Below, in pieces: positions 1 through 64,000 of a stretch of DNA of 64,000 nucleotides; the first letter of the stretch is position 1, and each line of letters opens with the position of its first letter. Made by a program: the position numbers and the translations under genes. The stretch lies in assembly GCA_040954595.2 (NCBI GenBank), contig CM082578.2, positions 2,586,831 through 2,650,830 of the forward strand, written 5' to 3'. Source of the stretch: Balanoglossus misakiensis (taxonomy: Eukaryota > Animalia > Hemichordata). The notes beneath the pieces were generated by a model. That model was not told the DNA's origin, did not search any database, and saw nothing but the letters and a program-made list of their open reading frames with translations.

Positions 1-404
1 AATTTACCGTAATCACTCCATCAGTTCGACCAGAAAAAAAAAATATATGATTAGTGAAAAGGCAAACTAATAGAATAAAAATAACATAAAACAAAAATGG
101 CCGCTCAAAGTGCTTGAATAATTTTTCAGGGGGCATGTTTGCATGACATGAATTGCATGCATTATAAGCATGTAGTTTTGGTGATATTTATGATAGAATT
201 GAACTGTTAAAAGTCACACAGAATAAAATCAGTGAGTTCTTTATACCTTAGAAGGTAGAAGTTGCAGATATCTTCTTGAAAAATATACAATATCAATATC
301 ATGCATTTAATCAGTGGTCAAACAATTGAAGGTTATAAAATAATTAATTTTCCAAAGAATAGTGGGTGGTTGAATTAATGAAGGAGTTGAACTGATGGAG
401 TGAG

Positions 405-1113
405 TATGTATGTATGTATGTATGTATGTATGTATGTATGCAGGGCTCGCGTTCACATCTATTTTTTGCGTTTTCACGCCAAACTACAATGTGTGCGCGC
501 AAATATTTTGTCACAGTTGCGTGACATGCACGCAAAAAAAATCCATTGAAAGATAACATCTGGTGAGGCTAATGGGCTATACGGGGTGCCTTTTCAAGGT
601 TGGTCGGTTGGGCGCCCTGTACACATATACGCGTACGCGCGCTTGTATGCTGTAGCAGGACGCACAGTGATGTACGTGCGGTAACCCAGACCACAAACTT
701 GGCACGTGTCCGCCCTATAATTTATGCATGCAGAAACCATTAGATATAAAAAAGTAAGTGGGGCTTCCCGGTCATTTTCCTTAAAGATTTTTTTTGTGTT
801 GGACCGTCTAGACATGAAGGGAGAACTCATTATCTGAAAGCCTGCTTTGTCTACCGCTATTTTGTTGCACGTAATTCAAATACAATTTCACACAAATTTT
901 TTTGGCTCTTTGCGTGCACTGTATGTAAAAAATTAAATATCAAACGCAAGCCCTGGTATGTATGTTTGTATGTGCGTGTGCGTGCGTGCGTACTGCGTGT
1001 ATGTATGTATGTATGTATGTATGTATGTATGTATGTATGGATGGATGGATGGATGTATGTATGTATGCGTGTATGTATGTATGTATGGATGGATGGATGG
1101 GATGGATGGATGG
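405..1113. repeat. (TATG)n/(GATG)n microsatellite tract, split by a MITE
   Basis: Tetranucleotide repeats are visible at 405-440 and 956-1113. They generate the spurious HTYI/MYVC ORFs in the track. Confidence 0.95.
441..955. mobile_element. Non-autonomous TIR element with CAG ends (hAT-like MITE)
   Basis: TIRs CAGGGCTCGCGTT / AACGCAAGCCCTG. GTATG flanks both ends, and the phase shift in the 4-nt repeat implies a 5-bp (or 9-bp) TSD rather than 8 bp. A related copy lies at about 28655-29024. Confidence 0.75.
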
Positions 1114-2162
1114 ATCTTGTGTGGTGCACCTGACTTTGACAGTACCTGTGTGCAAACGTTGGAAGCAGTCATCTTGGGCATGGCTGGACAGAAATTTGTG
1201 CAAGACGGCAGCCCATACCTGACCCTTTCCTTTTAGCTGTCACAGCCAGGAACGAGACTACTGGAAACACCTCTTCTACAGGCAATATTTTACACTATTT
1301 TTGTTTTTGTTCCTCAGGTTCTGCACAAGAGTCAACACGCCAAAGATAAGTTCACGATAGAAGAAGTAACAGAGATCTTCTGCAGCCGTAAAATGTTTCA
1401 TCTTAAGCAACAAGCACGATTAAAAATCCAATTAGATTGAACAGAATGAGGCCATGTTGATGGATTTCACGAAATTGGCGCAAACGTTTGAAACACTCCA
1501 GCAGGAGACAAGGTAGGTGTAGCGTACACTTGGATATATTTGTAAAGTTGAATATACCGGTACATGATATACTACAGTGGCACCTTTCTGCCAACAAAAA
1601 TTCAGCGGTCTGATTATGTGGTATGTACTCTAATATTGCAGTCACATTTGGGCCATCCCAAGCAGAGAAGGGTCTTATGGTCATAAGTATCGCAGACCTC
1701 TTTCTGCTTCCGATGGCCCATTATATTTTGCAGGACACAATTTTCATTTCAATCAGAGCACACTCATAAGATTTGCACATTGTACATGTGGTATCTCATG
1801 ACAGTATTGTAGTCATCATGTACTGCATGACTTGTCAGCCCAGCCTCAAGCAGTTCAAAAATAATGTACACCCAAAAGGAACATGGTCTTAGAGTTTTTG
1901 TGCCAACCAAAATCAAACGGTCTAATTATGTGGTAGTAATTTTGTCAACAGTCACTAATTGTAAAAAAAAAGGAATTAAAGCAGTGAAAATGCTCTGAGT
2001 TGTGGACAGAGTTGCATCACCCAGGAAAATACGGATGAGGTCGTCAAATTGCACCCAAGTGAAAAAAAAAATAACGTGGTCTGGCTGCAAAACGCCTCAG
2101 CCAAATTTTGTATAAATTGGGTCCATACAAATGAAAATTGGGTCCACCAAAATTGAAAAGGT

Positions 2163-4420
2163 CAGTGTTTTCTCCAGGACGCGCGATTGCGTGATTCCCC
2201 CTCTTTTACACTTGAATCGCCCCTTGAACTTGTTACAAGGGGCGATTCAATCGCCCCTTTCTTGAGCAGCCCACCCAACCAGTACATGTGCATCCATGCC
2301 TCCATAGCATGCACTATATGTCAAAACACTGGGAAAACGGCCGATATTACTGTGTTCTGGCCTATACATTGTAACTTCCCACCCCCAAAACTATGTTGTA
2401 GATGACTTTCACATTCAATTACTTGTAATTTAGCTCCAGAGCTATAGTGTGCAATTATTGGAACAGCCAAAGAGTTCTATCTGGACACCGTCTAAATTTA
2501 GAGCACACATTAAAGTGAGCTTGTTGTTATGGTGACCTTTGAAATTGGGTTGGCAGAACAAAACAATTTTATGCAAATTAAGAGAACTGCGTTCATGCCA
2601 TGGCGATTATAAGGTGGTGAGGGTCACAACGTCACTTCCGGTTTAACCCGCTCTTAGTCAGCAAAACATGGTCGACCCAGCAGTGTCACACATGTGGCTT
2701 TCTGTGCGCAATCAACTTATGTTCTCGTAGGTAATGTAAAGGAAACTCCGTTCGAACGAAAAACCAATCCAATTTATATAAGTTCATGTATGTTAGCATC
2801 GTTCTGTGAGGAAAGTACTATCGATTTTGTTCGGAGTCGCGATTTTTTAGTGTTTTTTCACTCGGTATGTCAGCTGGCATCATGGCGTACTGTTGCCAAC
2901 GATCGTACTCGGACGACGTAGTTTGAAGTTAGCAGGCAGACTAAACAGCGAGCGCACAGCTTTCTTATGTGTATATTTTGAAAGACTAATATGTAATGTG
3001 TGTAAAATTGCATGGGAGCCCCAAAGCGCCCCTTTTATTTTATCGATTTCACCGTATTTAGAAACTGTACTATCTCATAGGTGCCTTACACATTCCCTCT
3101 CCGTATGTGAAGGCCGTGGTGATCGCAACTTACTGTAATACTAAATTTTAGAATAACCCTATTACAGTCAACACATTCCTGAAAAAGACCAACGACATTA
3201 CGCTCACTTCGGTACCATTCCAGCGGCAGTAAAATTTTCTTTCAAGCACTTATATACGATTTTTTATGTGGTAGTTAAGGACGCGCGCCGTTTGACTTGC
3301 GTAACTAACCACATATTTACAAACATGCATGTAGGTTTCTTGTACTCATTGTGCGTAAAATAAAAAAAGTCTTCTGGTTTTCGTTTATTTGCGGTTTGGA
3401 GTGGGGTTTAAAAAAATACTGTACATATTTGAGAAGAAAACTGAGTTGTAATAGAACAAATAGAAAAGCTGCAACGGTATGTTGGCCTACGGTAAAGCTT
3501 TTCACGCTCGGCGGCCATCATGCAGCAACGCCCCGTCGACGTATGCGCATAGCCCCGCGGCCAGTACATCGATCCGAATAGACGGTTAAAAACGTCAAGC
3601 GAGCCGAAAATATCACAGAGAACGAACTTGGTACCAATCTGTGCACAACTAAATGTCCGGTGTCACAAAAATCGAAAATATCCTACGTAAAAGGTTCAAA
3701 GAAAGTGATCGTCCAGACACTGCTGACGTGTGTACTCGAGGCCAGCCTGAAGTCAAATGAACGCTTACTCATGTTGGACCCCCCATGGTGCTCTGCGCGT
3801 GACCCTCACCACCTTGGCGATTATCAAGAATGTATCAGTTTTCCATGACCTCGTTTTCTTACTTAGGAAGGAAAGTCATTCAATATGTACAGAGACTGTT
3901 TACTTTGAGTAGTGTGCCTAGCCACAGATGGGGAAGTGTAGGCAGAAATCTGAAGGAAAATATACCACTTCAATTTATTCCACTATTAATGGTTTCACAA
4001 TCTAATATTTTGGCAGCTAAACTGAAACTTTTAAAATCAAACTAAATAATTTTTTCCCAGGTATAGTATTAAAGAAAGACACTATTGTTTTTGCAGTTGC
4101 ATTTATTTTATTCATTTCACTCTCCTTGCCAGGGGAGCAGTTCTTAGTCACTCTCCTACCACTTGTGTAAATAATTTCAGGAAAGTTATTTTCAGCTCTC
4201 CAGCATTTTTTAAATTACACGCCCTGAAAGTTATGCATGCTGGAGTGTTCCTCTGCAAAACCTACTAATTTATTATTCAAAATGGTCAGTACTTGATATT
4301 TACCTAAGTAACATAAATTATGCAAATCATGATTCCCCCCTATTTTGACCAAATCCCCCCTTAATTTTAGACTAAGGGGGGACATTCCCCCCTTCTCTCA
4401 ACATCCTGGAGAAAACACTG
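2163..4420 (+). mobile_element. Non-autonomous hAT element with 6-bp TSD, related to the autonomous element at 49866-52912
   Basis: Perfect 16-bp TIR CAGTGTTTTCTCCAGG. TSD AAAGGT at 2157-2162 and 4421-4426. Both subterminal regions resemble those of the 49866-52912 element. Confidence 0.9.
2571..2736 (+). promoter_or_regulatory. Promoter/first-exon-like segment inside the hAT element
   Basis: Octamer ATGCAAAT (2571), ETS-like ACTTCCGG (2634), YY1-like AACATGGTCG (2665), then a donor-like GTAGGTAATG (2727). Locally CpG-rich. Confidence 0.3.
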
Positions 4421-4825
4421 AAAGGTGTCTGCAAATATTACAGTAGTGCTGACCCAGAATTTGAATTGTTGTTGGCATGTAGGGGCCAATATGGTCCATT
4501 GCATTTTCTCATCAGGGGACACCCGTTTGTATGTATATTGGCCAGACTTTTGAAAACAACATATTTGGATCAAACCACTAATGTGGTGAAAGAAATAAAT
4601 GAACAGCATTGAAGAGTTGTGTCTTTTAAATTGCGTCTTTTTCAATAATGTCTATTTAGCTTTCATTTTTGTGTGTATATACCAAGAATGTGGCAGTTTC
4701 TTGAAGAGGGTGCACATACGTGTCTAACAATTTTGGAAATCACTGAAAATAACCCGTAAATTGCTGAATATGAGTCAGTTTGAGCCCATGAGTCTTATGC
4801 ATACTATCAACTACTGTGGAACAAT

Positions 4826-5240
4826 AGAATCTCACACTCCCAAGGACCTGAGATCGTATTTCTCACACGAGTTGGGGATTTTCTGTCCCACACTCGCCTG
4901 CGGCTCATGTGGGACAGAATATCCCGACGAGTGTGAGAAATATGATCCCAGGTCCTTGGTGTGTGAGATTATTTTTCTCACACGGTCACAAATTAGCCAA
5001 ATTCGTTAAAAACATTGAATAAATGACGCTGGAACTGTCGTCTGGGGGCACGTTGTAGTCTCTGTTCCTGTAATACACATCGCGCCATTGGATAACTTTT
5101 TGCACGCGTAGCAAAATAACGCTTTGTCAACCAATCAGCGCCCGCGTCATATACAGCTTTCGATTCAGTGAGAGTGTGAGAACAATTTGTTCTCACACTT
5201 TGTTCTTACACTCCCAGCGTGCCAGGAGTGTGAGAACAGG
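4826..5240. mobile_element. Hairpin-bearing non-autonomous repeat (Crypton-like architecture)
   Basis: Long imperfect palindrome at about 4827-4971 centred on CTCGCCTGCGGCTC, followed by a tail with AACCAATCAG and GTGTGAGAA motifs. The family assignment is an inference. Confidence 0.45.
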
Positions 5241-5967
5241 TCATTTTCGTGAGTAATAAATTTAAGCGAAATACGGGAGAGCAAAAAATACGCGAAATAT
5301 AATTGTGAAAGAACAATGTGCATGAGAACGCGAAAATTAACTCTCGCGTAACAGTGGCCTCTTTCGATGTCACGAAAAATTTCAACTCGCGAAAATAACA
5401 TGTTTTACAGTATCTCTAATGTTGTACTGTCTTGGGTGTCTTTCAGCGGGGATAATCTGCAGCATGAAAAAAACAAGAACGAGTACCACCAACAATTCGA
5501 ACAAATGGATGAGGCACTGGCCGCTTTCAGCCGAAAAGCCAGAGTGTTGAAAACGTGGTGGAAAGGTATGGTGAATCTTGACCCCTGTGTGACCTTTACA
5601 TCCTGGTTTTTTGTTGGTATAATTGAACCATTTTGAGTTTAAACTCTGGATCAGCCAACCTTACACACTGAATCTGTGCATATAGTTGTAAATCATCCCA
5701 AAACAATAATATTGTCTACTACACAAAAGGGACGCATGTTGTGTGTAATGTTGAATCATGTGCCAACAAAACACAGGTGTTTCTAAAACTTGTAATGAGC
5801 AGAACCTACAGTAATGACCAATAATGAACTTGAAATAGATAGAATGATTAAAGGCACATAAGCTGCAACTTTTGGGATAATTATCATAATTTTTGTTTCA
5901 AACTGCACTACCATTAGTCCATGCAGATGAAGGCAGTGAACTATACACAAGCATTATATACCCTAAA

Positions 5968-6799
5968 CAGGGTTTTACATGACGCGCATTTCTGCGTCCT
6001 TTATGCACAAAACTGGGCGTGGGACCCGTCAAAAACTAAACCATGCGTCCCTTGGGACGCATGAAATATGTCTGTTGTTGAGACCCTTGTTGCGCGTTTC
6101 CTGATATCTAATGGGTGTACGCGTACACAGAGAGTCAATTAAACAGTTAATGACCTTATGACCTGTAATCGATACTGATAACAGTTTCATAGCAAACTTG
6201 TAGCAAACTTGGTTTATTGTTGAATTTGATACAGTTTACGCACACGCTGTCACCCTCTTGGGAATTATAAGTTACACTGCGATATCACGCCCTATATTGC
6301 ACTTGGCTGTGTGCAAGCAGTGAACTACCGTGACTCCTATTGCTCTGAAACCAACTCCGTCCATGAGTACCAGCAGTCTCAGTTTTGTTGAAAACCCTGA
6401 AGTTAAACTTTAAATATAGATTCAGCTGCAAATTTCTCGAATAAGACTTTAAGAAGACCAAGTTGAGAGTACATGTACTGGTATTCTCCATATTATATGC
6501 TTTAGGTCAAAGGGTCACTCATAAGGTGATGTTCAAGATGGGACCCCTAGCCATACTACAGTTGATCTTGGAATTACTCCCTATATCTTGTAGACAATAT
6601 CATTTTATGATTTGGATTGGTATTGATTCTTACAACCGTTGCCCATTCACAGAAGGATTTTCTAATTTCCAGCATTGATAAAATGATAAAATATTCTGGT
6701 GAAATAAATTGGGACCCCCATGATTTGATGTAGGACCCCCATTTTTCAACACTAGGAGTCCCAGGGACTCCCAAAAGTAAAAAGTGATGTAAAACCCTG
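5968..6799. mobile_element. hAT-like MITE with 6-bp TSD
   Basis: 13-bp TIR CAGGGTTTTACAT. TSD CCTAAA at 5962-5967 and 6800-6805. Confidence 0.85.
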
Positions 6800-7083
6800 C
6801 CTAAATATGAATGCATATGCAAGTTTTAACCAGATAAATAATAAAGCTTTGCCGCAAGCAAATATGGCCGTCACCGTGGGTAAAAGCAAGTAACAATGAA
6901 AATGTTGCATTTCCGGTTGTGAAACTTCATAAACAAAACATGATCTCATCCACTTGAGCTCATGGAAGTATATGTACACTGCTGTGACATTATATTTTCC
7001 TTTTTCATTGTAATATTGCACTTTTTTTAACAATTGCAGGAATTTTCGTTTTTCTTTAATTTTTGGCCATTTTGCCATAAATA

Positions 7084-8630
7084 CCGTATATTCTCGCAAT
7101 TAAGCGCCACCCATGATTAGGCGCCAATGATACCTGACTTTGCTACTTTTTACTTAAAATTAAGCACCAGGAATTTTTTTTTTTTGAGGTGTGTGGACGT
7201 ACGTGAATCATGGCAAGTACTACCAGGGTTTAGGGATCTTGTCAAAATCAATGGGGGCTTGCTGCGTGAATAATAATTGACCTGGGCAGACAATGCATGC
7301 TTTGGGCTGATGTGCTATTTATTTATAAGATGAAATCGGGCACATGTCAACCTCCTAATTTATGTAAATAATTATTCACTGCAAAAGACACAGGTGCCCG
7401 GCGTCTAGACACTTGTCTTTTTCCTGTTGATCGATCGGCAGCCGCTTACGTTACCGGCACTACCACCCAAGTTTGACCATATGGCCAGGGCTTTGAAATA
7501 ATAGGACTAGTTTCAAGTTGTGAATGTTTGCGGTATTAATTTTCTCATGAATATTCACGCAACGTGAGTATTCACGCAACCTTGCCTGACCTTACATGTG
7601 TGAGAGCATGTGATGACAAAGACGCACTTGAACTAAACCACTATACGTCAGTAGATTTTGTTGATGGTTCAGCCAGCATACTGTAATGCTGCTCGTAGTA
7701 TTCACTTCGTTGACAACTTTTTATTTCTAGAATATTTATTAGACAATACATTGAACTGACTGTATTTGAATAGAAAATGTTAAAACTTTACATATGAATT
7801 CGAAACAGCCATTCAGTCACTGCGGACACCCCCTTAGGAGAACACTCATTGGAACGTCCCAAATCATTAATTTGCATATGAATTAAAGCCCCAGTATTTC
7901 TCGTGTGCATCCATTTTTCATCATCGAAAAAAGCCCGTTTTTCCAGTACATCCATCATGGAATACTATATAATGCGGATGTAAGAAAGGTTTGGGCAATT
8001 GTAGCTACATGCAAGCCGAAAATATCGCCCGTAACACTTGAAATGATGCGCGGGTTTGTTTACAACGGTAATGTTGTACATGTCGATCAGCAAACGTGCC
8101 ACTTTGACATTTTGATGGTCAGACCATTTTCGGATTTGATCTGGTTCCATCGACTGATTTCTCCCATAAAGTTATCTTCCCAAAATTTCGCCGAATTAGT
8201 GCGCATTTCTTCGCTGAGTCGCTTGATTTGGGGCGACCAAACCTCTTCCGCATAGATTCACATTTGAGTGCGCATGCGCACTAGTCACGTGTGTCAACAT
8301 TAGCCTGACTCACGTGACTTTCTGTCCGGACAGAAAGTCATTCTTCACTCGTTATATTGTAAATTGTATGAGTTTATCAGCAGAGCTGGGGATGATGACT
8401 GTTCGATTCAGTATCAATTATCATCTACTTTTAGAAATTATAGATGCCGTTTCAAACAAAATTTTGCCCCTACGAGAAATACTGTGGCTTTAACAGGGTA
8501 CAGTATATATATACAGGGCGACCCATGAAAAAGCGCCACCGGTTCTTGAAAGACTCATTTCTGCCTTTGTTTAGGCGCCACCAAAATTTGAAATGGTTAA
8601 AAAGTGGCGCTTATTTGTGAGAATATACGG
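7084..8630. mobile_element. pogo/Tc1-mariner-type non-autonomous element
   Basis: TIR CCGTATATTCTCGCAATTAAGCGCCAC / GTGGCGCTTATTTGTGAGAATATACGG, flanked by TA on both sides. Confidence 0.85.
7887..8489. mobile_element. Kolobok-type MITE nested in the pogo-like element
   Basis: TTAA on both sides. TIR AGCCCCAGTATTTCTCGT / ACGAGAAATACTGTGGCT with RR...YY ends. Confidence 0.75.
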
Positions 8631-9949
8631 TACTCTGAATGTTTGAAGAAACTTTACAAACCCTATATGAATTCCCATCTACATAAAATGGAGCAGCAAA
8701 CAGTTATATTGATGTTAGGCCAGAGAAAAAAAATCTTGTTCATTGGATTTTTTGGCCCTAGTTCCAGGAGCGGCGAGCGAAGAAATTTTTTTTTTTTTAG
8801 GCTGAAGGTAAACCGCGGTTCTCTGGCATATTTGCACAGATGCAGACTTCTTGCCACCCCACCCCGATGCTTACTTTGACTAGAGTGGTAAAATTAAAAT
8901 TTGTCCTGCCTAATATTGAGTTAATTTGCTTTTGAGTTCATTAAATTGCAACTTTGAGCACCGTATTTTACAAAATTTTCTTACGTGGGAGGGGGGCACC
9001 CCCGCCCACACCCACCCCCGCCACTTTTCTTGTTTTACCGATTCTAGCAACTATTGTATTGACTTGTCATTTTAATTTGTTCATAGATTTCTTTATTGCA
9101 ACGATATACTATTATATACTTCAATAAGACTTTAAGAAATATATAATTGAGGTGTGAGGAGCCTCATTCCCTTTATTGCATACAGTGTACATAGGATCAG
9201 GACGGCGAATGTTTTGGGCATGGGGGGGGGGGTCATCATATTTTTGGGTCTGTCAAAGGGGGGGTCATAATTTTTTGGTCCTGGCTGAAGGGGGGGTCGG
9301 CCTGATTTTGAGAACCGATGACACAAACTTGCCGCCCCCCCCCCCCTGCCGTAAAAACTGAACGGTCCCTTATGTGTAGGGAACGCGACGCTACCCGAAA
9401 TCACAAGCTCAGTCCCAAATTCGAAACTTGCCTCACTACCAAAAACACGCTCAAGGCAGACATGAAAACACAAAAAGTATTGAGATTTAAAAATCACCAA
9501 GCGACTAGTGGGCTAGTCTAGTTTTACGCGTACAAAGCCTAGTTGATTTTTTCACATTTTGATGACATATGAAGAGGATTTGATTTTCACAATGTGTTAT
9601 CCCTCGAGGCCTTAAAAGCAGTCTGATATTATTTGTGGGACCATAGTTGAAATAAGTTCTTAACCTTTCAGTGTTATCCCTGCACTTTGGACATTTTTAT
9701 TTTTGTGTAGTGTACATTTTAAAGTGAAAAAATACATAAAATCAAATTAACTTGTCAAGCCAGTACTTGCAAAACTTGAATTGAACAATCAGCAGATTGT
9801 GAAAATTGACAATCTTTGCTTGTTTAGAAAATTTTGGTACTAATAGTGATGTTCTTACCACTTTATTTCAGTGATGTCATACTGATAGGCTTTATGCGAC
9901 ATAATAAACCATGGAAGACATCATATTTTCAAAGAAGATCTCGTGTTAA

Positions 9950-10684
9950 GGTGGCATTGCATGAAACTGTCGAGACTTTTTCAGAGGCCTATTTCTCATC
10001 AAAGACAACATTAAAATCCCCATAAACCATATATATTCTGGAAGCTGAGATTTTGAACTTTTGTTTGAGTTGCAAATATTATTGATCCCCGGAAATGGTG
10101 GCGATTTTGGGTGAAAAAAACCCATTTTTGGATATTATGTCATGAAATTTAAAATAGGTAAAAAAGTTGACCATGCATCATGCACCTTAATATGTCATTC
10201 GAAACTAGAGTACACGTGCAAAAAAACAGTAATTTTGTTTTGCGTTATCTGCTTCCATTGAGGAGTAACAGCGTTTGAAAGTTAGATTTTTAGTAAAATT
10301 TGATCAAATTCATGGTGATTTGTATTGAATCAGAGTTTATTCCCGCCAGGGACACTTTATCAACTAACAAAAATATCGTTTTGTTGGATGGGTCATACAC
10401 AATCCCCAGTTAAAATTTGAGCAAATTTGGCCAACGCAGAGCGAAGCTATTGTCGTCTGAAGTTGTCAAGAGCAGCGAAAATGCAAACTGAGAAAAACGG
10501 CCATTTGCATTGTTGACACCTATTTGTTAAGCTGTGAACTCATTCAGAAAAGTGCTATTTTGGGTTGATTATGGACCATTTCCGCCAAGACGTATTAGTC
10601 AAGGTGTGGGTCAGTAAAAGGCCTACCGATTTATGTAAAAAAATAAAATTTGGCAAAAATCACAACTTTTCATGCAATGCCACC
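9950..10684. mobile_element. Kolobok-type MITE
   Basis: TTAA TSD at 9946-9949 and 10685-10688. 17-bp TIR GGTGGCATTGCATGAAA. Confidence 0.8.
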
Positions 10685-11269
10685 TTAAGTCTCTATTTGA
10701 CTTCCTGGCCAGAGCTGGATTGTTTCTTAGAAACAAAAACTTTATCCCTTGCAAGTGGACAAGCAGAAAAATGGAAATATAAGACACAAAGAGTTATTGA
10801 ATGAAAATTTACATTCATATTTAAAAAAAAACTTGTGTTTATTTGTGTATGATATGGTGTGTGCTGGTTACAGGATATATTTTTCAACAATCTTTAATAG
10901 GACATGATTGTCATATTGAAAGTGTTGACCCGCACCGACCCGCAGCCCGCATGACCCGCACAATAGTTACACTCATTACTTCCAGAGCAGGTCTTCAAAT
11001 CGAATTCAACTTGCACGTCATTTTCTTGCAAATTGTTCACAGTTCACATTTGTTGCCATGCAGTGTTTTATATAAAGTGACATGAAAAGGTAAAAAAAAT
11101 AATACATGTAATCTGTCAGTGTTAGTAGTCTCTCTGTCGTTCTTTCATTGTGTCACTACATGTACAAAATCAAGTTAAGACAAAATGCACATTTATTGTA
11201 ATGTGTCTTGCCACCCACAGTCAGATTTCATGATAAAACAGAAAAAAATCGCATTCGATAAGAGTTAAT

Positions 11270-11555
11270 CACAGGGGCCTCTGCCTCCGCGAGTTTGTTT
11301 GTTTGTTTGTTTGTTGTTGTTGTTGTTGTTGATGATTTTTGGCATAATAAACAAATACACATTTCTTTTCTAATAAATATGGTTTGTTGACATGTAAGGG
11401 TTAGGGTATATTCGACAGGTTAGGGTATATTCGACATGTCAACAAACCATATTAATTAATAAAGAAATATGTATTTGTTTATTATGCCAAAAATCATCAT
11501 CATCAACAACAACAACAAACAAACAAACAAAATCGCGGAGGGAGAGGCCCCTGTG
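11270..11555. mobile_element. Foldback MITE with P-element-like ends
   Basis: The whole element is an inverted repeat, CACAGGGGCCTCT...AGAGGCCCCTGTG. 7-bp TSD AGTTAAT at 11263-11269 and 11556-11562. CANRG termini with a 7-8 bp TSD fit the P superfamily. Confidence 0.75.
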
Positions 11556-11574
11556 AGTTAATAACTACTGTAAC

Positions 11575-12577
11575 ACCGTAACAGTAATAAGTTTTTAGTG
11601 TCTGACACTATGCTTTACATAAAGCAGCAAGAAGATGATCAAGCTCTGCATGGATTTCTCAGAATGGCAGAAAAGTCGATTTTTGTAGCCAATTGAATTT
11701 CCAATTTATTCTGCCCAATCTTTCAGCTTACATGTAGGTAATCATGTTTGATCTTTATATGGCTTCAATACTACTTTTCACAAATACTTCAGTGTTAACA
11801 TCCCAATTCACTGTGTTTGGACCCAACCACACTATTAAAAATATTGGGACTGGACCAAAATATGAGGGTGAAAAGTTGAATATTTGTTGTATTTTTGGTG
11901 TGACTGATATTGAAATGGCCATTTTCTCCCACAGTCTGACACTCAAGACCAAGTTTTCATCCAGTGGCAGAGTGGTGAAGTGGCCACCATGCATATCTTA
12001 GTGGTACACGCTATGGTCATTCTGCTAACCTTTGGAAAACCTCCACGTATGTATGCAACTGTAACAGTAGTAAGTTTTTATTGCTGACCACTATATGAAG
12101 CAGCAACATAATTGAGCTCGGCATGGAGATCTCAGAATGGCAGAAAAGTCAATTTTTGTAGCCAATTGAATTTCAAATTTATTCTGTGCCGACTTTCAGC
12201 TTAATCAAGTATGACCTTAATATGGCTTCAATGTTTTCCCAAATTTTAATATAGAATGCTCCACTGTCCAGTGTTCATCCCCATTCAATGTATACATTGT
12301 ATAGATCCAACCATACTATTGAAAATAATTGGACTGGACCAAAATATGCGGGTGAAATGTTAAAGTTCAACATACCTAATGACCAGTCGCAGACATATAT
12401 ATTAGTTGTATTTTTGGTGTAACTGATAGTGAAATGGCCATCTTCTCCCACAGTCTGACACTCAAGACCAAGTGTTCATCCAATGGCAGAGTGGTGAAGT
12501 GGCCACCATGCATATCTTAGTGGTACATGCCATGGTCATTCTGCTAACCTTTGGAAAACCTCCATGTATGTATGCAA
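11575..12577 (+). repeat. Tandem duplication (about 0.5 kb x2) containing one INTS1 exon
   Basis: Two diverged copies of intron plus a 112-nt exon (11935-12046 and 12454-12565), both encoding SDTQDQVFIQWQSGEVATMHILVVHAMVILLTFGKPP. Confidence 0.92.
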
Positions 12578-14013
12578 ATGATTTTTTAAGCTGTCAAATA
12601 AATTCTTCAGATTATAACTGATACTTACATCGGCTGTAATTTTTCGCTGTTTTCAGTACTTTTGTTTTGTGTATGTACTGCAGTTTCATGTTCAAATGCC
12701 CAAAGCACGATGAAATGCTCAGCATTTAGATTATCAACACAACCTACATGTGTATAGTCAGCATTATTATTGTGCAAAATTTGAATTCATGTCCGGACCA
12801 GAACTCATTTGTCAACGATAACAATGGCTGTTACACACATAAAGGCTATGTTTTGAGTTGAACAAGAAATTGGATTTGGTAAACAGAACAAATATACTGA
12901 AATTAAAGCCAAAGTTACAGCTAATGCCCCTTTAATTTGATTTTCTCATCATTTTGCAGGAGATAGTTCCTTTGATTGTTTGCTGAGTGCCTGGTTTCCA
13001 GACAACTCACCGTGTCCGTCAGCATTTCTGGTGGACACCTCAGAAGAAGCTCTCCTTCTGCCGGATTGGTTGAAGCTGAGAATGATCCGCTCCAATGTTC
13101 CCAGACTTGTGGATGCTGGTAGGTTGCCATAGCAATAATGTGTCAATTTCTGTACGATTTTAGATTTACAGTTTTGTAAATCGTCAAAAGACACTTGATT
13201 CTGTGTTGAAGCCAACAAAAACCACATCTAGTGCACGCTAACAATAATGTTGCTGAAACAGACCCAGCTGCTAATGGGCCTACTCTAGATGTATGTCCGG
13301 TCACTGATACCAGACTTTGTGTATTACATGTAGTGGGACGTTCTGTTTTGGTTGGTCTCCATACGCAACATTTTAGTTTGTACGCAATTTTCCACAGCTT
13401 ATTTGTACAGTGTATGCAACTAGAAAAAAAACTAACGGAAACATTGCCCTCTCAAATATAACACACCACTGACGCAGTGCAACTGTAAAGTACATGAAGT
13501 TTTATGAAATTAACTTGGTTAGACTAGAAGACATCACCACGTTCTCATAATGACTCCAGCAACCCAGAAGTTTTTTGTGAAGAGGTGCAGTGTTTGTCAT
13601 GGCCTGATCGGTTGCTCTGCAGTTGCACCATTTACATTTGATTTTTCATGGAAATATCTGCCAATCTGTGTTTCAACTCAACTTGGAACCTTTTTCTCAC
13701 CAAACTTTCTTTTCATCCTAAATCCGTCTGACTTTTAGCCCTGGAAGACTTGGAACCAGCTCAGTTGGTCTTGTTTGTGCAGTCCTTTGGTATACCAGTT
13801 AACAGCATGTGGTATGAATTAGTCTTCATCAAAGCTACCGTACATCCCAATTTCCATACTCGGTTTAAATTACAACTTTAGAAATTTACTCTTTGGTGTT
13901 GTGGGTTTCATCTCTCTTGGTTGCGCTTTTCACCAGCCCCCAAAGAAGCTCCATGATTTTTTTTCTTTTTATAAAATCTTTAATTCAGCAATTGCAGAGT
14001 ATACAGGATTATG

Positions 14014-17000
14014 TTACACATACTTCATGAAATTTACAATAGTTATATCATTTTTTACATAGTTTATATAATACAGCTCTTCAGTAAGAAATTTCCTCAT
14101 ATTTTGCTGTTTTAGTATCCTTGCTTTGTATACCGCAAAGGTGCTCAACATTATGATTAGGTTCAAAGGTTCGAGCTTGGGTAGCTCTAGATAGTAACCA
14201 TAGATTACATGCTTCCAAGATAAGCTGAGCTGAGTGTTGTATGAACTATTAAGGGCTCGAGTAACAGTGGCCCAGAAATGTGTTACATTTTTACAATCAA
14301 AAAGAAAATGCTTACAATCTTCAAATACATTACATACTTCACACAATGGAGAGGCTTCTCTCTTCCATTTAAATAAATTCACTTTGTGTGGAAGTTTATC
14401 ATACAATAAAAATAAATTGAATTGAGCAATCTTTTTAATCTGTATTTTTTTCACTTTGATTGCCCATATCATACTCCAGTTCGGATAAACACCGATCTTG
14501 TTTTCCCACACCTTTGTCGCATATGATTTTTCTACATACTTATTTACCAGATTCCAATAGAAATCTTTACAGCAAAAAGTAAAAACGTCTGTATATTTTC
14601 CCTGATGATTTTTTTTCATTATAGCTTTTCTTTGTTGAGTAACTATTAACTCATTTCTTACATTTCTCATACACTGCTTCCATTGATCTGGAATAGCTTT
14701 TTTTAAAATCATGTACTGGGTGATCCAGTTTCTTTTTTTCTGTAGCTTGTTTAAAAGACAGTGCTGATCAATGAAATTACCATTAACAAATAAGTCGGCT
14801 ATATGAATAAATCCAGCCTCGATCCACTCAGTGAAAAATAAAGGATGGTTATTTACCGTTATATTACAATTCCCCCAAATTATTTGTTCTCCCACCTTAT
14901 TGGGATTTAAATCTATACGTTGCCCGCTTTGCACAACCTCGTTCCAAATCTTTAAAATAGACGAATAAAAACTTGGCAGACCTTTCGTGACATAACATAT
15001 GCCTGTGTTATTTAGGTTGTACGTAAATATACGCTTGGTCCCCCCAAACTTTTCCAGGTGGTAATCGATGACTATCTTCCATGTCTGGTTATCACTGTTT
15101 ACAAGTCTTGATACCCATCCACACATCAGAGCTTTTACAGTCGAACTTACATCAAGCATCTCTATACCTCCATTTTCAATCTTATTAATGATAATACTCT
15201 TTCGAATTTTTCTTTTTTTCCCACTCCATAAAAAGTTGTAGAAAAGCTTGTTTAGTCGCACTATCACATCTTTTGGTGTTACAATCATAGAGACTAGGTA
15301 GACAATTTTAGAAAACGCAAGACTCTTCAGAATGGTTAGTTTACCAAAGACGCTCAAATATCTTTTCTTCCAACTATCTAATAATTTCTCAATTTTTTCT
15401 AATTTTTTGTCCCAATTTAAAATTTTCAACTCTTTCTTGTTGTGGCCAAAGTAAACCCCCAAAGCCTTAATGGCTTTATTAGACCATGGAATAAGGCCGA
15501 TATTATCCTTCCTTTTCCAGGACCCTAGCTTCAACCCTTCTGTTTTTTCTCTATTCAATTTTAAGCCAGAGTACTTTCCATATTGGTCAATAATATTCAG
15601 TACTCGGGCCAAAGATTTTACATTCTCGATGTACACTTGGGTATCATCCGCCAATTGAGTGATTTTTATGATCTTATTCCCCACTTTAAAACCAATATTA
15701 TTCTCATTGCGGATAACCTGGGCAAGTAACTCTGCAACTATGATGAAAAGTAGAGCTGACAATGGACAACCCTGCCGTATACCTCTTTGTAATGCAAATG
15801 GAGAGGTTATCCAACCGTTGTTGGTAACTGCACTCCTACAATCGGTGTAGATTGTTTTAATCCAGGTGATAAATGAATTACCAAACCCGAACTTTTCCAG
15901 CGCTACAAACATAAATTTGTGTTCTACCATGTCAAAAGCTTTACAAAAGTCTAAGAATATGATGGCCCCTCCTTTATTCCTTTTCTCAGCAAAATCAATC
16001 AAGTCTTCAATCAGACGGACATTTTGACCACTATACCGACCTTTGATGTATCCCACTTGATCTGTGTTAATAATTGTGGGAATAACCTTCTTTAGTCTAT
16101 TTGCAAGTACGCATGACAGAATTTTGTAGTCGTGATTTAACAATGAAATGGGTCTCCAATTCTTCAAATCGAGTCTTGTGTCTTTTTTGTGTATAAGCGT
16201 GATGACACTTTCATGCTGCGTGATAGCAAGCTTCCCTTCGTCAAAACCCTCATTAAAAGAGTCAATAACAAGATTCTTCAAGCTGTCCCAGAACATACGA
16301 TAAAATTCTATGGGAATACCATCCAACCCAGGTGTTTTATTACTTTTCATATGCCAAATAGCTTTTGTGCATTCCTCTTCCGTTATACTACCTTCCATCT
16401 TTTATGTAAGATTACCTGTTAAATTAGAGTTTGTGCTAATGTTATTAATATAATGTCTTATATCATTTTCGTTCACCCCTGTTGTCGTATACAGATCACT
16501 ATAAAAATCTCTCTGTGCATTAAGGATATCTTCTGTTTTTGTTAAAATTCTACCATTTACACAAAGTTTTGTGATCTGCTTGTCCCTGTATCTCTTCCTC
16601 TCCAACCCCAGGAAGTATCTGCTGTTTCTTTCACCCTCTTCTTACCATTTTATTCTTGATCTTATCTGCACCCCCCGTAACCTGTGTATATAAATTTGGT
16701 TAAGCTGGTTCTTTTTGCTTTCGTATTCTTTAATCATGTCTTTGTCCCTGTTAGGGGAGTTTAACAACTTACTTTCTAAATTCATGATCTCATTTTCTAA
16801 AATCTTCAGCCTAGATTTTCTTTTCCTTTCCTTATCTTTTGCATATTTCATGCTAACTTCTTTAACTTTTATTTTTAGAATATCCCATAAGTTTCTTTTG
16901 TGGCCATTACTATTACAATACTTCAATGTGTCAGTAATCACTGCCTTAATTATGCATTTATACTCTTCGTCCTTAAGCAAACTGGTATTTAGCTTCCAAT

Positions 17001-17737
17001 AGCCGGGACCCCTTTCAGAATCTTTGAAACCTATTTTTAGCGAAACAGCATTGTGATCTGTTCTAACAGTGGGCCTTATGTCAGCGGAATGAACGCTGGC
17101 AAGAAGCTGCTTTGAAATCAGCCAAAAATCTATTCTACTTGCTAGACCCAATGTAACCTGTCGCCAGGTGTATTGTAGCGTATCAGGATGCAGTGTTCTC
17201 CAAACATCACACAGCGTAAAAGACTTAGTGAGGTTACAAAGTTTTTTAGACCGCACATAATAGCTCTTAACCCCACGTCTATCAATATTGACATCGAAAA
17301 CAGTATTGAAGTCCCCACCAATAAGGATATAACCTTCGGGTGAAGCGTTTTTGTGTACGAAGCTTTTCAGAGAAGTCAGGAACGCTTCTCTTTTCGCTAT
17401 GGACATTCGGTGCGTACACATTTACAATTGTGAACACTTCATCATCAATCTCGACAACGACGAGCAATTTTCTGCCATCATATGAACACTTAGTATGCCT
17501 TATTGTACAGTTTAGACGCTTGTCAAACAGAATTGTGACTCCTTTACTGTGGTTGGTACCAAAGGAGTTGGCAATGTGCCCTTTCCATTCAAAACTGATT
17601 TGAGTGGAGAGTTTTTCGTCCCAGTATGTCTCTTGCAACAGTACAATGTCTGCTTTTTGTTCTCTTGTCCATTTGAAAACCTGTTTCCGTTTTTGTGACT
17701 CTCTCAGTCCTCTGCAGTTCAGAGACAGAAAATGCAT
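14014..17737 (-). pseudogene. LINE ORF2: APE endonuclease + reverse transcriptase + C-terminal zinc-binding motif
   Basis: APE motifs LSLNCRGL, LLQET, NVYAPN, GGDFN, RIDFW, TDHN. RT motifs WRPISLLN, GIRQGCPLS, QLADD. C-terminal CEVC...HFLFDC. Disrupted by a frameshift near 17400 and in-frame stops at 16642 and 16402. Confidence 0.95.
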
Positions 17738-17814
17738 AAAGTGATATATCTAAATCTGAACGCAAGTAAGAAAACTATAGTTTAAGAGCTTACAGGAAGA
17801 AACAGTCTGCATTC

Positions 17815-18616
17815 TCATCTTCTTCTTTGCCCTTGGACCTTCTTTCTTTTCTTCGCTGCTTTCTTCGCTTTGGTCTTCGCTACCATCGCTTTCCTAAACG
17901 CGTCTGACGCCGCCGAATCTTCTTCCAAATCTTCCGTCTCTTCGTCCGACAGCAACGTTGAAGACATGTCTGTTGACGTACTGACGTGTTTGCGCTTTGT
18001 GTCACTGGGCGTGGCAGTAACCGTTGACGGTACAGATGTCCGGGACTCGGCTACGTAATCGGTGATCTTTTGCTGCTTGGCCTGGTGTGGTACCTCGGAT
18101 GCCTTCGACGGAATACTTTGCCTCGATTTCACACTTTCTGTTGCAACTGTCGCAGCAGCTGGATTCTCTGTGTGTGCAGCATTGTCGGCCTGTACGTCAC
18201 TGTCTTGACTGATTGTCACCTCTTTCGTATGTAAATAGCTCCAATTATGCATACTTGTGCAGTTGGCGCGAATGTGTCCACTCTTCTTACAAAGCCTGCA
18301 TACCACCTGATTGCTGCAATCTGACTTCAGGTGGCCTTGCTGGAGACAGTTGAAGCAAAATGACTTGCCATAACTATCCATCTGGGTGTTAGCTTCTTCC
18401 TTCCTTTCTCTATACAAGAGGTTGCAAATAAAGCCATCTATTTTTATTTGCCAGTCCGGCGGGGTTGGTTGACTAAGTTTGTTGACAAAGACAAAGCGGT
18501 CTCCATTATCAATATTCGTCAATTTCCCGTCGATTCGCCATTTCGCTTTCACTATTGATCTCACCTGTATACCAATTTCCTTGAGTTTCTGTCTTATGAC
18601 TTCGTCACTCACTGAC
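17815..18616 (-). CDS. LINE ORF1 (gag-like, two CCHC zinc knuckles), N-terminally truncated
   Basis: CFNCLQQGHLKSDC and CRLCKKSGHIRANC knuckles, GDRFVF motif and a basic C-terminus. The predicted start lies outside the TSD. Confidence 0.88.
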
Positions 18617-19085
18617 AAGCTCCATGATGGCAAGACTATCAAAGATAGTAAACACAAATTGCCTGGAAGTGTATGGTATAATTAAATCATACCACAAACC
18701 TCGTACTGAAGTCATTTGGCCCACAAGCAGACATACTGCCCAAAATGTCCCAATGTGTCACATTGGCTCTCTATCATGATAATACATGTAATGCCATATT
18801 TTCAAAATCATTTTTCAAAATCGTTAATACACATGTAACACTACTGTTTCTTTTCACAGCAAACTATTGCAGCATCTCGACATGGCCTGCAGACAAGATC
18901 TGTACAGTATGGAACAGGCTGTAGTTAACAAGGGATACATGGCTCAGTTAGTGGAAGTTCAACAGATGAGAGGAGCAGAAGGTGGAAATAAATTTCACGC
19001 TATGCTGCAGTCATTCCTGGAGAAAGACAACAAAGGTACTGGTAGTATTTGTGGAGTAAAATAGTGTCAGAAAAGTTAAGTCATA

Positions 19086-19210
19086 CAGTGTTTTTGTCAA
19101 GGGAGGTACCCTGGTAAATGTTACTAAGGTTCCCCTTGGTATATCAATGGAGTCAAAATAGTAGGTAGCAGAAACATTACCAGTGTTCCCTGTCCTTAGC
19201 AAAAACACTG
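19086..19210. mobile_element. Small hAT-like MITE with 6-bp TSD
   Basis: TIR CAGTGTTTTTG. TSD GTCATA at 19080-19085 and 19211-19216. A related copy in the opposite orientation lies at 55690-55832. Confidence 0.8.
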
Positions 19211-20682
19211 GTCATACATATAGCATTCTTCAACTTTGAAAATTATAAGCATTTTTTATATTTGTATGTTACTGTTTCTTTTTTCTCTCTCAAAATGTTT
19301 CTCTGAATGCTCATGAAATTCATGTTACTATTAAAATGCTGCTGATATCTCGAACATTTATTACCTGTCTGAACAAAATAAATTTGCCAGATTTTTGCTC
19401 ATGTTGTCTTTGTTGAATTGATTGCGGAAGTGGTTGGAAGTGGTCAGTTACCCATGAAATGACGGCCATACGCATATATGTAAAAACAAAAATTTCCTGG
19501 TTTACACTATTTACTAATTCTGCTGTTTTAGTAACCATGGTGTTGCTTACTGAGATACACACTGAATTTTTTGGATGTTAAAGCGCAAATCACTACCTGT
19601 GGATGTTCAGAATATGAATGACTTGATGGTCAACAGATGTCATTGAAGTTTGACCTTCAAACGATGAGAGTACAGGTCTATATGCAGAGTATTACAGAAC
19701 TTTTGTGTTTGGTTTTTATGTTTCCTCAGATTTCATTTCAAAAGATTATCCATACAGCTGAAGTGAATGCCATTAAGAAAGTAAATAATATTTCATGTTT
19801 TTTTTTGCAGATGAGGAAAGGAAGAAGAGAAAAGTGAGGCAATGCAGGTAGATGAAAAGAAAGATGTTGGATCCAAGATGGATGCAGGAAAAGTCATTGT
19901 AGACAGTCAAGAGTCAGCCAAGTTGATCTTACTGAAAGTAAGTTGGCTGTAGATATTAAGTCGACCTATTGAGTTGTCCTTTTCCAAGTGGCATCTCAGT
20001 AAATCATGGTTTCTCAGTCAATCAGTGAGTACAGTATGGCTACTTCTGTAGTCACCTCAAGTACAAGTTGCAAGGCTTCTCACAAGGTCATGATCGTTGA
20101 CAGGTTGTCATACTCATGGTTTCTCAGTCAAATCAAGGCCAAGGGGTAAAGTATGGGCTCCCTCTATAGTCACCTCTCACTGCAAGGCTTCTTACCAGGT
20201 CGTGTTCTTTTGAACTACATGTAAATCACAATTGATCATGTCTCATGTTAAAGACAATCAAAAGCTGATCTTTAGTCATCTGACTTGGGCAACTCTCCAA
20301 CACCTCAGGCTGGGTAATTTAACAGTAATGTTGTTCTTATCATAAGTTTTGTGGTAGTTATGGCCAGAAACCTCTCTTTACCATGACTTTTTTCCAATGC
20401 TAAAGGAACTTCAGACTCTAAACCAACCACTTCTACAAACCGAACAGTTTTCTGTGCTGTTTTGCTACCTGCTTTTAATGCGAGTTGTTGAGAGGTTTCA
20501 CAATATCATCGCTAATGAGTGTGTGATTTCTTCTCCTTTGATTATATTTACAGCTATTCAGTATTGGTGAGCACAAAGTGAGTGCATCAACAGAAAGACA
20601 ATATCTGAGAGGAATACAGTTGGTATGTAATATTTTATCTGAAAACAATTACACTTTCCAGAAGAAATATGATATGTTTTAA

Positions 20683-20869
20683 AGGTATATTGTCACTTAT
20701 GGAAAATTAGCTATAGTTACCATGACAAATTGAGATCTAGCCAATCACAGACTTTCACAGTGGGTGGCACAAGCGAAATAAAGAGCTCCACCATATGTTC
20801 TTTAGAACGCTCAAATACTCCATTTCAGCCTTATATGGTCGTATGTAAATTGGAGGTGACTGTATACCT
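20683..20869. mobile_element. Kolobok-type MITE (about 185 bp), copy 1 of 3
   Basis: TTAA-AGGTATA...TATACCT-TTAA. Homologous copies at 22590-22772 and 55075-55256. Confidence 0.85.
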
Positions 20870-22589
20870 TTAAGGCAACTTTATCATTTCTTGAGAAAAT
20901 TATGAACTATACTTTGTAAAGGCCGACAGATTTCTCAGTGACCGGCCAGGTTTCCTAATAAATGATATTGATTTTTTATTATCATTTCTCACACAGACAC
21001 TGTCCAGGGAGATCTCCAGGCTGAAATCATTTGATTCATCAGAGAACTCTGGCGACCACATCATTCTGGCAATGCAAGAAATCCTAACATCAAGTGACGA
21101 GAGTCAGTTTATTTACAGTCTACACAGAAAACATCATTTGTCATGTCCATTGTTCAGTTTGCTTCACCAAAGACAGGTAATTGTTTGCATTGCATGTCAC
21201 TTTTATAGTTACATTACTTACCTTCAAATATAGTTTTGTACATTCAAGAATTTGAATTCAGTTTGAGTTTCTCAAGTCAGTAAGCATTAAATGTAACTCC
21301 ATATATAGTATTGGAAAAGTTGAAGTTCAATTTGAGTTTCCTGTGCAAGTTTTGTAAATTTTCAGCTTCCAAAAATTATTCCTCAAATTATGAGACATTT
21401 ACAGGGGAATATATATAATAAGTTGACATGTTTACTAAAATATCCTCATAGATTTGTGACTTTGTACAGAATAGATATTTATGAGACTAAGACTTTGGTG
21501 GTACATGTATTATTGTCTATATTTCTGAGTCAAATTAGTGTGTGTTAAGTTACTTTGCAATTTTAATTTGCTTCTTTATATCACAATTTGAATTTTTTTC
21601 TTTATATCATTTAGAAATATCTTGAAAAGAAGAAAGATATGATGAGATTTGTCCAGCTGGTGTCTGCAATTTTGAGGGTCTGAAAGTCTGTAAACAGTGT
21701 GTTTACAAAACTTCTCAACCAGTATGAAAAAGTCAACAGACAACAAGGTGAGCTATTTATTTCATTTACTTCAAGCATTCAAAAACCATACACAAACTGT
21801 TACTTGAGCATTTTCACTAAATCACACAGGATAGATAGAAATTTACTTCGCAGAATGAATTTATTCCTTGATATCAAATGAAGTCAGACGCAGTCAAACA
21901 CAGATACATTGGCATTCGATTTTCCACATGACGGGCAACTTCAGCTACAGACAAAACGCCATGAGGCTGATGAGGCACCATGCTTGATACATGTTACGTG
22001 TCTGGCGGTTTTAAAGAATAAAAATACTCAGAAAAACTTTTACTAGATGCCGAAATATTGCTTGCCCGTCACCTGGAAATGACAATGCCATGGGTCACAT
22101 GGCCAGATCACATGATTGATAGTAAAGAATTCTTAACTGGATTCGTACACTACTGGAACTTCCTGGAATTTCCTTGAATTTGAAACCCCCCTTTGAACGC
22201 CATTAACCATTTCTGGTATCATGTCCAAATGTCCTCCCTTTATGTAGGGATGTATATCTAAATTCCAGTCTTACATCTTCCTTCCAGCAAAGTCCCTGAG
22301 CAGCGAGAAAAGTCCCCTCAAAGCCAGTGGAGGCAACTTGGATGAAGTGAGTGAAATCATTGAAGCCGTCTCAGAGGGACGGATGGCAGTAGATAGAGAC
22401 ATGTTACAAAAAGGTAAAGTCTGCATTTTTAACACGCCTGAACCCTTTCACTGCCATGGTTCAGTCCAAACCCATTGTTTTCTATGGTATGGTTGGAGGG
22501 AAATGGGGGTGAAAGGGCTGAGCTATTGGATAGTCTCACCAAACAAACAGAAACATGAGAAGTGGAATAAGAAGGAACGGACCCATTAA

Positions 22590-22772
22590 AGGTATATGGT
22601 CACCTGTGCAAATTTAGCTGCAGCTACCATGGCAAATTGAGATCTAACCAATCACAGATTTTCAGGGGTGGCACACGCTAAAAAAGAGCGCCACCATTTG
22701 TTCTTTAGAACACTCAGATACGCCATTTTTGCCATTTATGGACATGTGTTTATTGGAAGTGACCGTGTACCT
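22590..22772. mobile_element. Kolobok-type MITE, copy 2
   Basis: Similar along its full length to 20683-20869. Confidence 0.8.
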
Positions 22773-25700
22773 TCAATTATATAGGTCCACAATTTTGGTA
22801 TTGTAATTCATCCAAAAATCTTATGATGACATCATCTTGTTAATGATACATTTGATGATTGGTGAATTGCGTTTGACTTTCCACCATTTTGCACAATTGG
22901 CAGTGTATCACCAGCTGACAGGCACCAATTCCAGCCAACTAGAAGAGTTTCTGAATAAAGCCTTATCTGTTGCTATGCAAGTGCCAACAAAATCATCCAG
23001 CACCAGTGAAGCATTGAGTGAGTTGCTGTTACAAGAGCAGTCCAGATTGATTAACAAGTAAGTACAAGTTTATCTCAAGACGCATCTGTCTGGTAGCTTT
23101 GAGTTTGGGGTTTTATGTTCCTGGGATCACCTTGTCCATATTTTGTTTTAATAAAGATCAAAATGGGTAGTTTTGTACTTGCAGGACATCTTATCATAAT
23201 CAAAAAATGTATATTTATAACCGTATGCCTGCTTTGATCTTAAAAGGGACAAAGTCTCTCTCTCGCTGCCCTTTTTCCATTATTTATGTTTGATACAAGA
23301 CACCGTGTACCGGGTACATGTGTGTATGTATAGTGAATAAACGTTCAACCACACACAACTTCCATCCTGTTTGTAGGATATGAGAGTAAAAATCTCACCC
23401 CAATGACTAAACAGTAGAGACTTTGTCCCTTTAATGTGTAGATCTCTGAAAGATATTTACCATACACTGGTATGTTATATCAGAGATGACATATCAGACC
23501 TTTATTCATCACTCAGCTATGTAGCAAAAACCTATTTCAGGTACATTGTAGTTAGAATTCCATCAGTATGATTGTTTTATACCCTTTACTCAACTTATTG
23601 TATATTTCTCTGCTGTTATACATTGTTACAGATGCGAATTACGCTGGTCAACGGCAGGGCTGCTTATTGATTGGCTGGAGCTCCTGGACCCTGAGATTGT
23701 GCAAAGTTGCCCTCAACTGCAACACCAGTTACTCTTTGTCAAGACGCACAAACCCAGAACAGAGGGCAAAGTTCAAAGTTCATGCAGTGCTTATTTGCTG
23801 GCACTGTTGAGCCACCAGAGTAATTGGCAGACTTTGCATAAATGTATCGATTGGTTACTCAAACCAAGGACAGACTCAACCAGGTGAGAAATTCTATCAT
23901 ACTTCTTCAGGTTGATCTTTGTACACAAAACATCTGGTGAATATCTGAAAATCACTAATGCTTCATGTGTAGAATGAATTGCCAACATATCAGACTTAGT
24001 GCTTAATGTAATGTAGAATTTCAATATAAAGTCAAACCTAGAATTTCTTTCACATTTTAGTCACGTACTATGTTTTCACAAAACTAATTAAAAATATTTC
24101 CTCATTTCAGCATTGACTCAACTGCAGCTCTAGACTTCCTGTGGGCATGCATACACATTCCAAAACTCTGGCAGGGCAGAGATACCAAAACACCAAAGGT
24201 AAGAAAATACTAGCTGCATAATTTTATTAGCTAATTGTAGTTTTTCGCCCTTCCAAAACATGGTGTCATTTCCAAGCAGACGACAAGAACGAGGCAAGTA
24301 TGTCACAGAGTACTGCTTGAGCTTGTCTGGTTTGTTGTTTTTATGATCCAAGTTGCGTGAAAAAATTACCTTACACTAAAATGTGGCTGTCGCATGTCGG
24401 TCCAAACTAAAGCGATGATACTCAACAGAATAATTTGTTTACTCTGTGAATAAAAAAAGCCATAATCATATTCGAGCTGACAAAATCTCTCTGAAGTTTA
24501 CAGAAACCAGAGAGTGCAAATAACTTGTGACACCTGCTTGTGTACTCACATCACAAATGTGCTACATTTACAGAAACGTACAGAAGAAGTTATCTTCAAT
24601 CTCTCTGCAAAAGAAGTATGTACATTGACTGACTTCATCCTTGCTGAGCTGGACAACACTTCAAACGACAAGACATCCCTCACCGTAGAAGTCAGAATTC
24701 CCCTTCTGATGAATTATTGTCATGGCAACAAACCAGTCATGAGGGATGTAGTCAATCATCTGTTCTCTAAAATTAACATGAATGGGTAAGAATTTTACAA
24801 ACATCATCTTTAAAAATGTAAAATTGTTTATCACCTTATGCCATTTCCACATGTGTGTTTTTTTTTTTGTAACTAGTCTCTTGGTTTGGCACATGTGCAT
24901 AAGGTGATCATCACCCTTTTTAATTTGCTGCAATGTATTCCTTCCAAATGACAGCTTTAAATGATGTTGACTTACTACCAATACTTATTAGACCATGAGC
25001 CAGTAGGGGTTTACCCCCCCCCCCCCCCCCAATTTTTGAGACAATGTTTTTCTGAAAGCCTATCATATACTGAGTAAAATTCACTTTGTTTGCCATCTGG
25101 GCACCGGGGCGTTTTCGAGTTATTGGCTTCTAAATTATATTGGGTAACGTATGTAGAAAAGCCTAAAAGTGCATATAAATTGACGTAGGGGGTAAATTAG
25201 TCTTGTAAAATACTGTCTCTCTGAATGTATACCTAGAACAACAGGGAAGTATTTGGTATCAAAAGAAAGCTTAATAAACAAGCTTTCCATTAATTACAAA
25301 ATAAAAGTGATATGACAAATCATGACATCATAGTGACGTCATAAGTCAAAATACCCTTACGAAAATGGTGTTCTGTTCACCTATAAATGTGAGGTTTTGC
25401 AAAACACGTCTCTGAGCAATTGTACTGATGAAAACTGTGATGTGTTTGATATCAACAGAAAGCTGATTGAGTAAAGTATCTAATTATTGCAAAAAAATGA
25501 TATAATAATCAATTACGTCATCATTACGTCATACTTCCAAGTACCCTTACCAATTAGTGACTATGATGACAAGTTATTACCCTAGGAGATAGGTGCCTTT
25601 AAATTAAAAAAAAATGGTAAGGAAGGTTTGTGAAGTCCATTCTATGTAAAAAATGGTGCTGATTCCAAAAAAGTCAGTCTTATTGACCCAACCCAAGACA

Positions 25701-26178
25701 AAATTGCCATTTTGGCACTTTTTAACCCAAAAAGGTCATTTTTAGAAAACACTAAAAACACACTGTTTCGTCACACTGGAAGATCTGATGACATATGATA
25801 TGCCTATTCTATGTAAAATTTGCACAGGGGATGGAACCATTTAAATAAGGGAATAGTAATTTCAGAGGTATTGTTAAATGAAATCGGAAACAGGACGAAT
25901 CATGGCAACTTTATGAATACAACCATAGCAAAATTGTAATTAAAGTTGCCAAAGTCTATCATATGGATAAAAAAGACCAACTATTTAAATGAATTTTGTT
26001 CGAACTTTCGAGCCCCTCCTGCTCAAAATTGACCCACCCCTGCAATGTTATCGACTCTCATGTCGCATCGCAGCAGTGTAGTGAGCAAAACTTATAATTA
26101 TCAGATCAATTCGAAACTTTGGAAAGTGAACAAGTTTTGTTTCTCTGTGCTGCAAACTTATTTTGCCAACCGCCAACC

Positions 26179-29100
26179 ATGAGTTTGACATTTTGGTCTT
26201 TCGGCGAAGATGCAGGAAGAGTTTCCGTCAACATTGTGTGCACCAAAGATCAAATCAAAAAATGTCCTTTTGGAAGCGTGATCGCATTGTCAGCTTCCAC
26301 TGAAGATGAAGCAGTTGTGAAGGTGAGCGAATAATAAGGTTGATTTTATTTCATATGTTTGTCACTAGATTTTAACAGTAATGTTTTTTATTTCATATTT
26401 TGCAAACGTTAGTACAGCAGTATTTCTCAAATTTTGAAATTTCCTGTCAAGAAATCTAAAAAATAATTCAATGTCATAAAATGGGATTATGGCGCCAAAA
26501 AATCAAAGGTGTTGGCATCCATACTGTAACTTGTGTAATAAGGCCTGATGCAATCAAGTTGTGAAATCAAGTGTGAGTTTATGGTTGATTTTATTTCACT
26601 CACAGGTTTTCATTTTTAGTGTTTATTTTTATCAAAAAAATGCGAGGTTCGATAGAAAATTATTTTCACAGCTTTAAAAATTTCAAGTAACGAAAATCAG
26701 CTACATCAATTTAAAATTGAGAATTCTGAGAGGATTGGAACAAAGAATATATATAGAAAGTTAGCAATCGGCATACATGTATGACAGAATGCACATGCAC
26801 GTGTCGCACCCAAAATTAAACGTCCATCGCATGTACTTAGCACTGACCCGTTAAATAGATTTGCGCGTCGCCATTAAACTATCAGTCAAAGAAATCATTG
26901 GTCTTGTGGTTACTTATAAGTATTGAGGTTTAGTTACACGTTAAAACGTTCATGATTACGTATAACATTTTGTTCAGATTTTCACGATATTTTCTCGTAC
27001 TTTTGGCGATCGATCTATGAAATGGCCATTGTGACATAAGTGCCTTTCTCACGTGCCGTCAACGCCGCCCCAGCGGCGGTGCTAGGGCGGCGTTAATTTG
27101 TAAGTGCCACGTGTGAAAAGGTGAGAGCGGCCCTGCGCCGCTCTTTTTTTGTGACGGTGTTGAGGGGTGGGACCTGGGTCGGGGCGCCGCACTAAACAGC
27201 GATTCAAATCACGTGTGAACAGAAACACCGCACTAAACGCCGATCTAAACGCACTCTGCCGACGCGGTTTGAGGGGATACAAGTGGCAGTTTCTAATGAG
27301 CTTGCATGTAAAATTACCCCTCTGAAAAGAGCGATGTTTAGCACCTTGCTTAGTCAACGGTCAATTTGCCTTGTTGCTGATGGTCATCAGTAAAATGAGG
27401 AGCCCCAAAACCTACAGGCAAAGCCTTGAGGTAGTCGGAACTTACTGCAGCTGGGGCTCTGCTGAAAAAATTGAGACGCCCAGTGGAAGTGGTAGTGAAA
27501 CTTGTAGCAAAGTTCATGGTGATAATTGCTAGGCAACTAGGTCTTGCCATTGTCTGGCTAAAAATACATCCCTGTGCGTGAATAAATTAAAAACGTCTTT
27601 GTCCCAAGGGACCAACTCAAAGCGTTCCCACATCCCGGTATGCTTTTACTACTAGCATGGAGTCATGCTACTAGTATATTACGCACTGGTTTCAAAGCTG
27701 TAAGACTCACAGGCGGTACTGTAGAAGCGCTTATACTTATAGGATGACTGTACAAAAACTGGAAAAGTGTGGATTTTCTCGGATCTTCCATTTATTTGAT
27801 GTGGAACAACAAATGGGACAAGTGGCGAAATGTGTCCTTGATTTTCAATCGCACCATGAAGCCTATTTGAACCTAATTTGCATAAATGTCCGAGGGGGTC
27901 GTTCTGGCACTTTGACTCATTTTTACCCCCATTGTTTCATCTTTTTGTAAAGAATAATTATTTTTTCCTGGTCGAACCGAAGGATAGATTACGGTATACG
28001 CTGCTTGGGTATAAGTTCAGAGCTACATATACAGTAAACACATCACTGAATCCGCCATTGTGACCTTTAGCCACTCTGCTGTGGACGCATTGAGTGCGGT
28101 GATCCCGTCCCTTTTATACACATGTGAATGCAAAACTATTTGAGTCGCTGATAAGAAATGTTTGCCAACTTTTATAATCCCGAAAAGGGCGCCCTAATCA
28201 TTGCACGTGAGAAAGCCCTTATAGTCAGGCTCCATGTTAATTGAATAATATCTGCCGTATGTGCCAAAACTAGCAGTATTCACGGTAGTCGAGCAACTTA
28301 TGACACTGATGGTAATCTTAGAGAATGTTCATCACAGACACACAAAGAAATTAATTTAAGTGAAAATTATTTTAATTGCTCGTTGTTTTTAAACATTTTT
28401 ATTCAAAACGCACAACTAAACCGCGAAATTCATGCGTACGTATCTCTTCTATGACGTTCGATCAGTACGCGCAGTGTCTTTGTCACGTGATAACTTCGCG
28501 TACGTGAGATCGAGAGCAGACGTTTGGAACGGCAAGCGACACTTCTACGCGTAACCATGATTATTGTGTATTTTTCGGCTTTTCTCTATATTTTCTTTAA
28601 TTTGGGCGATCGATCTCTGAAAGTGCAATTGTGCCGTAGCCAGCATACATGTAGTATCTGGGGCGCCTTGTCAAGGTTGGTCGGTCGGGCGCCCTGTACA
28701 CATGTACGCGTACGCACGCTTGTATGCTGTAGCAGGACGCACAGTGATGTACGTGCGGTAACCTAGGCCACAAACTTGGCACGTGTCGGCCCTATAATTT
28801 ATGCACGCAGAAGCCATTAGTAGGGCTTCCGGGTCATTTTCCTTGATGATATAACACACGAATTCGCTACCTTGTCTGTACTAATGCGTATTGGGGGGGG
28901 GGACCACTTGCAACACGATCTCTTTCATGATGTTTATGTACTTTATTCGCTACGTTGTAAATGATTTTTTTTGTGTTGCACTGCACGTAAAAAATAAAAT
29001 ATCAAACGCAAGGGCCAAGCCCTGTGTTATCTGAATAATTTCAGCCGTATGTTCCAAAACTGGCAGTATTTGCTGTTTTCCAAACATTTACACATTTAAT

Positions 29101-32100
29101 TGCAAAATTCACGCATCACTACGCGTACGCGTACGCCACTTGCTGACCAGACGTACGCGTAATTATGTGTAACTAAACTTCTGTATTACGTGGAACCAAA
29201 CCTCCCGGCCTATTTTGAAAATTGTAAAACCTCTCTGATCTCTCAATTTTCAATCGATTTGGACGGTTTTGGTAGATTATAATTTATACAAGTCATTGAC
29301 AAGAATATAGATAGGCATGCTTTTCTAACTTCATGTATTAGATATCGCCATGAATCCCTACAAAATTTCACAAAATGACGAAGTGCATATATGTCATATC
29401 AAAAACTGTTTCTACCTGGACAGATAAACTAATCAACTAAGCAATTTTGAAAATGTCTGTGTACGAAAAACCTGCATTGTCTGGTCCTTCAATGTGTCTG
29501 TCGAACAAAATCAACTAAATGTTGCACTTTTATTGATTTTACAAATTATCCTTAGCAAATGTTTTGATGTCACTAGTTTTTGTTTTTCTTAACTATATTA
29601 TATAAAGACATCTGATAGAAGAGCACTTACCTGGCCTGGATGAAATGCACATATTCTTGACAATTAATATAATGCTATATTTGTCTACTATTCACAGATA
29701 ACATTCTCCTCATCCAAAGTGCTTGAATATAACATCATGGAGTACCATGAAGGGGATGGGGAGAACCCTTTCAATGAATTGGCATTTATCGATAATGCCA
29801 CTTTGTTTGTGGACAGATACAATGCCATAGTAACCTCCATGGATAAGTCTGTAGACTTGTTTTCCGACAGCGAGGATTCCATGGAGGTTGATGAGATTGC
29901 TCCTGTGCCATGTGGAAGGTAAATATTTTCTGAAGACAGTGTTTCTTGATGTCAAATTTACAACAAAGAGTGTACTCTGCAGAGAAGTTTAATTGTGGTG
30001 GAAGACAATGTGAAAACTAAAGTGAAACAAATGAATTACATAATGGTCAGTTGCAGCATAATGTTATTCCTGTTGCACAAATCAGTTCCACTAGACAAAT
30101 TCAATTTCTGGTTCAATTAGAGCTGTGCATCATTTTGCATTTCCTTTTTAGGGGACCAAGCGCCTGAGGGCGCTTGGTCCCCTTCTGTTATTGCTGGAGT
30201 TTTTCTTCTTTCTTCTTGAGTCGTTTTTTTGCTCCCGTTTTTCTCAAAATCGACGTGGCCTAAGACCTTGAAATTTGGCACGGTGATTGGGGCCCATGAG
30301 TACTGGTGCACCTGCCCTTTGAATTTGTAATTAGTCACGTGACTTGGTGGCTATAATCGAGCGAAATTTTCAAATTGACCTAATTTGCACGTTAATGGGG
30401 GCATGTACATTCTTTTCGCGATTTTTGTAGACCATGTGGCCAAAATCGCCTGTGCCAAATTTCAAGGTCCTAGGCCAAGTCGATTTTGAGAAGAAGATTT
30501 TTGTAATATTTTTCGCATTTTTTGGTGGGCTGAGGACGGACACTGGGGCATCCGACTTTGACCATCATTACGTAATGTTGTGGAGATCCCATTAGTAGGC
30601 TACTCACTTCTGGCGGGTTGCAGTAGTCCATGGAAAATCGGCTGAAATACGTAAACTGACCAGTGATTATTTTCCACGGAATGAATTTTGGGACAACACA
30701 TTATCGGAGTTCAGGCTGTGTTAGGGCGTTTTATTGAATTATGCTGAGTTTGTTAGCTGTTGCCGTTCAAATCTTTCTATCCAGACCCGGCTACACTGGT
30801 TAACATTCAATGTAATGCGGCGGCGGACTTTGACCCTCAATCGCTAATGTGGCCGAAATACATCAGCAGACCAGTGATTTTCTTGCACGAAGGGAGTATG
30901 GTACCAGCAATAATCAGAGATCAGGCTTCGTTGCCGTTCAAAAGTTCCTACTTCAGTCATGACGTTGCAACTGGACGTTCAGTATGGGGTTCGGCCCACA
31001 GGTGGCTGTGGGGGTTATCAGGTCACCCGTAATGGCACGCAGCTTCATGCAGATGTATGGGACCAAAATACTAGTAAGACGCCCGATTCGGGGGTCACCT
31101 GTGACACATGTGTATCTCAATTATGTGCATGCGTAATTGTGGAGTCAATGAAAGGGATGCTAGCGTGGTATTTGTTGCACATGGATCAATTTGAAGTCCG
31201 ATTTTCCTGTCAAGTTATGGGCGACATTATGTGACATTTCACCTACTTTTGCTTAGTGAGCATCCACAGCAGATGCATGCAGCTTTGGCGTTGGGGGTGG
31301 GGGGGGGGGGGCATATACGGATGGGACCATAATGATATACCAAAGGCGGGGTCCCCTGTTGCACCTGCCTAAGTCATTGATTTTGTACATTTAATTGGAC
31401 ACTAACCAACAGGGCGATAGGTGTGGTTTTTGTTCCAGAGGGACGAATGTAAGTGTCAGTTTGTTTTTGCCCAAATGTATAAGTTGATTTGGATGACCTT
31501 TGTCGTACAGTGCCATATCTCAGCCCGTTGTACAGGTGCAGCTTTGGTATTTGGAGGGATGAAACTATCATGAAATATCAAATACAGGGGGATACCTGCA
31601 ACACCTGCTTGATTCATGTATTACGTGCATACCTAATGGTAGGCAAAGTGAAAGGGCTGCAAATGTAGGATTTGTTGCACATGACATAAACAGGAATGAA
31701 CATTTTTTGTCAAATTTTTGGGTGACCTCAGGTTTCCATTGACCTGCTTTCTATATGTTAGCACGCACATCATATATAGCCAGGTGTTTGGAGGGGTAGG
31801 GTAGGACCCTCTGCGTCATGGGGGCCACCTGTAACTTATTCGCGTAACTCATTATCATGGCCATATCTAATTTGACAAACCCAAACAGCGAGGATTTTCC
31901 GTTGTCTTGAATATGAACCAAATAAGAATCCTAATTTTTGGCCCAATTTTTGGGTACCCTCAGCTGACCTTTGAAGTATACTTACTGAAGTACTTACAAC
32001 GTAGAAGTTCACCTTTGATTGTTGTGTTTGTACTTGTAAGACATCCATTTCGGGTGGTTGCCTACTTCCCCATATCTCTACATCCAGAGCAAATACAGCC

Positions 32101-34274
32101 TACGCATTTGAATGGTACAACCCTGAATGGAGTCTAATGGTTATTAACTCTATGATTGGGCCCCTTCAATGCTGCTTGCAGCTTTAATTATTATTTTAAT
32201 TTGAAACAAGACATGTACTTGTGCTTATCACTTTAATGGGTATTTGTCATTGTTCATGTGTGGATAATGGATCAGTATATGTTGGATACATTTATAAATA
32301 ATTACATAGTTGCAACTGAAATTGTTATTGAGACTATCCTTAAGACCATACCAACAAAGTATACATATTAAGTCTTAAGGAGGGTCAAAAACAGTTTCAT
32401 ATAGCAACTAATGTGCTGATTCTCTGACTACAAGAGTACAATAATAGGATACTATGTATATTTAATAAGCACAATAACATTCATATAATACAGTTTGTAT
32501 TTCAAACTAAAATCATCAAAATTGCCCACGGATGAAAAGCTTATGCTTGTAAGAATATAATTATATTTGTCATGATATCACATACTGCACCTTTAACAAG
32601 TGATTCACCTTTTTTTAGCTCAACACCTGTCACCATGGATTGGGAGGAAGAGGAAGACTTGGGGAGGTTTTGGGAAATTGTGCAAATTTTCCGGAAATCG
32701 ATTCTGGAAAAATATGGCAACCACGATCCCCCAAAGAAGGATAGGACATGGTCCGAGGATGCCAGACGAATTATTCAAGACTTCCCAGAGAACAAAAACA
32801 AACTGTATAAATCAAAAAAGGTAAGCATGAAGCATTCTTCTCTCACATACATGTAGGTATGGTTCTCTGTGTCAGTACACTGTGCCATAGTGAGGACTGA
32901 ACCATCATAGCTTTGTATAGCAAACTCTTGCCAGGCAATGAGGTTGTGAGAGAATCTAAGATTTTATTTTGGGGGAAGGTAAGACAACTTTGCTGGCCCA
33001 CCCCTGGTTATAATAACCGTACACTCCCTAACTTTGATGCATGGTTGAAGTTGTAAAGTGAGCTTCAACAATGTATACTGATTTTCAATGTTATGGACAG
33101 CGTGTTCAACTTTTTAAATGCTATCTGATAAAATTTTAACAGAGTTCCCTTTCACGTTCCTTTTGCAGGAAAAAGCATGTGGTATACCAAATGAAAATTA
33201 TTACACCCATATGACAGTGGCCTTGTTTTCTAACCAGTTATTTTCGTTATCTAAAAGGATGGTTAAGTTGTACAATGAGGGTGTACTGAAGGGACTCAGA
33301 AATGCATCAAACATTTGTAAACAAACAATGTTTCAAAATGCCAAGTATGTCCCTGAAGGCACCCTCATTGGTTTTTTGAACCAACTTATAGATCAGAAAA
33401 TAACTGTGCAACAGTTTAAAGAACTGTGTAAAGAAAACAAAACTCAGGTAAGTTTCTTTCAAATTTACTTATATTCATCAGAAGATTATTTATTGGTAAT
33501 CATGTCCTTTGGGAGCCAATTATCTATAGATGTGTAAAGGCCATGAAGAATCTTCTCTATAATACCATATGACTAATGTAGTAATGGTTATTGGAAGCAA
33601 CTGTTGCCAACTATGTGAGTGAGTGCTGCCAGTGTCATGAACAATCTAATCAACCATCTAGTTTTCTTGAGAAAACACTGATATGACCAAGAAATATCCC
33701 TTATGATTGGCATCTTTCTAAAAAGCCTATGTGACATCATCACATCCTTCTCCCATACTTACCATCCTACATGTACGTACTTCCAGAGACTTTCTCTCTT
33801 GTGCTCTACTGTACTTGTCACTAGATTATGAGAAATCCAGCTAACTCACAATTCTTTTGAAAACAGGGTACCATATCAACACATACATGTTTATGTGGAC
33901 CTCATACGGTTGTTTTGGGCTAATGTTGTTTATTTTTATAATTTTTCTTGTCATTTTCCTAATTTGTCACAAAGCTTCTTCTCTGAAATCGTTTACCAAT
34001 GGTGCATGCAGTAAAATGTTGGATGGTGATCCCCATTTGTACATCTCACTGAGCTATGTTGAAAGTCCAGTATGACATAAAACATAACCACCATTTGAAC
34101 ATTTTGCTCAACTTAAAGCTGGAAAAAGGCGAACATGTATCCAACTTGTATTTCTCTATATTATTTCTGCCATGCAAGACTCAACCTTCCAGTAACCTGA
34201 GAGCACAGGTGCAGGAGAAAGAAGACGAAATCAATGTTTTGAAAGAAACCATCAAAAATAATGATGCAGAGAAG
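26179..34274 (+). CDS. Five-exon gene of unknown function carried by the long-TIR element (314 codons, 3' end missing)
   Basis: Exons 26179-26322, 29698-29918, 32619-32820, 33169-33447, 34179-34274. All introns are GT-AG with matching phases (0,2,0,0) and there is no stop in 942 nt. The ATG is in CCAACCATGA context. Confidence 0.72.
27040..28218. mobile_element. PIF/Harbinger-like non-autonomous element
   Basis: Imperfect TIR G(T)GCCTTTCTCACGTGC / GCACGTGAGAAAGCCC, flanked by TAA and TTA. Confidence 0.5.
28655..29024. repeat. Second copy of the 441-955 MITE family
   Basis: Near-identical stretch (TCAAGGTTGGTCGG...GCAGAAGCCATTAG) and the same right end (AATATCAAACGCAAG...CCCTG). Left end not resolved. 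Confidence 0.75.
30149..32188 (+). mobile_element. Helentron/Helitron2-type non-autonomous element (HINE-like), family A copy 1
   Basis: 5' hairpin GGGGACCAAGCGCC-TGAG-GGCGCTTGGTCCCC. 3' sub-TIR TTGGGCCCC followed by stem-loop GCTGC-TT-GCAGC. T-rich target and no TSD. Confidence 0.8.
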
Positions 34275-34479
34275 GTGAGTGTGCAAATTATTGTTGGCGT
34301 CTTTGTCATGTTTATGCAAAATTGTATTTATCTAGTATTCAGAAACAGACCACTACTAGAGGGAAGCATTCATGACACACACTGCCTGATTTGAAAACTG
34401 TAATTAATTAGTTGCAAACATTTTTTTCTCTAGAAAATGTTTAAAATGATAAATTTGTCTTAAGTAGGTCTTTTTAGGC

Positions 34480-35350
34480 AATAAATTGCCAAAAACGCAA
34501 TTTTGACTAGAATGGGGTCAATCAGATTTTTTTTTTACATAGAATGGACTTTTCATATATAATCAGATCTCTGAATATGAAGAAAACAGTTTGTTTTTAG
34601 TTTTTTTTGTAAAAATGACCTTTTTGACCTCAAAAATGTGGCCAAAAATGGCATTTTTGAATTGATTGGGGTCAAAAAGACTGCTTTATGTTTTATAGTC
34701 ACCACTTTACACATAGAATTGACTTTCCATATATCATCAAATCAATCAATATGAAGAGTAGAGTGTGTTTTAAGTTTTGTCTAAAAATGACGTTTTTGGG
34801 CAAAAAATGGTCAAAAAGGTAATTCTGTCTCGTTTGGGGTCAGCCAGACTGCTTTTTTGGTAATATCAACCAAATTTTACATAGAACAGGCATATCATAT
34901 GTCATCAGATCTTCGAATGTGACGAAAACAGTGTGTTTTTAGTGTTTTCTAAAAATGACCTTTTTGGGTTAAAAAGTGCCAAAATGGCAATTTTTTCTTG
35001 GGTGGGGTCAGTCAGACTGCTTTTTTCGTAATATCAACCAAATTTTACATAGAATAGGCATATCATATGTCATCAGATCTTCCAATGTGACGAAAACAGT
35101 GTGTTTTTAGTGTTTTCTAAAAATGACCTTTTTTGGGTTAAAAAGTGCCAAAATGGCAATTTTTTCTTGGGTGGGGTCAGTCAGACTGCTTTTTTCGTAA
35201 TATCAACCAAATTTTACATAGAATAGGCATATCATATGTCATCAGATCTTCGAATGTGACGAAAACAGTGTGTTTTTAGTGTTTTCTAAAAATGACCTTT
35301 TTTGGGTTAAAAAGTGCCAAAATGGCAATTTTTTCTTGGGTGGGGTCAAT
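34480..35350. repeat. About 169-bp subterminal tandem repeats of the long-TIR element
   Basis: GGTGGGGTCA recurs at 35001, 35170 and 35339, with more diverged copies back to about 34500. Confidence 0.85.
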
Positions 35351-37160
35351 AAGACTGACTTTTTTGGAATCAGCACCATTTTTTAAATAGAATGGACTTC
35401 ACAAACCTTCCTTACCAATTTTTTTATTTAAAAGCACCTATCTCCTAGGGTAATAACTTGTCATCATAGTCACTAATTGGTAAGGGTACTTGGAAGTATG
35501 ACGTAATGATGACGTAATTGATTATTATATCAATTTTTTGCAATAATTAGATACTTTACTCAATCAGCTTTCTGTTGATACCAAACATATCACAGTTTTC
35601 ATCAGTTTTCATCAGTACAATTGCACAGAGACATGTTTTGCAAAACCGCACATTTATAGGTGAACAGAACACCATTTTCGTAAGGGTATTTTGACTTATG
35701 ACGTCACTATGAAGTCATGATTTGTCATATCACTTTTATTTTGTAATTAATGGAAAGCTTGTTTATTAAGCTTTCTTTTGATACCAAATACTTCCCTGTT
35801 GTTCGAGGTATACGTTCAGTGAGACAGCATTTTACAAGACTAATTTACCCCCTACGTCAATTTATATGCACTTTTAGGCTTTTCTACATACGTTACCCAA
35901 TATAATTTAGAAGCCAATAACTCGAAAACGCCCCGGTGCCCAAACCCCTACTGGCTCATGGTCTATGGCTCCAGCCAATCAGAGAGCTGGATTCATATCA
36001 AACATATTGTAATTAGGGTTTCGAGACCCTCTGGTCTCGAAACCCTCTTGAAATCGTGTTGTTTTTTATTATTATTCTTCTTCCCACTCTTAAAAACAGC
36101 CGCTATTCGAAGACCGTTGCACCCAATGACTTGAAATTTGGCTCATAGGTAAATCTCAAAGCAAGTAATTTTCTGATCATGTAACTATGGCAACAGGTCA
36201 CATGACCTGGCAGCCATCTTGGATTGAAAGTTTAAAATTGATCTCATTTGCATAAAAAATGACGAATCAAAATTCTTTGAACAAACTTTGTGGACCATAT
36301 GGCCAGGGTCCTATATGCAAAATTTCAATGTTCAAGTCTTTGCCGATTTTGAGGAGATGATTTTTAAAGCATTATTTTTCATATTTTTCAAGACCATTGG
36401 ACCCAGCCTTAGGCCTATACTTTCCATAGTTAAGCTATGGCCACCTAGGATCTTAGATTTATGCCCAATATCTCAACATCCGCTGGGCTGATCAGCTTCA
36501 AATTTATTGTGCAGCTAGCCTACCTTCCAACAATCAGTTCCAACTGGAAAAAATAATATGAAAAATCGACCGATTTTTTTATATTAATTTTTTTATGAAA
36601 TCTATACCTATACGTATTCCACTATAGTTAAGCTATGGCCAAGTCGTTTTGTAGAATTCTGGTTGGTGCAATAGTCCTATCGGCCAGTGTGCAGCATAGG
36701 ACCACAAAAAGAAGCCAAATTAATTCAAGGGTCACCTGTGACACCTGCCTAACTCATTAATTATGTGCATACCTAATTCGAGGCAAACCAATAGGGCTAC
36801 AGGTCTGATTTTTGTTAGACATGGACCAGTATGGGGTCAAATTATCCCCCGAAATTTGGGGTGACCTTGAGTGACCTTTGACCTTCTTCCGCATATCTCG
36901 GCATCCAGAGCAGGTACAGCTTAGGTGTTTGGGTGGATGGTACCAAAATAAGAAGCCAAATTCAAGGGTCACCTGTGACACCTGCCTAACTCATTAATTA
37001 TGTGCATACCTAATTCCAGGCAAACCAATAGGGCTACAGGTCTGATTTTTGTTGGACATGAACCAGTATGGGGTCAAATTATCCCCCAAAATTTGGGGTG
37101 ACCTTGGGTGACCTTTGACCTACTTCCTCATATCTCGGCATTTACAGCAGGTACAGCTTA

Positions 37161-40100
37161 TAGTCAGGTGGAGATTTGAGAAATTGTGACCCCCTCTGGC
37201 ATTTTTTGGTACAAGCAAACCAAATATGTTTTTTGGTCAATTCGACTACGCTGATTTCGAAAATGCCTGTTCCCAAAAGATCTTTTTGAGATAAGAGCCT
37301 CGTTTTGGCAAATCAAATATGGCCGCCAAGGATCGCAATTCTCACATGAATAGCATCAAAGAAATGTTCACGTACCTCCTTAAACAATGAAAATAAACTA
37401 CATGTTTACATCAACAACTTTTTCGGTTGTATAAACACAAAATAGCAATAATAAAACAATAATTATGCACAAATTTGCATATTGTATGAATAATTCGTTG
37501 ATTTTTGGCTACCAAATAATAATAAAGCTAGGTGTAACAGTACATGTACTGAAAACTCACAACCATTGGAAAAAATTACCTTTTCTTTATTTTAATAAAG
37601 GACTTAAACCTTGTTCAAAACAATACTTCAAGTGTGAAGTTCATTTTGAGATAAGAGCCTCGATGTGGCAATTCAATATGGCCGTCTAAAGCCCTGTAGT
37701 GGAGCGGCCAAACCCTAATTTTCATAGCGATTGTGCATTTTGTGATAAAAGCACCAAACTTGGCTCAGATGTGTGTTAATGTGTACTAAACAAATTCAGA
37801 TAGCGAGCCACTAAATATCTGTTGATGAGTTTCCATGGCAACCAATTTTTCAAAATGGCCACCAATACAGATAATTTCACCCACCAAATAACATCTGTGA
37901 ACACCAAAATAAATTTAGATTTCTATATTTGATACAAGGAACTGTGGAAACAATGATTTTCAAAGATATTATGGTTACTAAACTACTTATAGGGGTAAGT
38001 AAGTTATTAAAACACAATTTAACGGCGCAACTTTTAATCCCTTTGTTCTCGGATTAATAGGTGCTCCTCTAGAAATCAAACCATACTGTCTATGGTCAAA
38101 CATTAGGCTAATTGCGATATTTAACTTGCAGTACGTAAATTACACATATGAATCACAACAGTTTACCACCTTAGCTAATGATAATCATATAAACAGATCA
38201 CCGATATATCAGATTTGCACACGGATGTGGGCTTGGCTTACTCGTGACTGGTAAAATTTCCTTATCAACTTGATAGGAGAGTCTACTGCCCGAAATAGAC
38301 GTTGATCCAAACTGAGTCCGCGGTCGTCACGTTTATTGGTCGTCAGACATACACATAGGGCCTCAAACGCAATGCAATCTAAATGGACCCCGGGTAACGA
38401 ACCATGCGAAAATGTCGGCTTTGTTTCGACCACAATCGCGACCGCAGCGTTGACAACGTTTTTTCGGGGCGTTGATGTTTGTCAAAATGCCATAGGAAAT
38501 TTAAGAAACTTAAGTCGAATTGCTGAAACGTTAATAATCGACCATATGTCTTGATACTTTAGATCATGTATCAGTTCCACTCCAGCAATTTTGTCGACTG
38601 TTAACAGAGTTGACCAAAAAATAAATGGTGTCTATGATTCCAAACTCATAATAATTACAGCGGAGGACACAACATTATTTTATTTGTCGAGAATAGTGTC
38701 CATCATGCCATAAATATTGTCAAAAATATGTGTTAATTATAGAAACCCAACTAAATATACAAGCAGTTGGCCTTTAGATTGGTAAATGGAAAAAACAGGT
38801 GTTATTGCAATTTTCTGGGATTAGGTGGCCCAATGCTCCCAACAAGTCACTTGGAATGTACTACCATTCTAATATCTCAATGTGTAATCTGACTTTGCAA
38901 GAGATATTACGGAAAACTTCATTTCATTTAATAGCATGAAGTAAGCGAAATCTTACTCTTTACAGAAAAGCTGTGATCCTGAAGACTTTTGGTGTTTTGA
39001 AGCTTATTTTCACTTTATCATTTTATTCTTTGATTTTGGGGGTTCAAAAATACACAAAATAACATGTCAAAATAGAACTGCTGACTATCATCAAGGTGCG
39101 ATTAAAATTATCGATAACTTGAGCAATACAAAGCACTTCAAGCGACTTCATCAAAACGCTTTCCGAAGGACAAGTATTGGATGAAAAGTTTGAAACAGAT
39201 TTTGATTTGGATTCCTAACATCTATCTATGTACATGCAACCTAGACATAGTTAGTTTCTATAGTAACTTTAACAAACCAATCGACTGTCATGATACTGGA
39301 TTTCTGCCACCATTTTATGGGGAAGTGATTCTTTATTTGCATAAATCATTTGATGAAGATAAAATAGAAAAGCTAGATTCTGCACTGATTCAAACTGGTC
39401 AGATCAATTTATAAGGTTGAGAAACAAGATGCCGTTTTTCCTGGGTTGACTAAATTTGGAATTTTGTTCATCAAAGATATTTTTATGGGGAAAAGAACGA
39501 ATCAACTGAGCTTTCCTTGTTAAACTTTTATCACAAAATGCCCAAATGTTATGAAAATGTTGTTTATGCCAGGCCACTATTATAATATATCTATGGTTAT
39601 ACAGTGTTTTAACTAAGTTTGTTGTAACCGGGGTTATTACCAAACTTGAATTTCTTTAGCGACTGAATCTCGATCCTGTATTTACCCCTATAACTAGTTT
39701 AGTGATGATAAATATTTTGAAAATTACTCTTTGAGCAGTTTCTTGTTTCAAATATTGTAATATGAATTTATTTTGGTGTTTTATAATTGGTATTTTGTGG
39801 GTGAGATTATCTGTATTGGCGGCCATTTTGAAAAAATTGCCATGGAAACTCATCAACAGATATTGTGGCTCGCTATCTGAATTTGTTTAGTACACATTAA
39901 CGCACATCTGAGCCAAGTACGACACCCAAGTGGATTAAACATACATGTATATATGTTGCCTCACTGACACAATCTTCACTTTGCACACAGTATCATATAT
40001 AAAACCGTAATAAAAATACACATTACTCTTTACTTATGAAGAGAAATTGTTGTTAGAGACCGGGTTTCAAAAAAACACCGAGGACGTCGGGCCATCAGTG

Positions 40101-41809
40101 TGCATTCAACGTCTTATAACTAAGCATGAATATATGGTGCTGGCATAATGTGAGTGTGGCCATACGGTGCTTTCGCTATTAATGAACAACTTGTACGTTA
40201 ACAAATGTCAGTTTTGTTGGCAAAAAGTATGTTTTTGGCTTTTCACAACATTGAACATACATTCATAGTTCAATAACTTGTGAATTGTGGACCTAAACGT
40301 TCATACGTTCAATGTTCTGGTGTTTTTTAACGGAGCGGTCGGTCACGATGTTACCAGCGAGCATGTACAGTCTAAACTAAATCCTCGTTGTGTATGTTTA
40401 TTTGTTTGTTAGTTTGTTTGATTTTGTTGTTTTTTACATGCTATTACATACAAATATGAAAAGTTTCATTTCAGTTATTCATTAAAATGCAAACATTTGT
40501 CAAAAAACATATGAATAGACACCTGACAGGCCAAAGTCGTATCTGTAGCTTTCAGTTGTCAATTTTAGCATGACATCATGACTAATTAAGCTAATTTTGT
40601 ATATTTTCCATGCTGCACCTTGTCTGACAAGGTAAACGATTGCATATTTGAATTCCTTGACCCTGAAAACATTGGAATAGACACCTCACTTAACACCGTT
40701 GGCTCTCTTTTGTAGACCCATTGATTTTAGATGGGCGTGTCACCTAATTAACATAAATTAGCATTTTTACCAATTCACCAAATGTTTCTAAATTAAACAA
40801 ATTGTTTAAAAATATTTAAATGAATATAAGAATATGATTTCAATAGACTATTATGGTGTTGACCTGTGATATTGCACCATAATGGCTACAAACAGCGTTT
40901 TCTTTTAGGTATTTTGAAATTATGACGTCACAAATTAATTTGCCATTTTCGACATGAAAACGTGAAAAGAATTTTTGGGAACAGGCAAATTCGAAGTCAG
41001 CGTATTCGAAATATCCAAAAACAACTTGTTCCCAGCTTGTACCAAAAAAATGAATGACATGCTTTTAAAATGCTCATTTTCTGAAATTTCCACCTGGACC
41101 TAATTAACATAAATTAGCATTTTACCAATTCACAAAATGTTTCTAAATTAAAAAAATTGTTTAAAAATATTTAAATGAATATAAGAATATGATTTCAATA
41201 GACTATTATGGTGTTGACCTGTGATATTGCACCATAATGGCTACAAAAAGCGTTTTCTTTTAGGTATTTTGAAATTATGACGTCACAAATTAATTTGCCA
41301 TTTTCGACATGAAAACGTGAAAAGAATTTTTGGGAACAGGCAAATTCGAAGTCAGCGTATTCGAAATATCCAAAAACAACTTGTTCCCAGCTTGTACCAA
41401 AAAAATGAATGACATGCTTTTAAAATGCTCATTTTCTGAAATTTCCACCTGGACCTAATTAACATAAATTAGCATTTTACCAATTCACAAAATGTTTCTA
41501 AATTAAAAAAATTGTTTAAAAATATTTAAATGAATATATGAATATGATTTCAATAGACTATTATGGTGTTGATCTGTGATATTGCACCATAATGGCTACA
41601 AACAGCGTTTTCTTTTAGGTATTTTGAAATTATGACGTCACAAATTAATTTGCCATTTTCGACATGAAAACGTGAAAAGAATTTTTGGGAACAGGCAAAT
41701 TCGAAATCAGCGTATTCGAAATATCCAAAAACAACTTGTTCCCAGCTTGTACCAAAAAATGCCTGACATGCTTTTAAAATGCTCATTTTCTGAAATTTCC
41801 ACCTGACTA
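37161..41809. mobile_element. Non-autonomous TIR element with TAG...CTA ends and 3-bp TSD (Academ-like)
   Basis: TAGTCAGGTGGA / TCCACCTGACTA ends. TSD TTA at 37158-37160 and 41810-41812, confirmed by the uninterrupted sister repeats (GTACAGCTTAGGTGTTTGG). Contains an internal inverted repeat (~37755-37990 vs ~39680-39918). Confidence 0.85.
40742..41809. repeat. 356-bp tandem triplication of the element's right end
   Basis: ACCTAATTAACATAAATTAGC recurs at about 40742, 41098 and 41454, and each unit ends with AATTTCCACCTG. Confidence 0.9.
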
Positions 41810-43272
41810 TTAGGTGTTTGGGTGGATGGTATGAAAATAAGAAGCCAAAATTTAGGGTCACCTGTGATTCCTGCCTAACTCATTAATTATGTGCATACCT
41901 AATTCTAGGCGAACCAAGGGGGCTACAGGTCTGGTGTTTGTTGGATATGTACCACTATGGGGTCAAATGTTTTTGCCCACATTTTGGGTGACCTTGGGTG
42001 ACCTTTGACCTACTTCCTCATATCGCGGCATCCAGAGCAGGTACAGCTTAGGTGTTTGGGTGGATGGAACCAAAATAAGAAGCCCAAATTTAGGGTCACC
42101 TGTGACACCTGCCTTACTCATTAATTATGTGCATACCTAATTCCAGGCGAACTAACAGGACTACAGGTCTGGTGTTTGTTGGACATGGACCAGTATGGGG
42201 TCAAATTTTCCCCCCAAATTTCGGGTGACCTTGGGTAACCTTTGACCTACTTCCGCATATCTCGGCATCCACAGCAGGTACAGCTTAGGTGTTTGGGAGG
42301 ATGGTACCAAAATAATTAGCCAAAATTTAGGACCACCTGTGACACCTGCCTAACTATGTGCATAACTAAGTACACACGAACCAATAGGGCTAGATGTGTG
42401 GTTTTTATTGGACATGGACCAATATAGTGTCAAAATTTTCTGCTCATATTTAGGGTGACCTCACATGACGTTTGACCAACTTTCCCACATCCTACACCCT
42501 GACTAATTAAATATGCACATATCTATCTCCAGGCGAACCAATAGGGCTAGCAGTGTCTCGAAACCCGCTTATTGCTGTTCACAGCTATATTTCTTATTTA
42601 TATCTTAAATTTCTCAGGATAGAACTATCAGTGATTTGAACGAAATAATTATCCAAAAGGACAGGGTAATGACTGAGCAGGTAGGCATAAAATAGTTGCA
42701 CAGATTAGATTGTATTTTTTATACATCAGTGAGGTCTTCATCATGAAATCAAGGCGGTCACATATTGGTTTAGACCTGTCAAAATATTTCAGGCCGTCCA
42801 GTTATGAATATAAACCCTGGCTCCAGCCAATCAGAGACCTGGATTCATACCAAACATATTGTAATTCTAATTTATATTATTGTTATTTTCCTCTTATTTC
42901 TGTCTTGGACCTGGTAATAAGCTTAGCTTGAACGATATTGATTATTAGACCTGATTGGATGTCCTATTTATCTCATTTTCAAATTTCAGATAAATGGCCA
43001 TGATTTCAGCCGCCTTGAAAGGACGCGTTCATCTGACGTTTCCCGAGTTCCAATCTCGCCACCATCTTCTCTTCTTCTCGCACATTCTCGGCTTATTGGA
43101 GTTGCTTCAACCGTACGTGTTCCAGCAGGATACAGAACTACACACAACAATGACATCTTATTTCCACCTCATCAGGGTAAGAACTCACTACACAATTACC
43201 GGGCTATAGTCCTGTAGCCTTTTCACGGCCATCACAAACATTTTTTTCCTTCTGAGTTTGCATCCCCAGTTT

Positions 43273-46200
43273 ATTAGGGGACCAAGCGCCCTCAGGCGCT
43301 TGGTCCCCTTCTGTTATTGCTGGAGTTTTTCTTCTTTCTAATTGAGTCGTTTTTTTGCTCCCGTTTTTCTCTGAAATTCCGGCACCTGCGCCTATGAAGT
43401 TTGGCACGATGATTGGGGCCCATGAGTACTAGTGCACCTGCCCTTTGAATTTGTAAGTAGTCACGTGACTTGGTGGCTATAATCGAGCGAAATTTTCAAA
43501 TTGACCTAATTTGCACGTTAATGGGGGAATGTACATTCTTTTCGCGATTTTTGTAGACCATGTGGCCAAAATCCCCTGTGCCAAATTTCAAGGTCCTAGG
43601 CCACGTCGATTTTGAGAAGAAGATTTTTGTAATATTTTTCGCATTTTTGGTGGGCTGAGGACGGACACTTGGGCATCGGACTTTGACCGTCATTACGTAA
43701 TGTTGTGGAGATCTCATTAGCACGCTACTCACTTCTGGCGGGTTGCAGTAGTCCTTGGAAAATCGGCTGAAATACGTAAACAGACCAGTGATTATTTTCC
43801 ACGGAATGAATTTTGGGATAACACATTATCGGAGTTCAGGCTGTGTTAGGGCGTTTTATTGAATTACGCTGAGTTTGTTAGCTGTTGCCGTTCAAATGTT
43901 TCTATCTAGACCCGGCTACACTGGTTAACATTCAATGTAATGCGGCGGCGGACTTTGACCCTCAGTCGCTAATGTGGCCGAAATACGTCAGCAGACCAAT
44001 GATTTTCTTGCACAAAGGGAGTATGGTACCAGCAATAATCAGAGATCAGGCTTCTTTGCCGTTCAACAGTTCCTACTTCAGTCGTGACGTTGCAACTGAA
44101 CGTTCAGTATGGGGGTCGGCCCACAGGTGGCCGTGGGGGTTATCAGGTCACCCGTAATGGCACGCAGCTTCATGCAGATGTATGGGACCAAAATACTAGC
44201 AGACCAATGATTTTCTTGCACGAAGGGAGTATGGTACCAGCAATAATCAGAGATCAGGCTTCTTTGCCGTTCAACAGTTCCTACTTCAGTCGTAACGTTG
44301 CAACTGGACGTTCAGTATGGGGTTCGGCCCGCAGGTGGCTGTGGGGGTTATCAGGTCGCCCGTAATGGCACGCAGCTTCATGCAGATGTATGGGACCAAA
44401 ATACTAGTAAGACGCCCGATTCGGGGGTCACCTGTGACACATGTGTAACTCAATTATGTGCATGCGTAATTGTGGAGTCAATGAAAGGGATGCTAGCGTG
44501 GTATTTGTTGCACATGGATCAATTTGAAGTCCGATTTTCCTGTCAAGTTATGGGCGACATTATGTGACATTTCACCTACTTTTGCTTAGTGAGCATCCAC
44601 AGCAGATGCATGCAGCTTTGGCGTTGGGGGTGGGGGGGGGGCATATACGGATGGGACCATAATGATATACCAAAGGCGGGGTCCCCTGTTGCACCTGCCT
44701 AAGTCATTGATTTTGTACATTTAATTGGACACTAACACCAACAGGGCAATTGGTGTGGTTTTTGTTCCACAGGGACGAATGTAAGTGTCAGTTTGTTTTT
44801 GCCCAAATGTATAAGTTGATTTGGATGCAGCTGTATGGGACCAAAATAATACGCCCGATTTGGGGGGTCACCTGTGACACCTGCGTAACTCAATTATGAG
44901 CATGCGTAATTGTGGGGTCAATGAAAGGGATGCTAGTGTGGTATTTGTTGCAAATGGATCAATATGAAGTCCGATTTTCCTGTCAAGTTAGGCTGCATTC
45001 ACAAAATCCTCAGGAGGGGGGGTGGGGCAAGAGAATTGAGGGGGGGATTTGAACTAATTTAGGGACTGAAAGGGGGGGGACTTGAAAACTTTGACGACTA
45101 AATATTTATTTTGAGTCCACAAAAATGCAGTTTCGCGCCCTTTATTTTACAACATTTTCTAATGGGGGAGGGGGACACCCCCTCCCACACCCACCCCCTC
45201 CATTCATCAACACCTTTCAATCATTGATTGGTTTATCTAGTGTCCCAGGTTTGGGGACTTGCCCCAACCCCATGACTCTGAGCGTCGACGGTTAAATTTG
45301 TCCTCCCCAACATACCGGTAGTTGAGTTAATTTGCCTTTGCCGGGTTCATTAAAATGCAGCTTTGAGCTCTGTATTTTATAAAATTTTCTTACGTGCACA
45401 CGCTCCCAAACCCACCCCCTTCAATTCTCGGTTTACAATGTCTCCCAACACAGGATACAAATACTTAAAAAATGGGAGCGCTGTTTTTCTTTTTTTACAA
45501 GATAGATACTAGGTGATCTGTTTTGCTCTGTGAAAGAAAATGGGGAGGGGGGGATTTCAAAATTTTGGCAGTTCGGAAGGGGGGGATTTGAAATTTTTCG
45601 GGTTGTGTACGGGGGGCATGTGAAAATTAGCGGTAAAAAAATTGAATTCTCCCCCCCCCCTCAATAGGTGTTTGTGAATGCAGCCTTATGGGCGATCTTA
45701 TGTGACATTTCACCTACTTTTGCTTAGTGAGCATCCACAGCAGATGCATGCAGCTTTGGCGTGGGGGGGGGGGGGGGCATATACGGATGGGACCATAAAG
45801 ATATACCAAAGGCGGGGTCACCTGTTGCACCTGCCTAAGTCATTGATTTTGTACATTTAATTGGACACTAACCAACAGGGCAATAGGTGTGGTTTTTGTT
45901 CCACAGGGACGAATGTAAGTGTCAGTTTGTTTTTGCCCAAATGTATAAGTTGATTTGGATGACCTCTGTCGTACAGTGCCATATCTCAGCCCGTTGTACA
46001 AGTGCAGCTTTGGTATTCGGAGCGAAACTATCATGAAATGCCAAATACAGGGTGATACCTGCGACACCTGCTTGATTCATGTATTACGTGCATACCTAAT
46101 GGTAGGCAAAGTGAAAGGGCTGCAAATGTAGGATTTGTTGCACATGACATAAACAGGAATGAACATTTTTTGTCAAATTTTTGGGTGACCTCAGGTTTCC

Positions 46201-46660
46201 ATTGACCTGCTTTCCATATGTTAGCACGCACATCATATATAGCCAGGTGTTTGGAGGGGTAGGGTAGGACCCTCTGCGTCATGAAATGCTAAATTTTAGG
46301 GGCTACCTGTAACTTACTTGCGTAACTCATTATTATGGCCATATCTAATTTGACAAACCCAAACAGCGAGGATTTTCTGTTGTCTTGAATATGAACCAAA
46401 TAAGAATCCTAATTTTTGGCCCAATTTTTGGATACCCTCAGCTGACCTTTGAGGTAACTGAAGTACTTACAACGTAGAAGTTCACCTTGGTTGTTGTGTT
46501 TGTACTTGTAAGACATCCATTTCGGGTGGTTGCCTACTTCCCCATATCTCCACATCCAGAGCAAATACAGCCTACGCATTTGAATGGTACAACCCTGAAT
46601 GGAGTCTAATGGTTATTAACTCTATGCTTGGGCCCCTTCAACGCTGCTTGCAGCTTTAAT
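43273..46660 (+). mobile_element. Helentron-type non-autonomous element, family A copy 2
   Basis: Highly similar to 30149-32188 with the same terminal hairpins. Expanded by internal duplications (about 208 bp near 43990-44406 and a larger one from about 44390) and by a MITE insertion. Confidence 0.85.
44991..45685. mobile_element. PIF/Harbinger-type MITE
   Basis: 15-bp TIR GGCTGCATTCACAAA and TTA TSD. The empty site CAAGTTATGGGCG is visible in the sister repeats near 31211 and 44544. Confidence 0.88.
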
Positions 46661-46983
46661 TTTATTTGTTCTCTGAATTTTTTTGGGCAAATGTATGAAA
46701 GACTTTTAGTTCAAAAGTGAATCAGTACAAGTACAGACCTCTGGGACCAGAAAATATGTCCTTAATAGACAGGTAATATTCTATTCAAACTGTTACTTTT
46801 GTCTTGAATTTTTATAAACCTCCGTCATGCTACGTTTAACTGTAAAGAACAAGATTTTTATTACTTTAACAAAATCTATAATAATGCCAAAATGTAGGAG
46901 ACAATGCAAGTTACACCGTTTTTTGGGGTGTAATTTGCAAGTTGGCGTATCTTGTGTAACTCAAGTAAGCCCTGAAAACGGAA

Positions 46984-49010
46984 TTACTCGTGCTTTAAAA
47001 TGTCCTGTGTATAAGAGTCCTTAGCTCTAGAATGTACGTAATGCTCCATGAAAACAGACCTTGTCTTCCAGCGGCCTATCTTCATGACAATGTCAGGATC
47101 ACAAGCCGTATCAATAGCTACTGTGGCTCCCGTTGGCCTGAAATCCTTTGCTGTGTAGCCACCCCCACCGAGACCAGCTAATTTTATAGCCTCCTCCATG
47201 ATTTTGGAAACAGTGGGTGCTGTAATAGCTTTAAATGGGGGGGGTTAAGTGATAAAAACACCGGTTTATCAACCACAGGTCTATATCCTTGTGTTCTTTC
47301 AATGTAGCTGTGCAGTGTATGCACTGGGTCAAGTTTTCGCTCTACGCTACTGGGAATAGTGACCTCAAAACCACTTCTAGAAGTGTCATTTTTGATACCA
47401 TGAAATGTAACTGTTAATTTGCCATCTTTAGCAAAAATGAGATTATCTGTAGAAAATACCATTGGTTTTGAAGTATTGGATGCTGCATCAAAATATACAC
47501 TCTTAGGTGCAATGTCTGATGGACGCAGCATTAATGTCAGAGCAAGTAAAGTTATTGCCTTCAAACGCAGGTCTTTGATTGACAGTTCGTGATTGTCTGG
47601 CCAGCCCATGAATAAACCCCTAAATGAGGCAATGGGCATAACCAGTCCCTGTTCACTCCATGAATGGAGACGTGTTAAATTGTACTGCACATGCTCAGAA
47701 ATAAATTTGCATATCCCGCGAAGTTCGCAAGTGAGTATCACTCGCTGATTTGTTTACACGTAGACTTCGGTGATTTTAGACCTTATGGAGCGGCAACTTC
47801 GGGAAATTTCGATGTGTGACGTTACTAGCACATTCCAGAAGACAGCATGGCATCGTCTGTACAAGATGAGTGAAATACTTAGAAAGATATCGCCACATAC
47901 AGTGACCAATCTGACTGGGCTGCGTCCATGTTTTTCTCTTGAAATCATCGACAGTGTTATACACCTCTGTATCAATGCTGTCCTAGTGACTTTTTCACAC
48001 CCGTTCTTTTTGTTTTGAGTGAATAGGATAGTCAACTAACTACTGCTGGACAATGGGCGCGAGTTTCATGGCTCTCACATGATGGGGTAATTTGGGGTAA
48101 CATTTTGAAAATACCATGTCATGTTCAGAACGCGGATAGGGTGTATGTACATGTGAACAGTGATACATGTACATGTGGGGAAGCGTTAAAATGCGGGTTG
48201 CGGGCCGCGGGTTGCCGATTGCGGGTTGTAAAATATCGTTGTGTTTTGTTAATAAAAGAATAATAATGTTATATGTCGAAAGAAACGATCAAATGATTGC
48301 TTCCCAGAAGTTTAATTTGCGCCACAACTCTGGCAGCGGACTTTGACCCTCACACTCACTACTAGTGTGCGAGGTCTCATTAGCATAATCCCAGTCACTT
48401 CCAGCGGGTAGTACTCGCTGAAATACGTAAACAGTCCAGTGAGTTTTTCACGAAAGGAGTTTTGGGACCAGAAATAATCAGAGTTCAGGCTTGTATAGGT
48501 CGTTTTATTGAATTACGCTCACTTTGCTTTCTGTTGCCGTACATGTGTGGGTCAGAAATTTAACACGTCTCCATTTATGGAGTGTACAGGGAATGTTGTA
48601 CGCATGTGCACATCTGAGTTCACGAGGTTAAAGGTACTGCGTTTGCGCAGAACACGTCTCCATTTATGGAGTGAACAGGGACTGATAACCTTTGAGTGTT
48701 TCATAGGTTCTGTTGTACTTGATTTTACAAGGCTAGAAACAAGACAATGTAATTATGGGTCACTAGTCAACTTTGAGTGACCTAACGCATCACTAAGACA
48801 TGATATTGCCGCCATAGCACATTTAAGTTGAGAGCACGGCTTATTAGAGGAATCAGCAATGTAACACAAAAACTCTGCTAAAACTGCAGTAGACTGAGGT
48901 GGAAAAGGTACACCATTGTCTAAACAAAAATTGTGCAATTTTCGCAATAGATTGTTGTACAAAGAAAGTGTTGAAGGCGCCCAAGCAAACTGAATTTGGG
49001 TTGCGGCCCG
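46984..49010 (-). pseudogene. DIRS tyrosine recombinase, split by the 47643-48684 insertion
   Basis: N-terminal SAM-like region (VLAEFLCYIAD), then LMLRPSD, HGIKND, KDFRPTGAT, IGRWKT, MEHY. Stop at 48753 and frameshift near 47220. Confidence 0.88.
47643..48684. mobile_element. Non-autonomous CAG-ended TIR element with 5-bp TSD (hAT5-like)
   Basis: 34-bp TIR CAGTCCCTGTTCACTCCAT(G/A)AATGGAGACGTGTT. TSD ATAAC at 47638-47642 and 48685-48689. Removing it restores the recombinase frame KHSKVMPIASF. Confidence 0.9.
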
Positions 49011-49865
49011 CTCTGACCATCATACTGACTGTAATCTTGATTTCCAGCTATTCTCCAAGCATACAAACGCCAGCGACGATTCCGCAGTGGTTCTGGTCTT
49101 GGTCCCTGTGCCCAGATTGTCCGTGGGGAATTCGGTAAAGGCATCGCTGGGGCTACTGACATCTGCTGTAACTGTTGAAACCATGCCTGAGCTGGCCAAT
49201 ATGGTGCGATCACAGTTGCCTGTGCACGCTGCCATTTCACTACATCTAGTACTCTTGGTATTAGGTGAAACGGCGCATTGACAAAGTTGTTGTGTTGGTT
49301 CCAGTCCTGTTGACTTAGAGCGTCTATCCCACTGGACATTGGGTCGAAGAACTGACTGTTGTAAATTTCCAACTGACTGTTGTGCATACTTGCGAACCGG
49401 TCTATAGTATGGGGACCCCATATGCGGTCGATATATTGAAACAGGCCTGGGTGTAGTTGCCATTCGTATTTTGAGTATATTCGAGACAACCTGTCTGCAT
49501 GCTGATTGTCTATTCCAGCTAGATACTTTGCTGTCAGGGTTATGTCTAACTCAAATGCTTCTAGCCACACTGCTGTTGCTAGTTGAGTAAGTTGGGGACT
49601 TGGTCCTCCTAAGTAATTCACATAGGCGGTCGCTGTAATATTGTCTGTCAGCACTTGCACTGTCTTTCCTCGTAATATTGTCCCAAATGACTTCAGAGCC
49701 AGAAGAATGGCCATCAGTTCTCTGTAGTTCGACGGCATCAGACTCATGCGACGATTCCAAAGTCCTGATGCTTCCTGATCCTTGCAGGCTGCTCCCCAGC
49801 CTGTCTGTGAGGCATCTGTTTCTACCTGTGCCTCTACAGGTTTGGTATGTATAGCCCGGCCATTC

Positions 49866-52800
49866 CAGTGTTTTCTCCAGGATTTTGAAAAAAGGGGGGC
49901 ATGTCCCCCGCTAGTTCAAAAAAAGGGGGGGATCTGGTTCAAAATAGGGGGGATTGCAATTTGCATAATTTATGCATAAATTATGCAAATTAGTAATGTC
50001 AAGAAAGGACTATTTTGGGTGATACTAACAGCCTTTATTCTATGTCAAAACAGTATAACTAAAAGTATATTACAAATACAACATAACAGTATAACCATAT
50101 TTACATATTTACAAGAAGTTTTTTTGTTTTTCACTTCCTCTGACACTGACTTCAATAAAGTTGACACTGACAGTGCTTTTCAAGCTTGACTGCTACTACC
50201 TGACACAGCATGCACAGAGAATATTCTCCTTGACTTTGCATTTTTCCACAACTTTAAGGCTTTCTCCCCATTGAATTCTAACAGTGGTGGGCCCTCTATA
50301 AGAATGGTCAGAAGCCTGTTAATGGCACTTTCTTCTAGCCTGTTTCTCAAAGATGTTTTCACTTTATTTTGGGCGGAAAATCCCCGTTCACATATAGCCG
50401 TATTTACAGGCAGGACAACAGCAATCTTTGCCAGTACAATCAAATTTGGTACTGTGTCCTTGTGGTTGGATTGCACAAATTTCCACAAAGTGACAAAATC
50501 ATCCCTGGGGTAGGCCTGCTGTAATACCAGAGATTTGATGACTGACCATTCATACCTAGTTTCGTCTGGTTTGATGATTGGAGAACAGACTTGCCCTTCC
50601 TTGTTTATTCTTTCAGTGCCGAAGTGCGCAATCAAAATCTCTAATTTATCATTTCCATGATTAGATAACTGCTCTTTAGCAACAAATGAAATATCTCTCA
50701 TGGCAAGGACATCAAATGCTGATATTACTCCAGTACCCTCTGTTGGAAATCTGGTCTTGATATTATCGATCAAATTACCAACAAAGGCAGCCTTTACATC
50801 ACTCACAAGTTTCTCTTGCTTTCCCTTGTTGACAATGTTATGCCCCATTAATGTACAGTTATTGTCTGTGTCCAAGTCTTCAGCCAGTTTGCTGGTGTAG
50901 AAACCTGTCACTGTGCCGTCTTTTATCTGCGTCAGTTGATCGATTGTAGTGGCTACTGTTGGCTGTATTGCTGCAATATCTATGCTATCCTTCTGAAAGA
51001 TCAGATTGAGTCGTGTCACGATCGGTATCACGTCCATCAGAAAATACATGACCGCGAGGAATTTGTATTGCGTCAACTTGTTGTACAAACCCACCGCCTT
51101 TGGATCTTTCGATGAACTCTGCCCGTCAAAGTAGGTCACTAATGCGTTCCATGACCTGTACACAGTTTGAAGCGCGTCGTAGAACGCAAACCATCGTACG
51201 TCGTGGATTTCCTTCACCTTCAGACGCGGACTCTCCAACATGTCTTCTACTTCTTTCAGGCGCGATGACCGTAGCGACGATTGCTTGAAATAGTAGAATA
51301 AATTTGTCAGAATAGTCTTGTATTCTTTCAAGTACTCCACGCTCGACGCCGCTTGACTTGTGCACAGTGCGAGACGATGAGCCACGCAATGAATATTGAG
51401 AAGGAACGGATTTACGTCCTTCAACTTGGCACTGACACCGTTCTTAGCGCCAGTCATAACCGATGCGCCGTCACTTCCAAATCCGATCATTTTCGCCTTT
51501 TCTAACCGGTTTTCATCTACGGTTTCGATAAGTTTTTCTGTCAAAGACGAAGCATCTTTCTCCACGATGTAAAAATCTCCCAGGAAGTGCGACGCAACAT
51601 CGAAATTTCCGGTCACACAACGGACATACACAACCAGTCTTCCCGATGTTGAAATGTCTGTGCTCTCGTCGGTCAATAAACTGTAAAATTCACAGTTTTT
51701 AATTTGTTCTACAACGTCCGCTTTGATGGTGTCAGCGATGGCCTGTTGTAGTTCTTCCGCGGTGGTGTGGGATCGATAAGTCGCGTTTTTGCCGGCATCG
51801 AGATGATTGACCGGTTCGCACCGTGCAGCCGTCAGCAAGTCCAGAAGCGATGCATATTTGTCAGTGGCCACGGCTTCCTTCGCGAGCCAATACACGGCCT
51901 TCATGGCGACTAGTATAGCATCTTCTTTCTGTGTTACGGCATTTGAGACTGCAGTCTTTAAATTCGACCGAAGTGACATTTCTACTAAGGCATCTTTATG
52001 TTTACCGTTCTCGGCGTGGCGGCGTAGGGTAGACGTTCGGAAATTGGTGCACCCTTTCTCGGACGTAAATGAGTTGTCTTTACCTGCATCTCGGCATACT
52101 TTGCACCGCATTCCATGATCGCCTTCGGGTTTTTCCAGCCAGGGATAAACTCTCTGCCAACAGTCTTGCCAACGCGATTCCTTTTTCCTTTTTTTCGTAG
52201 AGAGTTGTCCGCCATCATCATCGGAATCGGAATCGACTTCATCACACGTTTTTTCCGTCCCTAAGTTTTCACTTTCAGCGGCCGTTCCAACAGTCTGTAC
52301 ATCTCTCGAAACATCAGTGAATGGCACATCACAATTAGATTGTTGATCGTTTTTTTCCGTTAGAGACGAGCCTTCGCCAGAGCCATGTTTGAAAAAAGAA
52401 GTAATAAGGCGATTTCGTTTCATGTTTCGGAGAATTAGGAGCGTCAACTGCACGTGGCTGATGATCGTCAAATACTGAAGCGTTATGCGCCACGCGCCAA
52501 GTTTTACTTTTAATTAATAAAATTGATCCATTTTATCTTTCATTCCACTGCCCGTCGCCCCATGCATGGCGCCCATAGAGCAATAAACCAGTCTAAACGT
52601 ACGTTTTTTATTCAGGATGTGGAAGACTACAAGGGGAGTATCAGTGGACACAAGATCAGATTAACATCTATTTATTTTTACAAAAAAGACACCGACTACA
52701 TTGGGTATAAAATGATCATTTATTTTATTACAGAGCATGCAGAGTGAGTGAAATGAAGCAAACCAGATGGCAAGCTTCGCCACACGCCTCGACTGTCATG

Positions 52801-52912
52801 ACTGTGGTGACACGCGTACGCGCGCCAGGTCGCGCGTTCAGTCAAATTTTAGGGGCGCGTTTGTCTGAAAAGGGGGCGAATCGCGCGTTCGCGCGCCCTG
52901 GAGAAAACACTG
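49866..52912 (-). mobile_element. Autonomous hAT transposon with 6-bp TSD
   Basis: Perfect 16-bp TIR CAGTGTTTTCTCCAGG. TSD CCATTC at 49860-49865 and 52913-52918. Removing it restores DIRS pol LNSWNGRAIH. Confidence 0.95.
50180..52423 (-). CDS. hAT transposase (ZNF862/ZMYM1-like, TTF-type zinc finger), 747 aa from the ATG at 52423, intact and intronless
   Basis: WL...CKVC...HAENGKH zinc finger, DESTD, SDGASVM, HCVAH, DVRW and the CERGFS dimerisation motif. No stops. Confidence 0.95.
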   Translation of the reverse strand: MKRNRLITSFFKHGSGEGSSLTEKNDQQSNCDVPFTDVSRDVQTVGTAAESENLGTEKTCDEVDSDSDDDGGQLSTKKRKKESRWQDCWQRVYPWLEKPEGDHGMRCKVCRDAGKDNSFTSEKGCTNFRTSTLRRHAENGKHKDALVEMSLRSNLKTAVSNAVTQKEDAILVAMKAVYWLAKEAVATDKYASLLDLLTAARCEPVNHLDAGKNATYRSHTTAEELQQAIADTIKADVVEQIKNCEFYSLLTDESTDISTSGRLVVYVRCVTGNFDVASHFLGDFYIVEKDASSLTEKLIETVDENRLEKAKMIGFGSDGASVMTGAKNGVSAKLKDVNPFLLNIHCVAHRLALCTSQAASSVEYLKEYKTILTNLFYYFKQSSLRSSRLKEVEDMLESPRLKVKEIHDVRWFAFYDALQTVYRSWNALVTYFDGQSSSKDPKAVGLYNKLTQYKFLAVMYFLMDVIPIVTRLNLIFQKDSIDIAAIQPTVATTIDQLTQIKDGTVTGFYTSKLAEDLDTDNNCTLMGHNIVNKGKQEKLVSDVKAAFVGNLIDNIKTRFPTEGTGVISAFDVLAMRDISFVAKEQLSNHGNDKLEILIAHFGTERINKEGQVCSPIIKPDETRYEWSVIKSLVLQQAYPRDDFVTLWKFVQSNHKDTVPNLIVLAKIAVVLPVNTAICERGFSAQNKVKTSLRNRLEESAINRLLTILIEGPPLLEFNGEKALKLWKNAKSRRIFSVHAVSGSSSQA

Positions 52913-54021
52913 CCATTCCAGGAGTTGAGGGCATTCAGCCACCACTCTAAATTGAGAGTGGTTGATTCGTCTATTGTCATCATATCTTCCCATGACGGTC
53001 GTCGTGCAAGCTGTCGATAAAGGTTCCGAAGCAGAAGTTTTCCGGGTAGAATGGCCTTTGTCATTGCCACATATTGTCCGGCTATTCTGGCCAACACTCT
53101 GGCTGTACCAGTACCCTTGTTGAGTGCTCTCTTGATGTCGTGTTTCAGCTTTTGTACTCTGTCCGATGGGATTTTTATCATTGGATACCCATCTGGGCCT
53201 ACTGAACATATTTTGTACCCGATAAAGTCTTTTGTCTGACTGGAAACCAATGAAGACTTATCCCAGTTTATTACCCAGCCCAATGCGGTTAGTGTCTGTA
53301 TCACCCTTTCTTTGTGTGTATCGATGCATTGTTGCTGTGCCATCACCAAAATATCATCAACATATATGACTAACCTCACACCATTGTCTCGGAGGTTTTG
53401 TACAACTGGGCGCAATGTCTTGTAAAAGAAATAGGGACTGGCACTGAGTCCAAAAGGTAACACTTTCCATGTATAATAAAGTTCTTTCCAGTAAAACCCT
53501 AGAAATGACTGATGTTCACGGTGCACTGGAATATAGTGAAAACCATTCTTAATGTCTAAAGTTATCAAATGATCATTCGGTTGTCATGAATAATCTTTAT
53601 AACCGTGTTAATGTCTTCAAACTGAAACTTTGCTGGGTTGCAATAAGAGTTCAACTTGTGTAAATCAACAATCAAACGCAACTTTCCTCCTTTCTTGGGT
53701 ACACACCCTATGGGAGATACACACTTGGGTTTAACCATAGACTGTTCAATAGCACCTGATCTCAATAAATCACTTATCTCATCTGAAACGAATGTCTCTT
53801 GGGCATGAGAAAGATTACGATTGTTCAGTTCGAAAACTGGTGGCTCAGTAATAAGGGGTAACCTTACCCCTTCGACTATCCAGTCTGTTATCACTGCTGA
53901 GGTGCCAATATCTTTCCAAGCGCCACTAAAGTTGGAAATATTTGCTGCTTTAAATTTACTGAAACAGCACATAATAAGAAACGCGAAATGTTAATCATTG
54001 AATAAAGTTACTTGTTCGCGT

Positions 54022-54996
54022 TCAACTAATCGCCATAGGATCCACCATTTCCTTGGCTGCCCTGTTGGGAATTTCCTTGCTGACTCTCTTGAGGGCGCTG
54101 TGTAGGGACTGCTCGATTAGCGAACTGTTGATATACACATCACTGTTGTAATTATATCGCCGTTGTGAGCGATTTCCCCGACTATCTCGGCGATAACCTT
54201 GGCTGGGTTGCTGTTGGTCTCTGGGCGTTGTACCCGCTGCTGCGAGCTGTGTAGCGGTACGTAAACTTGCCAAGGCCTCGGGAGATAGGCCGGAAGTATG
54301 ACTTTGAAGAGATCTGAAAATGCGGGATGTATTTCTATTGTACTGTCCCTGCACCACTAAAGCTGCGTATTCGTCTTGCAAGTATTTAAGATGGGCTAGC
54401 TGGATCGTAAATAAATCTTGCAGATCTTCCTCTCTAATAGTCTGAGTGGTAACTGTACTCAGAAGTCTAAATGATGTCTCTAAATATCTTGCCGATTTAC
54501 TTACAATATTGTAAGTTGGTTGATCGTCACGCTTGATACCACGTTTACTGTCCGCTAACTTCAATTCTGAGGGTAGACAGATTTTCGTTAAAGAGTCTTT
54601 CAGGGTGTTGAAATCTCCCTGCACATCTCCAGAGGCGTAGTTTGTAGCTACGGGGCTGGAGTTCCCTTGCGGAGTTTCTGTCTGGGCTGAAGGCAGCTGA
54701 CTTGTCTGATCCGGTTGATCTGAGGTCACAGTGCTGGATGCACGTTGGTACGTATAACTTGATGCAACATGGCGGGTATCACCACCTATGGCGCCAAAAC
54801 TTTGGTGTCGACGAGTTTGATCTTGGAACTGAACCTTTTCTTCTATCCGGTTGATTTGTTGATGCACCTGATCATTGTCTTTCTCGATGTCGTCTAGTCG
54901 CTCTCTAATTCCATCTAAAGCCGTCAAAATTTGACTCTTCCCCGACCCCTCGGTCATTATGTTTCTGTCCAGCGTAAGCGCACTGGGCAAGAACAA
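54022..54996 (-). CDS. DIRS gag-like ORF
   Basis: A 324-aa ORF directly upstream of pol, with an N-terminal coiled coil and an R/Q-rich C-terminus. Called from position. Confidence 0.75.
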   Translation of the reverse strand: MFLPSALTLDRNIMTEGSGKSQILTALDGIRERLDDIEKDNDQVHQQINRIEEKVQFQDQTRRHQSFGAIGGDTRHVASSYTYQRASSTVTSDQPDQTSQLPSAQTETPQGNSSPVATNYASGDVQGDFNTLKDSLTKICLPSELKLADSKRGIKRDDQPTYNIVSKSARYLETSFRLLSTVTTQTIREEDLQDLFTIQLAHLKYLQDEYAALVVQGQYNRNTSRIFRSLQSHTSGLSPEALASLRTATQLAAAGTTPRDQQQPSQGYRRDSRGNRSQRRYNYNSDVYINSSLIEQSLHSALKRVSKEIPNRAAKEMVDPMAIS

Positions 54997-55074
54997 TGTA
55001 TTAGTGCGACAAGTGTCGCACTACAACTATCCAACAGTGTATTACTCCGCCTGACTACAGAAACCTGTCCTTAA

Positions 55075-55256
55075 AGGTATACGGTCACCCACTGAAAATT
55101 AGCTATAGTTACCATAGCAAAATGAGATCTAGCCAATCACTGATTTTCAGTGGGTGGCACACGGGAAAAAAGGGCGCCACCATATGTTCTTTAGAATGCC
55201 CAAATACGCCATTTCAGCCATATATGGGCGTATAAATTGGAGGTGACTGTATACCT
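55075..55256. mobile_element. Kolobok-type MITE, copy 3
   Basis: Homologous to 20683-20869, with TTAA at the left flank. Confidence 0.8.
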
Positions 55257-57089
55257 TAAATAGAGAGGTGTCGATAATGACAGGTTTCACTGTACCGTTT
55301 AGCGTAGATGTGCCTTTTTCTTGTCACAACTGTCAAAAGTGATAGATAGTCCAAATTATAACAGATGGTATGCACATTTTGAAAAGACACACATATTTAA
55401 GGCATGTTTGAACTGAAATATTTTTATTGAAAATGACTCAACTCTGCTGACCTGTTTTTGCATTTCACAGGAATATGGTAGACAGAAGACCGTGGCATTG
55501 GTCGTCAACAAATTCATTGAATTTTTACACTGTTACAGCAGCTATGACCAGAGTAAAGCAACAACACTGCTGGAAAAACATGCCAACATTTTACAGTGAG
55601 TATGCACGCAACAGTTGCTATTTCATGTGCATTGTTGAAAAGATAAGAATCCATCCAATTAGCAATATGTGCATTGACTACATATGTATCAGTGTTTTTG
55701 CTAAGGCCGGGGAACACTAGTAACGCTTCTGCTTAAACTATGACTGCATTGATATACCAAGGGGAACCCCGGTAAAATGACTGGGGAACCCTACTAACAT
55801 TTACCTTGGTACCGCCCTTAACAAAAACACTGATACTGTTGAAAATAATGCAAAAAAGGCAGCTATCGGAGCTTTAGTAATAATTGAAATACATGTAGTG
55901 TGGAACAATTCTTCCTTCGTTGCATACACTGTACTGATTACTGTTTACTCCTTGTTTCCATAGTGATCTGTGTAACTACTACCCTGACCTGTCCATATTG
56001 AAGGCCCTAGGCCCTAGTTGCCAGCGTTGCACTGCCCAGCAGAAGTGCCAAGGATTCCCAGGCCAATGTCACTATGGCAACCCAGGTCACAAGGGGGTCA
56101 AGCATTGGTGCATTCAGTGGTATGGTCTCCTCATCGACCTCCGCCCACTGGTCCAAGTCGGATGTCACACCACTCAAAATGAAACTGGGTTCGGGCAGTA
56201 GTCTTGAAGGTAAATTTTTCATTCCTTATTTTTTGCAGTATTTAATGCACTTGTCACTATTGCAAAATGTAAGCGTTCGCAGAATTTATGCCCAAATGTG
56301 CAAGAATCCTGTGTTTGAGACAAGCTGAATAGCCAGAATGCGTATAGTCTTCCAGAGGACGCCCTACATGTAATCTGATAATTCTACAGAGTTTCAACCT
56401 CGGTGGTTTGCCCACGTCAGACAAGCAGACGTGCCATGGGCTTTCAAGTGAAAAACTTTGCAAAGGCTGCCAACAGGTGCTATTATGTACTCAATCCAGT
56501 CTATTGTCTCATTTTGATCATTGACGAATGGTATGACTTGCAACAGATATGAATATTATTGAGTATGAATATAAATTAGCATATATATTAATCAGCAATC
56601 TGTACTCTTGTCTGGGCAGAATCCTGAATCTGAAAACCAGATTAACATTTGACAGAAACTACATCAAATTTGTTGCAGTTTTACAAAGTTCTTGTTTTCT
56701 GTTTTTCACAGAGATACTTGAAGGGCTTCAAGAATTGGATGACATTTCCAAACGGAAAGTGGATACCTTGCATTATTTCACCGTAAGTTTACTCTGAAGT
56801 TTTGTCACTTTCACAGCCAACATTTGGTTCAGTTCCAAAGCTTGAATTACTCTGGCATTGCTTGAAGACCTGCATAAGTTTCATTTGGGATTTCCGAATT
56901 CAACAAAAGCACCAACCAAAGTTTCTCATCGTTTTCCTTAGGAACTAAGAATATTGTAAGTGAAATTCAATTGAATCATGATTTTGTGTGCCAATAATCA
57001 TATAAATTTGCTGTGTGTTTTTTCATGACAGACTGAGTTGATGCAGCTCATGAGTGACGGTTACAGTCAATGCAGTAGTGAAGCGTATA

Positions 57090-58878
57090 CAGACCCGCCA
57101 ATAAGTATTTACGCACCCACGTTCTGCAGCGAAAACGTTTCAGAAACATGAAATAACACACCTTGCAGACAGTTTTTAGCGAAAATTCAAAAATATTTAA
57201 TAAATTCACGAGAAATAACAGTTGTACAGCAAAAATCTTTCATGTGCGATTAAATTTGAGTGAGAAATAGCGACGTAAAATTAGATATGCGACGGAGTCG
57301 GCGAAACGTTCCATTCTCTATGGGAACAACAATGCAAAGAACTTCATGAATATTCATGAGGTGAAATCGAATGTAACAACTGTCAATAATGGGTATGTCC
57401 ACCCCTTCTCCTGATGACCTCTCGCAGGCGCTTCGGCATAGTGTCGACGAGTTTCCGACACATATTTTGCTGAAATTGTTCCCACGATGTCACTATGCGG
57501 TTAAAAAGGTCGTCGATGCTGTGCATTGGACGGGAATGAACGTCCAAGTCGATTAACTCCCACAGGTTCTCGATGGGGCTCAAATCTGGAGACTGGGCTG
57601 GTCACTCCAACGTAGTAAAATTGTCGAACGGATAGCCGTAATCCTGGGGATTTTGCAGAAATGATTTCACAGCCAAGGCAGTATGTACGGGGGCATTGTC
57701 CTGCTGGAACACAAAGTCGGGCCCGACGAGTCTCAAAGCCGATGGTAGCATTTCGTTTTGTAGAACGTCCAGGTACTTCCAGCGATTCATGGTGTTCTCG
57801 ACTCGGACGAGCGAACCCACACCTGCAGCCGAGAAACAACCCCAAACCATGACACTGCCACCACCAAACTTTACTGTGGGAATGATACAGTCAATTTCGT
57901 ACTCCTCGCCGGGTCGCCGTCTAACGAAAACTCTCCCCCGGCTCCTGTACACGGTGAACTTCGACTCGTCCGACCAAACAACCCGGGACCACTGAACAGG
58001 AGTCCAGTTGACGTAACGCCGGGCGAAACGTAGTCGCGCTGCGATGTGCCTGGGTTGTAATTTCGGCTTTTTCTTGGCCACACATCCACGGAGTCTGGCT
58101 CCTCTATACAATCGAGATTTGATGGTACTCATACTCAAAAGTTTCCCGGTATCCTCGTGAAACTTAGCGTGGAGGTCACGGGCCGTCTTAAACCTGTCCG
58201 TCAGGCTTGATCTAATCAACATTCGGTCTTCCCGTTCAGTTGTTCGCCTTGGCCGTCCAGATCGGTGTAAATTGTCCGTGCTACCATTTTGAACAAGTTT
58301 ACAAATGTTGTACCTGACGCTGCCTTCGCTGATTCCGAGCTGCCTTGCGATTTCCCTGTTCCTCAAACCTTGCCTATGCAGTGCCTCAATTTGACCTTTC
58401 ACAAATTCAGGAAGTTCGCGAACTTTGGGCATGGTTTCATTGATCCAATGTTTACAAACAAAAATTATGCAGCAACCTCCGACGACCTCGATCAGAATAT
58501 TCATAAGCAAGTCTGGCAGATTTTCCCGCCCCCAAATTTAATCGTAATTATATTTAAAAGCTCTGATTGGTGGAGATTTAAATATGAATAGAGGGAAATT
58601 AGCCACGGAAACAATGGCGCGAAAAGTTAATGAGATGCAAATGATATGTTAATGAGTATACCGCCATTGCAATAACCACAGGAATTTTCACTGGCCGGAA
58701 AACTCGCCGCGTATGCAGTCAAATTCGGCGCGGCAACACATCTGTGTTGACTAAAATGGGTTAAACCTTCCGTAGGTTATTTATTTTCGGAAATAAGTTA
58801 CAGTCGATCGATTTTGTGAATAATTTTTCATGTCAAACGTACATTTTCAAGGTGCGTAAATACTTATTGGCGGGTCTG
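57090..58878 (-). mobile_element. Full-length Tc1-like transposon inserted in an INTS1 exon
   Basis: Perfect 28-bp TIR CAGACCCGCCAATAAGTATTTACGCACC. TA TSD at 57088-57089 and 58879-58880. The flanks rejoin as exon peptide SEAY-TLIMRH. Confidence 0.97.
57383..58432 (-). pseudogene. Tc1 transposase with one nonsense mutation (W>TGA at 57602-57604); DD42E spacing
   Basis: HTH domain, GRPR, WSDESKF, VMVWGCF, FQQDNAPVH, LE*PAQSPDLSPIENLW, GGHTHY C-terminus. Confidence 0.95.
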
Positions 58879-59367
58879 TACATTAATCATGAGACATATC
58901 AGACAAAAACCAAGATATGTAGACATTTAAAAGCTCCAATAGCTCTTACTTTTGGCTTGTCTTTCATTATATTTATGTTTATCTGGAATCTCCTGTTTAA
59001 CTTATGAAAATATTCATTATGCAGTTGTTACATATGATACATGTTGCACGTAAAATTACCTAACAATAAAATGTGGTTGTCGAACATTGCTCCCAACTTA
59101 ATGACAATACGCAATACGATAGAATTTTTACTCAGTAACTTACTATCCTCATTTTCCCATCGTCTTGGAAGGGCATATGAAAAAGGCATATCGATTATTG
59201 GTACTCCACTTATCAGACTTTCTACTGTTTGTCAACAGCACTGCCAAGGAACTCCTGCCAGCCATCATTGATTGTCTGGATAGCAGTGACCAGAGTGTCG
59301 TCAATGTAGCTTTACAACATCTACCTGAGTTTGCTCTGTTGTGCCAAGGTGAGGCCTATTATAAGTT

Positions 59368-59674
59368 AATCTCAGTAACCCAGACTTCTGTGGGTGCTCC
59401 CACTGCACTACACAGAGAGAGTCTGGGGAAATACCACAGAACAATTTGTAAAAAAAAATGGCCGCTGTCAGGATTTCGGACAGCCGAGAGTCACTTACTA
59501 CATGTTGCATTGCCATTTTAGTCGAGTTGCAGTGACCCAGGTCATACTGACAGATCAGCCAATCAGCGACTGTCTGAAATCTCGACAATGGCCATTTTGT
59601 TTTACAATACATTCAATGGTATTTCCTCATACTCTTTCTCTCTGTACCCAGAGAAGTCTGGGTAACTGAGACTA
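59368..59674. mobile_element. Foldback MITE
   Basis: TAATCTCAGTAACCCAGACTTCT / AGAAGTCTGGGTAACTGAGACTA, with further internal inverted symmetry. Confidence 0.7.
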
Positions 59675-60280
59675 ATCATTAGTCTGTTGTTAAATTCCTA
59701 AAATATTAACATGTTCCCTTTCTGAAGCAAAACAAGAAAGTATTACTAGGTCTGCAATGTCAGTTTTAATAGTCTGGTCCCCCCAAACCACTGTTGTGCT
59801 CACGGAAAGTGTTAGCTTTGCTCCCTTCTATCCATGGCTGCCATTGGCCAACGTATCAAGCATTCTGATCAGCAAATAGAGATTTCTTTTGTGAGATTAT
59901 TCCAAGTTTCAAATAATGAAGAATTTACATTCACGAACGTAAAATGAAACATGAACTAGTCTGTCAATTGAAATGTTTCATAAATTTGCACTGTTTTCAC
60001 AGCACTAAATCTTCTTGACTTTTACATCATGCAATAGCAGGCCCTCCATAGACATTATGTGTAGAGCATCCAAACCCCAAGTAAAGCACGTGTTAAACAC
60101 ATAGTGTGACATCCAGCCTACTAAGTACAGCCGAAAATGCTTTATAGTGGAGCATAGTTCTGTATAGTTTTACGTCTGATTCTTTCAAGCGTGACATCCA
60201 ATATACACATTTTCGCCACTAGGGGCGCCCCGCGTCCGCCATTGCCGTTTGGAAAGTTGTCGCAGGTAAGCGATTTTCTG

Positions 60281-60720
60281 CTCTTTATACCTAGTCAGAA
60301 ACCTTTTCGCATTTAAGACTATGATCAACGAACAACTATTATAACAAAGCGCCACCGTGTAAAGTTTCGATACACTAGTCGCAGTAGTTTTTTCAGAGAT
60401 CTTCGCCAAAATTTGATTTACCGTGTGCATGCGGTATACTTTCCTATACTGTACACAGTAAACACTGGAACGCAGTCGTACCTCGTATTACGTTTTTCTT
60501 CTCTTTATACCTAGTCGGAAACCTTTTCGCATTTAAGACTATGATCAACGAAGAACTATTATAACAAAGCGCCACCGTGTAAAGTTTCGATACACTAGTT
60601 GCGGTAGTTTTTTCAGAGATCTTCGCCAAAATTTGATTTACAGTGTGCATGTGGTATACTTTCCTATACTGTACACAGTAAGTAAACACTGGAACGCAGT
60701 CGTACCTCGTATTACATTTC
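60281..60720. repeat. 220-bp tandem duplication
   Basis: CTCTTTATACCTAGTC at 60281 and 60501, with near-identical continuation. Confidence 0.9.
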
Positions 60721-62013
60721 CGTTTGTACACTCGCACGGTGCATTTCTAAATCACTTCGACAAAATTTGGAAACCGTGTGAATTCCTACATGCATTGGCC
60801 GGTGTACGATGCACAGGAAAATGCAGTTCACTGAATGTCTCACATCACAAGCCGCCCACATGATTTCCCTTTGCACATCAATTATGTAGCATTACAGAGT
60901 ACAGACAAGATGTACATTTGTATATTAAATACTTTTAGACAACAGTGGACGAAAGGAAGAAAAAAGCAAAGGTTTTCCGCCTTTCTCCACAAATGCAAAA
61001 TTACAAAATTATACCTTCAAGCCTTTTTATGCATAGTTTGCTGTCACTGACTGTTGATCTTTCTCTCAATTGTTTCTATTTTAGGATCATCTGTTTGACA
61101 TTGAAAATAGGAGGAGGACTGCCAAACACAAACCCATTGGTTTGTCAGACCAGCATGCTACATCAAAGTTAATGAACGAACACTGGCAGTATACAGGATG
61201 AACAGTAATGCAACATAAACTTAAAGATGTATGGATTTGGAAAATTGAAAGAATTGTCATCTTTCACTTGCAAATGTTTAACTTCTCTGTAATACTTTAG
61301 TATTATCAAAATTTGTAATAAAATTCAGAGGTCAGAGTGCAAGTTATTGAAATATGAGGCAGTGAATTTAACTGACAAGGCCAGGAAAAAAAAATTAATA
61401 GTTCATTGGAATTTTTTTCTTTGAGAGAATTGGTTTTGCTAGATGGGCGTTTGGATAGTTGTATTATCTATAGCTTGTAGACACCATTTGTTGTTTGGAA
61501 ATGTTTGTTTTGCTGCACACAATTCACCCTTTTGGGAAAAAATTACAATCTCTCAATGTTTCTGAAGCCTGACCAAAACATCTGATGAACAAGATTTTTA
61601 TTTCTCAGTTCTGATAAGAAAAATAGTCAGAATTCTTTTAACCAGTGGTTTTTCTATCTTTGAAAACATCCAGTTTATCTCCAAATTAAGTGTGCTGACC
61701 ATGTAGTTTTATTTGAACCGTGAATGTAATTGTCCTGGTTAATGTGTGTGCAAAATTTTAAGAAAATGACAAGTAGGTTTTTTAGCAACTTTTAGTGTAT
61801 TCCTGTGGGAAGAGTCAAGTTGGCACGCACATGCTTATAAGCCAGCATATCACACCCAAGTAGAAAGAACATTTCTGAACATTGGTTTACCATTTGTGCA
61901 GACTGTATATAATAAACAATGTTTGACTGAATATATCTTAGGTCATTGAATACTGGGACCACACAGTCAGTTCACACCCATCATGGTGTTTTGTCAAGTA
62001 AACTGTCTCTTTA

Positions 62014-62632
62014 AAGCCCAGTAACAGCCACTTTTCAGGACCTTTTTCACTGTTTTTGTATCAATTGAAAATTCTTGTTCTCCCCTCAAAAACATGTTTA
62101 TTCAAACAGTATTCAGCTTGTAAACTTGTATACTGCATTGTTATTGTTGACAAGAATGTCAGCAATAACTGCAGTTTCCATGTATAGACATTAAATTGCA
62201 AAGTTCAATATTGGGTATTATATTATACCAGTATATTGATGGTGTAAATCACGCTATTTGATTGGTCGAGACACGAAACGTGACCGTGATATATTAGCAA
62301 TATACCACAGTCATATATCATAGTCAAAGAAAATGCCTTTTTAAAATGTTTTATGCAAAGTTTCAATATACTGGCATAATATAATAGCAATAAAACACCC
62401 CCGGCCATGGTATACCACTCGATTTTGACCAGTTCAACTCCATATACGCACTCCCTATTGCTCGTGCATATATGTCATGAACTGGTCAAAATCTCGTGGT
62501 ATACCATGGCTGGGGGTGTTTCATTGCTTAATTTGAACATGCTATCAGGAACCAAATGAGAATTTGTAATTGACACAAAAAATAAACACAAATACTGAAA
62601 AAAATCACCAAAAGTGGCTGATTCTTGGGCTT
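62014..62632. mobile_element. Degenerate TTAA MITE with a nested hairpin element (~62224-62530)
   Basis: AGCCCAGTAACAGCCACTTTT / AAAAGTGGCTGATTCTTGGGCT ends, with an internal palindrome at about 62394-62521. Confidence 0.55.
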
Positions 62633-62924
62633 TTATGTAATTTCACATTACCATTGGCAAAACACTTTTCTTATGCTTCCGAAAGCAGCTTTATAATAAA
62701 AACATAACAATCATGAAAGAAGAACAAAGCAGATTTTGATAAACACAAAACTTTAATGACTACTGTGTCATGATTATAAACATCCTTATGCAATAAAAAT
62801 ATGAATAAAAACAAGTCCAAATGGTGTTTATTGATTACTATGCTGAATGAATCCCAAGTCAGAGCTATTAGGCTGAAGCCTACAAAAGCCAGTTTACAAT
62901 ATCCCTATAAAGATGAAAGACCCA

Positions 62925-63476
62925 TCAATACTTTGTCATGGTAACACAAGGCAGCTGATACAGAACTGAGCATCTTAAATGTACTTGTACTTGCATGTAC
63001 AAATGAGAGCTATCATTAGAGTGGACAAGCAGGTGAGACTTAGTCTTGTACACACTCTTAACACCAAAGGTCTTTCCATATTTATTGCATGTAAATTTGG
63101 CAATATGGAATGATCTGTGATGCTGTTGCATGCCCAACTTCGAAGGATATTTTTTCCCCCACAAATATGACATAGGTGAATTTCATCTTAGTGTTTAGCT
63201 TCATGCCATTTCATACCAAGATAAGATTAGCAGAAAATCCACAAACTTGCGGCGCACAAAACCTCTCTTTGTATGTGAAGATTTATGTTCATCAAGCCTC
63301 ACCCTCTCATGAAAACCTTTACCACAAAAAGAACACCAGTATGGGAAGGTATTTGTATGTACTCTGAAATGTTTGCATAGTCCAGTACAAGTCTTAAATG
63401 TCTTTTGGCACACATTGCAGACTTTTTGCATAGTTCAGGGATTGGCTGCTCTGCCACTATCCACAGAATGGCTTGC
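62925..63476 (-). pseudogene. Degenerate C2H2 zinc-finger terminal exon
   Basis: Acceptor TTTTCCAG at 63477. Fingers CNVC...HFRVH and CSFC...HKSSH, then broken fingers (...QQHHRSFH, CNKY...HLLVH). An in-frame TGA precedes the first finger and frameshifts follow. Confidence 0.8.
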
Positions 63477-63641
63477 CTGGAAAAGAAAGAAAAAACATAA
63501 AGCATCACTTACTATCATATGGTACTCATCACAGGCGTGATGTGGAATGGGTAACTGTGTACCAAATTTACGTTCTTCGACGTTGTGTAATTTGTAAATA
63601 ACAGGACGTCAAGGAACACACTGTTGCCTCACTATCAAATC

Positions 63642-63762
63642 CACAGGTGCTCGTGGACTTGTGCTGTCACAGGGGAGAGCGAATGGGGGGATCTGCTAGG
63701 AGCGATTTCCTTCGCTCCCATTCGCTCTCCCCTGTGACAGCACACGTCCACGAGCACCTGTG
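63642..63762. mobile_element. Foldback MITE with P-element-like ends
   Basis: CACAGGTGCTCGTGGAC...GTCCACGAGCACCTGTG. 8-bp TSD ATCAAATC at 63634-63641 and 63763-63770. Confidence 0.8.
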
Positions 63763-64000
63763 ATCAAATCCACATAACGGGTCACACCGAGCACTTATGG
63801 ACACCGGCCAATGCATGTAGGAATTCACACGGTTTCCAAATTTTGTCGAAGTGATTTAGAAATGCACCGTGCGAGTGTACAAACGGAAATGTAATACGAG
63901 GTACGACTGCGTTCCAGTGTTTACTTACTGTGTACAGTATAGGAAAGTATACCACATGCACACTGTAAATCAAATTTTGGCGAAGATCTCTGAAAAAACT

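What the first reader, a model, noticed from the sequence alone, without database searches (positions are those of the whole stretch)
24989..35965. Long-TIR element carrying an open, spliced gene of unknown function instead of a transposase
Seen: TIRs of about 0.8 kb with TAG...CTA ends enclose five exons with canonical splice sites and matching phases. They give 314 stop-free codons (MSLTFWSFGEDAGRVSVNIVC...DWEEEEDLGRFWEIVQIFRK...NYYTHMTVALFS...LNQLIDQKITVQQFKELCK...LRAQVQEKEDEINVLKETIK). The peptide is not INTS1, and I recognise no transposase, helicase or RT motif in it. It remains clean while the surrounding INTS1 exons are riddled with lesions, although TEs sit in its introns. No stop-containing exon appears before the subterminal repeats. 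Known: TAG termini with 3-4 bp TSDs characterise Academ elements. Inference: this is an internally deleted large DNA transposon that kept an uncharacterised accessory gene or captured a host gene. It is the best candidate here for an undescribed transposon-borne system.
Basis: partly seen in the sequence, partly recalled or inferred. Interest (0 to 1): 0.78.

Follow-up and report, generated by a model that had tools for sequence, protein, structure and literature searches.

The report
Deleted transposon keeps unknown gene's start
An 11-kb jumping-gene remnant with long inverted ends sits inside a broken copy of the INTS1 gene and carries five open exons with no detected relatives; these are likely the front part of the element's own helper gene, likely cut short by an internal deletion, so this copy is ordinary but its unseen full-length parent may be undescribed.

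Summary
Inverted ends of 834 and 758 nt (18 mismatches in 746 aligned) enclose five GT-AG exons giving 314 stop-free codons, inside an INTS1 pseudogene. No 3-12 bp target duplication flanks the TAG...CTA ends; a flank deletion likely removed it.

Public DNA contigs of one sample add three points. (1) The main contig leaves the window at 34407 and repeat-like contigs join there, so this copy has likely lost an internal segment, which explains the missing last exon. (2) Two nested insertions are absent from those contigs, so they are recent; with arms only 2.4% apart, an open frame needs no selection. (3) Diverged paralogues match exons, not introns, with mostly synonymous changes in exon 3, so the gene is likely real and was under constraint in the family.

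The protein was not identified: Pfam, NCBIfam, PHROGs, PDB, phmmer and folds gave nothing, each exon searched alone. A resemblance of exons 3-4 to the helical part of ParB-type transposon accessory proteins is recalled, not tested. No RNA run was listed. Verdict: a non-autonomous deletion derivative of a cargo-carrying DNA transposon; superfamily open.

The parts
24989..25822 (+). Left terminal inverted repeat, starts TAG; about 86 nt (25012-25097) absent from the right arm; inner part (25633-25822) mirrors one 168-bp subterminal unit
26179..26322 (+). Exon 1 (48 codons), ATG in a Kozak-like context, phase-0 donor; a minor contig skips 26139-26507
27036..28220 (.). Nested short-TIR repeat in intron 1, flanked by AT on both sides; absent from the main X1 contig
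29698..29918 (+). Exon 2 (221 nt), ends in an acidic linker
30137..32187 (.). Nested dispersed repeat in intron 2 (second copy 43257-46667, 94-97% alike); absent from X1 and X2 contigs
32619..32820 (+). Exon 3 (202 nt), predicted helical; diverged paralogues differ mostly at synonymous sites
33169..33447 (+). Exon 4 (93 codons), basic, predicted helical (low confidence)
34179..34274 (+). Exon 5 (32 codons), heptad pattern of a coiled coil, ends at a GT donor with no following exon; weak acceptor
34407..34408 (.). Likely internal deletion junction: the main X1 contig continues with at least 168 other letters, and other contigs join here with letters like the subterminal repeat
   Evidence: tables 7 and 8
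34533..35365 (.). Subterminal tandem array, 168-bp unit, 4.9 copies, 85% matches; overlaps the inner right arm
35208..35965 (-). Right terminal inverted repeat, ends CTA
35966..36014 (+). Right flank starts abruptly inside a dispersed repeat (49 nt, 96% like 42818-42866); suggests a deletion beside the right end
24571..24789 (+). INTS1 pseudogene exon left of the element (human residues 1717-1787)
42990..43176 (+). Next INTS1 exon found (human 1882-1927), with an in-frame stop at 42991-42993

Best explanation
This is likely a non-autonomous, internally deleted copy of a large cut-and-paste DNA transposon that keeps both long inverted ends and the first five exons of what is likely the element's own accessory gene. 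Shown: the ends, the open spliceable frame, the lack of a last exon, a contig that leaves the window at 34407, and paralogues conserved in exons. Inferred: the parent element inserted recently into an already decaying INTS1 copy; a deletion at 34407|34408 removed the rest of the gene and probably the transposase; a second deletion beside the right end removed the target duplication and about 90 codons of INTS1; the ends would still be movable in trans. Inferred with less support: the full protein is a dimerising DNA-binding helper (unknown N-terminal domain, acidic linker, basic helical domain, coiled coil) that would dock on the long ends or the 168-bp repeats; I put about 0.45 on it being related to ParB-type accessory proteins of giant transposons, a resemblance recalled from memory. 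The truncated copy itself is probably not functional.
For: Break at one position seen from both sides: 168 loose letters behind 34407 on the main X1 contig, repeat-like letters before 34407 on X1 and X2 contigs; the first 15 loose letters are not in the window. Exon 5 ends at a donor with nothing after it. Diverged contigs (16 and 19 differences in 114 nt) lie on exon 3 while intron 3 is covered by one contig; 8 of 10 changed codons listed are synonymous against 20% expected. Contig depth on the arms is thousands against about 170-380 inside and 222 on the INTS1 flank in X1 (depth is only a rough guide), as expected if many derivatives share the ends. No conserved host homologue of exon 4 among 1.84 billion representatives. 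Giant transposons that carry only non-transposase genes are described (PMC12477816, passages).
Against: The missing segment could not be read, so a transposase in the parent is not shown; formally X1 could carry an insertion rather than the window a deletion. All contig evidence comes from one sample of one study. Only 40 of 59 difference rows were shown; if all unseen exon-3 differences were non-synonymous, P rises from 3e-4 to 0.03-0.07. The exon-4 paralogue shows 1 synonymous and 4 non-synonymous codons; other exon-4 rows 4 and 3. No ParB motif or family was found in the element. No target duplication.
Confidence: 0.7

Rival explanations
1. The five exons are the 5' part of the transposase gene itself (for example the long N-terminal part of an Academ-type protein), not of a separate accessory gene.
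For: The gene starts 360 nt inside the left arm and is cut before its end; TAG...CTA ends fit Academ (feature recalled; the defining paper was not held); an Academ-related lineage was noted in this genome (e1-10617174, unchecked).
Against: No zinc finger or transposase family in the 5 exons; no 3-4 or 9-10 bp duplication (lengths from PMC10045372).
Confidence: 0.15
2. A Pack-type element captured the front of a fast-evolving host gene with its introns.
For: Multi-exon gene with ordinary introns, near single-locus depth inside, no transposon domain detected.
Against: No homologue found for exon 4 or exon 3, weak for short queries; several diverged exon-matching contigs, and variants lacking exon 1, look like a decaying repeat family.
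Confidence: 0.1
3. The short gene is a working, selected cargo: splicing to the second AG of exon 5 ends it at 282 residues, giving a complete small protein kept by a non-autonomous family.
For: A CAG acceptor at 34190-34192 followed by a stop exists in the window; the frame is clean.
Against: The main X1 contig has G at 34191, which removes that acceptor; exon 5 keeps a heptad pattern and a good donor; the clean frame is expected from youth.
Confidence: 0.05

Closest known systems
Giant non-autonomous DNA transposons with accessory genes in Ectocarpus, and Sola1-1_Ec32 with its ParB-methyltransferase gene (PMC12477816; passages and supplement rows read; FASTA supplements not readable)
   Same: More than 10 kb with nested insertions, long imperfect TIRs, a non-transposase gene inside, presumed movement in trans.
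   Different: Sola1-1_Ec32 has AACCG ends, 282-bp TIRs, a 4-bp duplication, a transposase and a 1104-residue ParB-methyltransferase; here TAG ends, about 750-bp TIRs, no duplication, and no ParB or methylase domain detected in the 314 codons kept.
Academ superfamily (AcademX, AcademH; duplication lengths from PMC10045372 passages; TAG termini recalled, not read)
   Same: TAG...CTA ends and long TIRs in a marine invertebrate.
   Different: No target duplication, no transposase, nuclease or helicase in this copy; curated bivalve Academ elements average 5.6 kb (PMC10294476 passages).
Internally deleted non-autonomous derivatives such as Ds of Ac, and Pack-MULEs (general knowledge; Pack-MULE analogy also in PMC12477816)
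   Same: Ends intact, inside truncated at a sharp junction, ends more abundant than the interior.
   Different: The kept gene has no known family.

Membership tests
Academ | TAG...CTA termini (feature recalled) | tested here: met
   the one other copy of the flanking repeat has CC, not TA, before the junction, so TA likely belongs to the end (n=1)
Academ | 3-4 bp (AcademX) or 9-10 bp (AcademH) target duplication | tested here: not met
   none of 3-12 bp at these ends; may have been lost in a flank deletion
Academ | Academ transposase with nuclease or helicase | tested here: inconclusive
   none in 5 of 5 exons or among long ORFs inside the element; the deleted segment could not be read
Sola1 with ParB-methyltransferase cargo | 4-bp target duplication | tested here: not met
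   same flank-deletion caveat
Sola1 with ParB-methyltransferase cargo | N-terminal ParB domain in the accessory protein | tested here: inconclusive
   no Pfam hit on single exons, no motif in context, no phmmer hit of the spliced product to 1566 ORFs that include 2 phage ParB-like proteins; no animal member was available to compare
Sola1 with ParB-methyltransferase cargo | Helical region after ParB, and C-terminal methylase | not testable with these tools
   resemblance of exons 3-4 is recalled; attempts to fetch an animal member failed; Atlas hit 'DNA methylase family protein' scored 0.87, under the tool's 0.9 lead level
Tc1/mariner-type element with TA duplication | TA duplicated at both ends | tested here: inconclusive
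   reading the ends as GACC...GGTC gives TA on both sides, but one search suggests TA is part of the end; no empty-site joint among the 15 of 62 joints shown
Pack-type element with captured host gene | Cargo matches a host gene outside the element | tested here: inconclusive
   0 hits; the genome is not held

The most novel reading that the evidence does not exclude
The longer allele seen in the public contigs is a still-intact giant transposon with Academ-like TAG ends whose accessory gene joins an unknown N-terminal domain to a ParB-type helical DNA clamp and a coiled coil, that is, a transposon helper in which the ParB nucleotide-binding domain has been swapped for a new one and which binds the element's own long ends and 168-bp arrays.
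Probability: 0.2. Interest if true: 0.62.

Novelty: new member of a known kind. Interest (0 to 1): 0.36.

Why it matters
As it stands this is an ordinary class of object, a deletion derivative of a cargo-carrying DNA transposon, and its clean reading frame is explained by youth. Its value is as a pointer: the gene has no detected family, shows coding constraint among paralogues, and a longer allele appears to exist in the same species with an exact breakpoint to extend from. If the parent pairs Academ-like ends with a new end-binding helper, it would widen the known set of accessory proteins of animal DNA transposons.

Tried and rejected
Protein identity, all on single exons because the spliced product could not be given to the search tools: Pfam best E 0.06-0.3 on 3 of 5 exons, noise; PHROGs best E 0.01-0.8, unknown-function families; NCBIfam 1 weak row; PDB sequences of exons 1-4 best E 0.35; word search exon 4, 0 of 42 candidates, exon 3, 0 of 11; phmmer of exon 4 on 1.84 billion representatives, 0 at E 0.001; viral contigs 0 of 15; phage tblastn none; Atlas exon 4 best 0.89, exon 3 best 0.88, both below recognition level. 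Single-sequence folds: exon 4 pLDDT 52, exon 3 pLDDT 65; Foldseek nothing at E 0.001; wide structural search best Z 5.7, generic helices. Exons 1, 2 and 5 were not searched in the large protein collections. Fishing for an animal ParB-type seed with a recalled motif gave 0, 9 and 36 prokaryotic or viral loci, 2 of them plausible ParB-like proteins; a search from one of them found 0 of 13 long candidates. TIR-tip scan of metagenomes: 3 loci sharing only 24-26 nt within another repeat, rejected. Expression: no RNA holder listed; the contigs laid cover introns and show no exon-exon joints among those shown. Earlier findings by sequence: none for exon 4 or the TIR (33, 63). Rejected: selection on this copy inferred from TEs lying in introns (chance that 2 insertions both miss exons is 0.65). 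Spy-type elements without duplications (mentioned in PMC10294476) considered; their recalled target does not match these flanks. Literature searches found no description of this element or of Academ termini; the library lacks Repbase Reports and the AcademH paper, so absence from print is not shown.
Full report
Scope. No whole genome is held for this window, so the work rests on the window, on public contigs of one sample (runs X1-X3) and on searches with single exons. Earlier unchecked notes on the same genome call it likely an acorn worm; I did not test that.

The element. The left arm 24989-25822 and the right arm 35208-35965 align with 728 matches and 18 mismatches, plus an 86-nt block only in the left arm and a 10-nt block only in the right. 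The ends read TAG...CTA. A 168-bp unit is repeated 4.9 times at 34533-35365 and mirrored once in the inner left arm. No duplication of 3-12 bp flanks these ends; moving both ends in by two bases gives a TA duplication. The right flank starts in the middle of a dispersed repeat whose other copy (42818) has CC before the same letters, which suggests that TA belongs to the end and that flanking DNA next to the right end was lost. In line with that, the INTS1 exons on either side match human residues 1717-1787 and 1882-1927, and the residues between were not found by motif search or by Pfam on 80 stop-free stretches of 28 or more residues (the INT1_R3 match starts at position 48 of 160). This is inference from one reference copy.

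The gene. Five exons with canonical sites and matching phases give 942 nt and 314 codons without a stop. The product has an N-terminal 100 residues rich in beta-branched and aromatic residues, an acidic linker (37% D+E), a basic region of about 150 residues and a heptad pattern in exon 5. Exon 5 has a weak acceptor and a second AG followed by a stop; the main X1 contig lacks that AG. Exon 5 ends at a donor with no exon after it.

The host gene. INTS1 here is a pseudogene: stops at 21681 and 42991, a 7-nt duplication near 56005. The arms differ by 2.4%, the main X1 contig differs from the window at 14 listed places in 2158 nt (0.6%; only rows shown), and 5% of single changes in this frame make a stop, so the chance of no stop is 0.79 at 0.5% drift, 0.63 at 1% and 0.39 at 2% (indels ignored). 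The two nested repeats at 27036-28220 and 30137-32187 are bridged by X1 contigs that lack them, so they are recent, and two insertions miss the exons with probability 0.65.

Evidence for an internal deletion. In one search the main X1 contig covers 33434-34407 and then runs on for 168 letters that lie on nothing in the stretch laid; other contigs of X1 and X2 begin at 34407 with upstream letters resembling the subterminal unit. Both sides break at one place, which fits a window copy that lost the segment between them, including the rest of the gene. An insertion in X1 cannot be excluded. Minor contigs skip 26139-26507 (exon 1) and 26953-29024, so other damaged variants exist. Summed contig depth is thousands on the arms against about 170-380 on the gene and 222 on the flank in X1; the tool warns that this is no copy number, so I use it only as a sign that the ends are far more common than the gene.

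Evidence that the gene is real. Contigs under 90% alike lie on exon 3, and depth rises on exons 3 and 4 but not on intron 3. Of 10 changed codons listed for the exon-3 paralogues, 8 are synonymous, against 20% expected (P about 1e-4). Limits: 40 of 59 rows were shown, one row lies outside the two 114-nt contigs, and if all unseen differences were non-synonymous P would be 0.03-0.07. The exon-4 paralogue shows 1 synonymous and 4 non-synonymous codons, other exon-4 rows 4 and 3. So constraint is supported for exon 3, mixed for exon 4, untested for exons 1, 2 and 5. No RNA run was listed, so splicing is predicted only.

What the protein is. Not identified. Pfam, PHROGs, NCBIfam, PDB, two word searches, one phmmer search, two Atlas searches, two low-confidence folds and three fold searches gave nothing significant. 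All used fragments of 32-93 residues, so these blanks are weak. From memory, exons 3-4 resemble the helical region that follows the ParB-like domain in uncharacterised marine-invertebrate proteins; I held this idea before the look-up. Earlier notes report ParB-methylase genes in Sola-type elements of this and other animal genomes, and PMC12477816 describes one in Ectocarpus (passages; supplement rows). I could not fetch an animal member to test it, and no ParB domain was detected in exons 1-2. It remains a lead at about 0.45.

Mechanism. Shown: intact ends, open frame, truncation point, exon-limited paralogues. Inferred: recent cut-and-paste insertion of a longer element into a dying INTS1 copy, followed by an internal deletion, a flank deletion and nested insertions; movement, if any, in trans; the full protein a dimerising helper that binds the element's ends. 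Confidence 0.7 for the deletion-derivative reading with the element's own accessory gene; 0.15 for the front of a transposase; 0.1 for a captured host gene; 0.05 for a working short cargo.

Comparison with known kinds. Repbase classes non-autonomous elements by duplication length and terminal sequence (PMC4455052, passages). AcademX makes 3-4 bp and AcademH 9-10 bp duplications (PMC10045372, passages); TAG ends for Academ are recalled, as the AcademH paper was not held. With no duplication and no transposase I do not file it as Academ or Sola1, though it works like a non-autonomous TIR element. PMC9587614, PMC4738411, PMC10799480, PMC10294476, PMC5753468 and PMC12973397 were seen as passages only and describe nothing matching this gene. 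The FASTA supplements of PMC12477816 could not be read and may hold the protein needed for the comparison.

Verdict. Real feature, correctly described; an ordinary deletion derivative whose unknown gene and apparently longer allele are worth one follow-up with the assembly. Interest 0.36; new member of a known kind.

Noticed in passing
window 19800-59518: The INTS1 gene spread over the window is a pseudogene copy (stops at 21681 and 42991, frameshift near 56005, about 90 residues missing), heavily invaded by transposons; a working INTS1 presumably lies elsewhere.
   Followed up: partly
window 14017-18681 (-): Long ORFs of a LINE-type retrotransposon (endonuclease, reverse transcriptase, zinc-knuckle ORF1), named by eye.
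   Followed up: no
window 47187-55020 (-): DIRS-like retrotransposon ORFs (gag-like, RT, RNase H, tyrosine recombinase) interrupted by a 777-codon hAT-like transposase ORF at 50183-52513, named by eye.
   Followed up: no
window 57605-58537 (-): Tc1-like transposase ORF of 311 codons.
   Followed up: no
window 30137-32187, 36005-37170, 41800-42450, 43257-46667: A family of dispersed repeats with internal 230-240 bp tandem units and very high contig depth; at least one insertion is polymorphic.
   Followed up: partly
window 37697-39918: Another element with inverted arms of 55-100 nt about 2 kb apart.
   Followed up: no
window 60386-64000: A 200-nt perfect inverted repeat (60606-60805 and 63801-64000) running off the window end.
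   Followed up: no
L010 1723-3204 (-): A 493-residue viral-contig protein with a ParB-like motif in its middle; no long relatives found.
   Followed up: partly
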